This document shows, piece after piece, positions 1-64,000 of a DNA stretch of 64,000 bases. The DNA lies in contig JBJMGU010000220.1 of the NCBI GenBank assembly GCA_045807765.1, positions 12,796-76,795 of the forward strand. Reading direction: 5' to 3'. The notes below the pieces were generated by a model. It worked only from the letters and a program-made list of their open reading frames with translations, was not told the origin of the DNA and ran no database searches. Each line of letters begins with the position of its first letter. Position 1 is the stretch's first letter. This DNA comes from Blastocatellia bacterium. GTDB lineage: Bacteria; Acidobacteriota; Blastocatellia; UBA7656. Made by a program: the position numbers and the translations under genes.

Positions 1-534
1 CTTGACGGCGGCGTGGCGCTTACGGATGCGGCGGCAGTCGCCCGCATCGCCCGCGATGCCGACATCCGGCTCGAAGGCGACCCGGATCACTTACGAGTTT
101 TTCTCGATGGCCGCGAAGTGACCGAGGCCATCCGCCTGCCCGACGCCAGCCGCGCCTCTTCGATTGTCGCGACCATCCCCAAAGTGCGAGAGGCGGTCGT
201 CCATAAGCTGCGCGAGATGAGCCGGGCCGGCGGCGTCGTGATGGACGGACGCGACATCGGCACCAAAGTCTTCCCCAGCGCGCAGGTCAAACTCTTTCTT
301 GAAGCATCGCCCGATGTGCGCGCCGCTCGCCGCTTTCTCGAAGAGCGCGAGCGCGGACGCCAGGTGACTATCGAACAGATCAACGCCGAGCTTGCCGAGC
401 GTGACCGCCGCGACCGCGAGCGCGAGGCGACGCCGCTCGTCAAAGCACCTGATGCCATCCTCATTGATACCACTTGTATGCCCCTCGACCGCGTCATCGA
501 GCGCGTCCTTGAAATCATTCAAGCGCGCAGCTAA
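1..534 (+). CDS. cmk: cytidylate kinase, C-terminal ~174 aa (5' end outside window)
   Basis: The ORF reads through the window start in frame 1. Translation contains the Cmk-type segment VVMDGRDIGTKVFPSA...KLFLEASPDVRAARR. Stop at 534. Confidence 0.75.
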   Translation, partial: LDGGVALTDAAAVARIARDADIRLEGDPDHLRVFLDGREVTEAIRLPDASRASSIVATIPKVREAVVHKLREMSRAGGVVMDGRDIGTKVFPSAQVKLFLEASPDVRAARRFLEERERGRQVTIEQINAELAERDRRDREREATPLVKAPDAILIDTTCMPLDRVIERVLEIIQARS

Positions 535-702
535 ACTTCATTGTCGTCATCGTCGGAATGCTTAAAAGTAATTCTTCTCGAATTGGGAACGATGAGAGCT
601 TGAATTCGACGCTCGCCAGCACTTCGCCGCAATTGTCACGCCCGCCACTCGCCGCCGTGCGAGAGGAATTTTTTCGGGCGCGTCTCACATTCAAAGACTA
701 GA

Positions 703-1359
703 ATGGGCATCTTCACTGGATTAATTATGGAAGTGGGCCACGTGCGCCGCGTCGAGCGCCGCGCCGATGGCGCCTACATGGTCTTTGTGGCGCGCAAGGT
801 TTTAGAAGGCACGCGCATCGGCGACTCAATTGCCATTGACGGCGTTGACCTGACGGTCACCGAGATGGGCACGGATTACTTCACCGCCGACGCCTCACTT
901 GAAACCTTGCGGCGCACGACGCTTAATGAGTTGCGCGTCGGCAGCCGTGTTAATCTTGAGCGCGCTCTCGGCGTCGGCGAACGGCTGGGCGGCCACATGG
1001 TGCAGGGTCACGTCGACGGCACAGGCCAGTTGATTTCAACGACGCGGGAAGGCAACGCCTATCGCGTGCGCTTTCGCTTCCCACGCGAGCTGGGCCGCTA
1101 TATCGCGATGAAAGGCTCGATCTGCGTAGACGGCATCAGCCTGACGGTCGCTGCGCTCGGCGACGATTGGTTTGAAGTCGCGGTTATTCCGCACACCTGG
1201 CGCGAGACGACGCTTGCCGACCGCCGCAGCAGTGACCGCGTCAACCTCGAAGTGGACGTGCTGGCCAAGTACGTCGAGCGCTTGCTTGAGCAGACCGGTC
1301 GCGCCGCCGTCGCGCCAGGGAAACTAACGCTGGAACATCTGAAAGAACAAGGATACTGA
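703..1359 (+). CDS. ribE: riboflavin synthase alpha subunit
   Basis: 218 aa with the two-fold internal repeat typical of riboflavin synthase: [13 protein letters not shown] / second-half [10 protein letters not shown]. It is immediately followed by ribBA. Confidence 0.8.
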
Positions 1360-1385
1360 GATTGTCAATGGTCAGAGGACGCTTT

Positions 1386-2695
<1,310 letters not shown>

Positions 2696-2707
2696 TTGTT
2701 CATCATT

Positions 2708-5700
2708 ATGCGGAGAAAGTTACTCATCGCCGCGCTCGCCTTACTCGGGGTCATACTTCTTTTATTCATTGCCGTCGTCTTCTACATTCGCAGCGGGCGG
2801 CTCGATCTCTACCTGCAATCACAGGTGATTGATGCGTTGAGCGACTTCGGCATACGCGCCGAAATCGGCAGCACCCACCTCGACCTTCGCGGCTACAAAG
2901 TGACGCTCGACGACGTGAAGCTCTATGCCGGCGATGCCCGCGAGCCGTTTGGCAAGCTCAAGCAGATGACCGCCGACTTCTCGGTGATCTCTTACCTGCG
3001 CCGCGAGATCAACATCACGCACGTCACCGTCAATCAGCCGGAAGTCTGGATGAGCGTGGACGCGCAGGGACGCTCTAACCTCGACAAGCTGCATGCGCCG
3101 CCCAGCAGCGAGGAAGAAAAGAAGAGTAGCGTCACCTTTCTGACCGCGTTGTTTGAAGTCAACAATGCGGCCTTCCACTACGACGACTTGCAGCGCAACA
3201 TTCACGCCGTCTTGCCCTTTGATCCCAGCAAAGACATGGCGGGGCTGACTTTGAAGCTGACGCCGCGCGAGCCGCGCGCCCTCGTGGACAAGATCAATCA
3301 CGACCTCGCGCTCAACTTTGACAAAGCGCAGATTATCCGCGACGGTCAGACGATCAACAACATTCAAGCCTCTGCCAGCGCCGTCGTTCACTACGATGAG
3401 AAGAACCGCGCCGAGCAGCGCATCGATGATCTGAGTTTCAAGTTCGGCTCCGATGTCGGCAGCATCAATGTCAGCGGCAACGTCGAAAGCTTCGCGCCGC
3501 TCAAGTACAACCTGCCGCAAGTCGAAGCGTCGGCGGCGCTTGAGCAGATCGCTAAAGTGTTCACGCCTGAAACGCGAATGAAAGGCGCGGTCGGCTTCAA
3601 AGGCGCGGCCAGCGGCGTGGATGCCGAGTACACGGCGAAAGGCTTGCTAACCTCGGACGCGCTGACCGCCGGCAACGTCACGGTCGCCGGCCTTCAGGTC
3701 AACGCCAACCTCAGCGGTAAAGGCGCGGATTATCACGCGACCGGCGAAGTCACATCATCGGCGCTCACCGCCGAAGGCTTTCGCGTCAGCGGCCTGCGCA
3801 TCAAGACTAACGTCGAAGGCAGCGGCGACGAGTACAACGCGACAGGGGCGCTTTCGACCGGGCAGGCAGCGGGCCGCGGTGTCGAAATCAGCTCGGTGCG
3901 CGTCGACGACGCTCGTGTCAAAGGCGAGGGCGACCGTTTTAATGTGAGTGCCGCGCTCAACGTGCCGGCGCTCAAGAGCGAGCGCATCAGCGTCAGCGGC
4001 CTCAGCGGGCGGCTGACGGCAGACCGCAGCAAAGTCAGTCTCGAATCGTTCGCTGCCGCGACGCTCGGCGGCACGGTCGCCGGCAGCGCGACCATCGCTT
4101 ATGGCGGCGGCGCATCGTCGGTTGACGTGCAATTCCGCTCACTCGATTTAGATCAAGCGGCGACGGCGGCGGCGGCTCGACAGGTGCAGGTGCGCGGCAC
4201 CGCAAACGGCACGGCGCGGTTGCAGTTCCCCGGCCTGGATTATCAAGCGGCGACCGGGCGCATCGATGCGACTTTTGACGCGGCGGTGTCGCCGGCAGAA
4301 TCATCCACTGAACCGCTGCCGGCCAAAGGCGAGATTGCGCTGGTCGCCAACGGGCGCGGCTTCAACGTCGAGCGCGCCTTCGTGCATTCGGCCAACAGCG
4401 ACCTGACCGTCACCGGCAGCATCGGCTGGAAAGGCGACGCCGATTTTGATGTGAAGTTCGACTCGGCGGATATGGCCGAAGTGCAGCGCGCCGTCGAAGC
4501 CTTTGGCCTCGTCACCGACGAGATGAAGCAGGATTACCCGGTCGCTTTGAACGGGCCGGGCCAGTTCACGGGTCGCGTGTCCGGCTCGCTCGACCATCCC
4601 GAAGTCAGCGGTCATCTCAAGCTCGATTCGATTCAATCCGCCGGCGACACAGTAAGCGACGTGCCGCCGCAAGAGGTCGGCTCGTTCGAAGGTGACATCG
4701 CTTACAGTCCCGCGCTGCTGCGCATAGACAATGCCGCGCTGGTCAGGCCGGACGGCTCGCGCGCCGACTTTTCGTTGACGGCGCGGCTCGACACGCAAGC
4801 GGCCAAAGATAAGAATGGCATCGCCGTCAAAGCCAACGTGCAGAGCTTTGACCTGCCAAGCCTGGTGCGCATGGCGCAGCCGGGGCTGGCCAACCTGATC
4901 GGGCGCGGCACGATCACCGGGACGATTGACCTGAAAGGATTGCCCGGCCCGCGCAGCATCGAAGGCACAGCCAACCTGTCACTCAGCGCCGGCGAATTCA
5001 ACCTACCTTCGACCGAAGAAGGGCAAGATGTAGCCAAAGTCACGGTTCCTGAATTTACTGGCAACATCACTTTCGCCAACAGCGAGCTTGCCGTTCAGAA
5101 CCTGCGCATGCGCATCGGCAACCAGTCAGAGATTCAAGGCGAGGGACGCTTCAACCTCGACACCTACGCTTATTCGCTCAACGCCACGGGCAAGAATATC
5201 GATCTCAGCGATCTCTCGCAAAAGCTTTCTGAGAGCGTGCGGATGACCGGCACCGCCGATGTCACAGTCACCGGTCAAGGCAAGTGGGGCAACACCGAAG
5301 ACTGGTCAGAGCTGAACCTCAACGCGCTGGTTCAAGGCCAGAACGTTACGTTCAACGGGCGCGACCTCGGCAATGCCAGGGTCACGGCAATCACCGAGAA
5401 TGGCTTGTTGAAAGTCGAAGCCACGGCCAACGTCCTCGATAAGCCGCGCACCCTCGCGGCGACCATCGATCTGCGTGACCGCGAAGCGTACCCGGTCAGC
5501 GCCAACATCGAATTCACCGACACAGATATTGGGCCTTACCTCGGACTGGTCGCGCCGGAGTTGAGCGGCATTTCAGGAACCGCTACCGGCACGATCAAAC
5601 TCAGCGGCCCGTTGCGTGATCCCGACAAGATTCAAGCCGTCGCCAACCTGACCAAGCTCGAATTCGGCGGCGCGATCACCGAGCGCCAGCGCTACACGAT

Positions 5701-7147
5701 TGCCAATCAAGGGCCGATCATTGTTACGGCTAGCCCCACAGGCGTTTCGATCAACCGCGTTACGCTGGTCGGCGAAGGCACGAGCATCACCATCGAAGGC
5801 ACGCTGGCGCGCAACGGCGGCGCGCAGTCGCGGCTCAACGTCAACGGCGAAGTCAACCTGCGGCTGCTGTCGTCGTTCACGCAGATCGCCTTTACGACCG
5901 GCATCGCGCGGGTTGACGCGTCGCTGGTCGGGCCGCTCGATTCGCCGCAACTGCTGGGCGTGGCGACGCTGCGCAACATCGGTGTGCGCGTCGTTGACGT
6001 GCCGCTCAGCCTGGCGCGCGGCAACGGCACAATTCGCTTTACCTCGAATCAAGCGGTGATCGAAAACTTCAGCGGCAATGCGCCGGGCGGCGGTACGATT
6101 CAAATCAGCGGCGGCGCGGCGCTCGCGGGACTTGTGCCGGATCGCTGGCGCATTGAAACGACGCTCGATCAGGTCGGCGTCGAGTACCCGCGCGACACGC
6201 AGACAGTGATTGATGCCGAACTGACGCTGCAAGGCAATCGCCGCGTCCAGGTGCTGTCGGGCAATGCCGAGGTGCGCCGCGCTTCTTACACCCGCGACCT
6301 GACGATTGAAGAATTGCTCGGCAGCAACGGCCCCTTATCGCCGACCTTCGTCGAAGTCGGGCCGGGCGGCGGCGGCGAAGGCGTCGGCGGTGGCGGCTTG
6401 CAAACCACGCTTGACCTGCGCATCACCGCAGACAACACGCTGATTATCAAAAACAACATCGCCGACGCGGTCGGCAGCGCCTATTTGAACTTGCGCGGCG
6501 GGTTGGATGCGCCGGTGATCTCGGGGCGCGTGCTGCTGTCGCGCGGCACGATTGAATTCCGGCGCGGGCGCTTCGAGCTATCGCGCGGCATTCTGACTTT
6601 GCCGCCGCGGCGCGGCGCTGATCTCAGCCTCGACTTGCAATCTGAAGCCGACATCAGCGGCTATCACATCACCGTTGGTTTCAACGGCACGCTTTCCAAG
6701 TTGCAGACGACCGTTTCTTCGGACCCGCCGCTGCCAGAGCCGGATATCATCTCGCTGGTGCTGACCGGCAGTGTGTCGGGCCAACGCACAGAAGTCGCAG
6801 CGGTGACGCAGACCGGGTTGGGGCTGGCGCAGTCTCTGTTATCCGCATCACTTTCGGAACAGATCGAGCGCGGCACCCAGCGCCTGTTCGGCACCAGCGG
6901 CAGCCGCTTCTCGATTGACCCGTTGTTGATCGGACGCGGCAGCGACCCGACGGCGCGCGTCACCTTTGGCCAGCGAATTACCAAAGACCTGACCGTGACC
7001 TATTCGCAGAACCTGACTTCGGGACCGTCGGGCATCGAGCGGGTGATCCTGGTCGAGTACCGCTTGAGCAATCGCTTCTCGGTCGTCGGCTACCGCAACG
7101 AGCGCGGCGAGCTGGGATTTGATGTACGCTTACGCAAACGCTTTTAA
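2708..7147 (+). CDS. tamB: TamB-like translocation and assembly module protein (AsmA-like N-terminus, DUF490 C-terminus)
   Basis: 1480 aa with an N-terminal signal-anchor TM (LLIAALALLGVILLLFIAVVFYI). The C-terminal ~150 aa match the TamB/DUF490 end (TFGQRITKDLTVTYSQNL...RVILVEYRLSNRFSVVGYRNERGELGFDVRLR). It is followed by an Omp85 gene. Confidence 0.7.
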   Translation: MRRKLLIAALALLGVILLLFIAVVFYIRSGRLDLYLQSQVIDALSDFGIRAEIGSTHLDLRGYKVTLDDVKLYAGDAREPFGKLKQMTADFSVISYLRREINITHVTVNQPEVWMSVDAQGRSNLDKLHAPPSSEEEKKSSVTFLTALFEVNNAAFHYDDLQRNIHAVLPFDPSKDMAGLTLKLTPREPRALVDKINHDLALNFDKAQIIRDGQTINNIQASASAVVHYDEKNRAEQRIDDLSFKFGSDVGSINVSGNVESFAPLKYNLPQVEASAALEQIAKVFTPETRMKGAVGFKGAASGVDAEYTAKGLLTSDALTAGNVTVAGLQVNANLSGKGADYHATGEVTSSALTAEGFRVSGLRIKTNVEGSGDEYNATGALSTGQAAGRGVEISSVRVDDARVKGEGDRFNVSAALNVPALKSERISVSGLSGRLTADRSKVSLESFAAATLGGTVAGSATIAYGGGASSVDVQFRSLDLDQAATAAAARQVQVRGTANGTARLQFPGLDYQAATGRIDATFDAAVSPAESSTEPLPAKGEIALVANGRGFNVERAFVHSANSDLTVTGSIGWKGDADFDVKFDSADMAEVQRAVEAFGLVTDEMKQDYPVALNGPGQFTGRVSGSLDHPEVSGHLKLDSIQSAGDTVSDVPPQEVGSFEGDIAYSPALLRIDNAALVRPDGSRADFSLTARLDTQAAKDKNGIAVKANVQSFDLPSLVRMAQPGLANLIGRGTITGTIDLKGLPGPRSIEGTANLSLSAGEFNLPSTEEGQDVAKVTVPEFTGNITFANSELAVQNLRMRIGNQSEIQGEGRFNLDTYAYSLNATGKNIDLSDLSQKLSESVRMTGTADVTVTGQGKWGNTEDWSELNLNALVQGQNVTFNGRDLGNARVTAITENGLLKVEATANVLDKPRTLAATIDLRDREAYPVSANIEFTDTDIGPYLGLVAPELSGISGTATGTIKLSGPLRDPDKIQAVANLTKLEFGGAITERQRYTIANQGPIIVTASPTGVSINRVTLVGEGTSITIEGTLARNGGAQSRLNVNGEVNLRLLSSFTQIAFTTGIARVDASLVGPLDSPQLLGVATLRNIGVRVVDVPLSLARGNGTIRFTSNQAVIENFSGNAPGGGTIQISGGAALAGLVPDRWRIETTLDQVGVEYPRDTQTVIDAELTLQGNRRVQVLSGNAEVRRASYTRDLTIEELLGSNGPLSPTFVEVGPGGGGEGVGGGGLQTTLDLRITADNTLIIKNNIADAVGSAYLNLRGGLDAPVISGRVLLSRGTIEFRRGRFELSRGILTLPPRRGADLSLDLQSEADISGYHITVGFNGTLSKLQTTVSSDPPLPEPDIISLVLTGSVSGQRTEVAAVTQTGLGLAQSLLSASLSEQIERGTQRLFGTSGSRFSIDPLLIGRGSDPTARVTFGQRITKDLTVTYSQNLTSGPSGIERVILVEYRLSNRFSVVGYRNERGELGFDVRLRKRF

Positions 7148-7170
7148 TGAATCAGCAAGACAAGAGGCGG

Positions 7171-10100
7171 ATGGGAAGACGAGGAGTAAAAGGCGATGCG
7201 GAGACGCGGCGACACGGCGACGCGGCGATGGATGAAATTATTCAACCGCCATCTTCGCTGAACTTTTTTCGGTTCTCCGCGTCTCCGCATCTCGGCGTCT
7301 CGGCGTCGGTGTTTCTCTGTTGCCTGTTGTTGTCGCTCTGCGCGCAGGCGCAGACGGTGGAATTTCTCGGGCGGCAAGTGACCGGCGTGACCATCGAGAT
7401 CGAAGGCGCGCCGGGCAGCACCGTGACCGAGATGCGCTCGCTGATTGATGTCGCGTCGGGACAGGATTATTCGCCGGGGCGCATTCACGATTCGCTGGTG
7501 CGGCTCTTTCGCTCAGGATTGATCGCCAACGCGCGCGTCGAAGCGACGGCAGATGGCGCCAGCGGCGTCGCCCTGCGCTTCTTCGTCCGTCCGCGTGCCC
7601 GCATCGATGCCATCGCCTTCGCGGGCACCCCCAACTTTCCGGCCACCGAATTGCGCGCCCGCCTGAATCAACTCGACCCTGGCCAGTTCGCCTCAAGCGC
7701 GGCGGTGCAACGCGGCCTCGGTGAGTTACAGGCATTCTATTCATCGCGCGGCTACCTCAAGGCGCAGATCACCTCTGACGTGCAGCTCGACCCGACCGGC
7801 ACGCGCGCGACGGTCATCTACACGATCAACCCCGGCGAGCAAGCCAAGGTTTCGAAGTTCGAGATTACGGTCAGAGGCGAGCGCCTCGACTTCAGCAAGC
7901 TGCCGCACACGATTGTTGAAGGCCAGCCGTTTTCGGCTTCAGCCGTGCAGGACGTGATGGATCACCTGCGCGACTTCTACCTCAACCAGGATTATCTTGG
8001 CGCGCGCATTACTCAGAACATTACGTCCGACGTAAACACCAACACGGTGGCGGTCGGCATCAATGTCGTTTCAGGGCCGAAGATCACGGTCAGCGTCGAA
8101 GGGCTGGACATCAGCCGTGATCAGATGCGCAAGACACTGCCCTTCTTCAGACAGGGCGGCGTCGATGACTTCTCGCTTGAAGAAGGCGCGCGCCGCCTGC
8201 GCGAGTATGCGCAGGGCAAAGGTTATTTCTTCGCCAGCGTGACGCGCCCGCAGGCCCCGCGCCGGACGCAGACGGCGGCGACGCTGGTTTATAAGGTGAC
8301 GACGGGCGGGCGTTACAAGCTGACCGACATCGAGATCAATGGGGTTGATGCCATCCCGCATCGCACGCTCGAAGAGCAGATGAAGTCGAAGCTGGCATCT
8401 TCGCTGCCGATTATCGGTAACCACTATGGCCTGACCAGTGACGATTACTTGCGGCAGGACGCCAACCTGATTCAGAAGCGCTTGCGCGAAGTCGGCTACC
8501 GGCGTGCTCACGTAGACGTGCGGCGCGGCGTGTCGCCGACCGGCAACAACCTGATCATCACCTACGACGTGCAGCAGGGACCGCGCACCTATGTCGAAGA
8601 GGTTGCCATTCGCGGCAATACGGTGTTGACCGTTGACGAGCTGCGGCAAGACCTGGAGATCAAGCAGGGCGAGCCGCTGGTGGCCTCGGTCGTCAACACG
8701 GATACGGAGCGCTTGCTTTCGGCCTACACGACGCGCGGCTATGCGTCGGCGGAAGTGGTTTCGGAAGCGGTCGAGCTTGGCACCTTCGAAGGCCAGGATC
8801 GTGTGCGCCTGCTGTTTGCAGTCAACGAAGGCAACCGCGTTCGCATTCAGAGTGTGACGACGCGCGGCACGGCGCACAGCGATACCGGGCGGCTCGAACG
8901 CGACTTCTACCTTTTCAAAGCCGGTGACTGGCTGCGCAACGATCTGCTGCAAGAGACCGAGCAACAGCTTTACGACACCAACGCTTTCAACTCGGTCAAC
9001 ATCACGTCTGAAGCGGTCGGCCAGACTGCCAACAACGTCGAAGAGCGCGCCGTCACCGTCAATCTGTTGGAAGCCAAGCGGCGCGACCTGTTGTTCGGCT
9101 TCGGCTATCAGGCAAACGTCAATACCAAGACGATCCCCGGCCTTGCTTTCCTGCACGGCCTCCGCGGCCTGACGCAGCTCACCTATTACAACCTCTTCGG
9201 CAAGCTCTACACCGGCAGCACGCAGATCCGTGTCGCCGAAAACGAGCTATTCGGACAGATTTCGTTGCAGAACCCGCGCCCGTTCGGCACACGATTCCCG
9301 ACGCTGTTTTCGCTCTTCGCGCGGCGGCTGGGCGAGCGCGACTTTCGCTCTGACCGCTACACGGCGTCGTTGCAGGCCGAGCGCCGCGTGACCCCGAACT
9401 TTATCGTCTTCGCCAGTTACAACTTCGAGCGCATCAGCATCTTTGGCCTGCCCTGTCAGTTGAGCGAAGTCGAGGCGGGCGATTGTCCCGGCCTGTCGCT
9501 GGAAGAGATTCAGCGCAACTCGCGGCCCATCCGCCTGGGGCACATCGGGCCGAGCTTCGCTTATGACACACGGGATAATAAATTTGATCCGACCCAGGGG
9601 ATGCAGACGATTGGCAGTTTTTATTTCGCCGCGAAGGCGCTGGGCGGCAACGAGCAATTCATTAAGCTCAGCCTTGAGCACAATCGTTACTACGCGCTGC
9701 CCCGCTTCCGCGACACGGTCTACTCGCTGTCGGGACGGGTAGGGCTGGCATCGCCGTTCGGTGGCCAAACCACGCTGCCGATCTCTGAGCGGTTCTTCGC
9801 CGGCGGCTCGCGCGACTTGCGCGGCTTCGGGTTTGAAGAAGCCGGGCCAACGATTCTGGTGCCGCAGCGCGACACGGCGGGCAACATCATTCGCAACTCG
9901 GATGGCACGCCGAAGCTGATGTTGAGCCCGCTGGGCGGCAACGCCGTGCTGGTCATCAACAATGAGCTACGCTTTCCGATCTGGCGCGACCTGGGCGGCG
10001 CGGTCTTTTCAGACACCGGCAACGTCTTCCAGCGCGTGCGCGACATGAAGCTGTCGAATATGACACAGACCCTCGGCTTCGGCGTGCGGGTTAAAACGCC

Positions 10101-10200
10101 GGTAGGCCCTGTGCGCTTTGACGTCGGCTTCCTGGTCTTCAACAAGCCGCCGGGCTATGCCAGTTATCATCTCCACTTCACGATTGGACAGACGTTCTAA
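7171..10200 (+). CDS. bamA: Omp85-family outer membrane protein assembly factor BamA (POTRA repeats + C-terminal beta-barrel)
   Basis: About 1010 aa with a signal peptide (..SASVFLCCLLLSLCAQAQ), multiple POTRA-like repeats and a C-terminal barrel ending in terminal Phe (HFTIGQTF). Start is ambiguous between ATG 7171 (after AGAGG) and 7228. The 5' end overlaps tandem-repeat hairpin B. Confidence 0.8.
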   Translation: MGRRGVKGDAETRRHGDAAMDEIIQPPSSLNFFRFSASPHLGVSASVFLCCLLLSLCAQAQTVEFLGRQVTGVTIEIEGAPGSTVTEMRSLIDVASGQDYSPGRIHDSLVRLFRSGLIANARVEATADGASGVALRFFVRPRARIDAIAFAGTPNFPATELRARLNQLDPGQFASSAAVQRGLGELQAFYSSRGYLKAQITSDVQLDPTGTRATVIYTINPGEQAKVSKFEITVRGERLDFSKLPHTIVEGQPFSASAVQDVMDHLRDFYLNQDYLGARITQNITSDVNTNTVAVGINVVSGPKITVSVEGLDISRDQMRKTLPFFRQGGVDDFSLEEGARRLREYAQGKGYFFASVTRPQAPRRTQTAATLVYKVTTGGRYKLTDIEINGVDAIPHRTLEEQMKSKLASSLPIIGNHYGLTSDDYLRQDANLIQKRLREVGYRRAHVDVRRGVSPTGNNLIITYDVQQGPRTYVEEVAIRGNTVLTVDELRQDLEIKQGEPLVASVVNTDTERLLSAYTTRGYASAEVVSEAVELGTFEGQDRVRLLFAVNEGNRVRIQSVTTRGTAHSDTGRLERDFYLFKAGDWLRNDLLQETEQQLYDTNAFNSVNITSEAVGQTANNVEERAVTVNLLEAKRRDLLFGFGYQANVNTKTIPGLAFLHGLRGLTQLTYYNLFGKLYTGSTQIRVAENELFGQISLQNPRPFGTRFPTLFSLFARRLGERDFRSDRYTASLQAERRVTPNFIVFASYNFERISIFGLPCQLSEVEAGDCPGLSLEEIQRNSRPIRLGHIGPSFAYDTRDNKFDPTQGMQTIGSFYFAAKALGGNEQFIKLSLEHNRYYALPRFRDTVYSLSGRVGLASPFGGQTTLPISERFFAGGSRDLRGFGFEEAGPTILVPQRDTAGNIIRNSDGTPKLMLSPLGGNAVLVINNELRFPIWRDLGGAVFSDTGNVFQRVRDMKLSNMTQTLGFGVRVKTPVGPVRFDVGFLVFNKPPGYASYHLHFTIGQTF
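7193..7311. repeat. GACGCGGC-type tandem-repeat hairpin (family copy 1 of 3)
   Basis: Left arm gcgatgcggagacgcggcgacacggcgacgcggcgatgg (7193-7231); right arm tctccgcgtctccgcatctcggcgtctcggcgtcggtg (7274-7311). The arms are made of octamer units GCGGAGAC / GCGGCGAC and their complements GTCTCCGC / GTCGCCGC. It lies 45 nt after the tamB stop and overlaps the bamA start and signal-peptide region. Confidence 0.7.
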
Positions 10201-10213
10201 TGAGAAGGCGAAA

Positions 10214-10341
10214 GACGACACGGAGACGCGGAGACGCGGCGAGGGAGAAAACGATGAAAGGCCGCAACGACAGGAAACCTATAGGCGACAGGCAAGCATC
10301 CCCGATCTCCGCGTCTCCGCGTCGCCGCGTCGCCGCGTCTC
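10214..10341. repeat. GACGCGGC-type tandem-repeat hairpin (family copy 2 of 3)
   Basis: Left arm gacgacacggagacgcggagacgcggcgaggg (10214-10245) and right arm ccccgatctccgcgtctccgcgtcgccgcgtcgccgcgtctc (10300-10341) share their units with the 7193 and 31295 elements. It begins 14 nt after the bamA stop. The 3' end of the left arm contains GGGAG, a likely SD for ATG 10254. Confidence 0.7.
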
Positions 10342-11000
10342 TTTTGATCCTTGCCTTTTGCCTTCCACATTCTGCCGGGGCGACAGCCCCGCAGAATGTG
10401 GTGGATCAGATCATTGCGCTGGTGAATGACGAGATCATCACGCGCAGCGATTTGCTGTGGAGTTTGGCGATGGACCCGCAAGCGCCCAGCCCGGCGGAAG
10501 GGGTTAGCTCTGAGTTGCTGCGCCAGAAGCTCGACGTGATGCTCGATCAACGGTTGATTGCGCAGGAAGCGCGCCGCGTGCCGACCGCCGAGATTACTGC
10601 CGAAGATATCAATCAGCGGCGCGCGGCGCTAGTGAAAGGATTTCGCTCGGAGCAGGCATTCTTACAACGCACAGGGGCGGTCGGCCTGACCGTGGCGCGG
10701 GTTAACGACTTGATCCGCGAGATGCTGTTGATTGAGCGCTTCGTCGACTTTCGCTTTCGCTCGTTCATCTTTGTGACTGAGGCAGAGATTCAGCGCTATT
10801 ACGACGAAACGCTGGCGCCGCGCATCCGCGAGCGCGGCCAGGTGGTGCCGGGGCTCGATGACCGGCTGCCGAATGAAAACATTACCGTGCGCGCTCGCAT
10901 CACCGAAATCATCCGCCAGCAGAAGATCAATCAGGAGATTGACCGCTTCCTCAACGCCACCCGCCAGCGCGCCGACATCACCATTCTCACCGAGCCGTAG
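10254..11000 (+). CDS. SurA N-terminal-domain periplasmic chaperone (no PPIase domains)
   Basis: About 249 aa with a signal peptide (RRRVAASLLILAFCLPHSAGA). The SurA_N-like segment is VVDQIIALVNDEIITRSDLLWS...LDQRLIAQEARR. It is too short to carry parvulin domains. ATG 10254 is preceded by GGGAG; the track ORF starts at 10200. Confidence 0.6.
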   Translation: MKGRNDRKPIGDRQASPISASPRRRVAASLLILAFCLPHSAGATAPQNVVDQIIALVNDEIITRSDLLWSLAMDPQAPSPAEGVSSELLRQKLDVMLDQRLIAQEARRVPTAEITAEDINQRRAALVKGFRSEQAFLQRTGAVGLTVARVNDLIREMLLIERFVDFRFRSFIFVTEAEIQRYYDETLAPRIRERGQVVPGLDDRLPNENITVRARITEIIRQQKINQEIDRFLNATRQRADITILTEP

Positions 11001-11018
11001 CCGGACAAGCCGTGCGCC

Positions 11019-12629
11019 TTATCGGCTTCCGTGTCGCACAGGGATGAAGATGACTTTGTGACCGGGCGCGTCGGCTTCTATCGCTTCGCCCAGCGTGTCG
11101 CCGCGCGCCGCCAACGTCTCGGTTGGCGACGGCCCTGTGTCATGACGATAACGGATGAAGGCGATCCAGAATTGCGTGTCATCGATGCGGCTGTAGTCGT
11201 CAATGTACTGAACGCGCAGCCGCGCTTCGCTCGCTTGATCGAGATAGTATTGAATCGTCGTGCCGGTGACGCCTTGCCGCGTGTAGACCGGAACCGGGCC
11301 TTGACCGATCTCCTGTTGAGCCATGCGCTCGACCAGCGGCTGCCAGTTGATCTTGTCACGATGCGTGAGCTGCAATGCGCCGCTCAACGCCGCCCACAAC
11401 GCGATCAGCGCAATGGTAAAATGGCGCAGCCTTCGCGGTTGCAGCGTTGTCACGGCAATGGCGACCAGCAACAGGTAAGCCGGAGCGACGACGATCAAGA
11501 ACCGGCTGCCCCAGACCGATTGCGCCAGCAGATAACTCGCCGCGAAGGCGATGCCTGTCGGCAGCAGCGCCAGCAGCGCCAGCCATAAAAGAACATTGCT
11601 ATCGGAATCGTTGACCCTATTCGCTTCCGTATTACTTTTGCCGCCGCGCGCGTCAGCGCATCCCACGCCATATTTTGCCTTCTTTAGTTGTCGCCACGAC
11701 CAGAGCAAGAGGGGCGTGAAAAAGATTGCGCTTGAAAAGACGAGAGCGTAGGCACGCCACGAAGTATAGACCGGGCCGTTCAAGGTAACGTAGTGCTGAA
11801 AAAAATCGGTTGCCGTTGGCCGCGTGTTCCATTTCAGATTCGGCCCCAGGCCGCCTTTATCGTAAGCCACTTCGGCAACGGCAAACATCCACGGCAGGAA
11901 GCCCGCGACCAGCGCCGCAACTGAAAGACTAAACGAGGCCAGAAGGTCGCGGCGCTTGATGATTACGAAAAGTGATTCAGCCGCGACGATCAGCCAGCCG
12001 TAATAATGCGCATAGACCAGGATCAGGTTTGTCGCCAATAAAGCCAGTTGCAGAGCGAAGGCGCGGTGGCGGGCGTTCATGAGCCGCGCAAACAGCCACA
12101 TCGAAGTCATGACCAACAACAGCAACAGGCTATACATTCTCAGTTCCTGCGCATAGTTGACCAGATATTCATTCACCGCCATCAGAAACAACGCCAGGTT
12201 GGTGGTCAACGGACGCAGCTTCAATTCGCGGCACAGCAAGACGAACGGCACGATGGCGAGCAGCGCGAAAAGCACCGGCAGCAGCTTCATCCACAGCAGC
12301 GCATCGCCGACGGCGATCCAGGCTTTCAGCAGGTAATAAAACAGCGGCGGGTGGACGACGTCGTTGATGACGGCGCGTTGCAACTGCGGCCATGTGCGAT
12401 GCACGGTCTCGGCGCTGAAGACTTCGTCGCTGAACAGGCCATACGCCGCAAGCTTCCAAAAGCGCACGGCAGCAAACAACGCCACGATGAGCGCGAAGAT
12501 CAGGCGGGACGCTCTGCCAAACCGCAGGGCGGGCGCATCTTTCGGGGCCATTGGCGAGGCCATTTCAAGACGCGAGCGCTGCGGCTGGAAATCAATGGCC
12601 GCCCGCCTTGCGGCCACATGGTCACTCAT
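11019..12629 (-). CDS. GT-C fold membrane glycosyltransferase, family 39/83 (ArnT/PMT-like)
   Basis: 536 aa with more than 10 predicted TM segments and the N-terminal DE motif (FSDEVFSAETVH) characteristic of ArnT/PMT-type undecaprenyl/dolichyl-phosphate sugar transferases. It overlaps the upstream M3 peptidase gene by 4 nt. Confidence 0.6.
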   Translation of the reverse strand: MSDHVAARRAAIDFQPQRSRLEMASPMAPKDAPALRFGRASRLIFALIVALFAAVRFWKLAAYGLFSDEVFSAETVHRTWPQLQRAVINDVVHPPLFYYLLKAWIAVGDALLWMKLLPVLFALLAIVPFVLLCRELKLRPLTTNLALFLMAVNEYLVNYAQELRMYSLLLLLVMTSMWLFARLMNARHRAFALQLALLATNLILVYAHYYGWLIVAAESLFVIIKRRDLLASFSLSVAALVAGFLPWMFAVAEVAYDKGGLGPNLKWNTRPTATDFFQHYVTLNGPVYTSWRAYALVFSSAIFFTPLLLWSWRQLKKAKYGVGCADARGGKSNTEANRVNDSDSNVLLWLALLALLPTGIAFAASYLLAQSVWGSRFLIVVAPAYLLLVAIAVTTLQPRRLRHFTIALIALWAALSGALQLTHRDKINWQPLVERMAQQEIGQGPVPVYTRQGVTGTTIQYYLDQASEARLRVQYIDDYSRIDDTQFWIAFIRYRHDTGPSPTETLAARGDTLGEAIEADAPGHKVIFIPVRHGSR

Positions 12630-14602
12630 TCGGTGCCTTCGTCGAGCCAGGCTTGATAGGCAGCAAAGTTGAACGGACGCCCCAGAAAATCTTTAACGAT
12701 CTCTGCCGCCGGGCGCGAGCCGCCGGGCGCGAGGATGGTTTCGCCATACTGGCGGGCGACGCCCGGCGCAAGCATCGCCTGGCGGTCGAATTTGCTGAAC
12801 AAATCTTTGGCAATCACCAGCGACCACATATAGGTGTAGTACATCGCCGAGTAGCCGTCGAGGTGGCCGAAGGCGGTCTGGAAATGCGTGCCTTCGACGA
12901 ACGGGAACGGCATGTACTGCTCGGTCAGGTTCCGCACCATCGCATCGGTGTCCACTTGCTGCGGGTCGCGTTCATGGACGGATAGCGACAGCTTGGCATA
13001 GAGCATCTGCCGGCGAACGTGCAGCCCTTTGCCGAATTCCTTGGCGCGCTTCATCTGGCGCACGAGGGCGGCAGGAATCGGCTCGTCGGTTTGATAATGC
13101 CGAGCGAAAGTCTGCAAGGTGGTCGCGTCCCAGGCCCACTCTTCGAGCATCTGCGACGGCGCTTCGATGAAGTCCTGCTCCAGACTGATGCCGCCGATGC
13201 CGATCCACTGATGCCGGCCCGCCAGCAGCGAATGAATCAGGTGGCCAAACTCGTGGAAGAAGGTCACGACGTCGTCGTGCGTCATCAGGCCCGGATCGTC
13301 CGGGATGCCACCGGGAAAGTTGCAGACCAGCGCAGCTTCGGGAATCTGCCGGTTGGCGACGCCTGTGCGAATGCCAAAATGCGCCGCGTGGTTGTACTTG
13401 TTCGGGCGCGGGTGCATGTCCAAAAAGAAGCGCCCGACCAGATTGTCGCCATCGTACATCTGCCAGCATTCAACCAGCTCGTGCCAGACGGGCGCGCCGG
13501 TGACGCGCTCAAAGCAGACACCGAACAACGTCGCCGTCACATCAAGCACGCCCTGCTTGACCCGCTCGTAGGCGAAGTAAGGACGCACCGATTGCGAGTC
13601 GAAATCGAACGCGGTCTGGCGCACCTGCTCGGCATAATAACTGGTCTCCCAGGCGTTAATGATTTCAGCACCGGGATCATCCTGCCGCTTACGCTTGAGC
13701 AGTTGCAGGTAATCGCCTTCGGCACGCGCCCGCGACGCTTCGATGATGCGGTCAATGAAGTTGCTGGCGACACGGGCGCTGCCGGCCATCTTATCGGCGG
13801 TGATGTAATCGGCCCACGACGCGAAGCCGAGCAGCGTCGCCAGCTCGTTCCGGCGATGCAGCATACGGTTTAGCACTTCGATGTTCTGCGGATAGGCGCG
13901 GTTGTGATATTCGAGGTGCATCGCCAGTCGCAGGGCTTCGCTCCTGGCGTAAGAGAAGACCGGCAGCGCGTCCGGGTAATCAATCGTCAAGCAGATGCGT
14001 CCCGCATCGTCGGGTTTGTGGCGGGCGATGAAATCGGCGGGCAGGCCATCAAGCTCCGAGGGATCGTTGACCGTCACGGTGCGCAGGTCGCGGCGGATGT
14101 TGCGCGAAAAGTCCTGGCCGATCTTTACCAGCTCATCACGCAGCGCGGTGATCTTTTGGCGCGTCGCTTCGTCTTTGTCGACGCCCGCCAGGCGGAAATC
14201 GCGCAGCGTTTTCTCGACATAATAGCGCGTCTCCTGGTCGGCATCTGCCGTGTCCAGCCGTGCGAGCGCGGCGTACACTTCATGGTTGAGCGACAGGGCA
14301 TTCGCAAACGCCGCGGCCTTCTGATTGCCTTCCTCGGCGACGGCGCGAAAGGCTTCGTCCGGATGGACGTTCTGCACCAGATCGGTTTGATAAAGCGCGC
14401 TATCGAGGTGCAGCAGCATATCGTCATAAACCCGCAAGGTGTTGGCAATCGTTCGCGGGCCGCTGACTTCGAGCAGACGCGCGAGCACCTGTTGCGCGGC
14501 CACGAGGTGCGCATCCATGTGCGCGGCAAACTGCGCGGCGTCGGGCCGGTCGCCCCAGAAGGGCATGCCGGCAGGCGTAGCAGGATTTATATGATCAGCC
14601 AA
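12626..14602 (-). CDS. M3-family zinc metallopeptidase (oligopeptidase A / peptidyl-dipeptidase Dcp-like)
   Basis: 658 aa with the HEXXH zinc motif in context FFHEFGHLIHSLL and a downstream E ligand region, typical of the thimet oligopeptidase family. Confidence 0.8.
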   Translation of the reverse strand: MADHINPATPAGMPFWGDRPDAAQFAAHMDAHLVAAQQVLARLLEVSGPRTIANTLRVYDDMLLHLDSALYQTDLVQNVHPDEAFRAVAEEGNQKAAAFANALSLNHEVYAALARLDTADADQETRYYVEKTLRDFRLAGVDKDEATRQKITALRDELVKIGQDFSRNIRRDLRTVTVNDPSELDGLPADFIARHKPDDAGRICLTIDYPDALPVFSYARSEALRLAMHLEYHNRAYPQNIEVLNRMLHRRNELATLLGFASWADYITADKMAGSARVASNFIDRIIEASRARAEGDYLQLLKRKRQDDPGAEIINAWETSYYAEQVRQTAFDFDSQSVRPYFAYERVKQGVLDVTATLFGVCFERVTGAPVWHELVECWQMYDGDNLVGRFFLDMHPRPNKYNHAAHFGIRTGVANRQIPEAALVCNFPGGIPDDPGLMTHDDVVTFFHEFGHLIHSLLAGRHQWIGIGGISLEQDFIEAPSQMLEEWAWDATTLQTFARHYQTDEPIPAALVRQMKRAKEFGKGLHVRRQMLYAKLSLSVHERDPQQVDTDAMVRNLTEQYMPFPFVEGTHFQTAFGHLDGYSAMYYTYMWSLVIAKDLFSKFDRQAMLAPGVARQYGETILAPGGSRPAAEIVKDFLGRPFNFAAYQAWLDEGTE

Positions 14603-14643
14603 AGCGAAGAGCGACCTCCGTCAGCAGAAGAGTAGCGCAAGGC

Positions 14644-14684
14644 GGTTAGCTTGCGTGAGTCACAGCGCAAGCTAGCCGCTTGCG
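14644..14684. promoter_or_regulatory. triple alternating 7-mer (GCTTGCG / CGCAAGC / GCTTGCG) able to form two mutually exclusive hairpins
   Basis: Three copies lie at 14649-14655, 14666-14672 (reverse complement) and 14678-14684, with GCTAGC at the centre. It sits in the 240-bp divergent region between the M3 peptidase gene (minus) and purF (plus). Confidence 0.35.
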
Positions 14685-14839
14685 CCACAGCCGGGCGCGG
14701 CGGCCCGATGGGTGACCGGGGGATCACCTCCAAAAGATTAGCAAACTTCTGCGACTTGACCAACGCGCCCGTAGCTTTGTGGATTGATTCGCCTGAGCGA
14801 ATGACGATACAATAGAGCTTACCCCCGAGGAACCCCAAG

Positions 14840-16273
14840 ATGATGGATAAATTCAAGGACGAGTGCGGCGTATTTGGTATCTTCAACCATGACGAAGCTT
14901 CGCGCATGGCGTACCTGGGACTGTACGCTTTGCAGCACCGCGGCCAGGAATCTGCCGGCATCGTGTCGTCGGATGGCGAGCGTTTGCACCAGACGCGCGG
15001 CATGGGTTACGTCAGCGAAATATTCACTCAGGATCAACTGTCGCGGCTGCCGGGGCCGTCGGCCATCGGCCACGTGCGCTACTCGACCGCCGGCAGCGTC
15101 AGCATACGCGAGGCGCAGCCTTTCCTGGTTGACGGCTACCGCGGCCAGATCGCCCTCTGTCATAACGGCAACCTGCCCTACGCGCCGCAGGTGCGCGCCG
15201 AGCTTGAGCTGGACGGCGCCATCTTCTCTTCCACCTCGGATACCGAAGTCGTCCTGCACAAGATCGCCCGCTCGCGCGCTCCAGAACTGGTTGGCGCCAT
15301 CGTCGAAACCTTCATAGAGATCGAAGGCGCCTACTCGATGCTCTTCTTGACCAAAGACGCGCTGATTGCCGTGCGCGACCCGCGCGGCTTTCGCCCGCTC
15401 TGTCTGGGCCAACTCGGTGATTCGTACGTCGTCGCTTCCGAAACCTGCGCCTTCGATTTGATCGATGCCATCTATCTGCGCGATGTGCAGCCGGGCGAGA
15501 TTCTGGTGATTGACCGCGAGGGCTTGCATTCGTCGTTTCCGCTGCCGAAGGCGAAGCCGACGCATTGCATCTTTGAGCACGTCTATTTTTCGCGGCCCGA
15601 TTCAATCGTCTTCGGCACCTCGGTCAACAAGAGCCGCCACAAGATGGGCCGCGAGCTGGCGCGCGAGCACCCGGCGGACGCCGACATCGTCGTGCCGGTG
15701 CCCGATTCGGGCGTCGCGGCGGCCATCGGTTATGCGTCGGAGTCGGGGCTGAAATTCCGCTTCGGCCTGATGCGCAACCATTACGTCGGGCGCACCTTCA
15801 TCGAGCCGAAACAATCGATCCGCCACTTCGGCGTCAAGGTGAAGCTCAACCCTGTGCGCGACCTGATCGAAGGCCAGAAGGTCGTGCTGATCGATGATTC
15901 GATTGTCCGCGGCACGACATCAAAGAAGATCGTGCAGATGGTTCGGCAAGCCGGAGCGCGCGAAGTTCATGTCCGTATCAGTTGCCCGCCGACTGTCGCG
16001 CCCTGTTTTTATGGCGTCGACACGCCGACGCGTGATGAGTTGATTGGCGCCAACCTGAGCGTCGAAGAGATCGCTGAATTCATCGGCGCCGACACGCTCG
16101 GCTATCTCAGTCTCGAAGGTCTGCTGCGCGCTGCCGGCGATCCCTTTGGCAATCGCCACTGTGTGGCGTGCTATACCAACCGTTACCCGATTCCGGTCAC
16201 TCCGGCGGCGCGCACCAAGACAGAGCGCGAAGAGGGCGCGTTGCTGCAAGACGCCTTCTGGCCCCGCTCCTGA
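14840..16273 (+). CDS. purF: amidophosphoribosyltransferase
   Basis: N-terminal Ntn Cys in MMDKFKDECGVFGIF, a glutamine amidotransferase class-II domain, and a PRTase domain (VVLIDDSIVRGTT). Confidence 0.9.
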   Translation: MMDKFKDECGVFGIFNHDEASRMAYLGLYALQHRGQESAGIVSSDGERLHQTRGMGYVSEIFTQDQLSRLPGPSAIGHVRYSTAGSVSIREAQPFLVDGYRGQIALCHNGNLPYAPQVRAELELDGAIFSSTSDTEVVLHKIARSRAPELVGAIVETFIEIEGAYSMLFLTKDALIAVRDPRGFRPLCLGQLGDSYVVASETCAFDLIDAIYLRDVQPGEILVIDREGLHSSFPLPKAKPTHCIFEHVYFSRPDSIVFGTSVNKSRHKMGRELAREHPADADIVVPVPDSGVAAAIGYASESGLKFRFGLMRNHYVGRTFIEPKQSIRHFGVKVKLNPVRDLIEGQKVVLIDDSIVRGTTSKKIVQMVRQAGAREVHVRISCPPTVAPCFYGVDTPTRDELIGANLSVEEIAEFIGADTLGYLSLEGLLRAAGDPFGNRHCVACYTNRYPIPVTPAARTKTEREEGALLQDAFWPRS

Positions 16274-16476
16274 GACCGGCGAAGATAAAAACCAACGGCG
16301 TGATTTGATCATGCAATTGCCACAACGGCACCGCAGACGCAGCGCTTCCCCTTACGCCCGCTGTGTCTCTGCGCCGTGGTGGCAATTTTTCTTTGCTCAG
16401 CACCTCTCCCCGACTCCCGACAGCCACGACACGTTTCCCGCCATGCCGCCGCCAATAATACAAACGACAGGTGAAC

Positions 16477-17259
16477 ATGAAGAAAATCAACTCAGGCGAA
16501 ACCGGCAGGACCAACAAGCAAGCGTTGGTTGTCATCGCGATTCTGCTCGCGCTGGCATTTGCGGTTTACCGCGTCATTCGTCGCGCGCCGAAATCCAGCC
16601 CGCCGCCCGCCGGGCCGACGGTTGGCGTGCCGCGCGGCGGCTTCCCCGAAATGGCCAACAAACCGACGCCCAAAGAGGTCGTCTACAAAGGCTGTCCGCC
16701 CGAGGGCGATGGCGGCGATCCGGCGCTCAACCGTTTGAAGAATCGCGTCGACGAAGCCAGCGAATACTTCAGTGTGCCGTTCGACAACGTCGTCCAGTTG
16801 CCCTGGCCGAAAGCGATTGAGCGCAAAGACCGCGACCGCTGGGCCGCTGCCGACACCGAAGCCATCGCCCGCTACGAGGGGATACCGATCTCTATCGAAG
16901 GCTTCCTGGCGCGCAGTAAGAAAGAGGGTGAGGAGTCGTGCAACTGTCACGGCGTTCAGGATGATCAGGTGGACTTTCATGTCTGGCTGACCAAGAATGC
17001 CAACGAGGAGCGCACCAACGCGGTTGTCGTCGAAGTGTCGCCGCGCCTGCGCTCGAAGCATCCGGCCTGGACGACTGACGGGCTCGGGCGCATCGCGCGC
17101 AACGATCAGCGCGTGCGCATCAGCGGCTGGCTGATGATGGACCCTGAGCATCCCGACCAGATCGGCAAGACTCGTGGTACGATCTGGGAGATTCATCCGG
17201 TCACGAAGATCGAAGTCGAGCAGAACGGCGGATGGGTTTCGCTCGACAGTCTTCGCTAA
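16477..17259 (+). CDS. hypothetical membrane-anchored protein
   Basis: 260 aa with an N-terminal TM (ALVVIAILLALAFAVY) and a soluble domain containing a CNCHG motif. No family recognised. GC3-rich codon usage matches neighbouring genes. ATG 16477 follows AGGTG. Confidence 0.5.
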   Translation: MKKINSGETGRTNKQALVVIAILLALAFAVYRVIRRAPKSSPPPAGPTVGVPRGGFPEMANKPTPKEVVYKGCPPEGDGGDPALNRLKNRVDEASEYFSVPFDNVVQLPWPKAIERKDRDRWAAADTEAIARYEGIPISIEGFLARSKKEGEESCNCHGVQDDQVDFHVWLTKNANEERTNAVVVEVSPRLRSKHPAWTTDGLGRIARNDQRVRISGWLMMDPEHPDQIGKTRGTIWEIHPVTKIEVEQNGGWVSLDSLR

Positions 17260-17272
17260 TCAAGGAGACGCT

Positions 17273-17575
17273 ATGGCCGACGATAAACCAGAGCAGCCCG
17301 CAAGCGAGGCGAAAGCTGATGCCCCGAAGGAGAGCGCTCCTGCGGCTGTCCCGACTGTGCAGCGCAACGGCGAAACGCTCGAAGTCTGGGGCGATGCGCC
17401 TGAGAAGATGCGCAAAGGGGTTCAGTTGCTCGTCACGCTGCACGTCGAAGGCGACGCCCCGCCCGCGGCGGACTTCAGCAAATCAACCATTGAAGCCGTG
17501 CACCACATCATCACCGCGGGCAGTTCCAAACATCCCGAACTGACCGTCACCATCAAGCGGGTTGCAGAGAAATAG
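17273..17575 (+). CDS. hypothetical small protein (100 aa)
   Basis: MADDKPEQPASEAKADAPKE... has an acidic, low-complexity N-terminus followed by a ~60-aa folded-looking C-terminus. It ends 1 nt before the purM ATG. No family recognised. Confidence 0.45.
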   Translation: MADDKPEQPASEAKADAPKESAPAAVPTVQRNGETLEVWGDAPEKMRKGVQLLVTLHVEGDAPPAADFSKSTIEAVHHIITAGSSKHPELTVTIKRVAEK

Positions 17576-17576
17576 T

Positions 17577-18626
<1,050 letters not shown>

Positions 18627-18685
18627 AGGTTCGCGCAACAATGTCATAGCATAGAGCGTTGAGAGAGGAGAACGGAGCAACGCGC

Positions 18686-19597
18686 ATGGCGAGCTGGTGT
18701 CCAAATTGCGGAAGACAAACGGCTGAGGGCGAGAAGTTCTGCCGCCAGTGCGGCATGCCGCAGCACCTCAGAGGCGAAGACGCTTCCGCCTGGATACTGG
18801 CGGCGCAGCAAAAACCGAGACCCCAAGGGCCATACACTCAAGGCATCAACCCGACGCCGACCGCACCTAACGCGCAGACCGGCCCGGCCTATCTGCCGCC
18901 CCAAGAGCAGGGATCACCGCCACAAGTTTACACCTGGCCATCACCGACTCCCGGCCCGCAAGTCCCGTATCTGCCACCGGCGCAGATGGGTCAATCAAAC
19001 ATTCGCCTGGGCGATTGGTTGTCGGGCGGCTGGAAAATCTATTCACAGAACTGGCTGTTGATGTCTGTTGCTACCGCCATCTCGTTCGGCCTCAGCTTTG
19101 CGACGGTCGGCATCCTGGCCGGGCCGCTGCTGATGGGATTGTTCCGCATGGCGTTCAAGACCATGCGCCAGGAGCGCCCGGAAATCAGCGACCTGTTCAA
19201 CTGGCAAGGGCGCTTCTGGCCGGCCTTTCTGGCCTTCTTGATCTTCGGCCTAATTTATTTAGGCGCCTCGGGCCTGAGCAGCAATGGGCCTTTTTCCGGC
19301 TTAATCAGTCTCGTCCTCTGGCCTTTTCTGACGCTGATGACCGGCTTGACCACCTCTTACTTGCTTGAGCGCCGGCCCGACGTAGGCAGCGCGATCAACG
19401 AAGTCGGGCGGATGGTCTTCTCACGCGACGCGCTGATGTGGTGGGTCGTCGGGCTGGTCTTTACGGCCATCAGCGGCGCGGGCATCGCCGGGTGTTTCGT
19501 CGGATTGTTCGTCACCCTGCCGTGGATGATCTCGGCGTCGGCGGTGGCTTACCGTGATCTCTTCGGCATCGATGATCCGAATCGTACGAATCAGTAG
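18686..19597 (+). CDS. zinc-ribbon-containing integral membrane protein
   Basis: N-terminal CPNCG...CRQCG zinc ribbon, a Pro/Gln-rich linker of about 80 aa, then about 5 TM helices. Confidence 0.55.
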   Translation: MASWCPNCGRQTAEGEKFCRQCGMPQHLRGEDASAWILAAQQKPRPQGPYTQGINPTPTAPNAQTGPAYLPPQEQGSPPQVYTWPSPTPGPQVPYLPPAQMGQSNIRLGDWLSGGWKIYSQNWLLMSVATAISFGLSFATVGILAGPLLMGLFRMAFKTMRQERPEISDLFNWQGRFWPAFLAFLIFGLIYLGASGLSSNGPFSGLISLVLWPFLTLMTGLTTSYLLERRPDVGSAINEVGRMVFSRDALMWWVVGLVFTAISGAGIAGCFVGLFVTLPWMISASAVAYRDLFGIDDPNRTNQ

Positions 19598-19710
19598 CGG
19601 ACAGAATAAACCACAGATGAACACCGATGAACACGGATCAAACAGAACATGAGGGGTGTGCCGTCTTGACCATCTGTGTTTATCTGTGTTCATCTGTGGT
19701 TTATTCTGTG
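19598..19710. repeat. intercistronic tandem-repeat hairpin (AT-rich, unit ~CAGATGAACA)
   Basis: Left arm cggacagaataaaccacagatgaacaccgatgaacacggatcaaacagaacatgagg; right arm ccatctgtgtttatctgtgttcatctgtggtttattctgtg. The core is a 23-bp perfect stem (cagaataaaccacagatgaacac), and the extension has two G-T oppositions (G-U in plus-strand RNA). It starts 1 nt after the stop at 19597 and ends 12 nt before ATG 19723. Confidence 0.75.
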
Positions 19711-19722
19711 TTGAATTAAATT

Positions 19723-20742
19723 ATGACTAATCAATCAACGCCGCGCGTCGCGGTTGTCGGCGCGGGCTACTGGGGCATCAACCACGTCCGCAATTTTTAT
19801 GAGATAGGGGCGCTCGGCCTGGTCTGCGACACCTACGCGCCGTCGCTGGCGCGCATCCGCGAGAAATTTCCCGAAGCGCGCATCGAGCCGGATTTGAACG
19901 CCGCGCTCGAAGACCCAGGGATTCGCGGCGTCGTTATCGCTACGCCCGCTGAAACTCATTACCGACTGGCGCGGCGGGCTATCGAAGCCGGCAAAGATGT
20001 GCTGGTCGAAAAGCCGCTGACCCTCGACATCGAAGAAGGCGAAGCACTGGTCGAGCTGGCCAACGCGCGCGGCGCAATTCTTATGGTCGGCCACCTGCTG
20101 GAATACCACACCGCGGTGCTAAGGCTGCGCGAATTGATCGCTTCGGGCGAGCTTGGCGAGCTGCGCTACATCTATTCGAACCGTTTGAACCTCGGCAAGG
20201 TGCGCCGCGAAGAGAACATTCTCTGGAGCTTCGCGCCGCACGACATCGCTATCATTCTGCGTCTGGTCGGCGCGTGGCCAACGCGTGTGGCGGCAACCGG
20301 CGGCGCATACCTGCAACCGAAGATTGCCGACGTCACGGTCACCAATATGGAGTTCGCTTCCGGGGTGCGGGCGCATATCTTCGTTAGCTGGCTGCACCCG
20401 CACAAAGAGCAGCGGCTGGTGGTCATTGGCTCGAAGAAGATGGCGGTCTTTGATGACGTGCGCCAGACGGACAAGCTGGTGATCTATGACCAGGGCGTCG
20501 AGATCGTTAACGGCGAGCCGGTGATGCGCAAGCATGGCGGCACAGCCGTTCAGCTCGAAGCCGGCGAGCCGTTGCGCCGCCAGTGCGAGCAGTTTCTCAG
20601 ATCAATCGAAACCCGCGAGCGCGCCATCACCGACGGCGAAAGCGGCCTGCGCGTGTTGCGCGTGCTCGACGCCGCCGAACGCTCGCTCGCCAGAGACGGC
20701 GTGCCGGTCGACGTGATGGCGAGAAAAGAGATGCGAGGCTGA
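19723..20742 (+). CDS. Gfo/Idh/MocA-family NAD(P)-dependent oxidoreductase, WbpB-like
   Basis: N-terminal Rossmann motif VAVVGAGYWGINH and a Gfo/Idh/MocA C-terminal domain. The next gene is a WbpD-like acetyltransferase, as in UDP-2,3-diacetamido-2,3-dideoxy-sugar pathways. Confidence 0.65.
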   Translation: MTNQSTPRVAVVGAGYWGINHVRNFYEIGALGLVCDTYAPSLARIREKFPEARIEPDLNAALEDPGIRGVVIATPAETHYRLARRAIEAGKDVLVEKPLTLDIEEGEALVELANARGAILMVGHLLEYHTAVLRLRELIASGELGELRYIYSNRLNLGKVRREENILWSFAPHDIAIILRLVGAWPTRVAATGGAYLQPKIADVTVTNMEFASGVRAHIFVSWLHPHKEQRLVVIGSKKMAVFDDVRQTDKLVIYDQGVEIVNGEPVMRKHGGTAVQLEAGEPLRRQCEQFLRSIETRERAITDGESGLRVLRVLDAAERSLARDGVPVDVMARKEMRG

Positions 20743-21339
20743 ATGGCAAAAGATTATTTCGTTCACGAATCGAGTTATGTTGACGAGCCGTGCGAGATCG
20801 GCGAAGGCACGAAAATCTGGCACTTCTCGCACGTCATGAGCCATTCGCGCATTGGCCGCCGCTGCAACATCGGTCAGAATGTCGTCATCTCGCCGCAGGT
20901 GACGATTGGCGACAACGTCAAGATTCAAAACAACGTCTCGGTCTACACCGGCGTCATCCTTGAAGACGATGTCTTCTGCGGGCCTTCGATGGTCTTTACC
21001 AACGTCGTCAACCCGCGCAGTCATGTGTCGCGCAAAGACGAGTACCGCACGACGCTCGTTAAGCGCGGCGCTTCGATTGGCGCGAACGCGACGGTCGTTT
21101 GCGGCCACACCATCGGGCGCTATGCATTCATCGGCGCGGGCGCGGTCGTCACCCGCGACGTGCCGGACTTTGCGCTGATCGTCGGCAACCCCGGACGCAT
21201 TGCCGGCTGGATGTGCCAGTGCGGCATCAAGCTGCCGCTCACGCGCGACGCACAAAAAGACGAAGCCGCAACCTGCGAGGCTTGCGGCGCAGCTTATGCG
21301 AAGCGCGCCGGCACAGTCTCCGAAGCGGCAGGCGTGTAG
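20743..21339 (+). CDS. hexapeptide-repeat N-acetyltransferase, WbpD-like
   Basis: Left-handed beta-helix repeats with a long stretch closely resembling WbpD (KIQNNVSVYTGVILEDDVFCGPSMVFTNVVNPRS...GASIGANATVVCGHTIGRYAFIGAGAVV..DVPDFALIVGNPGRIAGWM) and a C-terminal Cys-rich tail. Confidence 0.7.
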   Translation: MAKDYFVHESSYVDEPCEIGEGTKIWHFSHVMSHSRIGRRCNIGQNVVISPQVTIGDNVKIQNNVSVYTGVILEDDVFCGPSMVFTNVVNPRSHVSRKDEYRTTLVKRGASIGANATVVCGHTIGRYAFIGAGAVVTRDVPDFALIVGNPGRIAGWMCQCGIKLPLTRDAQKDEAATCEACGAAYAKRAGTVSEAAGV

Positions 21340-21390
21340 ATGATGTTTTGAATCAATAAAGGTGAGGCGAAAACCGGGGTGCAAGCGGCG

Positions 21391-21425
21391 AGGCTGTCAG
21401 AGGCAGCCTCGCTTTATTTTTATAC
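21391..21425. terminator. rho-independent terminator (bidirectional, between convergent genes)
   Basis: gcgaggctgtcagaggcagcctcgc followed by tttattttta: a 9-bp GC-rich stem, 7-nt loop and T-tract. Confidence 0.7.
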
Positions 21426-21614
21426 TTATGCAGCGATGTGATCGTTGGAGACCGGCAGGTTAATCTGATTATCGGGCGCGGGCCGCAGCTCGATTTTGAT
21501 TTCGCGCTCGGCGCCGCATTCGTAACAGGTTTGCACCAATCGGTTATCCAGGGCGCGCGGGTGCGGGACGCCCCAGTAATGCGCGTGATTTCTCAAAAAA
21601 GCGAGTAGTGACAT
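21426..21614 (-). CDS. hypothetical small protein (~62 aa)
   Basis: MSLLAFLRNHAHYWGVPHPRALDNRLVQTCYECGAEREIKIELRPAPDNQ.... The longer track ORF (106 aa) has an implausible N-terminus. No family recognised. Confidence 0.3.
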   Translation of the reverse strand: MSLLAFLRNHAHYWGVPHPRALDNRLVQTCYECGAEREIKIELRPAPDNQINLPVSNDHIAA

Positions 21615-21742
21615 CGTCTTCTCCTCAGTCGTTGAAAGAACCTCTTTGGGGTTTTTATTCCCTCTCATTATGTTAGACGACAAATACAAGCCGATTGCCG
21701 CAAAAATTTCGCCGCCCGGTGATTTTTTTTTAAGCAGCCGGC

Positions 21743-22096
21743 TCAAAGCAGCTTATCGAGATTCTCAATCGGGCGCGCCAGCACTGCTTTGTCGCCGCGC
21801 ACGACGATGGGGCGCTGCATCAGGTCGGGGTGCGCGACCATCAGGCGAATCAGCTCGTCGTCTGACACGTCGCGCTTGCCTAACTCAAGCTCGCGATAAA
21901 CCGTTTCGCCCTTGCGCAGCAACTCGCGCGGCGGGATGCCGAGCTTATCAATCAGCGCGCGCAGTTCCGGTTCGGTCAGCGGCGTTTCGTAATAATTGAC
22001 CGCCTCAAACTCGACGCCGCATTCTTTCAGGCGGCCCAGCGTCTTCCGGCACGTCGTGCAGGTTGGCTTTTGATAGACCTTGATCTTATCGCTCAT
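21743..22096 (-). CDS. ArsC/Spx-family thioredoxin-fold protein (YffB-like)
   Basis: MSDKIKVYQKPTCTTCRK...: an N-terminal CxxC in a glutaredoxin-like fold, 117 aa. Confidence 0.7.
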   Translation of the reverse strand: MSDKIKVYQKPTCTTCRKTLGRLKECGVEFEAVNYYETPLTEPELRALIDKLGIPPRELLRKGETVYRELELGKRDVSDDELIRLMVAHPDLMQRPIVVRGDKAVLARPIENLDKLL

Positions 22097-22202
22097 CTCT
22101 TGCCTCCAAAGCGATTCTATCACAGCCAGGACGAGGTGCGCCGCGCCACATCCGTCTCCGCATTTCTGTTATAATATTTGTTCAAGCATTAAGGAGTAGA
22201 TT

Positions 22203-23264
22203 TTGAGAGTCGTATACGATAAGGGAATTTATCTGCCTGAAATTGACCTGTGGCTGGACGCGCGGCGGCGCTGTCAGTTATCGGTCATCTCGCATGCACA
22301 CGCCGACCATATTCAGCATCATCAGAGCATCATCGCCACGCCGGCGACGGCGCGCATCTTCGAGCATCGCATCAAGCGAACGGACGCGCTGTTGCTCGAC
22401 TTTTATGAAACGCGCGACTTCGGCAACTTCAAGCTGACCTTTTACCCGGCGGGCCACGTCCTCGGCTCGGCGCAAACCTTGATCGAATATAATGGCGAGC
22501 GCATCGTCTACACCGGCGACTTCAAACTACGCACAGGGCTATCGTGCGAAGCGCCTGAGATCGTGCCGTGCGACACGCTGATCACCGAATGCACCTTCGG
22601 CCAGCCGCACTTCGTCTTCCCCGATGACGCGCACGTCCACCGCTTGCTCTGCGAGCACGTAGACGAAGCCTTCAAAGCGGGCTTGCAGCCGGTGGTTTTC
22701 GGCTATTCGCTGGGCAAGAGCCAGGAGGCGCTGAAGGTTCTGCTGCGTAGCGGTTATTCGGTCGCCGTGCATCATTCGATCATGGCTATCGTTGATATTT
22801 ACCGCGAGATGGGAATTGAATTTGAAGGCGATTATCGCCCGCTCGATTGCAGCGACACAGACGGCCTGGTGGTGCTGGCGCCGCCGGGAGCGCGCAATGG
22901 CAGGGCGATGCAGTTGATCGAAAAGCCATACACGATCTACTTGAGCGGCTGGGGACTGGATGCGCGGGCGCGCTACCGTTATCAAACTGACGTGGTGCTG
23001 CCGTTGTCGGATCACGCGGGCTTTGACGACCTGGAGCGCTATGCCATTGCGTCGGGCGCAAAGAAAGTGTATACGCTTTACGGCGACCACACATTTGCGG
23101 CGCACCTGCGGCAGCAAGGCATTGACGCAGAGCATCTGCACCCGCTCCCGGTCATGCAGGCCGCGCCTGCGCCGCCGGCGCGTAAGCCATCAAGCAGCCG
23201 ACGGCGCCTTAAAGACGAAGCGACAATGAGCCTGTTTGAGTTGATCGAAAGCGCCACGAGTTAA
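22203..23264 (+). CDS. MBL-fold metallo-hydrolase, beta-CASP-like (possible ligase-associated DNA-damage-response exonuclease)
   Basis: HxHxDH motif (ISHAHADH), GH motif (YPAGHVLGSA), YTGDF, and the later His (LSDHAG). About 350 aa. It ends 6 nt before ligA. Coordinates follow the ORF track; the printed sequence reads the TTG start at 22202. Confidence 0.5.
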   Translation: MRVVYDKGIYLPEIDLWLDARRRCQLSVISHAHADHIQHHQSIIATPATARIFEHRIKRTDALLLDFYETRDFGNFKLTFYPAGHVLGSAQTLIEYNGERIVYTGDFKLRTGLSCEAPEIVPCDTLITECTFGQPHFVFPDDAHVHRLLCEHVDEAFKAGLQPVVFGYSLGKSQEALKVLLRSGYSVAVHHSIMAIVDIYREMGIEFEGDYRPLDCSDTDGLVVLAPPGARNGRAMQLIEKPYTIYLSGWGLDARARYRYQTDVVLPLSDHAGFDDLERYAIASGAKKVYTLYGDHTFAAHLRQQGIDAEHLHPLPVMQAAPAPPARKPSSSRRRLKDEATMSLFELIESATS

Positions 23265-23270
23265 GGTTGA

Positions 23271-25490
<2,220 letters not shown>

Positions 25491-25514
25491 ATTGGAGGCA
25501 GCGGCGCGGCAAAG

Positions 25515-26591
25515 ATGGAAGACGCTTATGAGGTGGAACTCGACAACGTCACGCGGCGCTTTGGCGACCTGACCGCGGTTGACGCGGTAACCCTCGGCAT
25601 CAGGCGTGGCGAATTCCTGACCCTGCTCGGCCCGTCGGGTTGCGGCAAGACGACGCTGCTTAGAATGATCGCCGGCTTTGCCGTGCCCGACAGCGGGCGC
25701 GTGCGCCTGGGCGGGCGCGACGTCACAGACCTGCCGCCTTACCGCCGCGATGTGACCACGGTCTTCCAACAGTACGCCCTCTTCCCGCACATGAACGTCT
25801 TCGACAATGTTGCCTTCGGGCTGCAACGCCGGCGTGTGGCGAAAGATGAAATCCGCCGCCGCGTCGACGACGCGTTGGAGATGGTTCGCCTGAGCGGACT
25901 GGATGAGCGCACGCCTGCGGAGCTATCCGGCGGCCAGCAACAGCGCGTTGCGCTGGCCCGCGCGCTGTTGCTTGAGCCACGCGTTCTCCTTCTCGATGAG
26001 CCGTTGGCGGCACTCGATTTGAAATTGCGTAAACAGATGCAGCTTGAGCTGAAAGGCTTGCAGCGGCGACTCGGCATCAGCTTTATCTACGTCACTCACG
26101 ATCAAGAAGAAGCCCTGACGATGAGCGACCGCATCGTCGTCATGAATGCGGGTCATATCGAGCAGATCGGTCGCGCCGAAGAGATTTACGAGCGCCCCGT
26201 CAGCGAATTCGTTGCCGGTTTCATTGGCATCTCGAACATCATTGAAGCCACGGTCGCGGAAGTGCGCGACGGTCTTTCTATTGTCGACATCAATGATTCA
26301 TCTGTCGCCGTTCAAGGTGATGTCGTGGCCGCAGGCGACCGCGTCCGCCTGATGGTGCGGCCTGAAAAGATCAAGTTGTCGAAAGACGGCGCAGCGGGCG
26401 GGCTCGGCGGGCACATCGAGTCGGCGGTCTATCTCGGCGAAAGCACGCAATGGCGCATCATGTTAGACGGCGGGCAAGCCATCATCGCGCTTGAGCAGAA
26501 TCAACAGCCGTTCGATTCTTCGCAGGCGCGCATCGGCCAACCGGTCACGGTCAGTTGGGAACCGGCCAGCGCCGTGATACTTCGCGGGTAA
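25515..26591 (+). CDS. ABC transporter ATP-binding protein, PotA/FbpC-like
   Basis: Walker [10 protein letters not shown], signature [15 protein letters not shown], Walker B LLLDEPLAALD, and a C-terminal TOBE-like domain. Confidence 0.85.
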   Translation: MEDAYEVELDNVTRRFGDLTAVDAVTLGIRRGEFLTLLGPSGCGKTTLLRMIAGFAVPDSGRVRLGGRDVTDLPPYRRDVTTVFQQYALFPHMNVFDNVAFGLQRRRVAKDEIRRRVDDALEMVRLSGLDERTPAELSGGQQQRVALARALLLEPRVLLLDEPLAALDLKLRKQMQLELKGLQRRLGISFIYVTHDQEEALTMSDRIVVMNAGHIEQIGRAEEIYERPVSEFVAGFIGISNIIEATVAEVRDGLSIVDINDSSVAVQGDVVAAGDRVRLMVRPEKIKLSKDGAAGGLGGHIESAVYLGESTQWRIMLDGGQAIIALEQNQQPFDSSQARIGQPVTVSWEPASAVILRG

Positions 26592-26599
26592 CAACATAG

Positions 26600-27469
26600 A
26601 TGGCAAGCGCTCAGATAAAAGCCAGCAACACAAAACGGCGCGGTGGCTGGTTGATGCTGCCTGCCGTTGGCTGGCTGCTCCTGTTCTTAATCGCGCCGCT
26701 CGTCATCGTCGTGATTGTCAGCCTGGCGACGCGCGGGCCGTATGGGAAAACCATCTACGATCTGTCACCTGCCAATTTCCTGCGCGCCATAGACCCGCTC
26801 TATCTGCGCGCTTACTGGCGCACGATCTGGATCGCGACGGCAACGACTGCGCTCTGCCTGATTGCCAGTTACCCGGTGGCCTATTATCTGGCCTTGCGCG
26901 CCGGGCAGCGTTGGAAACGATTGCTGCTCGTGCTGACTGTGATTCCCTTCTGGACAAGTTTTTTGATTCGCACCTATGCGTGGATGCTGTTGCTGCGCAG
27001 CGAAGGCGTCATCAATTCATTGCTGCTGCATACGGGACTGATTCACGAGCCGCTGAAGCTCCTATATAACGACTTCGCAGTGCTGGTCGGGCAAGTCTAT
27101 GGCGAGCTGCCGTTTATGATTCTGCCGATCTATGTGGCGCTCGAACGCCTGGACACGCGTCTGCTCGAAGCGGCGCAAGACCTCGGAGCCAATCGTTTCT
27201 GGACATTTATAAAAGTGACGCTGCCGCTGTCGCGCCCCGGTCTTATTGCCGGCATCGTGCTGGTCTTCATCCCGTCGCTCGGCGCGTTCATCACGCCCGA
27301 TCTGCTGGGCGGCGCCAAATCGATCATGGTCGGCAACCTGATTCAGAACCAGTTCGCGCAGCTCAATCAACCGTTCGGCTCGGCGTTGTCATTGCTGCTG
27401 ACCGCTGCCGTCCTGCTGCTGCTCGCCCTCGCCTTAAAAGCCGGCTTGAAAGCCGCCGAGCTTGCTTGA
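26600..27469 (+). CDS. ABC transporter permease, PotB-like
   Basis: 6 TM segments with the EAA-like motif region (EAAQDLGANRFWTFIKVTLPLSRPG). Confidence 0.8.
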   Translation: MASAQIKASNTKRRGGWLMLPAVGWLLLFLIAPLVIVVIVSLATRGPYGKTIYDLSPANFLRAIDPLYLRAYWRTIWIATATTALCLIASYPVAYYLALRAGQRWKRLLLVLTVIPFWTSFLIRTYAWMLLLRSEGVINSLLLHTGLIHEPLKLLYNDFAVLVGQVYGELPFMILPIYVALERLDTRLLEAAQDLGANRFWTFIKVTLPLSRPGLIAGIVLVFIPSLGAFITPDLLGGAKSIMVGNLIQNQFAQLNQPFGSALSLLLTAAVLLLLALALKAGLKAAELA

Positions 27470-27581
27470 GCAGAAATGATGAATGATGAATAGATGAATG
27501 ATGAATAAAGGCAGGGGATTGTCTATAGAAAATCCGGCTGCCGTTTCCTCTTCAGTTCATCCTTCATCATTCATCATTTTC
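27470..27581. repeat. intercistronic tandem-repeat hairpin (unit ATGAATG; centred on palindrome TCTATAGA)
   Basis: Left arm gcagaaatgatgaatgatgaatagatgaatgatgaataaagg; right arm cctcttcagttcatccttcatcattcatcattttc. The distal 18 bp are a perfect stem. The centre ggcaggggattgtctatagaaaatccggctgcc contains a perfect 8-bp palindrome, tctataga. It starts 1 nt after the potB-like stop. Confidence 0.75.
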
Positions 27582-27642
27582 TTGAAAAGACCGCCCGCTG
27601 ATGGTTATCGTATAAGTTCAGATTAAGGACGGAAGCGCTTTA

Positions 27643-29373
27643 ATGAACATACTCGGACTATCTGGACAGGAGCGCGACGCGGCGGCGGCGCTTGTGCAGA
27701 AGGGACGCGTCGTTGCCGCCATCGAAGAAGAAAAACTGGCGCGCATTCGTCACATCGGCATGAATTACGCCGGTGGCTTGCCGCAACGCGCCATTCAGTT
27801 CTGCCTGGAGCGCGCCGGCATCACCTACGAGCAGCTCGATTACATCGCCTATTACCTCGAGCCTTATAAGAAGTTTCATCGAGAGATTGCTTTCAGCTCG
27901 ACGCGCGCCACACAGGCACTCGACGCCGATACCATCGAAGACTTCCCGCCCTACTTCGTTGACAGTCTTAACGAGCTAAAGCAGCGGCTACGCACCCGGC
28001 GGATGATCGAATCGCGCCTGTCTGCAAAGGGTCAATTCATCGCCGTGCCGCATCACCTGGCACACGGCGCGAGCAGCTTCTACGCTTCTGGCTTCGAGCG
28101 CGCCGCTGTAATCTCTGCCGACCAGCGCGGCGATATGACGACGACCGCCTTGATGACCGGCAGCGGCCACGAATTGCGACTCAACGCCGAAGCGCGATTC
28201 CCCAACTCGCTCGGCCTCGTCTATAATGCGGTCACCGCGGCGCTCGGCTTCGATTACGAAGGCGACTGGCACAAGACCATGTGGTTGGCGCCGACCGGCG
28301 AGAATCGCTTCGCCGATCTCTTTAACGATCTGCTCGCGGTTGACCAGAGCGGTCTGCCGTTGATCAATCAGGAATTTTTCAATATTGACGCGCGCGGCAT
28401 CGCGGCGCTATCGGAGAAATTTTTTGAGCGTGCCGGGATCAAGCCGCGCGCTCGAACCGACGCGCTGACCGCCACACATTGTGATCTTGCCGCCAGCCTG
28501 CAAGCCCGCCTTGAAGAGACACTCTGCGACATCGCCGCGCGCCACCGCAAAGCGACCGCCGAAGACAGCCTTTGTCTGGCGGGCGGTGTGGCGCTGAACA
28601 GCCTGGCCAACGCGGCGCTCGAACGACGCGCCGGCTTCACGCGAATCTTCGTACAGCCGGCGGCAGGCAACGCCGGCGCATCGCTGGGCGCAGCGCTTTA
28701 CGTCCATCACCAGATGCTTGGCAACCGCGAGCGCGTCTACCGGATGGAGCATGCTTTCTTAGGCCCGCAAACCACCGACGACGAGATCAAGAGCGTGCTG
28801 GATAATTGTAAGCTGGCTTATGAATACTTTCTGACCGAAGACAAGCTGATCGCCGAAGTCGCCCGCCTGCTGGCTCAAGGCCGCATTACCGGCTGGTTTC
28901 GCGGCGCTATGGAATTTGGGCCGCGGGCGCTGGGCGCTCGCAGCATTCTGGCGTCGCCGGTATCCGAGATGATGCGCGACAACCTGAACGTCTACATCAA
29001 GCGCCGCGAAGATTACCGCCCGTTCTCGGCCTCAGTGCCGGAAGAGCGCGCCGCCGAATTCTTCGAGCCGAGCGCGCTGACCGAGTTCCTGCAAGGGATC
29101 AGCCGCATTCGCGAGGACAAGCGGGCGCTGATTCCTGCGGCGGTCTTCGGCAACGATCTGGTGCGCGTCCACAGTGTCAATCGTAAGACCAACCCGGTGT
29201 TCTGGAAGCTGCTGACGAAGTTCGGCGAAGCGACAGGCGTGCCCGTCTTACTGAACACCTCATTCAACCTCTTCGGCGAGCCAGTGGTATCAACGCCGCG
29301 CGAAGCCGTGCGCGGCTTTTATTGTTCCGGTATCGATTGCCTGACCATCGGCAATTTCGTGATCAAGAAATAA
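27643..29373 (+). CDS. NodU/CmcH-family carbamoyltransferase
   Basis: 576 aa. The N-terminal Kae1/YgjD-like domain (MNILGLSGQERDAAAALV..., HHLAHGASSFYASGF) and C-terminal CmcH domain are typical of O-carbamoyltransferases (TobZ/NodU). Confidence 0.75.
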   Translation: MNILGLSGQERDAAAALVQKGRVVAAIEEEKLARIRHIGMNYAGGLPQRAIQFCLERAGITYEQLDYIAYYLEPYKKFHREIAFSSTRATQALDADTIEDFPPYFVDSLNELKQRLRTRRMIESRLSAKGQFIAVPHHLAHGASSFYASGFERAAVISADQRGDMTTTALMTGSGHELRLNAEARFPNSLGLVYNAVTAALGFDYEGDWHKTMWLAPTGENRFADLFNDLLAVDQSGLPLINQEFFNIDARGIAALSEKFFERAGIKPRARTDALTATHCDLAASLQARLEETLCDIAARHRKATAEDSLCLAGGVALNSLANAALERRAGFTRIFVQPAAGNAGASLGAALYVHHQMLGNRERVYRMEHAFLGPQTTDDEIKSVLDNCKLAYEYFLTEDKLIAEVARLLAQGRITGWFRGAMEFGPRALGARSILASPVSEMMRDNLNVYIKRREDYRPFSASVPEERAAEFFEPSALTEFLQGISRIREDKRALIPAAVFGNDLVRVHSVNRKTNPVFWKLLTKFGEATGVPVLLNTSFNLFGEPVVSTPREAVRGFYCSGIDCLTIGNFVIKK

Positions 29374-30323
29374 TGAGTAAACAACTTTATCTAGTCACCG
29401 GCGGCGCGGGTTTCATTGGCAGCCACCTCTGCGAGCGGCTGGTTCGAGAAGGCCAGGGCGTGCGCGTGCTTGATAATTTCTTCGCTGGCAAAGAAGCGAA
29501 CCTCGAACCGTTCAAAGACAACATCGAGGTGATACGCGGCGACATCCGCGACGCGCGCACAGTGACTGATGCGATGCGCGGCGTTAATATTGTTTTTCAC
29601 GAAGCCGCGCTCGGCTCAGTGCCGCGCTCGGTCGCCGACCCTTTGAGCACGCATGAGGTCAACATCAACGGCACGTTGAACGTCTTGCTCGCGGCGCGCG
29701 ACGCCGGCGTGCGGCGGGTGGTTTCGGCATCGAGCTCGTCGGTCTACGGCGAAACGCCGACGCTGCCCAAGCATGAAGGAATCACGCCGCAGCCGCTTTC
29801 GCCTTATGCGCTGTCAAAGCTCACGGGCGAGCAATACATCAGCGTCTTCAATAAGGTCTATGGATTCGAGGCGGTGGCGCTGCGGTACTTCAACATCTTC
29901 GGGCCGCGCCAGGACCCTGAGTCGCAATACGCGGCGGTGATCCCGCGCTTTGTCACTGCCTTGTTCGAAGGCCGCCAACCGGTGATCTATGGCGATGGTC
30001 AGCAGTCGCGAGATTTTACTTTTGTCGAGAACGTCGTCGAAGCGAACCTGCTGGCGTCGGAGGCCGAAGGCATCGCGGGCCGCGCCTTCAATGTGGCCTG
30101 TGGCGGACGTTACACGTTGCTCGACGTGCTAGCGAAGCTGAAAGAGATCATCGGCAGCACCATCGAACCGCTGCACGAAGCCGCCCGCCGCGGTGACGTG
30201 CGTGATTCGCAGGCTTCGATAGATGCGGCTGCCGAGGCTTTCGGCTATCGCGTTAAAGTGGATTTTGATGAAGGCTTGCGGCGCACGGTGGCGTGGTACA
30301 AGGCGCAGGCCGTCGGCGATTGA
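29373..30323 (+). CDS. NAD-dependent epimerase/dehydratase (extended SDR; UDP-sugar 4-epimerase / WbpP-like)
   Basis: GGAGFIGSHL Rossmann motif and YxxxK (YALSKL). The start ATG overlaps the carbamoyltransferase stop as TAATG. Confidence 0.75.
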   Translation: MSKQLYLVTGGAGFIGSHLCERLVREGQGVRVLDNFFAGKEANLEPFKDNIEVIRGDIRDARTVTDAMRGVNIVFHEAALGSVPRSVADPLSTHEVNINGTLNVLLAARDAGVRRVVSASSSSVYGETPTLPKHEGITPQPLSPYALSKLTGEQYISVFNKVYGFEAVALRYFNIFGPRQDPESQYAAVIPRFVTALFEGRQPVIYGDGQQSRDFTFVENVVEANLLASEAEGIAGRAFNVACGGRYTLLDVLAKLKEIIGSTIEPLHEAARRGDVRDSQASIDAAAEAFGYRVKVDFDEGLRRTVAWYKAQAVGD

Positions 30324-30327
30324 GCCA

Positions 30328-31263
30328 CTATGCTGACAATGCCGCCACATGCGTTCTGACCGTCTCGCCGAGTGTATCCAGATTGTAACCACCTTCGAGC
30401 ACCGAAACGACGCGGCTGTGACCGTGGCGCTCGGCCATGCCCATCACCTCTTTGGTCATCTCGCGAAAGTCAGCATCTTCTAACAGCAGGCCGCCCAGGG
30501 GATCGCCGCGCCGCGAATCGAATCCGGCAGAGATGAGGATCAGATCGGGCGGGAAGCGCGCTTCAATCGCCCGCAAGGCGTCGCTGAACGCTTGCCGATG
30601 ATCGCGCGCCGAGGTGCCTTCGCCGAGCGGCACGTTGAGCGTGGTGTCCTGGCCGCGCCCTTCGCCGCGCTCGGTCGCCGCGCCGGTGCCGGGATAATAC
30701 GGATATTGATGCGTCGAGAAATAATAGACCGTCGGATCACTGTAGAAGATGTCCTGCGTGCCGTTTCCATGATGCACGTCCCAATCAATGATCAAGACGC
30801 GCTCGACACCGTAGGCAGTCTGCGCGTAACGCGCGCCAATCGCCGCGTTGTTGAATAAGCAGAAGCCCATCGCTCGGCTCGGCGTCGCGTGATGGCCGGG
30901 CGGTCGCACCAGCGCGAAGGCGTTCTGCGCGCCGCCGCCGAACACCTGATCGATGCCGACAAGAACCGCGCCCGCCGCCAGCCGCGCCACTTCAAATGAT
31001 TGCTCGCTGATCACTGTGTCGAGGTCAATGTAAGGTACGCCACGTTCGCAGAGCTTGCGAATCTGCTCGATCAAGCGCTCGCTGTGACAGCACGCGATCT
31101 CTGCGTCGCTGGCCTCGCGTGGCGCCAGCCGGGCAAGGCGCTGCCAGAGCGCTTGATCATTTTCCAGCGCTTCGAGGATCACATCGAAACGCTTGGAATT
31201 CTCAGGATGAGGGCCGGTCTTGTGCAGACGCGATGCCGCATCGTAAACGAGTGCCGTGGTCAT
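30328..31263 (-). CDS. histone deacetylase-family protein (AcuC/AphA-like amidohydrolase)
   Basis: MTTALVYD... start, with HDAC motifs (..HHGNGTQ.., ..GFD..). The track ORF extends to 31482 through hairpin D and is almost certainly over-extended. Confidence 0.75.
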   Translation of the reverse strand: MTTALVYDAASRLHKTGPHPENSKRFDVILEALENDQALWQRLARLAPREASDAEIACCHSERLIEQIRKLCERGVPYIDLDTVISEQSFEVARLAAGAVLVGIDQVFGGGAQNAFALVRPPGHHATPSRAMGFCLFNNAAIGARYAQTAYGVERVLIIDWDVHHGNGTQDIFYSDPTVYYFSTHQYPYYPGTGAATERGEGRGQDTTLNVPLGEGTSARDHRQAFSDALRAIEARFPPDLILISAGFDSRRGDPLGGLLLEDADFREMTKEVMGMAERHGHSRVVSVLEGGYNLDTLGETVRTHVAALSA

Positions 31264-31294
31264 GCGAGGATTATAGGAAAGGCAGAGGGAAAAT

Positions 31295-31392
31295 GCGACA
31301 CGGCAACGCGGCGACGCGGCGAGGGAAAGATAGATAGAATGACTGCTGACTTTCTTTCCCCGCGTCGCCGCGTCGCCGTGTCGCCGCGTCAC
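31295..31392. repeat. GACGCGGC-type tandem-repeat hairpin (family copy 3 of 3)
   Basis: Left arm gcgacacggcaacgcggcgacgcggcgagggaaag; right arm ctttccccgcgtcgccgcgtcgccgtgtcgccgcgtcac; 24-nt AT-rich loop. It lies between two minus-strand genes, 5 nt beyond the LolD-like stop and 32 nt upstream of the HDAC-like start. It shares the junction motif CGCGGCGAGGGA with the 10214 element. Confidence 0.75.
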
Positions 31393-31396
31393 TTTC

Positions 31397-32110
31397 CTAG
31401 ACGGTGACGGGCGGGGCGGTCTTCTCTTCGTCCACGACCAGGCCGTCGAACACGTGCACGGTGCGGTCGGCGTGCGAGGCATAGCGCTGGTCGTGCGTCA
31501 CCATGCAGATGGTCGCGCCCTGTTCGTGCAATTCGCTGAGCAGTTCCATGACCGCTTCGCCGTTGACCGAATCGAGGTTACCGGTCGGCTCGTCGGCGAG
31601 CAGGATCAGCGGATCGCCGGCGACGGCGCGGGCGACGGCGACGCGCTGCTGTTGACCGCCAGAGAGCTGGCTGGGCAGATGCTTGGCGCGGTGCGCCATA
31701 CCGACGCGCTCAAGCGCCGCGCGAACGCGGTCACGGCGCTCATTGGCGCGCATGCCGCGATAGGTGAGCGGCAGCTCAACGTTCTCGTAAACCGAGAGGT
31801 CGCCGATGAGGTTGAAACTTTGAAAGATGAAACCGACTTCGCGGTTGCGGATGCGGGCGCGCTCAGACAAGGGCAGATCGGCAACCGGTTTGCCGCCGAG
31901 CCAGTAGCCGCCATCGGAAGGCGAGTCGAGGAGACCGAGAATCGACAGCAAAGTGGATTTGCCGCATCCCGATGGTCCGGCGATTGAGATATACTCGCCG
32001 CGCTCGACTTCAAGGTGAATGCCCGACAGCGCATGGGTTTCGACTTCGTCGGTGAGAAAAACTTTGGTCACGCCTTCGAGCTTGATCAGCGGTTGATCGT
32101 TCGCGCTCAT
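31397..32110 (-). CDS. ABC transporter ATP-binding protein, LolD/MacB-type (no adjacent permease)
   Basis: Walker [10 protein letters not shown], signature [14 protein letters not shown], Walker [13 protein letters not shown]-loop TICMVTHD. Confidence 0.8.
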
Positions 32111-32376
32111 CTATCCTCTCCTTCCGCAGGGAGCGCGGCGCTGGGCCATCGCGCGCTCGGTGAATTCTTGCTTAATCGCCTCCGACCCTGATTACGTTTC
32201 GCGCACCCCTGGCGGGTGCAGTAATGCAGGGCGTTCGGGCGACACAATTCCGCCTCAAGTTCTTCAGTGAGTGGCACGACGCTGCAAAAGGTTGCAAAAA
32301 AAATGGCAGGCGTGGCCCGCACTGGCCTCACCCATTAAGACGTTCTGCAATGAATAGTGTTATCGCCGGGCCGCGA

Positions 32377-34935
<2,559 letters not shown>

Positions 34936-35196
34936 AATCTTAAATCCGCCGGGGGGTTCGGCTTGTCGTCTCGCTCAACCGCCGTCCTGTTAGACGCACG
35001 GCAGAGGGCGTTTGTTCCATTCAATATTTTCCGGCGATTGTGTAGCGTGGGCACAGCCGCTGTTGATAAAGACGGTGCCTGAAGTGAAAGTGTTACACAC
35101 CATCCGCCATGCGTCTACGCTTTTGTCATGAAGGGGTGGCGCAGCGCCACGAACAGCGCAATGCGCGGCTTGAACCGCGGGCCGGGGTTATTATTT

Positions 35197-35226
35197 TTGC
35201 CTTAAAATCAACAAATGACGTATAGT
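35197..35226 (+). promoter_or_regulatory. putative sigma-70-type promoter (TTGCCT-N18-TATAGT)
   Basis: A -35 TTGCCT at 35197-35202 and -10 TATAGT at 35221-35226 lie within a 340-bp AT-richer noncoding region, about 45 nt upstream of ATG 35273. Confidence 0.4.
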
Positions 35227-35272
35227 AATTTCCGGCTGAGTGAGAGACAATGTTTGTGGAAAGTGAGGTCAT

Positions 35273-35635
35273 ATGAGCAACGATCAAACATCAGACGACC
35301 TGACAACCAAGCCAACCCTGGAAACGGTGTTGGAACGAATTAACGCGGTTGCCATCAGCATCGGCGAACTGCGAGCTGACGTGAATCAGCGGTTCACTGC
35401 TGTTGGCGACGAGATAGTGCAACTGCGAACCGATATGAATCAACGATTCGACGCCGTAGAGCAACGATTCGAGACCGTTGACAAAGAAATCGCCAACCTG
35501 CGCAAAGATGTGGAGCGAGGCTTCCGCAACACAGAGCGCAAAATGGCATATCTCGCTAACGATTTTCTAGGGCGGCGTGCCGAGCAAGATGAATTATTGG
35601 AACGTATCGAGGCGCTCGAAAATAAAGCTTCCTAA
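35273..35635 (+). CDS. small coiled-coil protein (paralog of the 45437-45811 gene)
   Basis: 120 aa. It shares TVLERINA, MNQRFDAVEQRF and RIEALENK with the 45437 paralog; compare TVLERLNE, MNQRFADVDRQF and RLDKLEQK there. Confidence 0.55.
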   Translation: MSNDQTSDDLTTKPTLETVLERINAVAISIGELRADVNQRFTAVGDEIVQLRTDMNQRFDAVEQRFETVDKEIANLRKDVERGFRNTERKMAYLANDFLGRRAEQDELLERIEALENKAS

Positions 35636-35736
35636 TTGTGCCCACTCGCAGGCGCAAGCATCACACTGAACCTTACAGTCGCTTCATCTTCCCCACTTTT
35701 AACTCGGTTCATAAACAAGTAACTGGCGGGTGGTCG

Positions 35737-36885
35737 CTACAACCCGGCGGCGCGGAATATGTCTGCCTCTGGCCGCACGTCGAGCCAATCGGGCAGGTCA
35801 AACAACCCTAGACGCGTTTTGTCTGCGACGCTGTTGGCGTAGATGCCACGGCGGAAGCGGATCGAGATATCGGCGCGCGTGCCGTAGACTTTGATCGAGT
35901 GAAAACTGGCGTCATCCGCCGAGCGCTCGGTCGAATAGGCGATCACACATTCGGTGCCGATCTCTTCGACCATGCGGTTGCTCATGCCTGTAAAGGCGTC
36001 GCGCGATTCCGGCATCCAGGCCATGCCGCCGGTCTCTTCGGCCAGTCCTTTTAGCGAAAGCTCGGACGCTTCGAGCTGGCGGTAGTAACGGCGCAGGCGG
36101 TCAATCTTCTTACGCTGTAAGGGGTCGAGCCGTTCGTACCAGGAGAGCGCGTTGAAGGCTTCGGGCTTGATGGCTTTCAGCAATATCTCGTTCTGCCCAG
36201 CAATGTAGATGGTCGCGCGGGCGCGATGCAGCGCTGCCAGCGCCTTCTCGAACATCAGCGTCGCGCCTTCGGCAACCGGCTTTTCGTATGAATCAATGCC
36301 GTCGGTGAGCAGGACGATGCTGCGGCGGCCCGGCACTCTCGACAACACCTCGTCGCAGCCATAGATAATGCTGTTATAAAAGTCGGACTCGATGCCCGGC
36401 TTGAACTTCCATTCAAGCGCCTGGCGCAGAGCCGTTTTGTTACCGGTCCAGGCCGACAGCAACTGAATGGTGTCGCCGTACGAGATGATAGCGGCGCGGT
36501 CTTCGACGCCGAGCGCCTCGATCATCTTCAAGGCCAGCTCGCGGTGCAGGTTGATATTCTTGACGGTATGCTCGCCGCTGGTGTCAAGGATGAAGAGGAT
36601 GTTGGCCGGCGCGCGCAAGACGTCGTTGACTTCGTGGCGCTTGCCGTCTTCGGTGACGATAAAATCGGTGCGCTTTAAATCTACAGGCAGATGACCGAAG
36701 GCATTGCGCACGTTGACCGCCAGCAGCACTTCTTCGACACGCAGACGCACGGCATCGCTGTCGTCCGTGGGGTGTTGGTGCACCGGCGCTTGCTTGCGCA
36801 ACCGCCCGCTCTGGGCGTAGAGATCCGTCACCACGGCCAGGGTCAGGCAAAGAGCGAAAACGGCTCGAACATTCAATCCCTTCAT
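35737..36885 (-). CDS. VWA domain protein (VWFA-related acidobacterial type)
   Basis: Signal peptide, then a MIDAS-like motif ILFILDTSGEH and a VWA fold, with a C-terminal extension. Start at MKGLNVRAVF. Confidence 0.65.
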   Translation of the reverse strand: MKGLNVRAVFALCLTLAVVTDLYAQSGRLRKQAPVHQHPTDDSDAVRLRVEEVLLAVNVRNAFGHLPVDLKRTDFIVTEDGKRHEVNDVLRAPANILFILDTSGEHTVKNINLHRELALKMIEALGVEDRAAIISYGDTIQLLSAWTGNKTALRQALEWKFKPGIESDFYNSIIYGCDEVLSRVPGRRSIVLLTDGIDSYEKPVAEGATLMFEKALAALHRARATIYIAGQNEILLKAIKPEAFNALSWYERLDPLQRKKIDRLRRYYRQLEASELSLKGLAEETGGMAWMPESRDAFTGMSNRMVEEIGTECVIAYSTERSADDASFHSIKVYGTRADISIRFRRGIYANSVADKTRLGLFDLPDWLDVRPEADIFRAAGL

Positions 36886-37036
36886 CGGAATCTCCACCGT
36901 TTCAGGGCGCACGGCCAGTAAGCCAGCGCGCTTCAATCATCCATTGTGCGCGGGTGAATGCCCCGCGTTCTTCGTTAGCTTGCGCGTAAGCCAACCGGCT
37001 CCGCGCCACATCCTTAGTCGCTGCTTGCTCCGGCGA

Positions 37037-38227
37037 TTATATCAAGGATACGAAAACTTCGTTAGATAGCAAGCGGCCTTTGTCCGTCAGCATCATGCGC
37101 CCTTCGGTGATTTGAATCAAGCCGGCATCAGTGAGTCGCGGCAATTCGTCGCCAAAGCGCTCCAGCACGTCCAGACCGTACTCGTCGCGAAACGGCTGAA
37201 GCGCGACACCTTCATTGAGCCGCAAGCCCATAAACAAAGCTTCGGCGGCGCGGTCTTCGGCTGAAAGCTCATGCCGTTCGGCAATCGCCTGGCCGCGCTC
37301 GGCAATCGTCGCAATGTACGCGTCGGTCTTCAAGAGGTTGACCCAGCGAGCGCGCCCGTCATAAGAATGCGCGCCGCATCCCAGGCCGTAGAACGCCGCG
37401 CCCGTCCAGTACTTCATATTGTGCTGCGAGCGGAACCGCGACGGCGCGCTTCCCATGCCTTTCCACGGCTCAGGCTCAAGGCGCGCGAAGTTCGATATCT
37501 CGTACTGCTCGTAGCCGGCGCGCCGTGTCGCCGCGCAGATCATTCGATACATCTCGGCTGCCGTGTCGTCGTCGGGCTGTGGGCGCTGGCCGCGCTTAAG
37601 CTGCGCATAAAGCTGCGTGCCTTCCTTGACTTCGAGCAGGTAAAGCGACAGGTGCTCGGGGTCAAGTCGCAGGGCTTCCTCGAGATTGAAGCGCCAGTCG
37701 GCGAGCGGCTGTTCGGGCAACCCGGCGATCAGGTCAAGGCTGATATTTTCAAAACCGGCTTCGCGCAAAGCAGCGACCGTAAGCCGAGCGTCCGTCGCCG
37801 TGTGGGTGCGCGACAGGCGCGCAAGCTCTTCGTCAATGAATGATTGCACGCCGACGCTGGCGCGGTTGATGCGTGCGGCCAGCCAGCCTTCGACCTTCTG
37901 GCGCGTAAAGGTCGCCGGGTTGATTTCAATCGTCACCTCGGCATCGGGTGCGACTGTGAAGCTCTCGTGGCAGGCGGCAACCAGCGCCGCCAGTTGCTCG
38001 GCTTCGACGATTGAAGGCGTGCCGCCGCCGAAATAGATGGTATCAACGGCCATGCGATGCGGGTTACTTTCTGCCAGTCGCTCGCCCCAGGCGACAATCT
38101 CGCGCCGCACCGCGTCAACGTAGTGCGCCGCCAGGTCTTCAAAAAAATCGGTTGTGTTAAAAGCGCAGTAGGTGCATTTGCGCGCACAGAAGGGGATATG
38201 AATATAGATGCCTGCCTGCCGATTCAC
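37037..38227 (-). CDS. hemW: radical SAM heme chaperone HemW (HemN-like, oxygen-independent coproporphyrinogen oxidase family)
   Basis: CxxxCxxC radical SAM motif in IYIHIPFCARKCTYCAF and a HemN C-terminal domain. Confidence 0.8.
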   Translation of the reverse strand: MNRQAGIYIHIPFCARKCTYCAFNTTDFFEDLAAHYVDAVRREIVAWGERLAESNPHRMAVDTIYFGGGTPSIVEAEQLAALVAACHESFTVAPDAEVTIEINPATFTRQKVEGWLAARINRASVGVQSFIDEELARLSRTHTATDARLTVAALREAGFENISLDLIAGLPEQPLADWRFNLEEALRLDPEHLSLYLLEVKEGTQLYAQLKRGQRPQPDDDTAAEMYRMICAATRRAGYEQYEISNFARLEPEPWKGMGSAPSRFRSQHNMKYWTGAAFYGLGCGAHSYDGRARWVNLLKTDAYIATIAERGQAIAERHELSAEDRAAEALFMGLRLNEGVALQPFRDEYGLDVLERFGDELPRLTDAGLIQITEGRMMLTDKGRLLSNEVFVSLI

Positions 38228-38336
38228 TCAGGGATTATATCACGCCCTTCGTTTGCAAAACCCCATCGCGGGTGACCTGTTTCTCGGCGATTTTGCGCAT
38301 GCATGATTGAGCACAGAATTGCTGGAGGATGAAGAG

Positions 38337-41300
38337 ATGACCGCGAGATGGGTACGCGCCGGTGTGATGATAATTTCAGCGCTTGCGGTGCTGGGCCTGG
38401 CTTCGAGCCAATTTGAAGAAGCGGCTTCCACTGCCGGCTTACAGAAGCGGGCACCCGCCGCCGTCTTCACCGTCAACTCGACGGGCGACCAGGCAGACCT
38501 CGTGCCTGGGGACGGGGTTTGCTTGACCGCGAACGGCGACTGTACGCTGCGGGCCGCCCTAGAAGAAACCAACGCCCTGGCCGGTGCCGACACCATCAAT
38601 TTCAACATCGGCACGGGCACCCCCTCAATCACGCCGGCAGCCGCGCTGCCATCGATTACCGATCGGCTGACGATTGACGGCAACAGTGGCGGCGCGGCCC
38701 GCGTGCAAATCAATGGAAGTGGCGTTGCGACAGCCGGCACACACGGGCTGGTACTGGCACCAGGCAGTAGCGGCAGCGCGATCCGCTCGCTGGTCATCCG
38801 GCAATGGACCGGTAACGGCGTACGCATCCAGTCAGACAACAACCTAATCGAGAATAACTACATCGGTACGAACGAAACCGGCAGCGTCACGGCGGCCAAT
38901 GGCGCGGGCGGCGTTGTGATCTCTGGCGGCTCTGGCAACACCATTGGCGGCTTGAGCGCGACGGCGGGGACGGCGCCGGGCAATGTCATTTCGGGCAACG
39001 ACACGAATGGCGTCATGCTCACCGCCGCCGCGACGATGAATAGCGTGCAGGGTAACCTGATCGGGATTGCCGCCGGCGGCGCAACAGCGCTGAGGAACAC
39101 AGGTCACGGCATCTTGATCGATAGCGCGCCGGCCAATACCATCGGCGGCTCGACAACAACGGCGCGGAACATCATTACCGGGGGCACCGCGACGACTTCA
39201 TTCGGAGTCGCTATTCAGGGCGAGACCAGTGACAACAACACGATAGCCGGAAACTATATCGGCACAGACATCACAGGCATGAACGACATCGGCGCGGGCG
39301 GCGACGGCGTGCGAATCAATTCGGGGCCGGATAACAACACGATAGGCGGCTCGACGGCGACACCTGGCACGCCGCCCGGCAACGTCATCAGCGGCAACGG
39401 CGCGACCGGCTGTGGCACCTGTGACGGTATTGAAATCGTCGGCAGCAGTACGATACAGAACACGACTACCGGCAACAAGATTCAGGGCAACATCATCGGC
39501 CTGAAAGCCGACGGCATGGCGGCTTTGAAGAACGAGCGCAACGGCATCAACATCAACGACGCCTCTAGCACGACCATCGGCGGCTCGTCGGCGATGGAGC
39601 GCAATGTCATATCGGGCAATAACACAGACGCCAACACCGACGGCATAGATATGAATGGCGAGAACGCCGACAACAACACGATTGCCGGCAATTACATTGG
39701 CACCAACATCAATGGCACGGCGGCCATCGCCAATGGCGGCAACGGCGTCTTTGTCAACGGCGGGCCGGATAACCTCACCATCGGAGGCTCGACGGCAACG
39801 CCCGGTACGCCGCCCGGCAACGTCATCAGCGGCAACACCGGCGACGGCGTTGAGCTTCTCGGCGGCGCCAGTTCGGGCCATCTGGTGCGCGGCAATTTGA
39901 TCGGCCTTCAGGCGGGCGGCGCGGCGGCGCTGGGCAACGGAGCCAACGGCGTGCTGCTGAATCAAACCACCAGCTCGATCATCGGCGGCTCAACTTCTGA
40001 TCTGCGCAATATCATCTCTGCCAACGGCGCCAACGGCGTGCAATTGAACGAAGGGCAGGGCGGCATATTCGACAACAACACAGTCGCAAGCAACTACATC
40101 GGCACAGACATCACCGGCATGAGCGCCCTCGGCAACACGAGCGCCGGAATTCACATCGTCCAGGCTGATGGCGTCACTGTCGGCGGCATTACGGCAACGC
40201 CCGGTACGCCGCCCGGCAACGTCATCAGCGGTAACAACACCGTCGGCATCGATGCCGACAATGCTAATGATGATGCGGTGCAAGGCAACCTGATCGGCCT
40301 GAAAGCCAATGGCGCGGACGCCCTGCCCAACACCAGCCACGGCATTCATATCCGCAACACCTCGGTCAGAATCGCCGTCGGCGGGACGGCAGCCGGGGCC
40401 GCCAACCGCATCGCTTTTAATGGCGGCGATGGCGTGAATGTCGCGGGCGCTTCCAGTAACGGCAACTCGATCCGCGCCAACTCGATCTACTCGAACACCG
40501 GGTTAGGCATAGACTTGGCCGGCGGCACCGAGAACGCCAGTGGTGTGACGGCCAACGACCCGAACGATAGCGACGCCGGGGCAAACACCTTACAAAATTA
40601 CCCGGTGATCACTGCGGCCACCGTGAGTGGCGGCAGCATAACGGTCGCAGGCACTTTGAACAGTGCGCCCAACATGACCTTCGCCATTGAGTTTTATTCG
40701 ATGACGACCGCCGACCCTTCGGGCAATGGCGAAGCGACAAGCTATCGCGGCTCGACCTCTGTGACGACAAACGCCAGCGGCAACGCCAGCTTCAGCGGCA
40801 TCATACTGGCCACCACAGACCCGCTGATTACCGCGACCGCCACCAACACGACGGGGTCGCCTGCCAACAACACTTCGGAATTCGCCGCTGACTTCACGGC
40901 GTCGAGCCCGACCATTGTCCGGCTCGAATCGTTTAAGGCGCTCGCTGATGACAGCGGTAAAGTCTATTTAGAATGGCAGACCGGCTACGAGGCAGACAAC
41001 CTCGGTTTCAATCTCTACCGCGAAGTCCGTGGTCAGCGCACACGGATTAATCCTTCGCTGATCGCCGGGTCGGCGCTGATCGCCGGCCAAGATACTGTCC
41101 TTGCCGCCGGCGCTGTTTATTCGTGGGTTGACGCGCAAGGTGCGGCTGATATGGCGGCGATGTACTGGCTCGAAGACATTGACTTGAGCGGCGGCGCAAC
41201 CCTGCACGGCCCCTTCTTTACTTCGCCCGTAGGCAAGCTCCCCGCCGAAGCCCGCGCGGTTCTGCTCAATGAGATTAATGATTCAGGCGACGCGGCTCAG

Positions 41301-43421
41301 AGGCAATTGCTGCCGGTGACTGCAAGCCGCAAAGGCATGGCGATGTTTTCAGCCGACCGCCTTGCCAACGACAGCCTTGCCAGGCAGTGGGAGATTGCCG
41401 CTCAAGCAGGCGTCAAGCTGCTGATCAAGCAAGCCGGCTGGTATCGCATCACTCAGCCCGAACTCATTGCCGCCGGGCTCGAGCCAATGCGCGACCCGCG
41501 CTTCTTACAACTCTTTGCCGATGGCCAGGAGGTCGCCATGCTCGTCAACGGCGGCTTTAAAGGGCGGCTCGATTCGACCGACTCCATCGAGTTTTTCGCC
41601 ACTCCACTCGATACCCCGGAGACCGCTACACACGCCTATTACCTCATCTTCGGCGCGCAGCCCGGTCGCCGCATCGCGGGCGTTAGCGGCCTTCCCGACA
41701 AACCGGACGAGGCTCAGAGCTTTGCTTACACCACCGAACTGAAGCCGCGGTATCTCTACTTCCCTTCAATCAAGAACGGCGACGCCGACAACTGGTTCGG
41801 CCCCATCATCAGCAGCACGCCTTATACGCTCTCCTTGAAAGTTTCGCAGCCTGATTCCCAGGCCCAATCGCCTGCCACGCTCGATCTGGTTACACAGGGA
41901 CTCGGCCTCAACGTTGGGCATGGCGTCAGCCTTAGCTTCAACGGCTCGTTTATCGGTACAACTCTATTCGATAGTCAGGCGCATTCAACGACCTCGTTCA
42001 CGCTGCCGATGTCGCTGCTGCGCGACGGCGACAACAGCATCACTTTGCAAGCTCTCAATGGTCCGAGCGATTTCAGCGTCCTCGATGTCGTGCGTCTGAC
42101 TTACGCGCACCGCTTCGTCGCCGACGACAATGCCCTGCTGATGAGCGCCGACGGCGGACAGACCATACAGATCAGCGGCTTCCTGCGGCCCGCCGTTCGC
42201 CTTTTCGACATCACTGACGCGAGCAACCCTGTCGAGATTCAAGGTCAGGTTGAAGCGGACGGTAATAGCTACCGGCTGACAGCGGCATTGCCCAGCGGCG
42301 GGCCGCGCCAGCTCTATGCCATCAGCGAGCGCGCTGTCCAACATCCGGCGCAGGTCATCACCCAGCGACCCTCAACCTGGAACCGCGCCGCCAATGGCGC
42401 TGACCTCATCATCATCTCGCACGCCAGCCTCATCTCTAGCCTTGAGCCCCTCAAACAGCTCAGACTCAGTCAGGGCTACTCCGTCGCCGTCGTTGATGTC
42501 GAAGACCTCTTTGATGAATTCTCCTTCGGCGCTCACTCCGCCGCTGCCGTCCGTGACTTTCTCACCCGCGCTCACACGCTCTGGAAGAAAGCTCCCCGTT
42601 GGGCGCTGCTCGCCGGCGACGCCAGCTACGATCCGCGCAACTATCTCGGCCTCGGCGACAACGACTTCGTCCCCACTGGCCGCATCACCACCTTGCAGTT
42701 CGAGACCGCCTCTGATGAGTGGCTCGGCGACAGCGACGGCGACGGCCTTTCAGAAGTCGCCATCGGTCGCCTGCCGGTGCGCTCACCTGAGGCTGCGGCG
42801 CTGGTTGTCGGTAAGCTGCTCAATTATGAGAAGCAGCGCCACGAAGGCGCTTTGCTGGTCGCTGACCGCAATGACGGCTACAACTTCGAGGCGGCGACAA
42901 CGGCGGTCAAGAGCCTGCTGCCGCCGGGGCTGGCGGTGATGACCATCTATCGCAGTCAGATGGATGACGCGGCGGCGCATCAAGCGGTGATGGCGGGGCT
43001 CAGTCGCGGGCCACTGGTGGTCAATTATGCCGGGCACGGCTCGGCCAGTGTGTGGCGCGGCAGCGTGCTGGTGACCGCTGATGCGGCGAGTCTGAGCAAC
43101 CGCGACCATCTGACGGTAGTGATCTCGATGACCTGCTTGAACGGCTTGTTCAATGATCCGCGAACGGCGAGCCTGGGCGAAGCGCTGCTGTTATCAGAGG
43201 GAGGAGCGGCGGCGGTGTGGGCGTCGTCGGCGCAGACAAGCGGCGACGGGCAGGCGCAGATGAATCAAGAAGTGATGCGGCAGTTGTTCGGGGGAGCGAC
43301 GGCGCGAGTGCAGGGGATGACTATCGGCGAGGCGACGAAGCGAGCGCGGCAGGTGGTCAGCGACAGTGACGTGCGGCGGAGCTGGGTGTTGCTGGGCGAT
43401 CCGACGATGCGGGTGAAGTAA
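38337..43421 (+). CDS. giant secreted protein: CSLREA domain + right-handed parallel beta-helix repeats + C-terminal peptidase C25 (gingipain-like) domain
   Basis: Signal peptide MTARWVRAGVMIISALAVLGLASS. A CSLREA-like motif (DGVCLTANGDCTLRAALEETNA). About 25 beta-helix repeats of NxxIxGNxIG type. The C-terminal ~400 aa match the C25 pattern (RWALLAGDASYDP; AIGRLPV; NYAGHGSASVW; MTCLNG), with His-Cys spacing of 33 residues as in gingipain R. ATG 38337 is preceded by GGAGGA. Confidence 0.7.
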   Translation: MTARWVRAGVMIISALAVLGLASSQFEEAASTAGLQKRAPAAVFTVNSTGDQADLVPGDGVCLTANGDCTLRAALEETNALAGADTINFNIGTGTPSITPAAALPSITDRLTIDGNSGGAARVQINGSGVATAGTHGLVLAPGSSGSAIRSLVIRQWTGNGVRIQSDNNLIENNYIGTNETGSVTAANGAGGVVISGGSGNTIGGLSATAGTAPGNVISGNDTNGVMLTAAATMNSVQGNLIGIAAGGATALRNTGHGILIDSAPANTIGGSTTTARNIITGGTATTSFGVAIQGETSDNNTIAGNYIGTDITGMNDIGAGGDGVRINSGPDNNTIGGSTATPGTPPGNVISGNGATGCGTCDGIEIVGSSTIQNTTTGNKIQGNIIGLKADGMAALKNERNGININDASSTTIGGSSAMERNVISGNNTDANTDGIDMNGENADNNTIAGNYIGTNINGTAAIANGGNGVFVNGGPDNLTIGGSTATPGTPPGNVISGNTGDGVELLGGASSGHLVRGNLIGLQAGGAAALGNGANGVLLNQTTSSIIGGSTSDLRNIISANGANGVQLNEGQGGIFDNNTVASNYIGTDITGMSALGNTSAGIHIVQADGVTVGGITATPGTPPGNVISGNNTVGIDADNANDDAVQGNLIGLKANGADALPNTSHGIHIRNTSVRIAVGGTAAGAANRIAFNGGDGVNVAGASSNGNSIRANSIYSNTGLGIDLAGGTENASGVTANDPNDSDAGANTLQNYPVITAATVSGGSITVAGTLNSAPNMTFAIEFYSMTTADPSGNGEATSYRGSTSVTTNASGNASFSGIILATTDPLITATATNTTGSPANNTSEFAADFTASSPTIVRLESFKALADDSGKVYLEWQTGYEADNLGFNLYREVRGQRTRINPSLIAGSALIAGQDTVLAAGAVYSWVDAQGAADMAAMYWLEDIDLSGGATLHGPFFTSPVGKLPAEARAVLLNEINDSGDAAQRQLLPVTASRKGMAMFSADRLANDSLARQWEIAAQAGVKLLIKQAGWYRITQPELIAAGLEPMRDPRFLQLFADGQEVAMLVNGGFKGRLDSTDSIEFFATPLDTPETATHAYYLIFGAQPGRRIAGVSGLPDKPDEAQSFAYTTELKPRYLYFPSIKNGDADNWFGPIISSTPYTLSLKVSQPDSQAQSPATLDLVTQGLGLNVGHGVSLSFNGSFIGTTLFDSQAHSTTSFTLPMSLLRDGDNSITLQALNGPSDFSVLDVVRLTYAHRFVADDNALLMSADGGQTIQISGFLRPAVRLFDITDASNPVEIQGQVEADGNSYRLTAALPSGGPRQLYAISERAVQHPAQVITQRPSTWNRAANGADLIIISHASLISSLEPLKQLRLSQGYSVAVVDVEDLFDEFSFGAHSAAAVRDFLTRAHTLWKKAPRWALLAGDASYDPRNYLGLGDNDFVPTGRITTLQFETASDEWLGDSDGDGLSEVAIGRLPVRSPEAAALVVGKLLNYEKQRHEGALLVADRNDGYNFEAATTAVKSLLPPGLAVMTIYRSQMDDAAAHQAVMAGLSRGPLVVNYAGHGSASVWRGSVLVTADAASLSNRDHLTVVISMTCLNGLFNDPRTASLGEALLLSEGGAAAVWASSAQTSGDGQAQMNQEVMRQLFGGATARVQGMTIGEATKRARQVVSDSDVRRSWVLLGDPTMRVK

Positions 43422-43461
43422 GGCGGCGTGAGCCGACAAGAAAGCAGCAGAGCGCACGAAA

Positions 43462-43530
43462 AAGCGAAGGGTCAGAGAAGCAGCGGACAACCTCTTGCCG
43501 GGGATGACGTGGCTCTGATCCTTCGCTCTA
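43462..43530 (+). terminator. rho-independent terminator after the giant gene
   Basis: cgaagggtcagag ... ctctgatccttcg forms a 13-bp stem with one mismatch and a long loop, followed by ctctattttt. Confidence 0.5.
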
Positions 43531-43706
43531 TTTTTGCCGTCCGGGCGCTGCCGGCTGGCAAGCGAAAAAACACTTTGGCGGTTGGCTTGTCGTCGCGAAA
43601 TCGGGTATCCTTCACAGGTTATTTTACCGCCCTGCCCGCTTGCCATCATCATCGCCGTTTTGCTTGCACAGGCTGGGGCACGTGCGAATTGGCGGAGAGA
43701 GTGTAA

Positions 43707-44681
43707 ATGATCGCTTTTGAAAAACTGTCAGGACAACGGATCGTCGTGACCGGCGGCGCCGGCTTTGTCGGTTCCAACATCGTGCGCCGCCTCCTGCGCG
43801 AAGGCGCGCGCGTCGTCGTGCTGGATGATTTCTACACCGGCACGCTAGAGAACTTGCCCGGTGACGCCGCCGACATGGAGATCGTGCGCGGCACGGTGAC
43901 CGATTACGAACTGGTGCGCGACGTCGTCCAGGGTGCTGCCATCGTCTTTCACGAAGCGGCGCGCAACATCATCGTCTCGACGCGCAACCCGCGCGAGGAT
44001 TACGAAGTCAACATCGGCGGCACACTGAACGTGCTGCTGGCGGCGCGCGAAACCAACGTACCGCGCACGGTTTACGCTTCGTCGGCTTCGGTCTACGGCA
44101 ATCCGCGTTACTTGCCGATCAATGAAGACGATGCGACCAACATGCTCAGCCCTTACGCCGTCTCGAAATTCGCGGGCGAGAATTACTGCAAGGCGTTCTA
44201 CGAAAGTTACGGCTTGTCAGTGGCGGCGGTGCGCTATTCAAACGTCTTTGGCACGCAGCAACGCCCCGACAATCCTTATTGCGGAGTCATCGCTAAGTTC
44301 TTCGAGTCGACGATGCAGAACGAAGCGCCGCGCATTCACGGCGACGGCGAGCAGACACGCGATTTCACCTACATTGATGATGTCGTCGAGGCGACGCTGA
44401 TGGCCGGCATCTCGTCGAAGGCCGAGGGTCAGGTCTATAATGTCGGCACCGGGCGCGAAACGACGATCAATCAACTGGCGCGGATCATCATCCGCATCAC
44501 CAATGCGCAGGTCGAGCCGACCTATGTTGACCGCCGCGACATTGACAACATCCGCCGCCGCGTCGTCAACATCGAAAAGATTCGCCGCGAGCTGCGCTGG
44601 GTGCCATCCGTGACCATCGAAGAAGGTCTGCGCCGAACTTACCAATGGCTGAAAGAGAACAACGAGGGGAGACCGGCATGA
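43707..44681 (+). CDS. NAD-dependent epimerase/dehydratase (extended SDR, UDP-sugar epimerase/decarboxylase-like)
   Basis: GGAGFVGSNI Rossmann motif and YAVSKF (YxxxK). 324 aa. Confidence 0.75.
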   Translation: MIAFEKLSGQRIVVTGGAGFVGSNIVRRLLREGARVVVLDDFYTGTLENLPGDAADMEIVRGTVTDYELVRDVVQGAAIVFHEAARNIIVSTRNPREDYEVNIGGTLNVLLAARETNVPRTVYASSASVYGNPRYLPINEDDATNMLSPYAVSKFAGENYCKAFYESYGLSVAAVRYSNVFGTQQRPDNPYCGVIAKFFESTMQNEAPRIHGDGEQTRDFTYIDDVVEATLMAGISSKAEGQVYNVGTGRETTINQLARIIIRITNAQVEPTYVDRRDIDNIRRRVVNIEKIRRELRWVPSVTIEEGLRRTYQWLKENNEGRPA

Positions 44682-45436
44682 ACGCTTCGCCGGCGCTCGA
44701 CGTGGAGGTTATGACCCGCCCGCAGCCGCGCGTGCTGTGCGTCGCACCCGCCTGGAACGAAGGCGAGCGCATCGCCCGCGTCGTCGGCGCCGTGCCGCGC
44801 GACCTCGTTGAAGCGACAGTGGTCGTGGACGACGGCTCAAGCGACGCGACCCGCGATTACGCCGAAAGCGCCGGCGCGACAGTGATTCGTCAGGGCGCTA
44901 ACCGCGGCGTCGGCGCGGCGATTCGCGCCGGCATCGATTATGCGCGGGCCAATGGTTTTGATGTCGTGGTGATTGTATCGGGCGGCGGCAAGACACCGCC
45001 TGAGCAGATTCCGCGACTGGTCGAGCCGATTCTGCGGGGCGAAGCCGAGCTGGTGCAGGGCTCGCGCTACCTCAATGGCGGCGAATACCTGCGCATGCCT
45101 TTGCGCCGCCGTGTCGGCACGCGCGGCTACACCTGGTTGTTTTCCTTCTTCTGCGGCAGGCGGGTCACTGATGCATCAAGCGGATTTCGCGCCATCAAGC
45201 TGTCGTTGTTCGACGACCAGCGCATCAACCTCTGGCAAGAATGGCTCGACCGTTACGAGCTGGAGCCTTACTTGCTCTTCAAAGCCCTGCGCCTGCGCCA
45301 TCGCGTTGTCGAGGTTCCGGTGACAATCGAGTACCCGAAGACCGACGGCATCGCTTACACAAAGATGCGCGCCATCACCGATTGGTGGAAGATCTTCCGC
45401 CCCATCGTCTTTCTGGCCTTCGGCATCAAGCGATAG
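44678..45436 (+). CDS. GT2-family glycosyltransferase (polyprenyl-phosphate sugar synthase / DPM1-like)
   Basis: GT-A fold with a DxD-like motif (VVVDDGSSD). Start overlaps the epimerase stop as ATGA. Confidence 0.7.
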   Translation: MNASPALDVEVMTRPQPRVLCVAPAWNEGERIARVVGAVPRDLVEATVVVDDGSSDATRDYAESAGATVIRQGANRGVGAAIRAGIDYARANGFDVVVIVSGGGKTPPEQIPRLVEPILRGEAELVQGSRYLNGGEYLRMPLRRRVGTRGYTWLFSFFCGRRVTDASSGFRAIKLSLFDDQRINLWQEWLDRYELEPYLLFKALRLRHRVVEVPVTIEYPKTDGIAYTKMRAITDWWKIFRPIVFLAFGIKR

Positions 45437-45811
45437 TCAAGGCGTCTTCTGTTCCAGCTTGTCGAGGCGGTCTTCGAATATCTCGTGTTCGGCCCGCACC
45501 TGCAAAACTTCTTCCGCGAGCATCCTAAATTTCTTGTTGAGCAGGACGAACTGCCTATCAACGTCGGCGAACCGCTGATTCATCTCCGAACGTAATGATT
45601 GAATCTCGGCAGTCAGGCCAACGCGCAGTTGATCCTGGCCAACGCGCAGTTGATCCTGGCCAATACGCAATTGTTCTTGCCCAACGCGCAGTGTTTCAAT
45701 CTCCGCTTTCAGGCCGTCACCAATTTCATTGAGGCGTTCCAGCACCGTGGTTATGGGCTGGCTGTCGTATTGTGTCTCATCGGGCAGTTTGTTTGTCGGG
45801 TCGTCGCTCAT
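45437..45811 (-). CDS. small coiled-coil protein (paralog of 35273-35635) with internal 21-nt tandem repeats
   Basis: 124 aa containing LRVGQEQLRIGQDQLRVGQDQLRVG, encoded by about 3.5 tandem 21-bp DNA repeats at 45617-45690. It shares N- and C-terminal motifs with the 35273 gene. Confidence 0.55.
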   Translation of the reverse strand: MSDDPTNKLPDETQYDSQPITTVLERLNEIGDGLKAEIETLRVGQEQLRIGQDQLRVGQDQLRVGLTAEIQSLRSEMNQRFADVDRQFVLLNKKFRMLAEEVLQVRAEHEIFEDRLDKLEQKTP

Positions 45812-46038
45812 ATCACTTCCTCTCTCACCGCATGCCCGAACAGCATCTGTCGGGATTATTGAGTGGGGATCATTCCAACGTCAAGAAAATAGTTCCGTCA
45901 GGCGGCGCGGCGGCGAAGGCTGCAAGCGCCTGCCGGTAGATTGAGAAAGTCATCACCCGCGTGGTATGGTTTTCTTTGTTGGTCGTCGAACAATCCAGCG
46001 CAATCCACAACCGACATTAACGCTGAGAGGATACCTGA

Positions 46039-48306
46039 GTGAGCGAGGCCGCGGCGGCGCACGAGGCGCTGCAACAGCATTTTGGCTTCACCGAATTTCG
46101 CGAGGGCCAGGACGAAGTCGTCCAGGCTGTGCTTGCGGGCCGCAACGCGGTCGTCGTCATGCCGACCGGCGGCGGCAAATCGCTCTGCTATCAACTGCCT
46201 GCCCTGATGCGCGAAGGCACAACGCTTGTCGTTTCGCCGCTCATCGCGCTGATGAAAGATCAAGTTGATCAGCTCGCCGAGCGCGGCATCAGTGGCACCT
46301 TCATCAATTCCAGCCTGAGCTACAGCGAAACCAACATTCGCCTGAGCCGTTTGCGCATGGGCGAATACAAGCTGGTTTATGTCGCGCCCGAACGCTTTCG
46401 CAGCCAGGCCTTCATGGATTCAATCGGCGAGACCCGCGTGCGATTGTTTGCCGTTGACGAAGCGCATTGCATCTCGCACTGGGGCCATGACTTCCGCCCC
46501 GACTACCTGCGGATGAAGCCGGCTATCGAGCAGCTCGGCAATCCGCAGGTCATCGCGCTGACGGCGACAGCGACGCCGCAGGTGCGCGCAGACATCTGCG
46601 AGCAGCTCGGGCTTACGGACGCGCAGGTCTTTGTTGCCGGCTTTGACCGCCCCAATCTCGCCTTGCGCGTCATGCACACGGCGACCGAGCGCGAAAAGAT
46701 CGACACGCTGAAGCGCTTGATCCGCCATGCGGCGGGCGCGGGCATCATCTATGCGGCGACGCGCAAGAGTGTCGAGCAGATTGCCGCCAAGCTCAAGCTC
46801 GCCGGATTGCGCATTGAGCTGTATCACGGCGGCATGGACGACGGCGAGCGCAGCCGCGCGCAAGACGCTTTCATGCGCGGCGATGCGCAGGCCATCGTAG
46901 CGACCAACGCCTTTGGCATGGGCATCGATAAACCCGACATTCGCTTCGTGGCGCATTTCCACCTGCCGGGCTCAATCGAAGCTTACTATCAAGAGGTTGG
47001 GCGCGCTGGCCGCGACGGACTGCCGTCGGAATGCGTCCTGCTGTTTAACTACGCGGACACGCGCACGCAGCAATTCTTCATCGAAGGCAGCCACCCGTCG
47101 CCAGAGCTGATCAAGCGCGTCTATGACGAGATCGCTTCATTCGGCCTGGAGCGCGTCGAGCTGACGGCGCGCGAGCTCAGCGAGCGATTGCGCGTCAAGA
47201 ATGATATGTCCATCCATTCGGCGCTCGTCGTGTTGGAGAAGGCCGGCCACATCGAGCGTGGTCGCGCCAGCGAAGCGACCATTCTGGCGCTGATGAAGAT
47301 GCCAATTGACGTGGCGCTCGAAGCCGTCCGCGACGATTCGAATGAAGGCGGCGTGCTGCGCGACCTGATTTTCACGCGCAACGTCAACGAGCGGGAGCAG
47401 ACAGAGCTTGATCTGAAGGCCATCGCCGCGCAACTCGGGCTGAGCGACGCACAGATGCGCCGGGCGCTGGCGGCGCTCGAAGCCAAAGGCTTGATCGGTT
47501 ATCACGCGGCGTTTCAGGGGCGCGGCATCCGCTTGCTGGACGCGCCGCCGGCGCGGGCCTTGCGGGTTGACACCAGAGAGCTGGCCGCGCGCGCCGCCGC
47601 TGAACAGGGAAAGCTGCGGCGCATGATCGATTATTGCTATCATAAGGCTTGCCTGCGCACCTACATTCTGAAATACTTCGGCGACCGCAAACAGGCGCCG
47701 GCGTGCGAGAGCTGTTCGAGCTGCGCGCCCGCCGACGCGCGTTACCTTGAAGAAGAGCGTATCCAGGCGCCGCCCGCGGGCACCTTGCGCATGGGCCGCG
47801 CACGGAAAGCCGAGACCAACCGGGCGACCGAACTTGAGCAGTTCATCATCGAGCAAGCGCCAGCCGGCGTCGAGTTGCGCGAACAACTAAAAGCGCGCGC
47901 CGCCAGCCGCCGCGCGCTGACGCGGGCCGAATCCGCGGGCGATGCGCCGCGAGAGCGTGCGCGCAAGCCGAACCTGGCACAGATGACCGTCGTCATCAAG
48001 ATACTCAGTTGCATCGCCCGCATCGAGCGCGAATATGGCCGGGGCCGTTTCGGCAAGGGAACGGTGGCGGCAGTCTTGCGCGGCTCGACCAGTAAGCAGG
48101 TGCTTGAAAGCAAGCTCAACAAGCTCTCGACCTATGGCTTGTTGAGCGATATGCGGCAGGACGAGATTACCGCTTACATCAAAGCATTGATTGATGCCGC
48201 GTGCGTCGCCGTCGAAAAAGGTCTCTATCCAACGGTGAGCCTCACCGATTTCGGGCGCGAGGTGATGCACCGCCGCGCCGAAGTCATGCTGGAATTGCCG
48301 GATTGA
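46039..48306 (+). CDS. recQ: ATP-dependent DNA helicase RecQ
   Basis: Helicase motifs (MPTGGGKSLCYQLPA, DEAH in FAVDEAHCISHWGHDFRPDY), an RQC zinc-binding region and a C-terminal HRDC-like domain. 755 aa. Confidence 0.9.
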   Translation: MSEAAAAHEALQQHFGFTEFREGQDEVVQAVLAGRNAVVVMPTGGGKSLCYQLPALMREGTTLVVSPLIALMKDQVDQLAERGISGTFINSSLSYSETNIRLSRLRMGEYKLVYVAPERFRSQAFMDSIGETRVRLFAVDEAHCISHWGHDFRPDYLRMKPAIEQLGNPQVIALTATATPQVRADICEQLGLTDAQVFVAGFDRPNLALRVMHTATEREKIDTLKRLIRHAAGAGIIYAATRKSVEQIAAKLKLAGLRIELYHGGMDDGERSRAQDAFMRGDAQAIVATNAFGMGIDKPDIRFVAHFHLPGSIEAYYQEVGRAGRDGLPSECVLLFNYADTRTQQFFIEGSHPSPELIKRVYDEIASFGLERVELTARELSERLRVKNDMSIHSALVVLEKAGHIERGRASEATILALMKMPIDVALEAVRDDSNEGGVLRDLIFTRNVNEREQTELDLKAIAAQLGLSDAQMRRALAALEAKGLIGYHAAFQGRGIRLLDAPPARALRVDTRELAARAAAEQGKLRRMIDYCYHKACLRTYILKYFGDRKQAPACESCSSCAPADARYLEEERIQAPPAGTLRMGRARKAETNRATELEQFIIEQAPAGVELREQLKARAASRRALTRAESAGDAPRERARKPNLAQMTVVIKILSCIARIEREYGRGRFGKGTVAAVLRGSTSKQVLESKLNKLSTYGLLSDMRQDEITAYIKALIDAACVAVEKGLYPTVSLTDFGREVMHRRAEVMLELPD

Positions 48307-48336
48307 TCGAAGACGCATTTCTCTATTGGAGTGATA

Positions 48337-49458
48337 ATGGACTCACAACCGACCGTAACGGGCGTTTTGCAGCTCAACGAAAAAGGCTTCGGCTTTCTTC
48401 GTCAGGCGGCGAACAATTACCTGCCCGGCCCGAAAGACATCTTCGTCGGGCGCAACCTGATTCAGAAGTACGCGCTGCGCGAAGGCGTGATGATTGTGGG
48501 CCGCGCGACCCCGAGCGACGCAGGCCGCGGGCGCGCGCAATCCGACCAGCTCAGCCAGATTGAGACCATCAACGAGATGGCGCCGGAAGCTTACACGCAC
48601 CGGCCAGAGTTCACCCGTTTGACCAGCGTTGACCCAACTGAGCGATTGGAGCTTTCCGAAGGCAACGACAACCTTTCAATGCGCGTGCTCGACCTGATCG
48701 CGCCCATCGGCAAGGGCCAGCGCGGCTTGATCGTCGCGCCGCCGAAGACTGGCAAGACGACGCTCATCGAAGAGATCGCCGAAGCCGTCGCCGATAACCA
48801 TCCCGAAACGCATCTGGTCGTCCTGCTGATTGACGAGCGTCCCGAAGAGGTCACGCATATGAAGCGGCGCGTGCGCGGCGAAGTCGTCGCTTCGTCGGCG
48901 GATCAAGGCGGCGAGCTGCACCTGCAAATTGCTCGGCTGGTTCATGAGCGCGTCAAGCGCATGGTCGAATGCGGCGAGGACGTGGTGATGTTGCTCGATT
49001 CGATCACCCGGCTGGCGCGCGCCTCGAATCGTGAGACCAGCCGCCGCGGTCGCACCATGAGCGGCGGCGTGGATTCGCGGGCGATGGAGTTCCCGCGCAA
49101 GTTCTTCGGCGCGGCGCGCAAGGCCGAAGAAGGCGGCAGCTTGACGATCATCGCCACGGCACTGATCGATACCGGTAGCCAGATGGACGAAGTGATCTTT
49201 CAGGAGTTCAAAGGGACGGGCAATCTGGAGATCGTCCTCGACAGAAAGCTTGCCGAGCGCCGCATCTTCCCGGCCATAGACATCTCGAAATCGGGGACCC
49301 GCAAAGAAGAGAAGCTCTTCGATCCCGACTCCATGCCGCAGATCAATCTGCTGCGCCGCGCCCTCGCCGGCAAAAAGTCTATCGAAGCGATGGAGCTGTT
49401 GTTGAAGGGCCTGACCGATACGAAGACCAACCGCGACTTTCTCGCCCGCTTAAAATAA
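48337..49458 (+). CDS. rho: transcription termination factor Rho (lacking the N-terminal helix-bundle subdomain)
   Basis: Begins at the OB-fold (GVLQLNEKGFGFLR, aligning to E. coli GVLEILPDGFGFLR) and runs through Walker A (APPKTGKTT) and the Q/R loops to the C-terminus. GGAG lies 5 nt upstream of ATG 48337. The frame is the same as recQ, whose stop is only 8 codons upstream. Confidence 0.85.
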   Translation: MDSQPTVTGVLQLNEKGFGFLRQAANNYLPGPKDIFVGRNLIQKYALREGVMIVGRATPSDAGRGRAQSDQLSQIETINEMAPEAYTHRPEFTRLTSVDPTERLELSEGNDNLSMRVLDLIAPIGKGQRGLIVAPPKTGKTTLIEEIAEAVADNHPETHLVVLLIDERPEEVTHMKRRVRGEVVASSADQGGELHLQIARLVHERVKRMVECGEDVVMLLDSITRLARASNRETSRRGRTMSGGVDSRAMEFPRKFFGAARKAEEGGSLTIIATALIDTGSQMDEVIFQEFKGTGNLEIVLDRKLAERRIFPAIDISKSGTRKEEKLFDPDSMPQINLLRRALAGKKSIEAMELLLKGLTDTKTNRDFLARLK

Positions 49459-49606
49459 GGACTCACGGCGCTGTCGAGTCCACCCGGCCTTCCTTCGACC
49501 ATCGTCCGCTAATTGCTTTGCGCCGTTTTGCCACAGACCGGCGAGTGTAATATAATCGCCGCCGCAAGCACTCCAATAGCGATTGACCAGTCACAAGGAG
49601 GGTTTT

Positions 49607-51184
49607 ATGTTACAGCGTATGAGCCGCATTGCGGTGGCGTTCGGTATTGCCGTGTCGTTGGCGCTGGTGGCGAACCTGCCACGGGTCACAGCGCAGACGG
49701 ATGCCAAAGGCGACCCGCTCGCGAAAGCCACGCGCACGGAACGCAACGGCTGGATCTACCTGCATCTTGAAGGCACGCCCGATGAAGTCGGCTATCAGCA
49801 CGGCTGGCTGCTGGCGCGCGAGATCGATGACGCCTTGCGCGTCTTCAAGAAGTACTTGCAGCGCGTCACCGCGCACGACTGGGCATTTTATCGCAACGCC
49901 GCGCACGAGATGTTCTGGAGCAAGCTCGACGACGAGTACAAGCACGAGATTCAAGCCATCGCCCGCGGCGCTTATGCGCGCGGCGTGCACATTGACGCCG
50001 ACGACGTGCTGGCGATGAACGGCTGGATGGAGCTGGCGTTTTATTACATCCCGTCGCTCACGCAGGCGCGCATAGACGACCCCGAACTGCATCAGTCGCC
50101 GCCGCCCGCCTGCTCGGCCTTTGTCGCCACCGGCAGCTATACCAAAAATGGTGACATCGTTATGGCGCACAACAACTGGATCGATTACTTGATCGGTCGT
50201 CACTGGAATATCATGGTCGATCTAAAGCCGGCGGCGGGCCACCGCATCCTGATGGATTCGTTCCCCGGTTTCATCCATTCAGGCGATGATTTCTATGTGA
50301 ACGATGCCGGATTGATGGTCACTGAAACGACGATCAGCGACTTCAAAGGATTCGACCCGGCGGGGCTGCCGGAGTTCTACCGCATACGCAAAGCCACGCA
50401 GTACGCCGATTCGATTGACGGCTGGCTGAAGGTGATGATGGATCATCCAAACGGCGGCTATGCTAACGACTGGCTGATTGGCGACCGCAAGACGGGCGAG
50501 ATCGCGCGGCTCGAAAACGGTCTCAAGAATAACATCGTCGAGCGCACCAAAGACGGTTACTTCGTCGGCTCGAACTTCCCCGTCCATGAAAAAACGATTA
50601 AGGAAGAGACGAGCTTTGACCCGAACGGCACGACCAACGGCGCCAATGCACGGCATCGCCGCTGGGACGAGCTGATGAAAGAAAACCGCGGCAAGATCGA
50701 TGTCACGCTGGCCAGGAAGTTTCTGGCTGATCATTATGACGGGACGCGCAAGCGCAACGGCGGCTCGGCCAATACCCTCTGCGGCCATGTCGAACTGGAC
50801 GACAAGGGCGCGAACAGCGACTGGCGCAGCTTCTATCCCGCCGGCGCATCAAACGCCAAAGCTACAGACGGGCGGCTGGCCGCTGAGATGAAATTCTGGG
50901 CGGCGATTGGTCATGCGTGCGGCGCGGATTTTAGGCTCGATACGTTTTTGAAAGCGCACCCGGAATACGAGTGGCAGCGCGAGCTGGCTGGTGATATGCC
51001 GAGCGGCGCGTGGACATTATTTGCAACGACGACGCCGGCGACCGGAGCGAAAGCCCGCAACCGTGGGCCGATAGACACGCAAATCCAGACGCCCTATCCA
51101 AACGACGTGAGGAACCGGCAGCGCGGGCCGCTCGGAGACCCAAAGGCGCCCTTGCCCGGTGACACGCGCCCGCCAATCAGGTAA
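49607..51184 (+). CDS. Ntn-hydrolase superfamily protein, peptidase C45-like (acyl-CoA:6-APA acyltransferase family)
   Basis: Signal peptide, then a candidate nucleophile Cys in [26 protein letters not shown]. About 525 aa. ATG 49607 follows AGGAGGG. Confidence 0.5.
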
Positions 51185-51283
51185 AGCGCAGCGCCAGAGC
51201 GCAAGAAAGGTCGAGCCGCCAGGACCGACAGGTGTCTGTCCTGGCGGCTCTCGCTTTTCCCGTTCGTTTGCGACTCGATGGGC

Positions 51284-51475
51284 TTATGTAAGCTGCAACA
51301 CAATCCCCGGCTTGTTGATGTTCACGTCAATCTCGTGCTTGCTGCCGCCAAACATCCTGTGGAATGCGCCGGTGAAATACAGCACGGCAAGCAGTACGAT
51401 CAGCATCAATACGATAGCAATGGCCGTCATGCCGCTGCCGCCATCACGGTTCACCTCAATAATTCTGTCTGCCAT
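51284..51475 (-). CDS. small membrane protein (63 aa)
   Basis: [42 protein letters not shown]..., single TM. The track ORF is longer; start chosen at the first plausible Met. Confidence 0.35.
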
Positions 51476-51746
51476 AAACGATTCCTCCGCTCTATTCGGA
51501 TTTGCTTTCCCCTCGCTATTAGGGGCAACTCCGATGCCACGCTCGCGTAGAGGCGCAGGGCGCGTCTTTTGGCGGAAATCGTCTGCCCCGAGCGCCGGCC
51601 TGTATCTGTTTTCCAATCGGTGTGTACGGCGAAAAGACAGCCGGCGCGTACCGTGCAATCCGGTCTTCACGCGGCGCGTTCCTTTTTTTGCGCCGTGCGC
51701 TAGTGTAGGATTATTCGTTCACGCAACGACCATCACAGGAGCGATT

Positions 51747-53060
51747 ATGGTGCAGACTTACATCCGCGATCTAGCCGGTCACGTCGGCGAAGAAGTGACC
51801 ATCAAAGGCTGGCTTTATAACATCCGTTCGAGCGGCAAGCTCAAGTTCCCACAGATCCGCGACGGCTCAGGCTTGATCCAGGGCGTCGTCTCGAAGCGCG
51901 ACGTCAGCGAGCAGATATGGAATGACTTCGAGCGTCTGACGCAGGAATCATCGATCATCGTGCGCGGGCGAGTGCGCGAGCATCCTAAACAGCCCGGCGT
52001 TTATGAGCTGGACGTCAGCGGCCTCGACGTTGTGCATGTGGCCGAAGAATATCCCATCACGCCGAAAGAGCATGGCACAGAGTTCCTGATGGATCACCGC
52101 CATCTCTGGCTGCGCTCGCGTCGCCAGCATGCCATCCTCTCGGTGCGCGCTGAAATCATTCGCGCCGTGCGCGATTACTTCGACTCGAATGGCTTCCTGC
52201 TGATGGACACGCCGATCTTCACGCCCGCCGCCTGCGAAGGCACGACGACGCTATTCGAGGTCAACTACTTCGACGACAACAAAGCCTACCTGACACAATC
52301 GGGCCAGCTCTACAACGAAGCGACCGCCGCCGCTTTCGGCAAAGTCTACACCTTTGGCCCGACGTTTCGCGCAGAGAAGTCGAAGACCCGCCGTCACCTG
52401 ACGGAGTTCTGGATGGTCGAGCCGGAAGTCGCTTACGCCGATCTCGACGATGTCATGAATCTGGCCGAAGACTTCATCTCGTTTGTTGTCGGGCGCGTGC
52501 TGGAAAACCGCCAGGCTGAGCTAAAAGAGCTGGAGCGCGATACGGCGAAGCTCGAAAAGATTCAGAAGCCCTTTCCGCGCCTGCAATACGACGAGGCCGT
52601 GCGTATGCTGCAAGAAGGCTTCGAGAAAGGCGAGCTGGAAACGCGCTTTGAATGGGGCGGCGACTTCGGTGCGCCGGACGAGACATACATCTCAAGCCAG
52701 TACGACCGCCCGGTGATGGTGCATCGCTACCCGGCGGCGGTGAAAGCGTTTTACATGAAGCCCGACCCCGAGCGAGCCGATCTGGCGTTGTGCGTTGACG
52801 TGCTGGCGCCCGAAGGCTACGGCGAAGTCATCGGTGGCGGCCAGCGCGCTGACGACCTCGATTATCTGCTCAAGCAGATTCAGGCACACGGCCTGCCCGA
52901 AGAGGCTTTCGACTGGTATCTCGACCTGCGCAAGTATGGCAGCTTCCCGCACGGCGGCTTCGGCATGGGCATCGAGCGCTGCACCGCGTGGCTCTGTGGC
53001 ATCGAGCACATTCGCGAAACGATTCCCTTCCCGCGAATGCTCTATCGCCTGAAGCCTTAA
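51747..53060 (+). CDS. asnS: asparaginyl-tRNA synthetase
   Basis: An anticodon-binding OB fold is followed by a class II core with motifs [29 protein letters not shown] and [13 protein letters not shown], and the AsnRS-type [17 protein letters not shown]. The track ORF 51159-53060 is over-extended upstream. Confidence 0.85.
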
Positions 53061-53085
53061 TGGCAGCGGAAAGGAGAGGCGGCGC

Positions 53086-53673
53086 ATGACGAGCGGCGAG
53101 GTGATGAGCGACAAGATGGCGCGCGGGCTGTTGCTCGATGATGAGGCGCGGCGGCGCGTAACCGTCTTCGGCGGCTCGCGCTGCGGCACCGACGCGGCAG
53201 AGTATCAGGAAGCGCTCCAGCTTGGGCGCTTGCTGGTCGAAGCCGGCTTCGATGTCTGCTCAGGCGGTTACGCCGGCGTTATGGAAGCCATCAGCCGCGG
53301 CGCGCCTGACGCCGGCGGCCACGTCATTGGCGTCACCATGACGCAGTTCAAATCAGCGCCCAATCCTTACCTGAAGAAGATCGAGCCGAGCGCCGATTTC
53401 TACGCGCGCTTGCAGAAGCTGATTACTCAGTCGGTCGGCTACGTCGCCTTGCGCGGCGGCATGGGAACGATCACCGAGATTTCATTGGTCTGGAACAAGC
53501 TAACGATGAACGTCCTGCCGCCGCGCCCGCTCATCCTGCTGGGCGAGTGCTGGCCGCGCGCCATCAAGTGCCTGCGCGAGCATCTGGTGATTTCGGACGC
53601 CGACCTCTCGTGGCTGTCGTTTGTAAATACGGCGGAAGAAGCGGTCGCCATTTTAAAGGAGCGGGCGCGCTGA
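53086..53673 (+). CDS. LOG-family protein (cytokinin riboside 5'-monophosphate phosphoribohydrolase-like, TIGR00730)
   Basis: GGYAGVMEA and LRGGMGTITE motifs. 195 aa. Confidence 0.7.
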   Translation: MTSGEVMSDKMARGLLLDDEARRRVTVFGGSRCGTDAAEYQEALQLGRLLVEAGFDVCSGGYAGVMEAISRGAPDAGGHVIGVTMTQFKSAPNPYLKKIEPSADFYARLQKLITQSVGYVALRGGMGTITEISLVWNKLTMNVLPPRPLILLGECWPRAIKCLREHLVISDADLSWLSFVNTAEEAVAILKERAR

Positions 53674-53856
53674 CGGGCCGCCCGCGCCGCGATTGAGCTG
53701 TAGGGTTGCGGCGCGGCGATTCTGGTTCCTGGGCCGCGGCTCAGGCTTGCGCCCGAAGTAGTAATACCACGCCGCGATAATCAGCAGGACAAAGAGAATG
53801 CCCGCCACAAAGCAGCCGATTCCGAGCTTGATTCCCGTCTTAAAGATGCCGAACAT
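53653..53856 (-). CDS. hypothetical small membrane protein
   Basis: A single TM (GIGCFVAGILFVLLIIAAWYYY) with a basic tail. It overlaps the LOG gene's 3' end by 20 nt. Weak call. Confidence 0.25.
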   Translation of the reverse strand: MFGIFKTGIKLGIGCFVAGILFVLLIIAAWYYYFGRKPEPRPRNQNRRAATLQLNRGAGGPSARPLL

Positions 53857-54174
53857 CGTGCGTTAATGATGGCAGAAAGCCCTGCTTTGCTCAACCTCTG
53901 CCGGCTAGCCGCCGATGCCTGAATCCTCGCTTTTCTTGTGATTTTCTTGCACAGCGACAAAGGTATAGACGCCAGCATGGGGTGTTGATAAGATTAAATT
54001 GTCGCCACCACATAACGGTTTCAAGAACGAGCAAGGGGGATGGGGAGACAGGCAGTCATTCGAAGTTGGCCGACCTCAGGCACAGCGAAACGCACCTGAA
54101 ATTCTCCATAAAACTCCAGAATTATTGACCATTGGCTAACCCGGTAAGACCGGTTGTACCCACACGGAGAGTCA

Positions 54175-55329
54175 ATGAAGATCAGACGTATCTTTGCCTC
54201 AAGTTTGGAAATTCTGCCCACGAAAAAACTCCTCGTTCGCAAGCTTGCCACGACGGCCCTACTGACTGCCGTGATGGCGATTGCGACCTCCTTTTATGCG
54301 GTCAAGCACCGCCAGCCCGCCGGGGCGACCGAAGCATCGTTGAATGGCTCGACTTCGGCCATCGCCGTGACCGAGATTCCGCCGCGCGGTCTGAGCCGCC
54401 AGCGCGCTGATTTCGAGAAAGCTCTCGACATTCTTGCCACTGCGGCGAACAACGATTCGCACCTCACCGATTATTACAAGCGCGTTGCCCGCCGCGTCGC
54501 AGGTCACTCGACGCCTGCGGAGACGGCTTCGGGAGTGCGCGCCATGCGCGTGCGCCGTGACCCGCCGGTTGATCCCGATAAGATGGTTGCCGACGTGTCC
54601 ATGCCTGTGCCGCAGCTTCCCGGCGCCGATGCGCTGCCCGGAATCGCGACGGCTTCGGCCAGCGACGAGCCGGCCACCACGACGGCGACAGAAAATGCTT
54701 CGGAGCTTGCCGATGGCGACGTGCCGGCACAGCTCACCGTGGGCGATATGGCTTTTCAGGTGAACCCGGCAATCGAGCATTGGGTGAACTACTACACGAC
54801 GACGAAGACGGGCCGCCAGACGATGACCATCGGGATTACGCGCAGCAGCGCTTTCCTTGAGATGGCGCGCCAGGAATTTCGCCGCGCCGGCCTGCCGGAA
54901 GACCTTGTCTGGCTGGCGCACGTCGAGAGCGTCTGGAATCCGCGCGCCGTTTCGCCTGCGGCTGCCGGCGGCATCTGGCAATTCATCCCGAAGACCGCCA
55001 AGGAATACGGCATGACGGTCGAAAGCGGCAACGACGAGCGCGCCGATCCGCTGAAGCAGACGCGCGTTGCCGCCTCTTACCTGCGCGATCTCTACACGCT
55101 GTTTGGTGATTGGGCGTTGGCGATGGCAGCCTACAACTCGGGCGAGCCGCGCGTGATGGAGGCGGTCGTCAAGAACGGACGCGCCAATTTCTGGGAGATT
55201 TATAACAAGCAACTGCTGCCGAAAGAGACCTGCAATTACGTGCCGAAGATTCTCGCCGCCATCGAAGTCGCGAGCCGCGCCGACCAGTACGGCTTCACCA
55301 CGGCGAGCGATGATGTTGCCGGCCACTGA
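54175..55329 (+). CDS. lytic transglycosylase domain protein (SLT family)
   Basis: An SLT catalytic region (LAHVESVWNPRAVSPAAAGGIWQFIPKTAKEYGM), an N-terminal signal/TM and an Ala/Pro-rich linker. Confidence 0.75.
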   Translation: MKIRRIFASSLEILPTKKLLVRKLATTALLTAVMAIATSFYAVKHRQPAGATEASLNGSTSAIAVTEIPPRGLSRQRADFEKALDILATAANNDSHLTDYYKRVARRVAGHSTPAETASGVRAMRVRRDPPVDPDKMVADVSMPVPQLPGADALPGIATASASDEPATTTATENASELADGDVPAQLTVGDMAFQVNPAIEHWVNYYTTTKTGRQTMTIGITRSSAFLEMARQEFRRAGLPEDLVWLAHVESVWNPRAVSPAAAGGIWQFIPKTAKEYGMTVESGNDERADPLKQTRVAASYLRDLYTLFGDWALAMAAYNSGEPRVMEAVVKNGRANFWEIYNKQLLPKETCNYVPKILAAIEVASRADQYGFTTASDDVAGH

Positions 55330-55360
55330 AGTTTAGCTACTCATCATTTCCTCATAAGGG

Positions 55361-55389
55361 TGGGCCGCCGCGTGCGGCCCTTTTTTTAT
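55361..55389 (+). terminator. rho-independent terminator
   Basis: gggccgc-cgcgt-gcggccc followed by tttttttat, 32 nt after the SLT stop. Confidence 0.7.
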
Positions 55390-55642
55390 CCGCGCAAGCC
55401 GACGCCGCTACCGACGATTGAGCGATGCGCGCAGGGCGCAGTCCCTCACATTCCTCAGATCGCTCTAGCCCCTCCGACCTGTGCATGGAGTACCGCCTTT
55501 GCGGCGATACTCCATGCTTTTCTCCTCTTTGATTCCCTGTCGAATCGCCTATCAAAGCCGGCGGCGTTTGTTGACGAGCCCATTCCATTCGACTATCGTG
55601 AAATGGAACCTTTCGGCGCTTCCGAAAGGAGCAAAAGGCATC

Positions 55643-56560
55643 ATGACTTTGAAACGCCGCTGTAGAATTATCGGCGTGCCGATGGACCTGGGGGCCGGAC
55701 GTCGCGGAGTTGACATGGGGCCATCGGCGATCCGCATCGCCGGGCTCAATCAAGCCCTCGCCTTTCTTGGCTACGACGTTACCGACGCCGGCAACGTCCA
55801 CGTCGCGCCGCCGGAAGCCGTCGCCCAGGTGCATACGCGCGCCCGCTACCTGCCTGAGATCACCGCTGCGTCAGAAGAGTTAGCTCGCATGGTCGAAGCG
55901 GCGCTCGCCGAAGGCGCGGTGCCGGTCGTGCTGGGCGGCGACCACTCAATTGCCATCGGCAGCGTTGCCGGTGTCGCCGCGCATTTTCGCAAGGCGGGTG
56001 CGGTGGTCGGGATTATCTGGCTCGACGCACACGCCGACTGCAACACGCCCGAAACGACGCCGTCGGGTAACATTCATGGCATGCCGCTGGCGGCGCTGCT
56101 CGGCTATGGTGCGAAAGAGCTGACAGAGGTAGCCGGCTTCGCGCCGAAAGTGCGGCCCGAGAATACCGCCATCATCGGCGCGCGCAGCATCGATCCGGGC
56201 GAGCGCGAGCTGCTGCGCTCGCTCGGCGTCCGCGTCTTTACGATGACAGAGATAGATGAGCGCGGCATGAATACTTGCGTCGAAGAAGCGGTTCAGATCG
56301 CGGCGCACAATACCGCCGGCATTCATGTGACGATGGACATGGATGTCATAGACCCATTCTACGCGCCGGGGGTCGGTACGCCCGAGCGCGGCGGCGTCAC
56401 TTACCGTGAAGGACATCTGGCGATGGAGAAGATCGCCGACTCTGGGCACGTCGTATCGGTGGAGCTGACGGAAGTCAACCCGCTGTACGACACGGTGAAT
56501 CAGACGGCGCAGCTTGCGGTCGAGATGATCCTGTCGGCGCTCGGCAAGAAGATTATGTAA
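55643..56560 (+). CDS. arginase/agmatinase-family ureohydrolase
   Basis: Manganese-binding motifs [34 protein letters not shown] and a later DVID... segment. The track ORF start at 55481 is over-extended. Confidence 0.8.
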
Positions 56561-56575
56561 GCGGGGCAGCCAAAG

Positions 56576-56911
56576 ATGCGACTACCGGACGAACTATCGC
56601 AGAAGCCGTCAACAACGGCGACACGCGAGGCCGAGCGGCACAGGCTAGCGGTCGGACTGGCGGAGAGTGAGTCGCGGCTCGCCGAGCAAGCGCGCGTGTT
56701 CGTACCGCTCGTCGCGCTGGCATTGATTGCGGCCATGCCTGTATGGGCGAACTCGCTTGGGCGCTTCTTGAAACTGCTGGCCAGTCCGTTCGTGCTGTTG
56801 CCGGTCGGCTTCTGCATCGCACACCTTGCCATCAGTTGGCGCAAGATCATCAGAATGCGCCATCGCCTTCACGAGGCCGAGCGCGCAATGCGTGAACAGA
56901 AACCCGAATAG
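56576..56911 (+). CDS. hypothetical membrane protein
   Basis: Two predicted TM helices. No family recognised. Confidence 0.35.
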   Translation: MRLPDELSQKPSTTATREAERHRLAVGLAESESRLAEQARVFVPLVALALIAAMPVWANSLGRFLKLLASPFVLLPVGFCIAHLAISWRKIIRMRHRLHEAERAMREQKPE

Positions 56912-57007
56912 CTGGTCGAACGACGCACGTCGCCACTTGTCATAGAGAGCGGTCTTTAGCATTAATCATAAAACTACTGGCGATCATCGTTGCGCTTGCC
57001 TGTGAGA

Positions 57008-58120
57008 ATGGGGGAATCGTTGGCAAAGAGAATCCGGGTCGGAGTCATTTTCGGCGGGCGGTCAGGAGAGCATGAAGTGTCGCTGCGCTCCGCCGAATCG
57101 ATCATCAACGCGATAGACAAAACCAGATACGAAGTCGTGCCCATCGGCATCACCAAGCAAGGCCGCTGGCTGGTGTCGGGCGACGCCAAAGCCTTGCTGC
57201 CCGAAACCGTGATGCGCGCCAATCATCAGCAGTCGGTGGCGATCATCGGCGACCCGACGCAACAGGGATTGAAGCGGCTCGACGCCAATCTCAGCCAGCC
57301 CCTAGACGTTGTCTTCCCGGTGTTGCATGGCACCTACGGCGAGGATGGCACGATTCAGGGATTACTGGAGATGGCCGGCGTGCCTTATGTCGGCTGTGGC
57401 GTGCTGGCATCGGCTACGGGCATGGACAAAGTGGTGATGAAGCAGTTGTTCGTACAGGCCGGTCTGACAGTCGCGGATTACGAATGGTTCCTGCGCGCCG
57501 CATGGGAAGCCGATCCCAACGCCATCATCAAGAAGGTCGCTCGCCGTCTCGGCTACCCGGTCTTCGTCAAGCCGGCCAATCTCGGCTCGTCAGTCGGCAT
57601 CTCGAAGGCGCAAGACCGAAGCGAGTTGCGCGAGGCGATCAACGACGCGGCGCGTTACGACCGCCGGGTGATCGTCGAGCGCGCCGTCGTCGGGCGCGAG
57701 ATCGAAGTCAGCGTGCTTGGCAACGATGAGCCGGCTGCCAGCCTGCCGGGCGAGGTCATCACTGGCCACGAGTTTTACGATTACGAAGACAAGTACATTG
57801 ACACGACCTCGCGCACCGAGGTCCCGGCGCGGCTGCCTAAGAAGATTGTCGAGCGCTTGCAGCGCGACGCCGTCAAAGCCTTCCAGGCCGTAGACGGCGC
57901 CGGCCTGGCGCGCGTTGACTTTTTTGTTGAAGACAAGACCCACCGGGTCATCATCAACGAGATTAATACCATGCCCGGCTTCACTTCGATCAGCATGTAT
58001 CCGAAGCTTTGGGAAGCCAGCGGCATTCCTTATAACGAATTGATTGACCGCCTGATTCAGCTCGCCATCGAGCGCCACCGCGACAAGGCGCGCAACCTGA
58101 CCAGCTATCAACCGAGGTAG
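57008..58120 (+). CDS. ddl: D-alanine--D-alanine ligase
   Basis: [23 protein letters not shown]-terminus and an ATP-grasp domain (..[19 protein letters not shown].., ..EINTMPGFT..). Start chosen at the internal Met; the track ORF begins at 56990. Confidence 0.85.
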
Positions 58121-58145
58121 TTACCCGTTGTCAGTTGTCAGCGGT

Positions 58146-58889
58146 CTACGACAAGCGCCCGTTGATGGCGGCGATCATCTCGCGCACCGCTCGTTCAAGG
58201 CCGACCAGAGCGGCCCGCGCAATGATGTTATGGCCGATGTTCAACTCTTCAATCGGATAAATCTCGGCGATGGCCGCGACGTTGCGATAAGTCAATCCGT
58301 GGCCAGCGGCCACCTGCAAGCCCAGCTCGCCGGCGCGCTCGGCGCATTCGGTGATGCGCGTCAGCTCGGCTTCGATGTCGCTTAATCCCATCGTGCGCGT
58401 CGGGTCGGTCAGTTCGGCATAGCGCGCCGTGCAGATTTCGATCTGCTGCGCGCCGACACGTTGGCAGGCTTCAATCTGTGCGATGTCCGGGTCAACAAAA
58501 ACGCTCACAAGCACGCCGGCATCAGCGATTTCAGCCGTGACGCGGCGAAGCTCCTCTTCGTGCGACACGACATCGAGGCCGCCTTCGGTCGTCACTTCGT
58601 CGGCGCGTTCCGGCACCAGCGTCGCCGCGTTCGGCTTCACCTCGCAGGCGATCTTGACCATTTCATCGGTCGCCGCCATCTCGATGTTCAGGTGCGTCTT
58701 GACGACGGCGCGCAGGGTGCGGGCGTCGTCGTCTTGAATGTGCCGGCGGTCGCCGCGTAGATGAATCGTGATGCCGTGGGCGCCTGCCATCTCGGCCAGC
58801 ACTGCGGCGGCGACAACGCTCGGCTCATAGGTGCGCCGCGCCTGCCGCAGCGTCGCGATGTGATCGATGTTGACGTTGAGTCGAATCAT
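58146..58889 (-). CDS. pdxJ: pyridoxine 5'-phosphate synthase
   Basis: [22 protein letters not shown]... and HLRGDRRHI are typical PdxJ. 247 aa. Confidence 0.9.
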
Positions 58890-59701
58890 TAAGGTTCTTC
58901 CGCGCCGGCCCGGCGCTCAGCCCTCGCGATGGCGCCGCCGCGCGCGATCAGGCTGTAGCGCCCCCTGATGTCGTTAAGGCGAATGCGCAGCAGATCGGTG
59001 AACATATTCAGCGAGTCGCGCATATAATTCAGCTTACTTTGAAGCTCGCCACCTTCCGCATGATTCCAGACCACGGCGACTTCCAGCAACCGCGCGCGGC
59101 GCTTGCGGGCAATGTAGAGCACCTCAGGGTCGAAGCCGAAGCGCTCGATGCGCTGCATGGCAAAGACCGGGCGCGCCACCTCGCGGCGGAACGCCTTGAA
59201 GCCGCATTGCGTGTCTTTGAAGCGCAGGCCGGTGATCATCTGCATGAAGAAGTTGAACACTTTGCCGCCGAACTCGCGCATCGCCGGTTGATGCACGCCG
59301 ATCATCTTGCGGTTGAGTGCGCGCGAGCCAAAGACGACATCGGCCTGCTCGGTGAAGATCGGTTCGAGCAGCTTGGGGGCTTCGCTGATCGGTGACGACA
59401 GATCGGCATCGGTAAATAGGATCACTTCGCCGCGCGCTTCGCTGACGCCGCGCCGCACGCTGTAGCCTTTGCCGCGGTTCGGCGTGTTCGTAAGCAAGCG
59501 CAATTCGTGGCCGGCCTCAAGGTAAGCGGCCATGCGCTCGCCGACCACCGCCGCCGTGCGGTCTCGCGAGCCATCATTGACGACGATAACTTCAGCGCGG
59601 TAAGCCCCGTGCCGCAGAAATCCCAGCACATCGTCGAGAGTCGGGCCGATGCGGGTCGCTTCATTGTATGCCGGGATGATGATGGACAAGGCGTAGGACA
59701 T
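58889..59701 (-). CDS. GT2-family glycosyltransferase (polyprenyl-phosphate glycosyl synthase-like)
   Basis: [15 protein letters not shown]..., the DxD in [11 protein letters not shown], and VVFGSR. Start at the internal Met of the track ORF. Confidence 0.75.
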
Positions 59702-59850
59702 ATGCGTTCGATGCCACCTCAATCGTAAATCTGCAATATAGCATACCGGCTGGCGAGCGACTACCGGCAACTGGCGAGCGGCGCGAGGGTATGCTAGACT
59801 CCCTGAACTTACATGCAGCCTGCGCCATCACAAACATCAGGAGAAAGGGA

Positions 59851-60330
59851 GTGACGCGACGCGCAATCTACCCGGGCACGTTCGACCCAATGACTCAGGG
59901 CCACCTCGACATCATCGAGCGCTCGGCAAAGCTGTTTGATGAAGTGATCGTCGCCGTGCTGGTCAACCTCGACAAGCAGCCGATGTTCACCGTCGAAGAG
60001 CGCGTCGAGATGATCCGCCAGGTGGCGCGCTGGCCTAATGTGCGCGTCGGCACCTTCGCCGGATTGCTGGTAGATTACGCCATCGAGCAACAGGCGCAGG
60101 TGATCGTGCGCGGCATCCGTGCCATCTCTGATTACGAGTACGAGTTGCAGATGGCGCTGATGAACCGGCGGCTCCAGCCGGGCGTCGAAACCGTTTTCCT
60201 GATGGCCGCAGAGGCTTATTCTTATCTCAGCTCCCGGCTCATCAAAGAAGTCTTTAAGCTGGGAGGCTCGATCAACGGGCTGGTTCCCGAATGGGTCGAG
60301 CAGCGCATGCGAGAGAAAGTAAAGGGGTGA
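59851..60330 (+). CDS. coaD: pantetheine-phosphate adenylyltransferase
   Basis: (V)[21 protein letters not shown] gives the T/HxGH nucleotidyltransferase motif, plus ISDYEYE. A GTG start at 59851 gives the canonical length; the track ORF starts at 59791. Confidence 0.85.
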
Positions 60331-60424
60331 AGGAAACAGGAAGCAGGAGGCAGGAAGCAGGAAGCAGGGCAGAAGATTGTGGCTGCCTGTCTCCTGCCTC
60401 CTGCCGCCTGCCGCCTGCCTCCTC
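60331..60424. repeat. intercistronic tandem-repeat hairpin (unit GCAGGAA/GCAGGAG vs CTGCCTC/CTGCCGC)
   Basis: Left arm aggaaacaggaagcaggaggcaggaagcaggaagcagggcag; right arm ctgcctgtctcctgcctcctgccgcctgccgcctgcctcct; 10-nt loop. It starts 1 nt after the coaD stop and ends 8 nt before ATG 60433. Confidence 0.7.
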
Positions 60425-60432
60425 GTAATCAA

Positions 60433-61626
60433 ATGAAGCAAGCTGAATTCAAGGAATCGGCCTATGTGGCCGACATGACCGTCTCATCAACGCTCGCCGT
60501 GCTGGTGGCCGCCGAGCGGTTGCGCGCTCAAGGCGTCGAAGTAATCGATCTGGGAGCGGGCGAGCCGGACTTTCCGACGCCGGAAAACATCAAGCAAGCG
60601 GCGCACAAGGCGCTCGATCAAAACTTCACGCGCTACACCGCGACCAGCGGCATCGCGCCTCTGCGCAAAGCGATTGTCGATCTGCTCAAGCGCGACTTCG
60701 GCAGCGACTCCGACCCGGCGCAGGTCATCGTCACCATCGGCGGCAAGCAGGCCATCTTTAATGCGATGGCGACGCTCCTTAACCCCGACGACGAGGTGCT
60801 GATTCCCGCGCCTTACTGGGTGACGTTTCCAGAGATTGCCCGCTTCCTGCGCACACAGCCCGTCATCATCGATACCGAGGCGAATCACTTCGGGCTTACT
60901 GCCGAGATGGTAAGCGCCGCCATCAGCCGGCGCACAAAGTTGCTCATTCTCAATTCACCCAACAATCCAACAGGGCGCATCATCCCGCCCGACGAGTTTC
61001 GCAAGATCGTCGAAGTGGCGGCGAGCCGCGATGTCTGGGTGATCAGTGATGAATGTTACCTTTACTTCGCTTACCCGCCGGCGACGCCATTCACCGCCGG
61101 CCAGTTGCCGGCAGAGCTGCGCGAGCGGCTGATGATCTGCGGCTCGTTTTCCAAGTCGCATGCCATGACCGGCTGGCGGCTGGGATTTGGCCTGGGGCCG
61201 CAGGCGTGGATTCAGGCGATGCTTAAGGTGCAGAGCCATTCGACCTCGAACGCGAATTCGATCACGCAGATGGCAGCCATCGAAGCGGCCAACGGCTCGC
61301 AGGCTTCCATTCATGAGATGGTCGCCGAGTATCAGCGGCGGCGCGACTGGCTGGTGCCGGCGCTCAACGACATTCCTGGCGTCACCTGTGACTTGCCGGA
61401 AGGCGCTTTCTACGTCATGCCGAATATCAAAGGATTGCTTGGCAGGCGCGTCAAGACTTCGGCGGAGCTTGCCCGCGTGTTGCTCGAAGAGAAAGGCGTG
61501 GCGCTGACTGCCGGCTCGGCTTTCGGGATTGAAGGATACCTCAGGATTTCTTACGCCAACTCGCTGGAGATGATTCGCGAAGGGGTGCGGCGTATCAGTG
61601 AGACCGCGCAGGAATTGCGTGGGTAA
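60433..61626 (+). CDS. class I/II pyridoxal-phosphate aminotransferase (aspartate/aromatic aminotransferase-like)
   Basis: Fold-type I with the PLP-lysine region SFSKSHAMTGWRLGF and NPxNPTG (NSPNNPTGR). Confidence 0.8.
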   Translation: MKQAEFKESAYVADMTVSSTLAVLVAAERLRAQGVEVIDLGAGEPDFPTPENIKQAAHKALDQNFTRYTATSGIAPLRKAIVDLLKRDFGSDSDPAQVIVTIGGKQAIFNAMATLLNPDDEVLIPAPYWVTFPEIARFLRTQPVIIDTEANHFGLTAEMVSAAISRRTKLLILNSPNNPTGRIIPPDEFRKIVEVAASRDVWVISDECYLYFAYPPATPFTAGQLPAELRERLMICGSFSKSHAMTGWRLGFGLGPQAWIQAMLKVQSHSTSNANSITQMAAIEAANGSQASIHEMVAEYQRRRDWLVPALNDIPGVTCDLPEGAFYVMPNIKGLLGRRVKTSAELARVLLEEKGVALTAGSAFGIEGYLRISYANSLEMIREGVRRISETAQELRG

Positions 61627-61816
61627 CAATCACAGCAACCACCCGGCAGTAACGACGGGATCGAAGGATCAAACAAAAGCTCTCCGTCCTCACCCTTGGT
61701 GGCGCGGAGCAGAAAGGCTTAAGTGACGGCGGGCCACCGGGCAATATAAGCAGGCCGGTTGCTCGCCGTCGGTTACAGTCAAAGCATCGCTAGCCGTTTT
61801 CAAAAGCCGAAATCGC

Positions 61817-62032
61817 TTAGAACTTGGTGATGCTGATATCCTGGTCAGCCTCGGCGCGGAATCTCTTGAAGAAGAAGACCGCAAAGCAAACCAACGCGAC
61901 GGCAAAGCAAGTTCCTCCGAGAATCAGATCGGATCGGCTCGCAGGCGGGGGTGACGGGTACAGATACCTGTAGATAAAGAACGATCCGACGCCAATCCCA
62001 ATGACACCCAGAAGCAAGAGTAGTTTATTCAT
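61817..62032 (-). CDS. hypothetical small membrane protein (71 aa)
   Basis: Two predicted TM helices and lower-GC codon usage. No family recognised. Confidence 0.35.
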   Translation of the reverse strand: MNKLLLLLGVIGIGVGSFFIYRYLYPSPPPASRSDLILGGTCFAVALVCFAVFFFKRFRAEADQDISITKF

Positions 62033-62197
62033 GGCTCCTCCTCAGTGATTGTAGAACGCCCGTACTACTCGGTGTGGATGCGCTGCAAATGCTAAACCCC
62101 TGCGACTGCGATTATACACGAATCCTTCGGTGACGAGAACCCCTGGCCGCTTTCGGCACAACGATTTCTGACCTCACCACGATCCGCGTTGAAACTT

Positions 62198-63184
62198 TCA
62201 CGGCTGAAAGAGCTGGGCGCTGCGGCTCGCTTGAATCAGCGTGCAGGCCAGCTCGTAAACTTCATCGGCGCTGACGCGAAGCCGTGACGCGCCGCGCACG
62301 AGGCGATGAAAATCCGAGGCCGGGCGCGCGGCGCTCTGGTTTTCGACGATCTCGATCACCGGGGTGCCGGCTTCTGTCGCCATCCTCGCGACGCCTGAGG
62401 CGTCTGTGACCACGAGACTGGCCCGCGCCACCGTGGCGGCAAGCTGAAGGGCGCGCGGCGCCGCTAGCTTGATCGCCGTCTTCGGCAGCAATGGGCCTAC
62501 AGCCGTCGTGAATGACTGATCGCCCGGCTCGCTTAGAGCCACCACGCGGCCGCTGAAGGCATTGGTCAGTCGCTGCCCGATCTCGCCGAAGGCGCTCACA
62601 GGCCAGCCGCTCTCATGGCCCACGGCAGCCGCATAGAGCGCGACGAGCGGTTCGCCGCCGCGCGAGCCGCTGCGTTCGAGCAGCTTCTCGAATTGCGCAT
62701 GTTCTTCGGTGGGGACGATGATGCCGAGCCGCTCGTCGCGCAGCTCGACGCCCACTTGGCGCAGCACTGCTTCATAACTGCCGCCGCCGTTTCGCGGGCC
62801 GCGCGTCAATAGCTCAAGCAGGCGCGGCAACCGCGTCGGCATCACCGTGCGCGCCCGCACCACCAGACGTGACAGCACCTGCGTGTCGAGCTTCGGCGAA
62901 AAATCGAGCACCAGGTCATAGTCGCGCCGCCGCGCACGTTTGAACAGGCGCACCAGTCGCTTCAGGCCGTCGCCGCCTTCATGCAGCTTGATGACGCCGA
63001 GGTCAATCGTTTCGTCGGCCAGGCGCGCGGCCATCAACAATTCGCTAACGCCTGTGGCTGCCGCGACGGCGACGAACGTCTGTGGCATGGCAATCCTGAG
63101 CGCACGGATTGCCGCCAGCAGCATCAGCGAATCGGCGAACGGCGCGGTGTCTATCGCCAGAATAGCGCGCGGAGTTGGTTGCAT
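62198..63184 (-). CDS. GT9-family glycosyltransferase (LPS heptosyltransferase-like)
   Basis: The GT-B heptosyltransferase pattern: an N-terminal ILAIDTAPFADSLMLLAAIRAL region and a C-terminal ..GHESGW..TPVIEI.. region. Start chosen at internal Met MQPTP. Confidence 0.65.
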   Translation of the reverse strand: MQPTPRAILAIDTAPFADSLMLLAAIRALRIAMPQTFVAVAAATGVSELLMAARLADETIDLGVIKLHEGGDGLKRLVRLFKRARRRDYDLVLDFSPKLDTQVLSRLVVRARTVMPTRLPRLLELLTRGPRNGGGSYEAVLRQVGVELRDERLGIIVPTEEHAQFEKLLERSGSRGGEPLVALYAAAVGHESGWPVSAFGEIGQRLTNAFSGRVVALSEPGDQSFTTAVGPLLPKTAIKLAAPRALQLAATVARASLVVTDASGVARMATEAGTPVIEIVENQSAARPASDFHRLVRGASRLRVSADEVYELACTLIQASRSAQLFQP

Positions 63185-63321
63185 AACGTCATAGCCTACG
63201 CCTTGCGGCGGCGAATTGTTCTTCGACGGCCTCCTTGCCTTCGTCAATAGATTATCGCAGTATCATACTGAAAATCTTAGCGGTCGCGTTGCTTGAATGA
63301 CATTGTAAAGAGAGAGTTGAC

Positions 63322-64000
63322 TTGGAAAGTTTCATTCGCCCTGCCTTGCTGTCGGTGACCGCCGGTCACGGTAACATTCTGCTGGCACTATTCATCGCGC
63401 TGCTGGCGGCCAAGCTGCTGGCCGAGTTGTTCGAGCGCTTGCGCCAGCCGGCGGTGGTCGGCGAAGTCCTGGCCGGCATTCTCATTGGCCCGGCGCTGCT
63501 CAACTGGGTGCAGCCAACCCCTGTGCTGGATGCGCTGGCGGAAATCGGCGTTATCTTTCTGCTCTTCACGGTCGGGCTTGAAACGCGACCGAGCGATATC
63601 TTCAAAGTTGGCACCACGGCGCTGACCTCGGCCATCCTCGGCGTCATTGTGCCTTTCATTGCCGGCTGGGCGCTGCTGTCGCTGTGGCCCGGATACTCGC
63701 GTGTCGAAGCGATCTTTATGGGCGCGGCGATGGTGGCGACCTCTGTAGGGATCACGGCGCGTGTGTTGTCGGGCCTTGGGTTGATTACCGCTGAAGCCAG
63801 TCGCGTCATTCTGGCCGCGGCAGTGATTGACGATATCATCGGCTTGCTAGTGCTTGCCGTCGTCAGCAGCTTGGCTGAAGGGCATGTCAACTATCTGCAC
63901 CTGGCGCTGACGGCAGGGCTGGCCGTTGGCTTCACTGTATTCACCATCACACTGGGCGCACGCGTCGTCAAGCGCGTCAAGCAACCTGTCCACGACCTGC
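63322..64000 (+). CDS. cation:proton antiporter, CPA2 family (KefB/NapA-like), 5' part; continues beyond window
   Basis: The open frame from TTG 63322 runs to the window end. Translation ..GNILLALFIALLAAKLLAELFERLRQPAVVGEVLAGILIGPALL..GLETRP.. is typical of the CPA2 N-terminus. It is absent from the ORF track because no stop falls in the window. Confidence 0.65.
   Translation, partial: MESFIRPALLSVTAGHGNILLALFIALLAAKLLAELFERLRQPAVVGEVLAGILIGPALLNWVQPTPVLDALAEIGVIFLLFTVGLETRPSDIFKVGTTALTSAILGVIVPFIAGWALLSLWPGYSRVEAIFMGAAMVATSVGITARVLSGLGLITAEASRVILAAAVIDDIIGLLVLAVVSSLAEGHVNYLHLALTAGLAVGFTVFTITLGARVVKRVKQPVHDL

Follow-up and report, generated by a model that had tools for sequence, protein, structure and literature searches.

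Does the long inverted repeat between a bamA-like gene and the SurA-like gene behind it tie the synthesis of the two proteins together? The question is raised by a 64,000-nucleotide stretch of DNA, here called the window, from a Blastocatellia-like acidobacterium. The window has a GC content of 0.606, and its best protein matches are in Blastocatellia MAGs. A preliminary description of the junction proposed that the SurA-like gene starts at ATG 10254, that a hairpin hides this codon and its SD, and that a ribosome finishing bamA opens the stem.

On the plus strand, a TamB-like ORF (2696-7147) is followed by a BamA-like ORF (7147-10200), which contains five POTRA domains and an Omp85 domain, and by a SurA_N-like ORF (10200-11000), which encodes 266 residues if read from ATG 10200 and 248 residues if read from ATG 10254. 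The SurA_N match of the last ORF is weak and falls below the Pfam cut-off. The bamA-like gene ends with TAA at 10198-10200, and the next codon in its frame is TGA. An ATG at 10200-10202 overlaps this stop (TAATG, 10198-10202), is in frame and open, and represents the likeliest SurA-like start. TAATG is present at both the tamB-bamA and the bamA-SurA-like junction, in each case with an in-frame ATG overlapping the stop. The alternative start, the internal in-frame ATG at 10254-10256, is codon 19 counted from 10200. It is preceded by an SD-like GGGAG at 10243-10247, and the resulting GGGAG-N6-ATG looks on paper like a good ribosome-binding site; the spacing is 6 nt rather than the 8 nt given originally. 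A scan of 9800-10600 returned no terminator-like site, and no promoter-like site was found in the junction.

The hairpin at this junction, designated hairpin C, is present where it was first placed. Its inner arms, at 10216-10242 and 10306-10332, are 27 nt long and 89% complementary. The arms can also pair in two alternative registers, 10223-10242 with 10322-10341 (20 nt, 95% complementary) and 10217-10253 with 10303-10339 (37 nt, 76% complementary). Both arms are tandem arrays of the 8-nt unit GACGCGGN, inverted relative to each other and 63 nt apart, with 3 units (GACRCGGN) in the left array and 4.5 of its complement in the right. The inner left arm is sequentially composed of GACACGGA, GACGCGGA and GACGCGGC, followed by GA. 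The right arm extends over 10306-10341 with its 4.5 tandem TCKCCGCG units, lies in frame within the ORF and codes for ISASPRRRVAAS in the signal-peptide n-region, in agreement with the preliminary description. The inner arms are enclosed by an outer stem between 10204-10214 (GAAGGCGAAAG) and 10355-10365 (CTTTTGCCTTC). The left strand of the outer stem is what remains of a GGCAAAAG-type unit, a type found in relatives at the bamA/SurA-like junction, and the right strand falls in the signal peptide's hydrophobic core (LLILAFCLP). The preliminary description, which is accurate but for minor shifts in position, placed the hairpin 14 nt past the bamA stop; the outer stem begins 4 nt past it. The loop (10248-10305) codes for KTMKGRNDRKPIGDRQASP, and its sequence is unrelated to those of the sister-copy loops. 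A separate hairpin at 10365-10401, with a 15-bp stem of CCACATTCTGCCGGG and CCCCGCAGAATGTGG (93% complementary) and a 7-nt loop, spans the signal-peptide cleavage region and has a weaker counterpart in L004, the closest species representative.

All hairpin structures described here are predictions. The 171-nt fold has a minimum free energy of -71.5 kcal/mol, compared with -56.0 +/- 4.3 kcal/mol for dinucleotide shuffles (z -3.61), and none of 200 shuffles is as stable. In the minimum free energy structure of 10150-10420 (271 nt), GGAGA at 10244-10248 pairs with UCUCC at 10306-10310, so that GGAG (10244-10247) of the SD-like sequence is held by CUCC (10307-10310). The AUG at 10254-10256 pairs with CAU at 10297-10299 and has a predicted probability of being unpaired of 0.02-0.05. 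Forcing 10240-10270 open would cost 13.7 kcal/mol. The predicted fold thus agrees with the proposal that the SD-like GGAG and ATG 10254 are occluded by the start of the right arm.

The proposed opening of the stem fares less well. A ribosome on a stop codon covers roughly 12-15 nt downstream. When 10186-10213 is kept open as a stand-in for the footprint of a ribosome at the bamA stop, the outer stem melts in the predicted fold, whereas the inner 27-bp stem and the pairing of AUG 10254 stay. Termination alone would thus not unmask the ATG 10254 site.

The position of the start codon was addressed by comparing 36 junctions from the clade of the window, with at least 50% identity. An ATG abuts the bamA stop, at -4 to +8 nt of the stop end, in 25 of them. 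All 25 are in frame, against one third expected by chance, and 23 of the 25 are open to the conserved VVDQ motif. Junctions with an open stop-abutting ATG include ones with inserts, up to a junction length of 296 nt. The string ATGAGA(AGG) is kept in L004, L084 and L205. In L084 and L205, which have ATGAGAAGG in common with the window, the stop-overlapping ATG is the sole usable start and no internal ATG is present. The start of the hairpin-free L004 takes the form TGATG, and the sequence codes for MRLRRCILILVLCLPLSAGA. The tamB-bamA junction served as a replicate of the in-frame test: an abutting ATG occurs in 11 of 62 cases, 10 of them in frame and 7 open, a heterogeneous result that is weakly supportive. 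A homologue with 98% identity (P0001) has its start called at the ATG equivalent to 10254. Because 25 of 36 relatives have an ATG next to the bamA stop, always in frame and in 23 cases open, ATG 10200 is likely, as judged from these sequence comparisons, to be the start of the SurA-like gene and is its best candidate; ATG 10254, the start favoured at first, is the less likely choice.

With ATG 10200 as the start, hairpin C would span about codons 2-56. Compared with L004, the window contains 123 additional nucleotides between ATGAGA and TTGATCC, corresponding to 41 stop-free codons. If, and only if, translation starts at ATG 10200, the hairpin represents an in-frame palindromic insertion, as it is a multiple of 3 nt, stop-free and absent from L004. 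The resulting pre-sequence of 61 residues is long by the standard of Sec signal peptides. To open the region around ATG 10200 would require a predicted 16.6 kcal/mol with the hairpin and 12.2 kcal/mol in hairpin-free L004, which indicates a small predicted added effect of the hairpin at this codon. The opening energy of the ribosome-binding site was dropped as a discriminator, since hairpin-free junctions also show values of about 12 kcal/mol and, for overlapping starts, it does not tell the junction classes apart.

Hairpin C belongs to a dispersed repeat family and is not specific to this locus. Matches to the two-unit pattern number 19 in the window, against an expectation of 2.5. Sister copy A (7192-7307, plus strand) belongs to the unit family of hairpin C and lies in frame at the 5' end of the bamA-like ORF. 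It starts about 45 nt past the tamB stop, which overlaps an in-frame ATG as TAATG at 7145-7149. The bamA pre-sequence includes copy A in frame (MNQQDKRR...SASPHLGVSAS); in L001 the tamB/bamA overlap is the same and the inner palindrome a different one. Sister copy D (31295-31390) is located between the minus-strand genes 31397-32110 and 30328 to about 31264, with no gene start inside. It nevertheless contains the same GAGGGA...ATG string (GAGGGAAAG...ATG) as the junction, so GGGAG and ATG 10254 may belong to the element rather than have evolved as a ribosome-binding site. Hairpins A, C and D have common arms and unrelated loops. The loops of these three window copies measure from 20-63 nt, taken between the best-aligned arms, to 38-67 nt, taken between the tandem arrays, and differ in sequence.

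Hairpins with other units are present in the window as well. They are found at 2602-2696 (unit AGGAGTC), 19601-19709 (unit CACAGATGAA), 27475-27578 (unit AATGATG) and 60331-60423 (unit AGGAAGC), the last three between co-directional plus-strand genes and beginning directly after the upstream stop. All seven window hairpins lie at co-directional gene junctions, the first arm mostly a few bases past the upstream stop. At 2602-2696, (AGGAGTC)x4 and (TTCTGAC)x3 fill the spacer from the TAG of ORF 1362-2603 to the tamB-like ATG 2709, and there is no SD between the right arm and this ATG. The window also carries a tandem repeat of a 21-nt unit, GGCCAACGCGCAGTTGATCCT, at 45616-45692 (3.7 copies, 83% matches).

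The repeat class is composed of two short tandem arrays of 7-8-nt units (GGAGACGC/GGCGACGC here), inverted around an unrelated loop of 40-140 nt, and is common in Blastocatellia (Acidobacteriota). In most cases the first array begins shortly past the stop of the upstream member of two co-directional genes. In 736 kb of related loci, 124 strong hairpins are present. The arms of 66 are clearly periodic, mostly with period 7 and with many different units. A gene stop lies within -8 to +12 nt of the arm edge in 45 of these 66 (mode 0-7 nt). The pattern CGCGGMGACGCGG-N40-70-CCGCGTCKCCGCG occurs in at least 120 metagenome contigs with a GC content of 0.54-0.73. Among the listed metagenome matches, the loop centres are unrelated, with a 9-mer in common in 35 of 7021 pairs. 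Flanks of 10 nt beyond the core show complementarity at 4.95 of 10 positions in these matches, compared with 3.39 in shuffled pairs (0 of 2000 shuffles). Direct repeats resembling target sites are not seen among the same matches (flank likeness 2.19, against 2.12 in shuffled pairs). The GGAGACGC-type hairpin is very widespread (at least 120 contigs), and many copies are flanked by ...TCA/CGCGGAG...CTCCGCG/TGA...; the listed metagenome copies L085-L204 also bear locus-specific complementary flanks. The ORF-based context of the listed metagenome loci was set aside: of 106 elements, 50 lay "inside" an ORF, but GC-rich DNA yields spurious long ORFs that confound this count.

Orthologous junctions were compared in 80 loci from different Blastocatellia and Pyrinomonadaceae species and several metagenome contigs. 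The order of bamA and the SurA-like gene is conserved, and about 70 related species have the two next to each other. Between the bamA stop and the VVDQ motif lie 65 to 497 nt. Most junctions of more than about 130 nt contain a long-range hairpin, the left arm located 0-8 nt past the stop and the right arm in the signal-peptide coding region. Short junctions, including that of L004 (74 nt gap), contain no hairpin. The units differ between lineages: GGCAAAAG in L002, GTAAAAG in L001 and L005, GGCAGCAG in L012, GGGTAAAG/GGGGAAAA in about 20 Pyrinomonadaceae, and TTAGTCC in L033 and L034. L084 (70% identity) carries a related copy of the GACGCGG type whose left arm is short, and L205 (80% identity) has right-arm-type units alone, without a left arm. 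The latter array, at 2384-2470 of L205, is made of three CCGCGTCG units in frame after the stop-overlapping ATG; such an array is thus able to persist in a coding region without a hairpin. That hairpin C evolved as a device for this junction is not supported, since it is a copy of a dispersed repeat whose place is taken in close relatives by other units or by none.

Left arms at the bamA/SurA-like junction of L001-L083 are mostly purine-rich with SD-like cores (AAGG, GGAG, GAGG), and hairpins elsewhere often have non-SD units (AGTGACA, GTCAGTT, AGCTATT); both observations are uncorrected for shared ancestry. Many Pyrinomonadaceae (L040-L079, at about 5590-5720) carry a short-loop hairpin of inverted heptamer arrays directly 3' of the SurA-like stop, with the units AGTGACA, CGTAAAT, AGAGGTC and others and a terminator-like look.

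These features are best accommodated by a model in which a conserved overlapping start provides the coupling and a repeat copy at most reinforces it, and we consider this overall reading moderately probable. Initiation at ATG 10200 would tie the SurA-like protein to BamA synthesis through the stop-start overlap, by termination and reinitiation at UAAUG. The reinitiated ribosome would unwind the hairpin during elongation. If the RNA folds in vivo as predicted, the stem, beginning 4 nt past ATG 10200, would bury the internal GGGAG and ATG 10254 and keep free 30S subunits off both AUGs. This would suppress independent ribosome entry, and the gene would be reached mainly by ribosomes coming from bamA. 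The 123-nt excess, 41 codons, would lengthen the n-region of the signal peptide, and the element would be tolerated there rather than selected. Complementarity of the arms could be kept by repeat slippage and copying between arms, or by selection for pairing. Coupling of the two genes by the stop-start overlap is likely, and the hairpin may reinforce it. The original proposal of coupling itself is plausible, given the adjacency of the genes in about 70 species and a junction without promoter-like or terminator-like sites; a hairpin built for the junction is not supported.

The hairpin may instead be a pure passenger, a selfish or neutral palindrome that persists where it is harmless, in spacers and insertion-tolerant n-regions, and is kept unfolded by coupled transcription-translation and the ribosome helicase, with no effect on expression. 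This is a serious possibility, if a somewhat unlikely one. Turnover among close relatives is fast, the element being absent from L004 and reduced to an orphan right arm in L205, and the loops of this widespread family are unrelated. Purifying selection on the host gene would be expected to leave the insert in frame and free of stops. A hairpin is found at 22 of 71 bamA/SurA-like junctions, a frequency that, by a rough inference, is close to the density expected if the 124 hairpins were confined to the roughly 10% of the DNA that is non-coding. Among the sense-strand stems identified by symmetric scoring, G:U mismatches are about as frequent as A:C mismatches (41 and 34 at the junction, 163 and 138 elsewhere); the counts thus give no sign of RNA-level selection on pairing and are uninformative on the strand. 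What a passenger explains poorly is that the arms stay complementary across species despite the change of unit. Each arm pairs better with its own partner (30-36) than with those of other species (16-31; 0 of 10,000 permutations), so both arms change together. The left arms, moreover, adjoin stop codons very consistently, and the predicted stems are very stable.

The model of the preliminary description, with initiation at ATG 10254 in a site that is hidden by the hairpin and exposed by the ribosome finishing bamA, is unlikely for the window, yet its geometry is the real one in the Pyrinomonadaceae clade. About 20 species of that family share a layout in which the bamA stop is followed by a left arm ending in AAGG, an ATG, and a right arm within the signal peptide. 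In-frame stops in the left arm place the start after it, behind AAGG, and the predicted opening costs are 15-36 kcal/mol. For the window itself, the predicted pairing of SD and AUG with its cost of 13.7 kcal/mol, a left arm 4-16 nt past the stop, the call of P0001 from the equivalent ATG and the well-spaced GGGAG are consistent with the model. Against it, the inner stem and the AUG pairing are predicted to survive the footprint at the stop, the SD lies about 45 nt beyond that stop, ATG 10200 is the conserved start in the clade, with L084 and L205 devoid of an internal ATG, and GAGGGA..ATG recurs in element D without a gene start.

A broader conjecture extends the role of the hairpins to the whole clade. 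Stop-adjacent inverted-array hairpins would form an as yet undescribed, Blastocatellia-wide class that enforces coupling by concealing all entry sites from free ribosomes at junctions such as tamB-bamA-surA-like. Their left arms would consist of SD-like runs (GGAG, AAGG, AGGAG) and their right arms of anti-SD-like runs, and they would renew themselves by slippage and inter-arm copying, keeping structure while sequence turns over. We regard this as quite improbable.

A role in mRNA processing or stability, in which cleavage by RNase III or a block to exonucleases would give bamA and the SurA-like gene different half-lives, is highly doubtful. With 27-40 bp, the stems are of a size that RNase III accepts as substrate, the hairpins directly follow stop codons, and related loci have short-loop versions just 3' of the SurA-like stop; however, a cut in the stem would sever the SurA-like coding region, and the wobble pairs show no strand bias. 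A transcription terminator or attenuator, or a phase-variation switch operated by slippage of the 8-nt unit, is extremely improbable: a stable hairpin after a gene end would suit the former and the frameshift expected from gain or loss of an 8-nt unit the latter, but the intrinsic terminator is rejected by the lack of a T-run and of any terminator-like site in 9800-10600 and by the 63-nt loop, the 98%-identical P0001, read from the common ATG, is as long as the product of the SurA-like ORF and differs from it in unit sequence only, and both the bamA and SurA-like genes are probably essential.

Translational coupling is known both from UAAUG or AUGA overlaps and from hairpins that sequester a ribosome-binding site, as in rpmI-rplT and MS2 coat/replicase. 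The junction resembles such coupled systems in its TAATG overlap, its downstream initiation region that is buried in the predicted fold, and its lack of a separate promoter-like signal. It differs from the sequestering hairpins of rpmI-rplT and MS2 in that the stem is a dispersed repeat, of which an upstream ribosome is predicted to reach the outer 11 bp only.

Palindromes within coding regions have counterparts elsewhere. Rickettsia palindromic elements are reportedly inserted in frame in ORFs, as ascribed to Ogata and co-workers in 2000. REPs inside genes have also been described (Di Nocera et al. 2013, PMC3733652). Hairpin C is like both in that the palindrome is located in a coding region, is a multiple of three, is stop-free and occupies a tolerant part of the protein. 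In contrast to both, its arms are short-unit tandem arrays, the loops are unique and there is no conserved full-length consensus. Like REP, BIME and REPIN elements, which RAYT transposases mobilise, the hairpins are multi-copy intergenic palindromes, often past gene ends in operons, and are co-transcribed. Assignment to REP/REPIN was rejected, since there is no 20-40-bp stem with a 2-5-nt loop and no GTAG tag, and the loops are long and unique (PMC3733652); GACG, the reverse complement of CGTC, is contained in every unit of hairpin C and does not serve as an end tag. A MITE was also rejected, as the loops are unrelated and direct-repeat flanks are absent in the three window copies and the listed metagenome matches.

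The closest resemblance is to heptamer arrays. In Xanthomonas, 70 of 186 arrays of the heptamer GGGAATC are arranged in convergent pairs that could form stem-loops (Rehm et al. 2015, PMC4692102). They are found at conserved intergenic sites, vary in length and are of unknown function (PMC4692102). The present elements share with the inverted heptamer pairs of Xanthomonas and Nostoc the tandem units of the 7-nt class and the two nearby convergent arrays, and, like the Xanthomonas pairs, vary in length and sequence between relatives at a shared intergenic site. In contrast to those of Xanthomonas and Nostoc, they comprise many unrelated units per genome, of 7 or 8 nt, have loops of up to 140 nt, abut stops with their arms, are in some copies in frame in signal-peptide coding sequence, and reside in Acidobacteriota. 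Most units here also lack G-quadruplex potential. Direct TAACTGA heptamer arrays lie upstream of start codons in Beggiatoaceae, cyanobacteria and Bacteroidetes (MacGregor 2015, PMC4679880), where a role in translation was suggested, not shown, and a single inverted case was reported (PMC4679880). These are similar in being intergenic tandem heptamers near starts with few canonical ribosome-binding sites nearby, and dissimilar in that the elements here are inverted pairs forming long hairpins. No Rfam model matches the whole window at the gathering threshold, and the junction at E <= 1 gives sub-threshold plant miRNA-precursor models alone, which reflect generic long hairpins and are meaningless. 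A literature search found no paper with these unit sequences or describing the class in Acidobacteria; a paper on intrastrand triplex repeats proved unrelated.

The hairpin belongs to an abundant, so far uncharacterised repeat class of Acidobacteriota, and the value of the finding lies less in hairpin C itself than in this class, for the annotation of starts and for regulatory-RNA screens. The N-termini of many MAG proteins are translated repeat arms (RQKAKGK...FAFCLLP, RGDAETRR...SASPRLRV, QMNTDK...ICVHLW). Among the SurA-like homologues, the N-termini of P0008-P0020 consist of translated arms (RQKAKGKRQKAK...FAFCLLPFAFCL; QMNTDKK...FICVHLW). Called lengths consequently range from 204 to 304 residues, and start calls in these MAGs are unreliable. 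A strong, "covarying" hairpin recovered by a regulatory-RNA screen at a conserved site of these genomes is not necessarily a dedicated regulator. The persistence of complementary arms despite unit replacement, with unique loops and none of the hallmarks of transposons, points to an undescribed mechanism of origin and maintenance. As for the operon itself, BamA and the SurA-like chaperone belong to one pathway of outer-membrane assembly, and making them in a fixed ratio would be biologically sensible; the analysis suggests that this ratio is set by the conserved stop-start overlap.

Follow-up and report, generated by a model that had tools for sequence, protein, structure and literature searches.

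PorU is the enzyme with which Bacteroidetes trim and anchor secreted proteins; to our knowledge, it is the sole C25 enzyme with a known role as both signal peptidase and sortase, and is considered a specialty of the Bacteroidota T9SS. It cleaves at T/E/D/N↓G/A/S sites beside an Ig-like C-terminal domain (CTD), with transpeptidation possible (PMC10202324, PMC11285876), and it has been characterized as a transpeptidase (PMC10202324, PMC8545088). Its natural substrates carry such an Ig-like CTD (PMC11285876), and descriptions of T9SS itself restrict it to Bacteroidota (PMC5445135, PMC11611037). The other described C25 enzymes considered here, the gingipains RgpB and Kgp (MEROPS C25; 1CVR, 4IEF, 4RBM), are ordered Propeptide_C25, catalytic domain, IgSF, CTD. 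Elsewhere in clan CD, an autoprocessing role has been proposed for domains within large surface proteins of bacteria and is known for those of large toxins (PMC3482391); the CPDs of MARTX and clostridial glucosylating toxins (MEROPS C80) are self-cutting and embedded in huge secreted proteins, a functional analogy alone to the protein described below, as they form a separate family of ~200-aa, internal, InsP6-activated domains for which we claim no homology to the C25 module (PMC3482391). Our literature search found no paper on C25/PorU-like proteins outside Bacteroidota or on CSLREA-C25 fusions.

Here, we analyzed a gene encoding a CSLREA-like/C25 fusion in a 64-kb stretch of DNA (the window) from a Blastocatellia bacterium, a soil acidobacterium. 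We are confident that its product is a Sec-exported, two-unit modular protein, in which a variable passenger is followed by a conserved and self-contained 840-aa C-terminal module made up of an Ig-like domain, a flexible linker of ~45 aa, and a PorU-type core, with no T9SS CTD.

The gene and its PorU-like peptidase core

The protein is identical to MFL6277241.1, listed by NCBI as a "C25 family cysteine peptidase" from a Blastocatellia metagenome-assembled genome (MAG). A preliminary description made from the DNA letters had called it a secreted protein of 1,695 aa; the open reading frame (ORF) stands, and the length becomes 1,694 aa plus stop, as the stop codon had been counted. Its N-terminus, MTARWVRAGVMIISALAVLGLASS, reads by eye as a Sec-type signal peptide, which supports the proposed secretion and makes export via Sec probable. 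A promoter and terminator scan of the regions flanking the gene returned nothing beyond shuffled expectation. The features of the gene and protein are collected in Table 1.

Table 1. Features of the gene and of MFL6277241.1, with nucleotide positions in the window
Feature	Positions	Strand	Basis or remark
Shine-Dalgarno-like GGAGGA	38324..38329	+	7 nt 5' of ATG; direct sequence reading
Complete ORF	38337..43421	+	ATG start; 1,694 aa plus stop
Putative Sec signal peptide, residues 1 to ~24	38337..38408	+	without lipobox Cys; read by eye
CSLREA-like N-terminal cap, residues 44-77	38466..38567	+	motif CTLRAA; Cys62/Cys69; TIGR04214 subthreshold
Right-handed parallel beta-helix repeats, residues ~78-749	38568..40583	+	Beta_helix and NosD HMMs; repeats
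Post-helix segment, residues ~750-858 (NYPVITAA...SEFAADF)	40584..40910	+	part of passenger
Conserved Ig-like 7-strand beta-sandwich, residues 860-965	40914..41231	+	first element of 840-aa C-terminal module
Linker, residues 966-1010	41232..41366	+	A.LL..LG-type motif AVLLNEIN (974-981); disordered 983-1008
PorU-like N-terminal mostly beta-strand region, residues 1011-1356	41367..42404	+	NF033707 HMM, Foldseek, DSSP strand pattern
Peptidase C25 catalytic domain, residues 1357-1694	42405..43418	+	PF01364; C-terminus of protein GDPTMRVK
Catalytic His1567 codon CAC	43035..43037	+	motif alignment
Catalytic Cys1600 codon TGC	43134..43136	+	sole Cys within last 1,330 residues

The C25 peptidase domain that had been proposed was recovered at full length by Pfam (PF01364, Peptidase_C25; 246 bits against a cut-off of 23, E=9.3e-73; residues 1358-1693, model positions 2-374 of 374), and the four motifs quoted for it were all located in MFL6277241.1, with RWALLAGDASYDP at residue 1421, AIGRLPVRSP at 1475, NYAGHGSASVW at 1563, and MTCLNG at 1598. 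The reported His-Cys spacing also held: 33 residues separate His1567 from Cys1600, and the pair aligns without gaps both to RgpB His211/Cys244 and to the NYAGHG...TC motifs of PorU, which has the same spacing and shares an ADxxD motif with this protein. Across the family alignment, the His is present in 221 of 222 sequences (the other has a gap) and the Cys in 220 (the other two have gaps), while D1432, D1460, and R1478 occur in all 222 and D1510 in 219. The conservation of the catalytic residues points to strict selection on them, and the domain appears, from sequence and model, to be catalytically competent and probably active.

An AlphaFold2 model of residues 855-1694 (pLDDT 86.6, pTM 0.85) contains the caspase-like fold, and Foldseek ranked PorU (6ZA2) as its best match (E=2e-29, ~804 columns, query-normalized TM 0.48), followed by RgpB (E ~1e-16, target-normalized TM 0.65-0.68, rmsd 3.2-3.6 Å) and then Kgp; over the gingipains together, target-normalized TM ranged from 0.57 to 0.68. 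A phmmer search of PDB gave the same order, with E=5e-21 for PorU 6ZA2 versus 1e-7 to 1e-6 for Kgp/RgpB. The NCBIfam T9SS_sortase model (NF033707) aligned residues 1026-1693 to the N-terminal domains and C25 catalytic domain of PorU (profile positions 8-732 of 1095), and its 216.6 bits are half of the curated cut-off of 420; the PorU2 model (NF052324) gave 177.7 against 450. The label "gingipain-like" is thus better replaced, since the last ~680 residues are closer to PorU. The resemblance stops where the protein does, at the final strand of its catalytic domain: the C-terminal third of PorU (profile positions 733-1095) is missing, including the CTD that PorU keeps for docking on PorV, whereas the N-terminus is extended by ~1,000 residues that comprise passenger, Ig-like domain, and linker. 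Compared with the gingipains, the enzyme comes last and the other three elements of their domain order are absent, Propeptide_C25 (PF08126) having been sought by Pfam search of the protein. In the phmmer alignment, a sequence alignment alone, the Arg-binding S1 residue Asp163 of RgpB falls on Ala, so gingipain-type Arg specificity is unexpected.

Passenger, Ig-like domain, and linker

The preliminary description had assigned the N-terminus to the CSLREA domain. The TIGR04214 model scores only 19.3 bits there, under its curated cut-off of 25, with CTLRAA at residue 69 in place of CSLREA, and we therefore call the cap CSLREA-like; among homologs of MFL6277241.1, the consensus cap motif is CSLRxA, and several have been named CSLREA proteins by JGI. 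The parallel beta-helix, on the other hand, was borne out by Beta_helix (PF13229; 27.8 against 25.9) and NosD (PF05048; 26.4 against 23.6), both narrowly over their gathering scores, and by PbH1-type repeats (GNxIG seven times, NVISGN five times). Residues 782-863, largely within the post-helix segment, are also found in beta-helix proteins without C25 (P0109, P0091, and P0084). The passenger thus has the two-Cys LRxA cap, PbH1-type repeats, and post-helix segment of CSLREA-type beta-helix surface proteins (TIGR04214; PF13229/PF05048), which differ in carrying other C-terminal elements and no peptidase. Such C25-less relatives of the passenger end in membrane-anchor-like tails or RTX-like repeats; the tail of one of them, P0054, looks in our reading of its sequence like a T9SS/FlgD-Ig CTD.

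The segment between helix and protease that had been singled out as an unrecognized domain ("VRLESF...NLYRE") proved to be a real and conserved Ig-like domain of ~105 aa with no Pfam, NCBIfam, or PDB family. It is modeled well (pLDDT 90.6), and W880, E885, N888, L889, and G890 are invariant in the family alignment. NCBIfam and PDB profile searches returned no match, and Foldseek returned weak matches to Ig V domains alone. PF18370 (RGI_lyase) was considered as a name and set aside, as it scores weakly (27.8 bits in one homolog, 12-18 in others). Outside the family that shares this module, the domain behaves as a C-terminal tag: it sits at the extreme C-terminus, followed by a tail of no more than 11 aa in 103 of 107 proteins and no more than 10 aa in 112 of 114 metagenomic ORFs, where the terminal motif is HGPVSATPRLIYGxGK. 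In a few such proteins, it is followed instead by a hydrophobic plus basic, membrane-anchor-like tail. There is an analogy here with T9SS CTDs (TIGR04183-type), as each is ~100 aa long and a 7-strand beta-sandwich (PMC11285876), and the Ig-like domain elsewhere ends diverse signal-peptide proteins with a conserved, Lys-containing terminal motif; in MFL6277241.1, however, it is internal with the enzyme after it, and profile, PDB, and Foldseek searches found no relation to known T9SS CTDs in sequence or fold.

The linker that follows is predicted to be disordered, with pLDDT of 35-57 over residues ~985-1014 and below 50 at module positions 129-154 (residues 983-1008), and it is undocked in the AlphaFold2 model. 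MAFFT aligned the PRLIYGIGK terminus of tag-only proteins with the family A.LL..LG motif, so the linker begins where tag-only proteins end. Family linkers have a median length of 55 aa and a semiconserved motif at a fixed position, [ST]xx[VL]E[PSA]xA (E in 49 of 75, V or L in 48 of 75); MFL6277241.1 has TASRKGMA (995-1002) at this position. With the motif degenerate in this way, we do not assign a PorU-like site to the protein. A by-eye match of PVT↓AS to the family PVE↓SR was rejected, as MAFFT places the family VE over Arg998-Lys999.

Module position in the family and gene neighborhood

Relatives were counted as 50%-identity clusters, of which 4,974 matched at E<=1e-30; among the best 150 of these (E<1e-196), all contain the whole 840-aa module and 147 carry it at the C-terminal end. 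A C-terminal C25 domain, previously judged unusual, is therefore the rule among these best relatives, and the architecture is common in sequence databases, although we found no literature on it. In complete homologs, the module ends 0-10 residues from the C-terminus, and homology to relatives with other passengers starts at residues 851-861, that is, at the Ig-like domain. Upstream of this boundary, passengers vary (beta-helix, DUF11/CLIPPER, Calx-beta, reprolysin, VCBS, and BNR/sortilin), and protein length ranges from 813 to 2,982 aa. Relatives made up of a signal peptide and the module with no passenger also occur (P0240, 888 aa), and some others combine the module with a further protease or protease-associated domain, reprolysin in P0061 and P_proprotein in P0058. 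The MAG GCA_040754075.1 encodes at least four paralogs with different passengers, and loci L002 and L021 contain tandem pairs.

For the neighborhood comparison, ORFs of the window were set against 11 genome loci, and called genes near six more homologs were inspected. None of these has a partner gene in common with the window, and no conserved neighbor was found across 20 related loci, so the unit looks self-contained. Likewise, no T9SS gene (SprA/Sov, PorV, GldKLMN, etc.) occurs among the annotated genes of the window or the 20 related loci, nor was a PorZ/PorV/PorQ-like partner or conserved acceptor-synthesis gene found in the window or related loci. We rejected T9SS membership on these grounds together with the score under the cut-off and the lack of a CTD. 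Immediately downstream of the gene are epimerase and GT2 genes. A 92-aa ORF (43428-43706) was considered as an immunity or partner gene and dismissed, since it lacks codon bias (GC3 0.56 versus 0.75) and has no homologs. At related loci, a PqqD-like and NTP_transf_5 pair occurs in 5 of 11 (it is absent from the window), a Wza-like exporter gene in L002/L005, and an alpha-2-macroglobulin gene beside one paralog.

Proposed processing of tagged cargo and its alternatives

Our preferred reading, to which we give somewhat less than an even chance, is that MFL6277241.1 joins tagged cargo of its own to a processing peptidase of the PorU type that works independently of T9SS. The core would be a processing peptidase rather than a bulk degrader; after export, it would cut polypeptides bearing the Ig-like tag, the first substrate being its own chain and its paralogs possible further ones. 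We infer cleavage in cis within flexible sequence on one side of the tag, either the junction before it at residues ~845-860 or the linker after it, and this would separate passenger from enzyme, so that the passenger is released or the enzyme activated. Since cargo, tag, and the enzyme acting on that tag would form a single chain, partner genes would be unneeded. Consistent with such processing are a core that appears, in sequence and model, to be nearer the CTD peptidase and sortase PorU than the degradative gingipains, the tag behavior of the Ig-like domain elsewhere, the disordered linker with its semiconserved motif, and the strict conservation of the catalytic dyad. The module-last architecture with varied passengers and paralogs, the lack of conserved neighbors, and the other C-terminal elements that end C25-less beta-helix relatives point the same way; by analogy, so may PorU cleavage beside an Ig-like CTD and the autoprocessing precedents in clan CD (PMC10202324, PMC11285876, PMC3482391). 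The preliminary description had suggested that the protease processes or anchors itself or its neighbors, an idea that would seem to fit the comparative evidence better than expected. Several observations weigh against processing: the linker is undocked in the model and its motif degenerate here, a ~690-aa enzyme spent once per molecule would be costly, the tag is unrelated to T9SS CTDs in sequence and fold, and tag-only proteins are linked to C25 genes in just 1 of 80 loci. Passenger-less forms such as P0240 exist, so the module also has a role other than passenger release.

The protein might instead stay uncut in the extracellular space, its beta-helix (in paralogs, another passenger) binding a surface, polymer, or prey cell while the C25 domain breaks down proteins in the vicinity to supply nutrients or remodel surfaces. 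We consider such a tethered protease the main rival, only slightly less probable than processing. The peptidase is full length and looks active, a set of paralogs whose binding-type passengers differ would serve as a targeting toolbox, P0061 and P0058 bring second protease or protease-associated domains, P0240 shows that a standalone form occurs, and the alpha-2-macroglobulin gene lies beside one paralog; Blastocatellia, moreover, grow on and favor proteinaceous substrates, in line with an ordinary secreted protease. However, the grouping of the core with the processing enzyme PorU rather than with gingipains argues against bulk degradation, and a tethered protease would leave unexplained both why a tag-like Ig domain and disordered linker always precede the core and why the enzyme comes last in 147 of the best 150 relatives.

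A special case of the processing reading would be a sortase acting in cis, in which the core forms a thioester with the new C-terminus of the passenger and transfers it to an amine of a surface glycan or lipid, anchoring the passenger covalently to the outer membrane without T9SS. The transpeptidase activity of PorU (PMC10202324, PMC8545088), which the core resembles over ~680 residues, the sugar or polysaccharide-export genes close by in some loci (epimerase and GT2 here, Wza-like in L002/L005), and the anchor-like tails after the Ig-like domain in other proteins are compatible with this; nevertheless, the missing partner and acceptor-synthesis genes and the unconserved glycan-gene neighborhood make it unlikely, and transpeptidation is not something that can be inferred from sequence. 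Polymorphic toxins can also have a caspase-like C-terminal domain as their toxin domain (PMC3482391), and the N-terminal part is long and filament-like, as would befit a beta-helix stalk delivering a caspase-fold toxin. Here, though, the variability is reversed, with a conserved C-terminus and a variable N-terminus, no immunity-type gene lies downstream (the 92-aa ORF having neither codon bias nor homologs), and Pfam/NCBIfam searches of the protein gave no trafficking domain of a T5SS, T6SS, or T7SS; we regard a polymorphic-toxin-like role as very improbable. Although the best database matches are PorU and the gingipains, it is less probable still that the protein is a true T9SS PorU ortholog or a gingipain-type Arg/Lys-specific protease: it matches NF033707 at half the cut-off over the first two-thirds of the profile alone, lacks a CTD, and belongs to an acidobacterium with no T9SS genes in the window, T9SS being Bacteroidota-confined (PMC5445135, PMC11611037), and the RgpB specificity residue is replaced by Ala.

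PorU-type cores without a T9SS docking domain are widespread, as the ~5,000 clusters matching the module indicate, part of which may be true PorU; the close relatives belong to abundant soil Acidobacteriota. Should processing or anchoring of its own cargo by the core prove correct, diderm bacteria would have a new route for displaying giant surface proteins, and the module, as a self-contained unit for protein ligation, might find use in biotechnology. As a simple tethered protease, it would still represent a major class of extracellular peptidases in the turnover of soil nitrogen, as yet unstudied.

A broader and rather unlikely extension of the processing reading is that the Ig-like domain is the sorting tag of an undescribed, non-Bacteroidota system paralleling T9SS CTD/PorU. 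PorU-type C25 enzymes would act on proteins that have the tag (...HGPVSATPRLIYGxGK) as their C-terminus, and in Acidobacteriota, cargo, tag, and enzyme would be fused and self-cut at the tag, leaving the passenger released or covalently attached to the surface; every cargo would then bring its own sortase. No C25 gene is present in the gene contexts of the tag-only proteins P0159, P0139, P0163, P0324, P0320, and P0345. The single linkage in the 80 metagenomic loci (~448 kb) is L060, where a C25 gene lies 7 kb from the tag-only gene amid housekeeping genes. That metagenomic C25 gene is unrelated and carries a Propeptide_C25.

Domain architecture and family of the C25 protein

The C25 gene product is identical to NCBI MFL6277241.1, annotated [quoted passage not shown]. 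Every motif quoted in the preliminary description, AIGRLPVRSP, NYAGHGSASVW, and MTCLNG among them, was found where claimed, the spacing of the catalytic dyad is intact (His1567 to Cys1600, 33 residues), and Pfam Peptidase_C25 matches residues 1358 to 1693 over its whole length (246 bits, E = 9.3e-73), upholding the C25 assignment. The protein (38337-43418) has only five cysteines: two lie in the cap (C62/C69) and two in the helix turn GCGTCDG (C359/C362), and the fifth, catalytic C1600, is alone in the last 1,330 residues. The proposed parallel beta-helix also stands, with Beta_helix and NosD matches narrowly above cut-off and repeat motifs evident in the sequence. The cap is CSLREA-like but sub-threshold: TIGR04214 scored 19.3 bits, below its cut-off of 25, and the motif here is CTLRAA; CSLRxA is present in homologues.

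An AlphaFold2 model of residues 855 to 1694, resting on 41 aligned sequences, was confident (pLDDT 86.6, pTM 0.85) except for disordered residues 983 to 1008. Foldseek against the PDB ranked PorU, the T9SS sortase (6ZA2), first (E = 2e-29, ~804 aligned columns), followed by RgpB (target-normalised TM 0.65 to 0.68, rmsd 3.2 to 3.6 Å) and then Kgp. The label "gingipain-like" had to be replaced, as sequence favours PorU (E = 5e-21) over Kgp and RgpB (1e-7 to 1e-6), and the Arg-binding Asp163 of RgpB is Ala at the aligned position; ADRND in our protein resembles the ADNGD of PorU. The NCBIfam T9SS sortase model aligned residues 1026 to 1693 with profile positions 8 to 732 of 1095 (216.6 bits, below the cut-off of 420); the protein therefore has the N-terminal domains and catalytic domain of PorU, but it lacks the post-catalytic third, including the T9SS C-terminal domain (CTD), which PorU itself keeps (PMC11285876, PMC10202324). 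T9SS is described as confined to Bacteroidota (PMC5445135, PMC11611037), and no T9SS genes were seen within the window. The core is PorU-like, not gingipain-like, and readings of the protein as a gingipain or as a true PorU are both disfavoured.

A full-length search returned many relatives, chiefly from Blastocatellia, Pyrinomonadaceae, and other Acidobacteriota MAGs. In BLAST with residues 781 to 1694, relatives with other N termini (DUF11/CLIPPER, Calx-beta, reprolysin, VCBS, or BNR/sortilin) align from residues 851 to 861 onward, where the Ig-like domain (VRLESF domain) starts, and in almost all of them the catalytic domain is the last element. The 840-aa module (Ig-like domain, linker, and core), used as query in an exhaustive HMMER search, matched 19,180 50%-identity clusters at E ≤ 1e-3, of which 4,974 reached E ≤ 1e-30. 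The top 150 (E < 1e-196; 813 to 2,982 aa) all contain the whole module, which comes last in 147. C-terminal placement of C25, previously called unusual, is therefore the family rule. By eye, the rare members in which C25 is not last (P0258, P0260, and P0309) continue with a DUF11-like segment, a ~580-aa extension, or a dockerin-like repeat. One member, P0240, consists of a signal peptide and the module, with no passenger (variable N-terminal part). The catalytic His is present in 221 of 222 members and the Cys in 220 (the remainder are gaps), D1432, D1460, and R1478 in all, and D1510 in 219. At least four module paralogues with differing passengers lie on three contigs of MAG GCA_040754075.1, two of them adjacent.

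The tag-like Ig domain and linker

The preliminary description was right to call the segment between helix and protease unrecognised: Pfam, NCBIfam, and the PDB give this Ig-like domain no family, with only weak matches to PF18370 and, by Foldseek, to Ig V domains. Its invariant residues are W880, E885, N888, L889, and G890. A profile search found it in 913 proteins, and it occurs at no fewer than 484 metagenomic loci. In most of them it sits at the very C terminus: 103 of 107 proteins have no more than 11 aa beyond it, and 112 of 114 metagenomic ORFs no more than 10. In proteins without C25 ("tag-only") the tail ends in HGPVSATPRLIYGxGK. The parts preceding the terminal domain vary (LRR_5, DUF1566, TSP3), several with signal peptides; in a few GC-rich proteins (P0159, P0163, P0316) a hydrophobic and basic tail follows. 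The domain makes up a large uncurated family and resembles a C-terminal tag, so far undescribed, for sorting or secretion. Beta-helix relatives without C25 end in a tail resembling the T9SS/FlgD-Ig CTD, membrane-anchor-like tails, or RTX-like repeats. Neighbouring ORFs at 26 of 80 metagenomic loci carry two to four copies of the domain.

MAFFT pairs the terminal PRLIYGIGK with the C25-family A.LL..LG motif (AVLLNEIN, residues 974 to 981); the disordered linker therefore starts where tag-only proteins stop. Linkers in the C25 family have a median of 55 aa and a semi-conserved motif at a fixed position, [ST]xx[VL]E[PSA]xA (E in 49 and V or L in 48 of 75 sequences); a looser form is enriched, occurring in 54% of linkers versus a mean of 31% in shuffled ones. 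Our protein has TASRKGMA there, so the motif is degenerate, and for this reason we name no cleavage site.

Possible roles of the core

Judged from its sequence, the protein is modular and putatively exported, with a complete PorU-type core and a strictly conserved dyad. Passengers are interchangeable, genomes hold several paralogues, and no conserved neighbour or partner gene was found across the loci examined; a polymorphic-toxin reading is disfavoured. The tag-like domain and flexible linker always lie between passenger and core in the C25 family. We tentatively propose that the core would process tag-bearing chains, its own chain being the first substrate, rather than act as a bulk protease. 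A variant in which processing ends in covalent, sortase-type anchoring, counted apart, seems unlikely. That the protein is instead a tethered degradative protease is nearly as probable, and three points favour it: a 690-aa enzyme used once would be costly, standalone modules exist, and degradation would suit the proteolytic lifestyle of Blastocatellia.

Proximity of tag and C25 genes is a lead, not a result. At one of the 80 metagenomic loci (L060), a tag-terminated LRR_5 protein is encoded ~7 kb upstream of a C25 gene that has a gingipain-type propeptide and a PorU-like N-terminal region and consists of two split or overlapping ORFs (Propeptide_C25, E = 3.6e-20, and PorU-like/C25, truncated at the locus edge); the genes between are housekeeping. 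No C25 gene lay near tag proteins in six other contexts (P0159, P0139, P0163, P0324, P0320, P0345).

We came across no publication that treats this architecture, or C25 or PorU-like enzymes from outside Bacteroidota. The protein is already generically annotated and its family is large; what is new is the T9SS-independent fusion of a C25/PorU-type peptidase to cargo, together with a tag-like domain not described before. The finding itself is firm; the sorting principle it points to is testable and possibly new, and its processing step remains a proposal.

Genomic surroundings

Coordinates of features in the window and at other loci (L numbers)
Feature	Location	Strand	Details
C25 ORF	window 38337..43421	+	ATG start, GGAGGA upstream; 1,694 aa
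Ig-like domain	window 40914-41231		residues ~860-965; seven-strand sandwich, domain model pLDDT 90.6
NAD-dependent epimerase paralogues	window 29322-30323, 43707-44681		41% identity
Second paralogue pair	window 25515-26591, 31397-32110		38% identity
GT2	window 44645-45436		
Carbamoyltransferase	window 27643-29373		
CBM9/DUF5916 protein	window 32377-34935		852 aa
RecQ	window 46039-48306		weak winged-helix MarR_2/DUF4423 matches between helicase core and RQC domain
LysRS	window 51159-53060		633 aa, ~200 additional N-terminal residues
Rejected ORF	window 43428-43706		92 aa, directly 3' of C25 gene
Tag protein	L060 9242-10342		
C25 gene	L060 17483-20337		
Tandem module paralogues	L021 783-5489, 6001-13212		
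Tandem module paralogues	L002 7913-12061, 12434-17161		
PqqD-like/NTP_transf_5	L002 17346-18913; L005 6833-8523; L006 694-2352; L007 3656-5296; L008 4150-5223		L008 nucleotidyltransferase only
Alpha-2-macroglobulin	L020 15088-19953		bacterial (protease trap)

The window has a GC content of ~60% along its whole length and carries diderm housekeeping genes (TamB, an Omp85/POTRA protein, RibBA, LigA, PurF, RecQ, a Rho-like protein, and LysRS). The 92-aa ORF was rejected as a gene, having no homologues and flat GC by codon position (0.59/0.56/0.56; GC3 of real genes is 0.75), and the 285-bp gap between the C25 and epimerase genes is probably non-coding. The epimerases, second paralogue pair, GT2, and carbamoyltransferase suggest that surface-glycan genes lie dispersed about the C25 gene.

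A PqqD-like gene paired with NTP_transf_5, an uncharacterised nucleotidyltransferase, adjoins C25 genes at 5 of 11 genome loci and is not in the window; two of these loci, L002 and L005, also encode a Wza-like polysaccharide exporter and a TPR protein. At L020, the alpha-2-macroglobulin gene is ~1 kb downstream of C25 paralogue P0073, which has a histidine kinase and a response regulator on either side.
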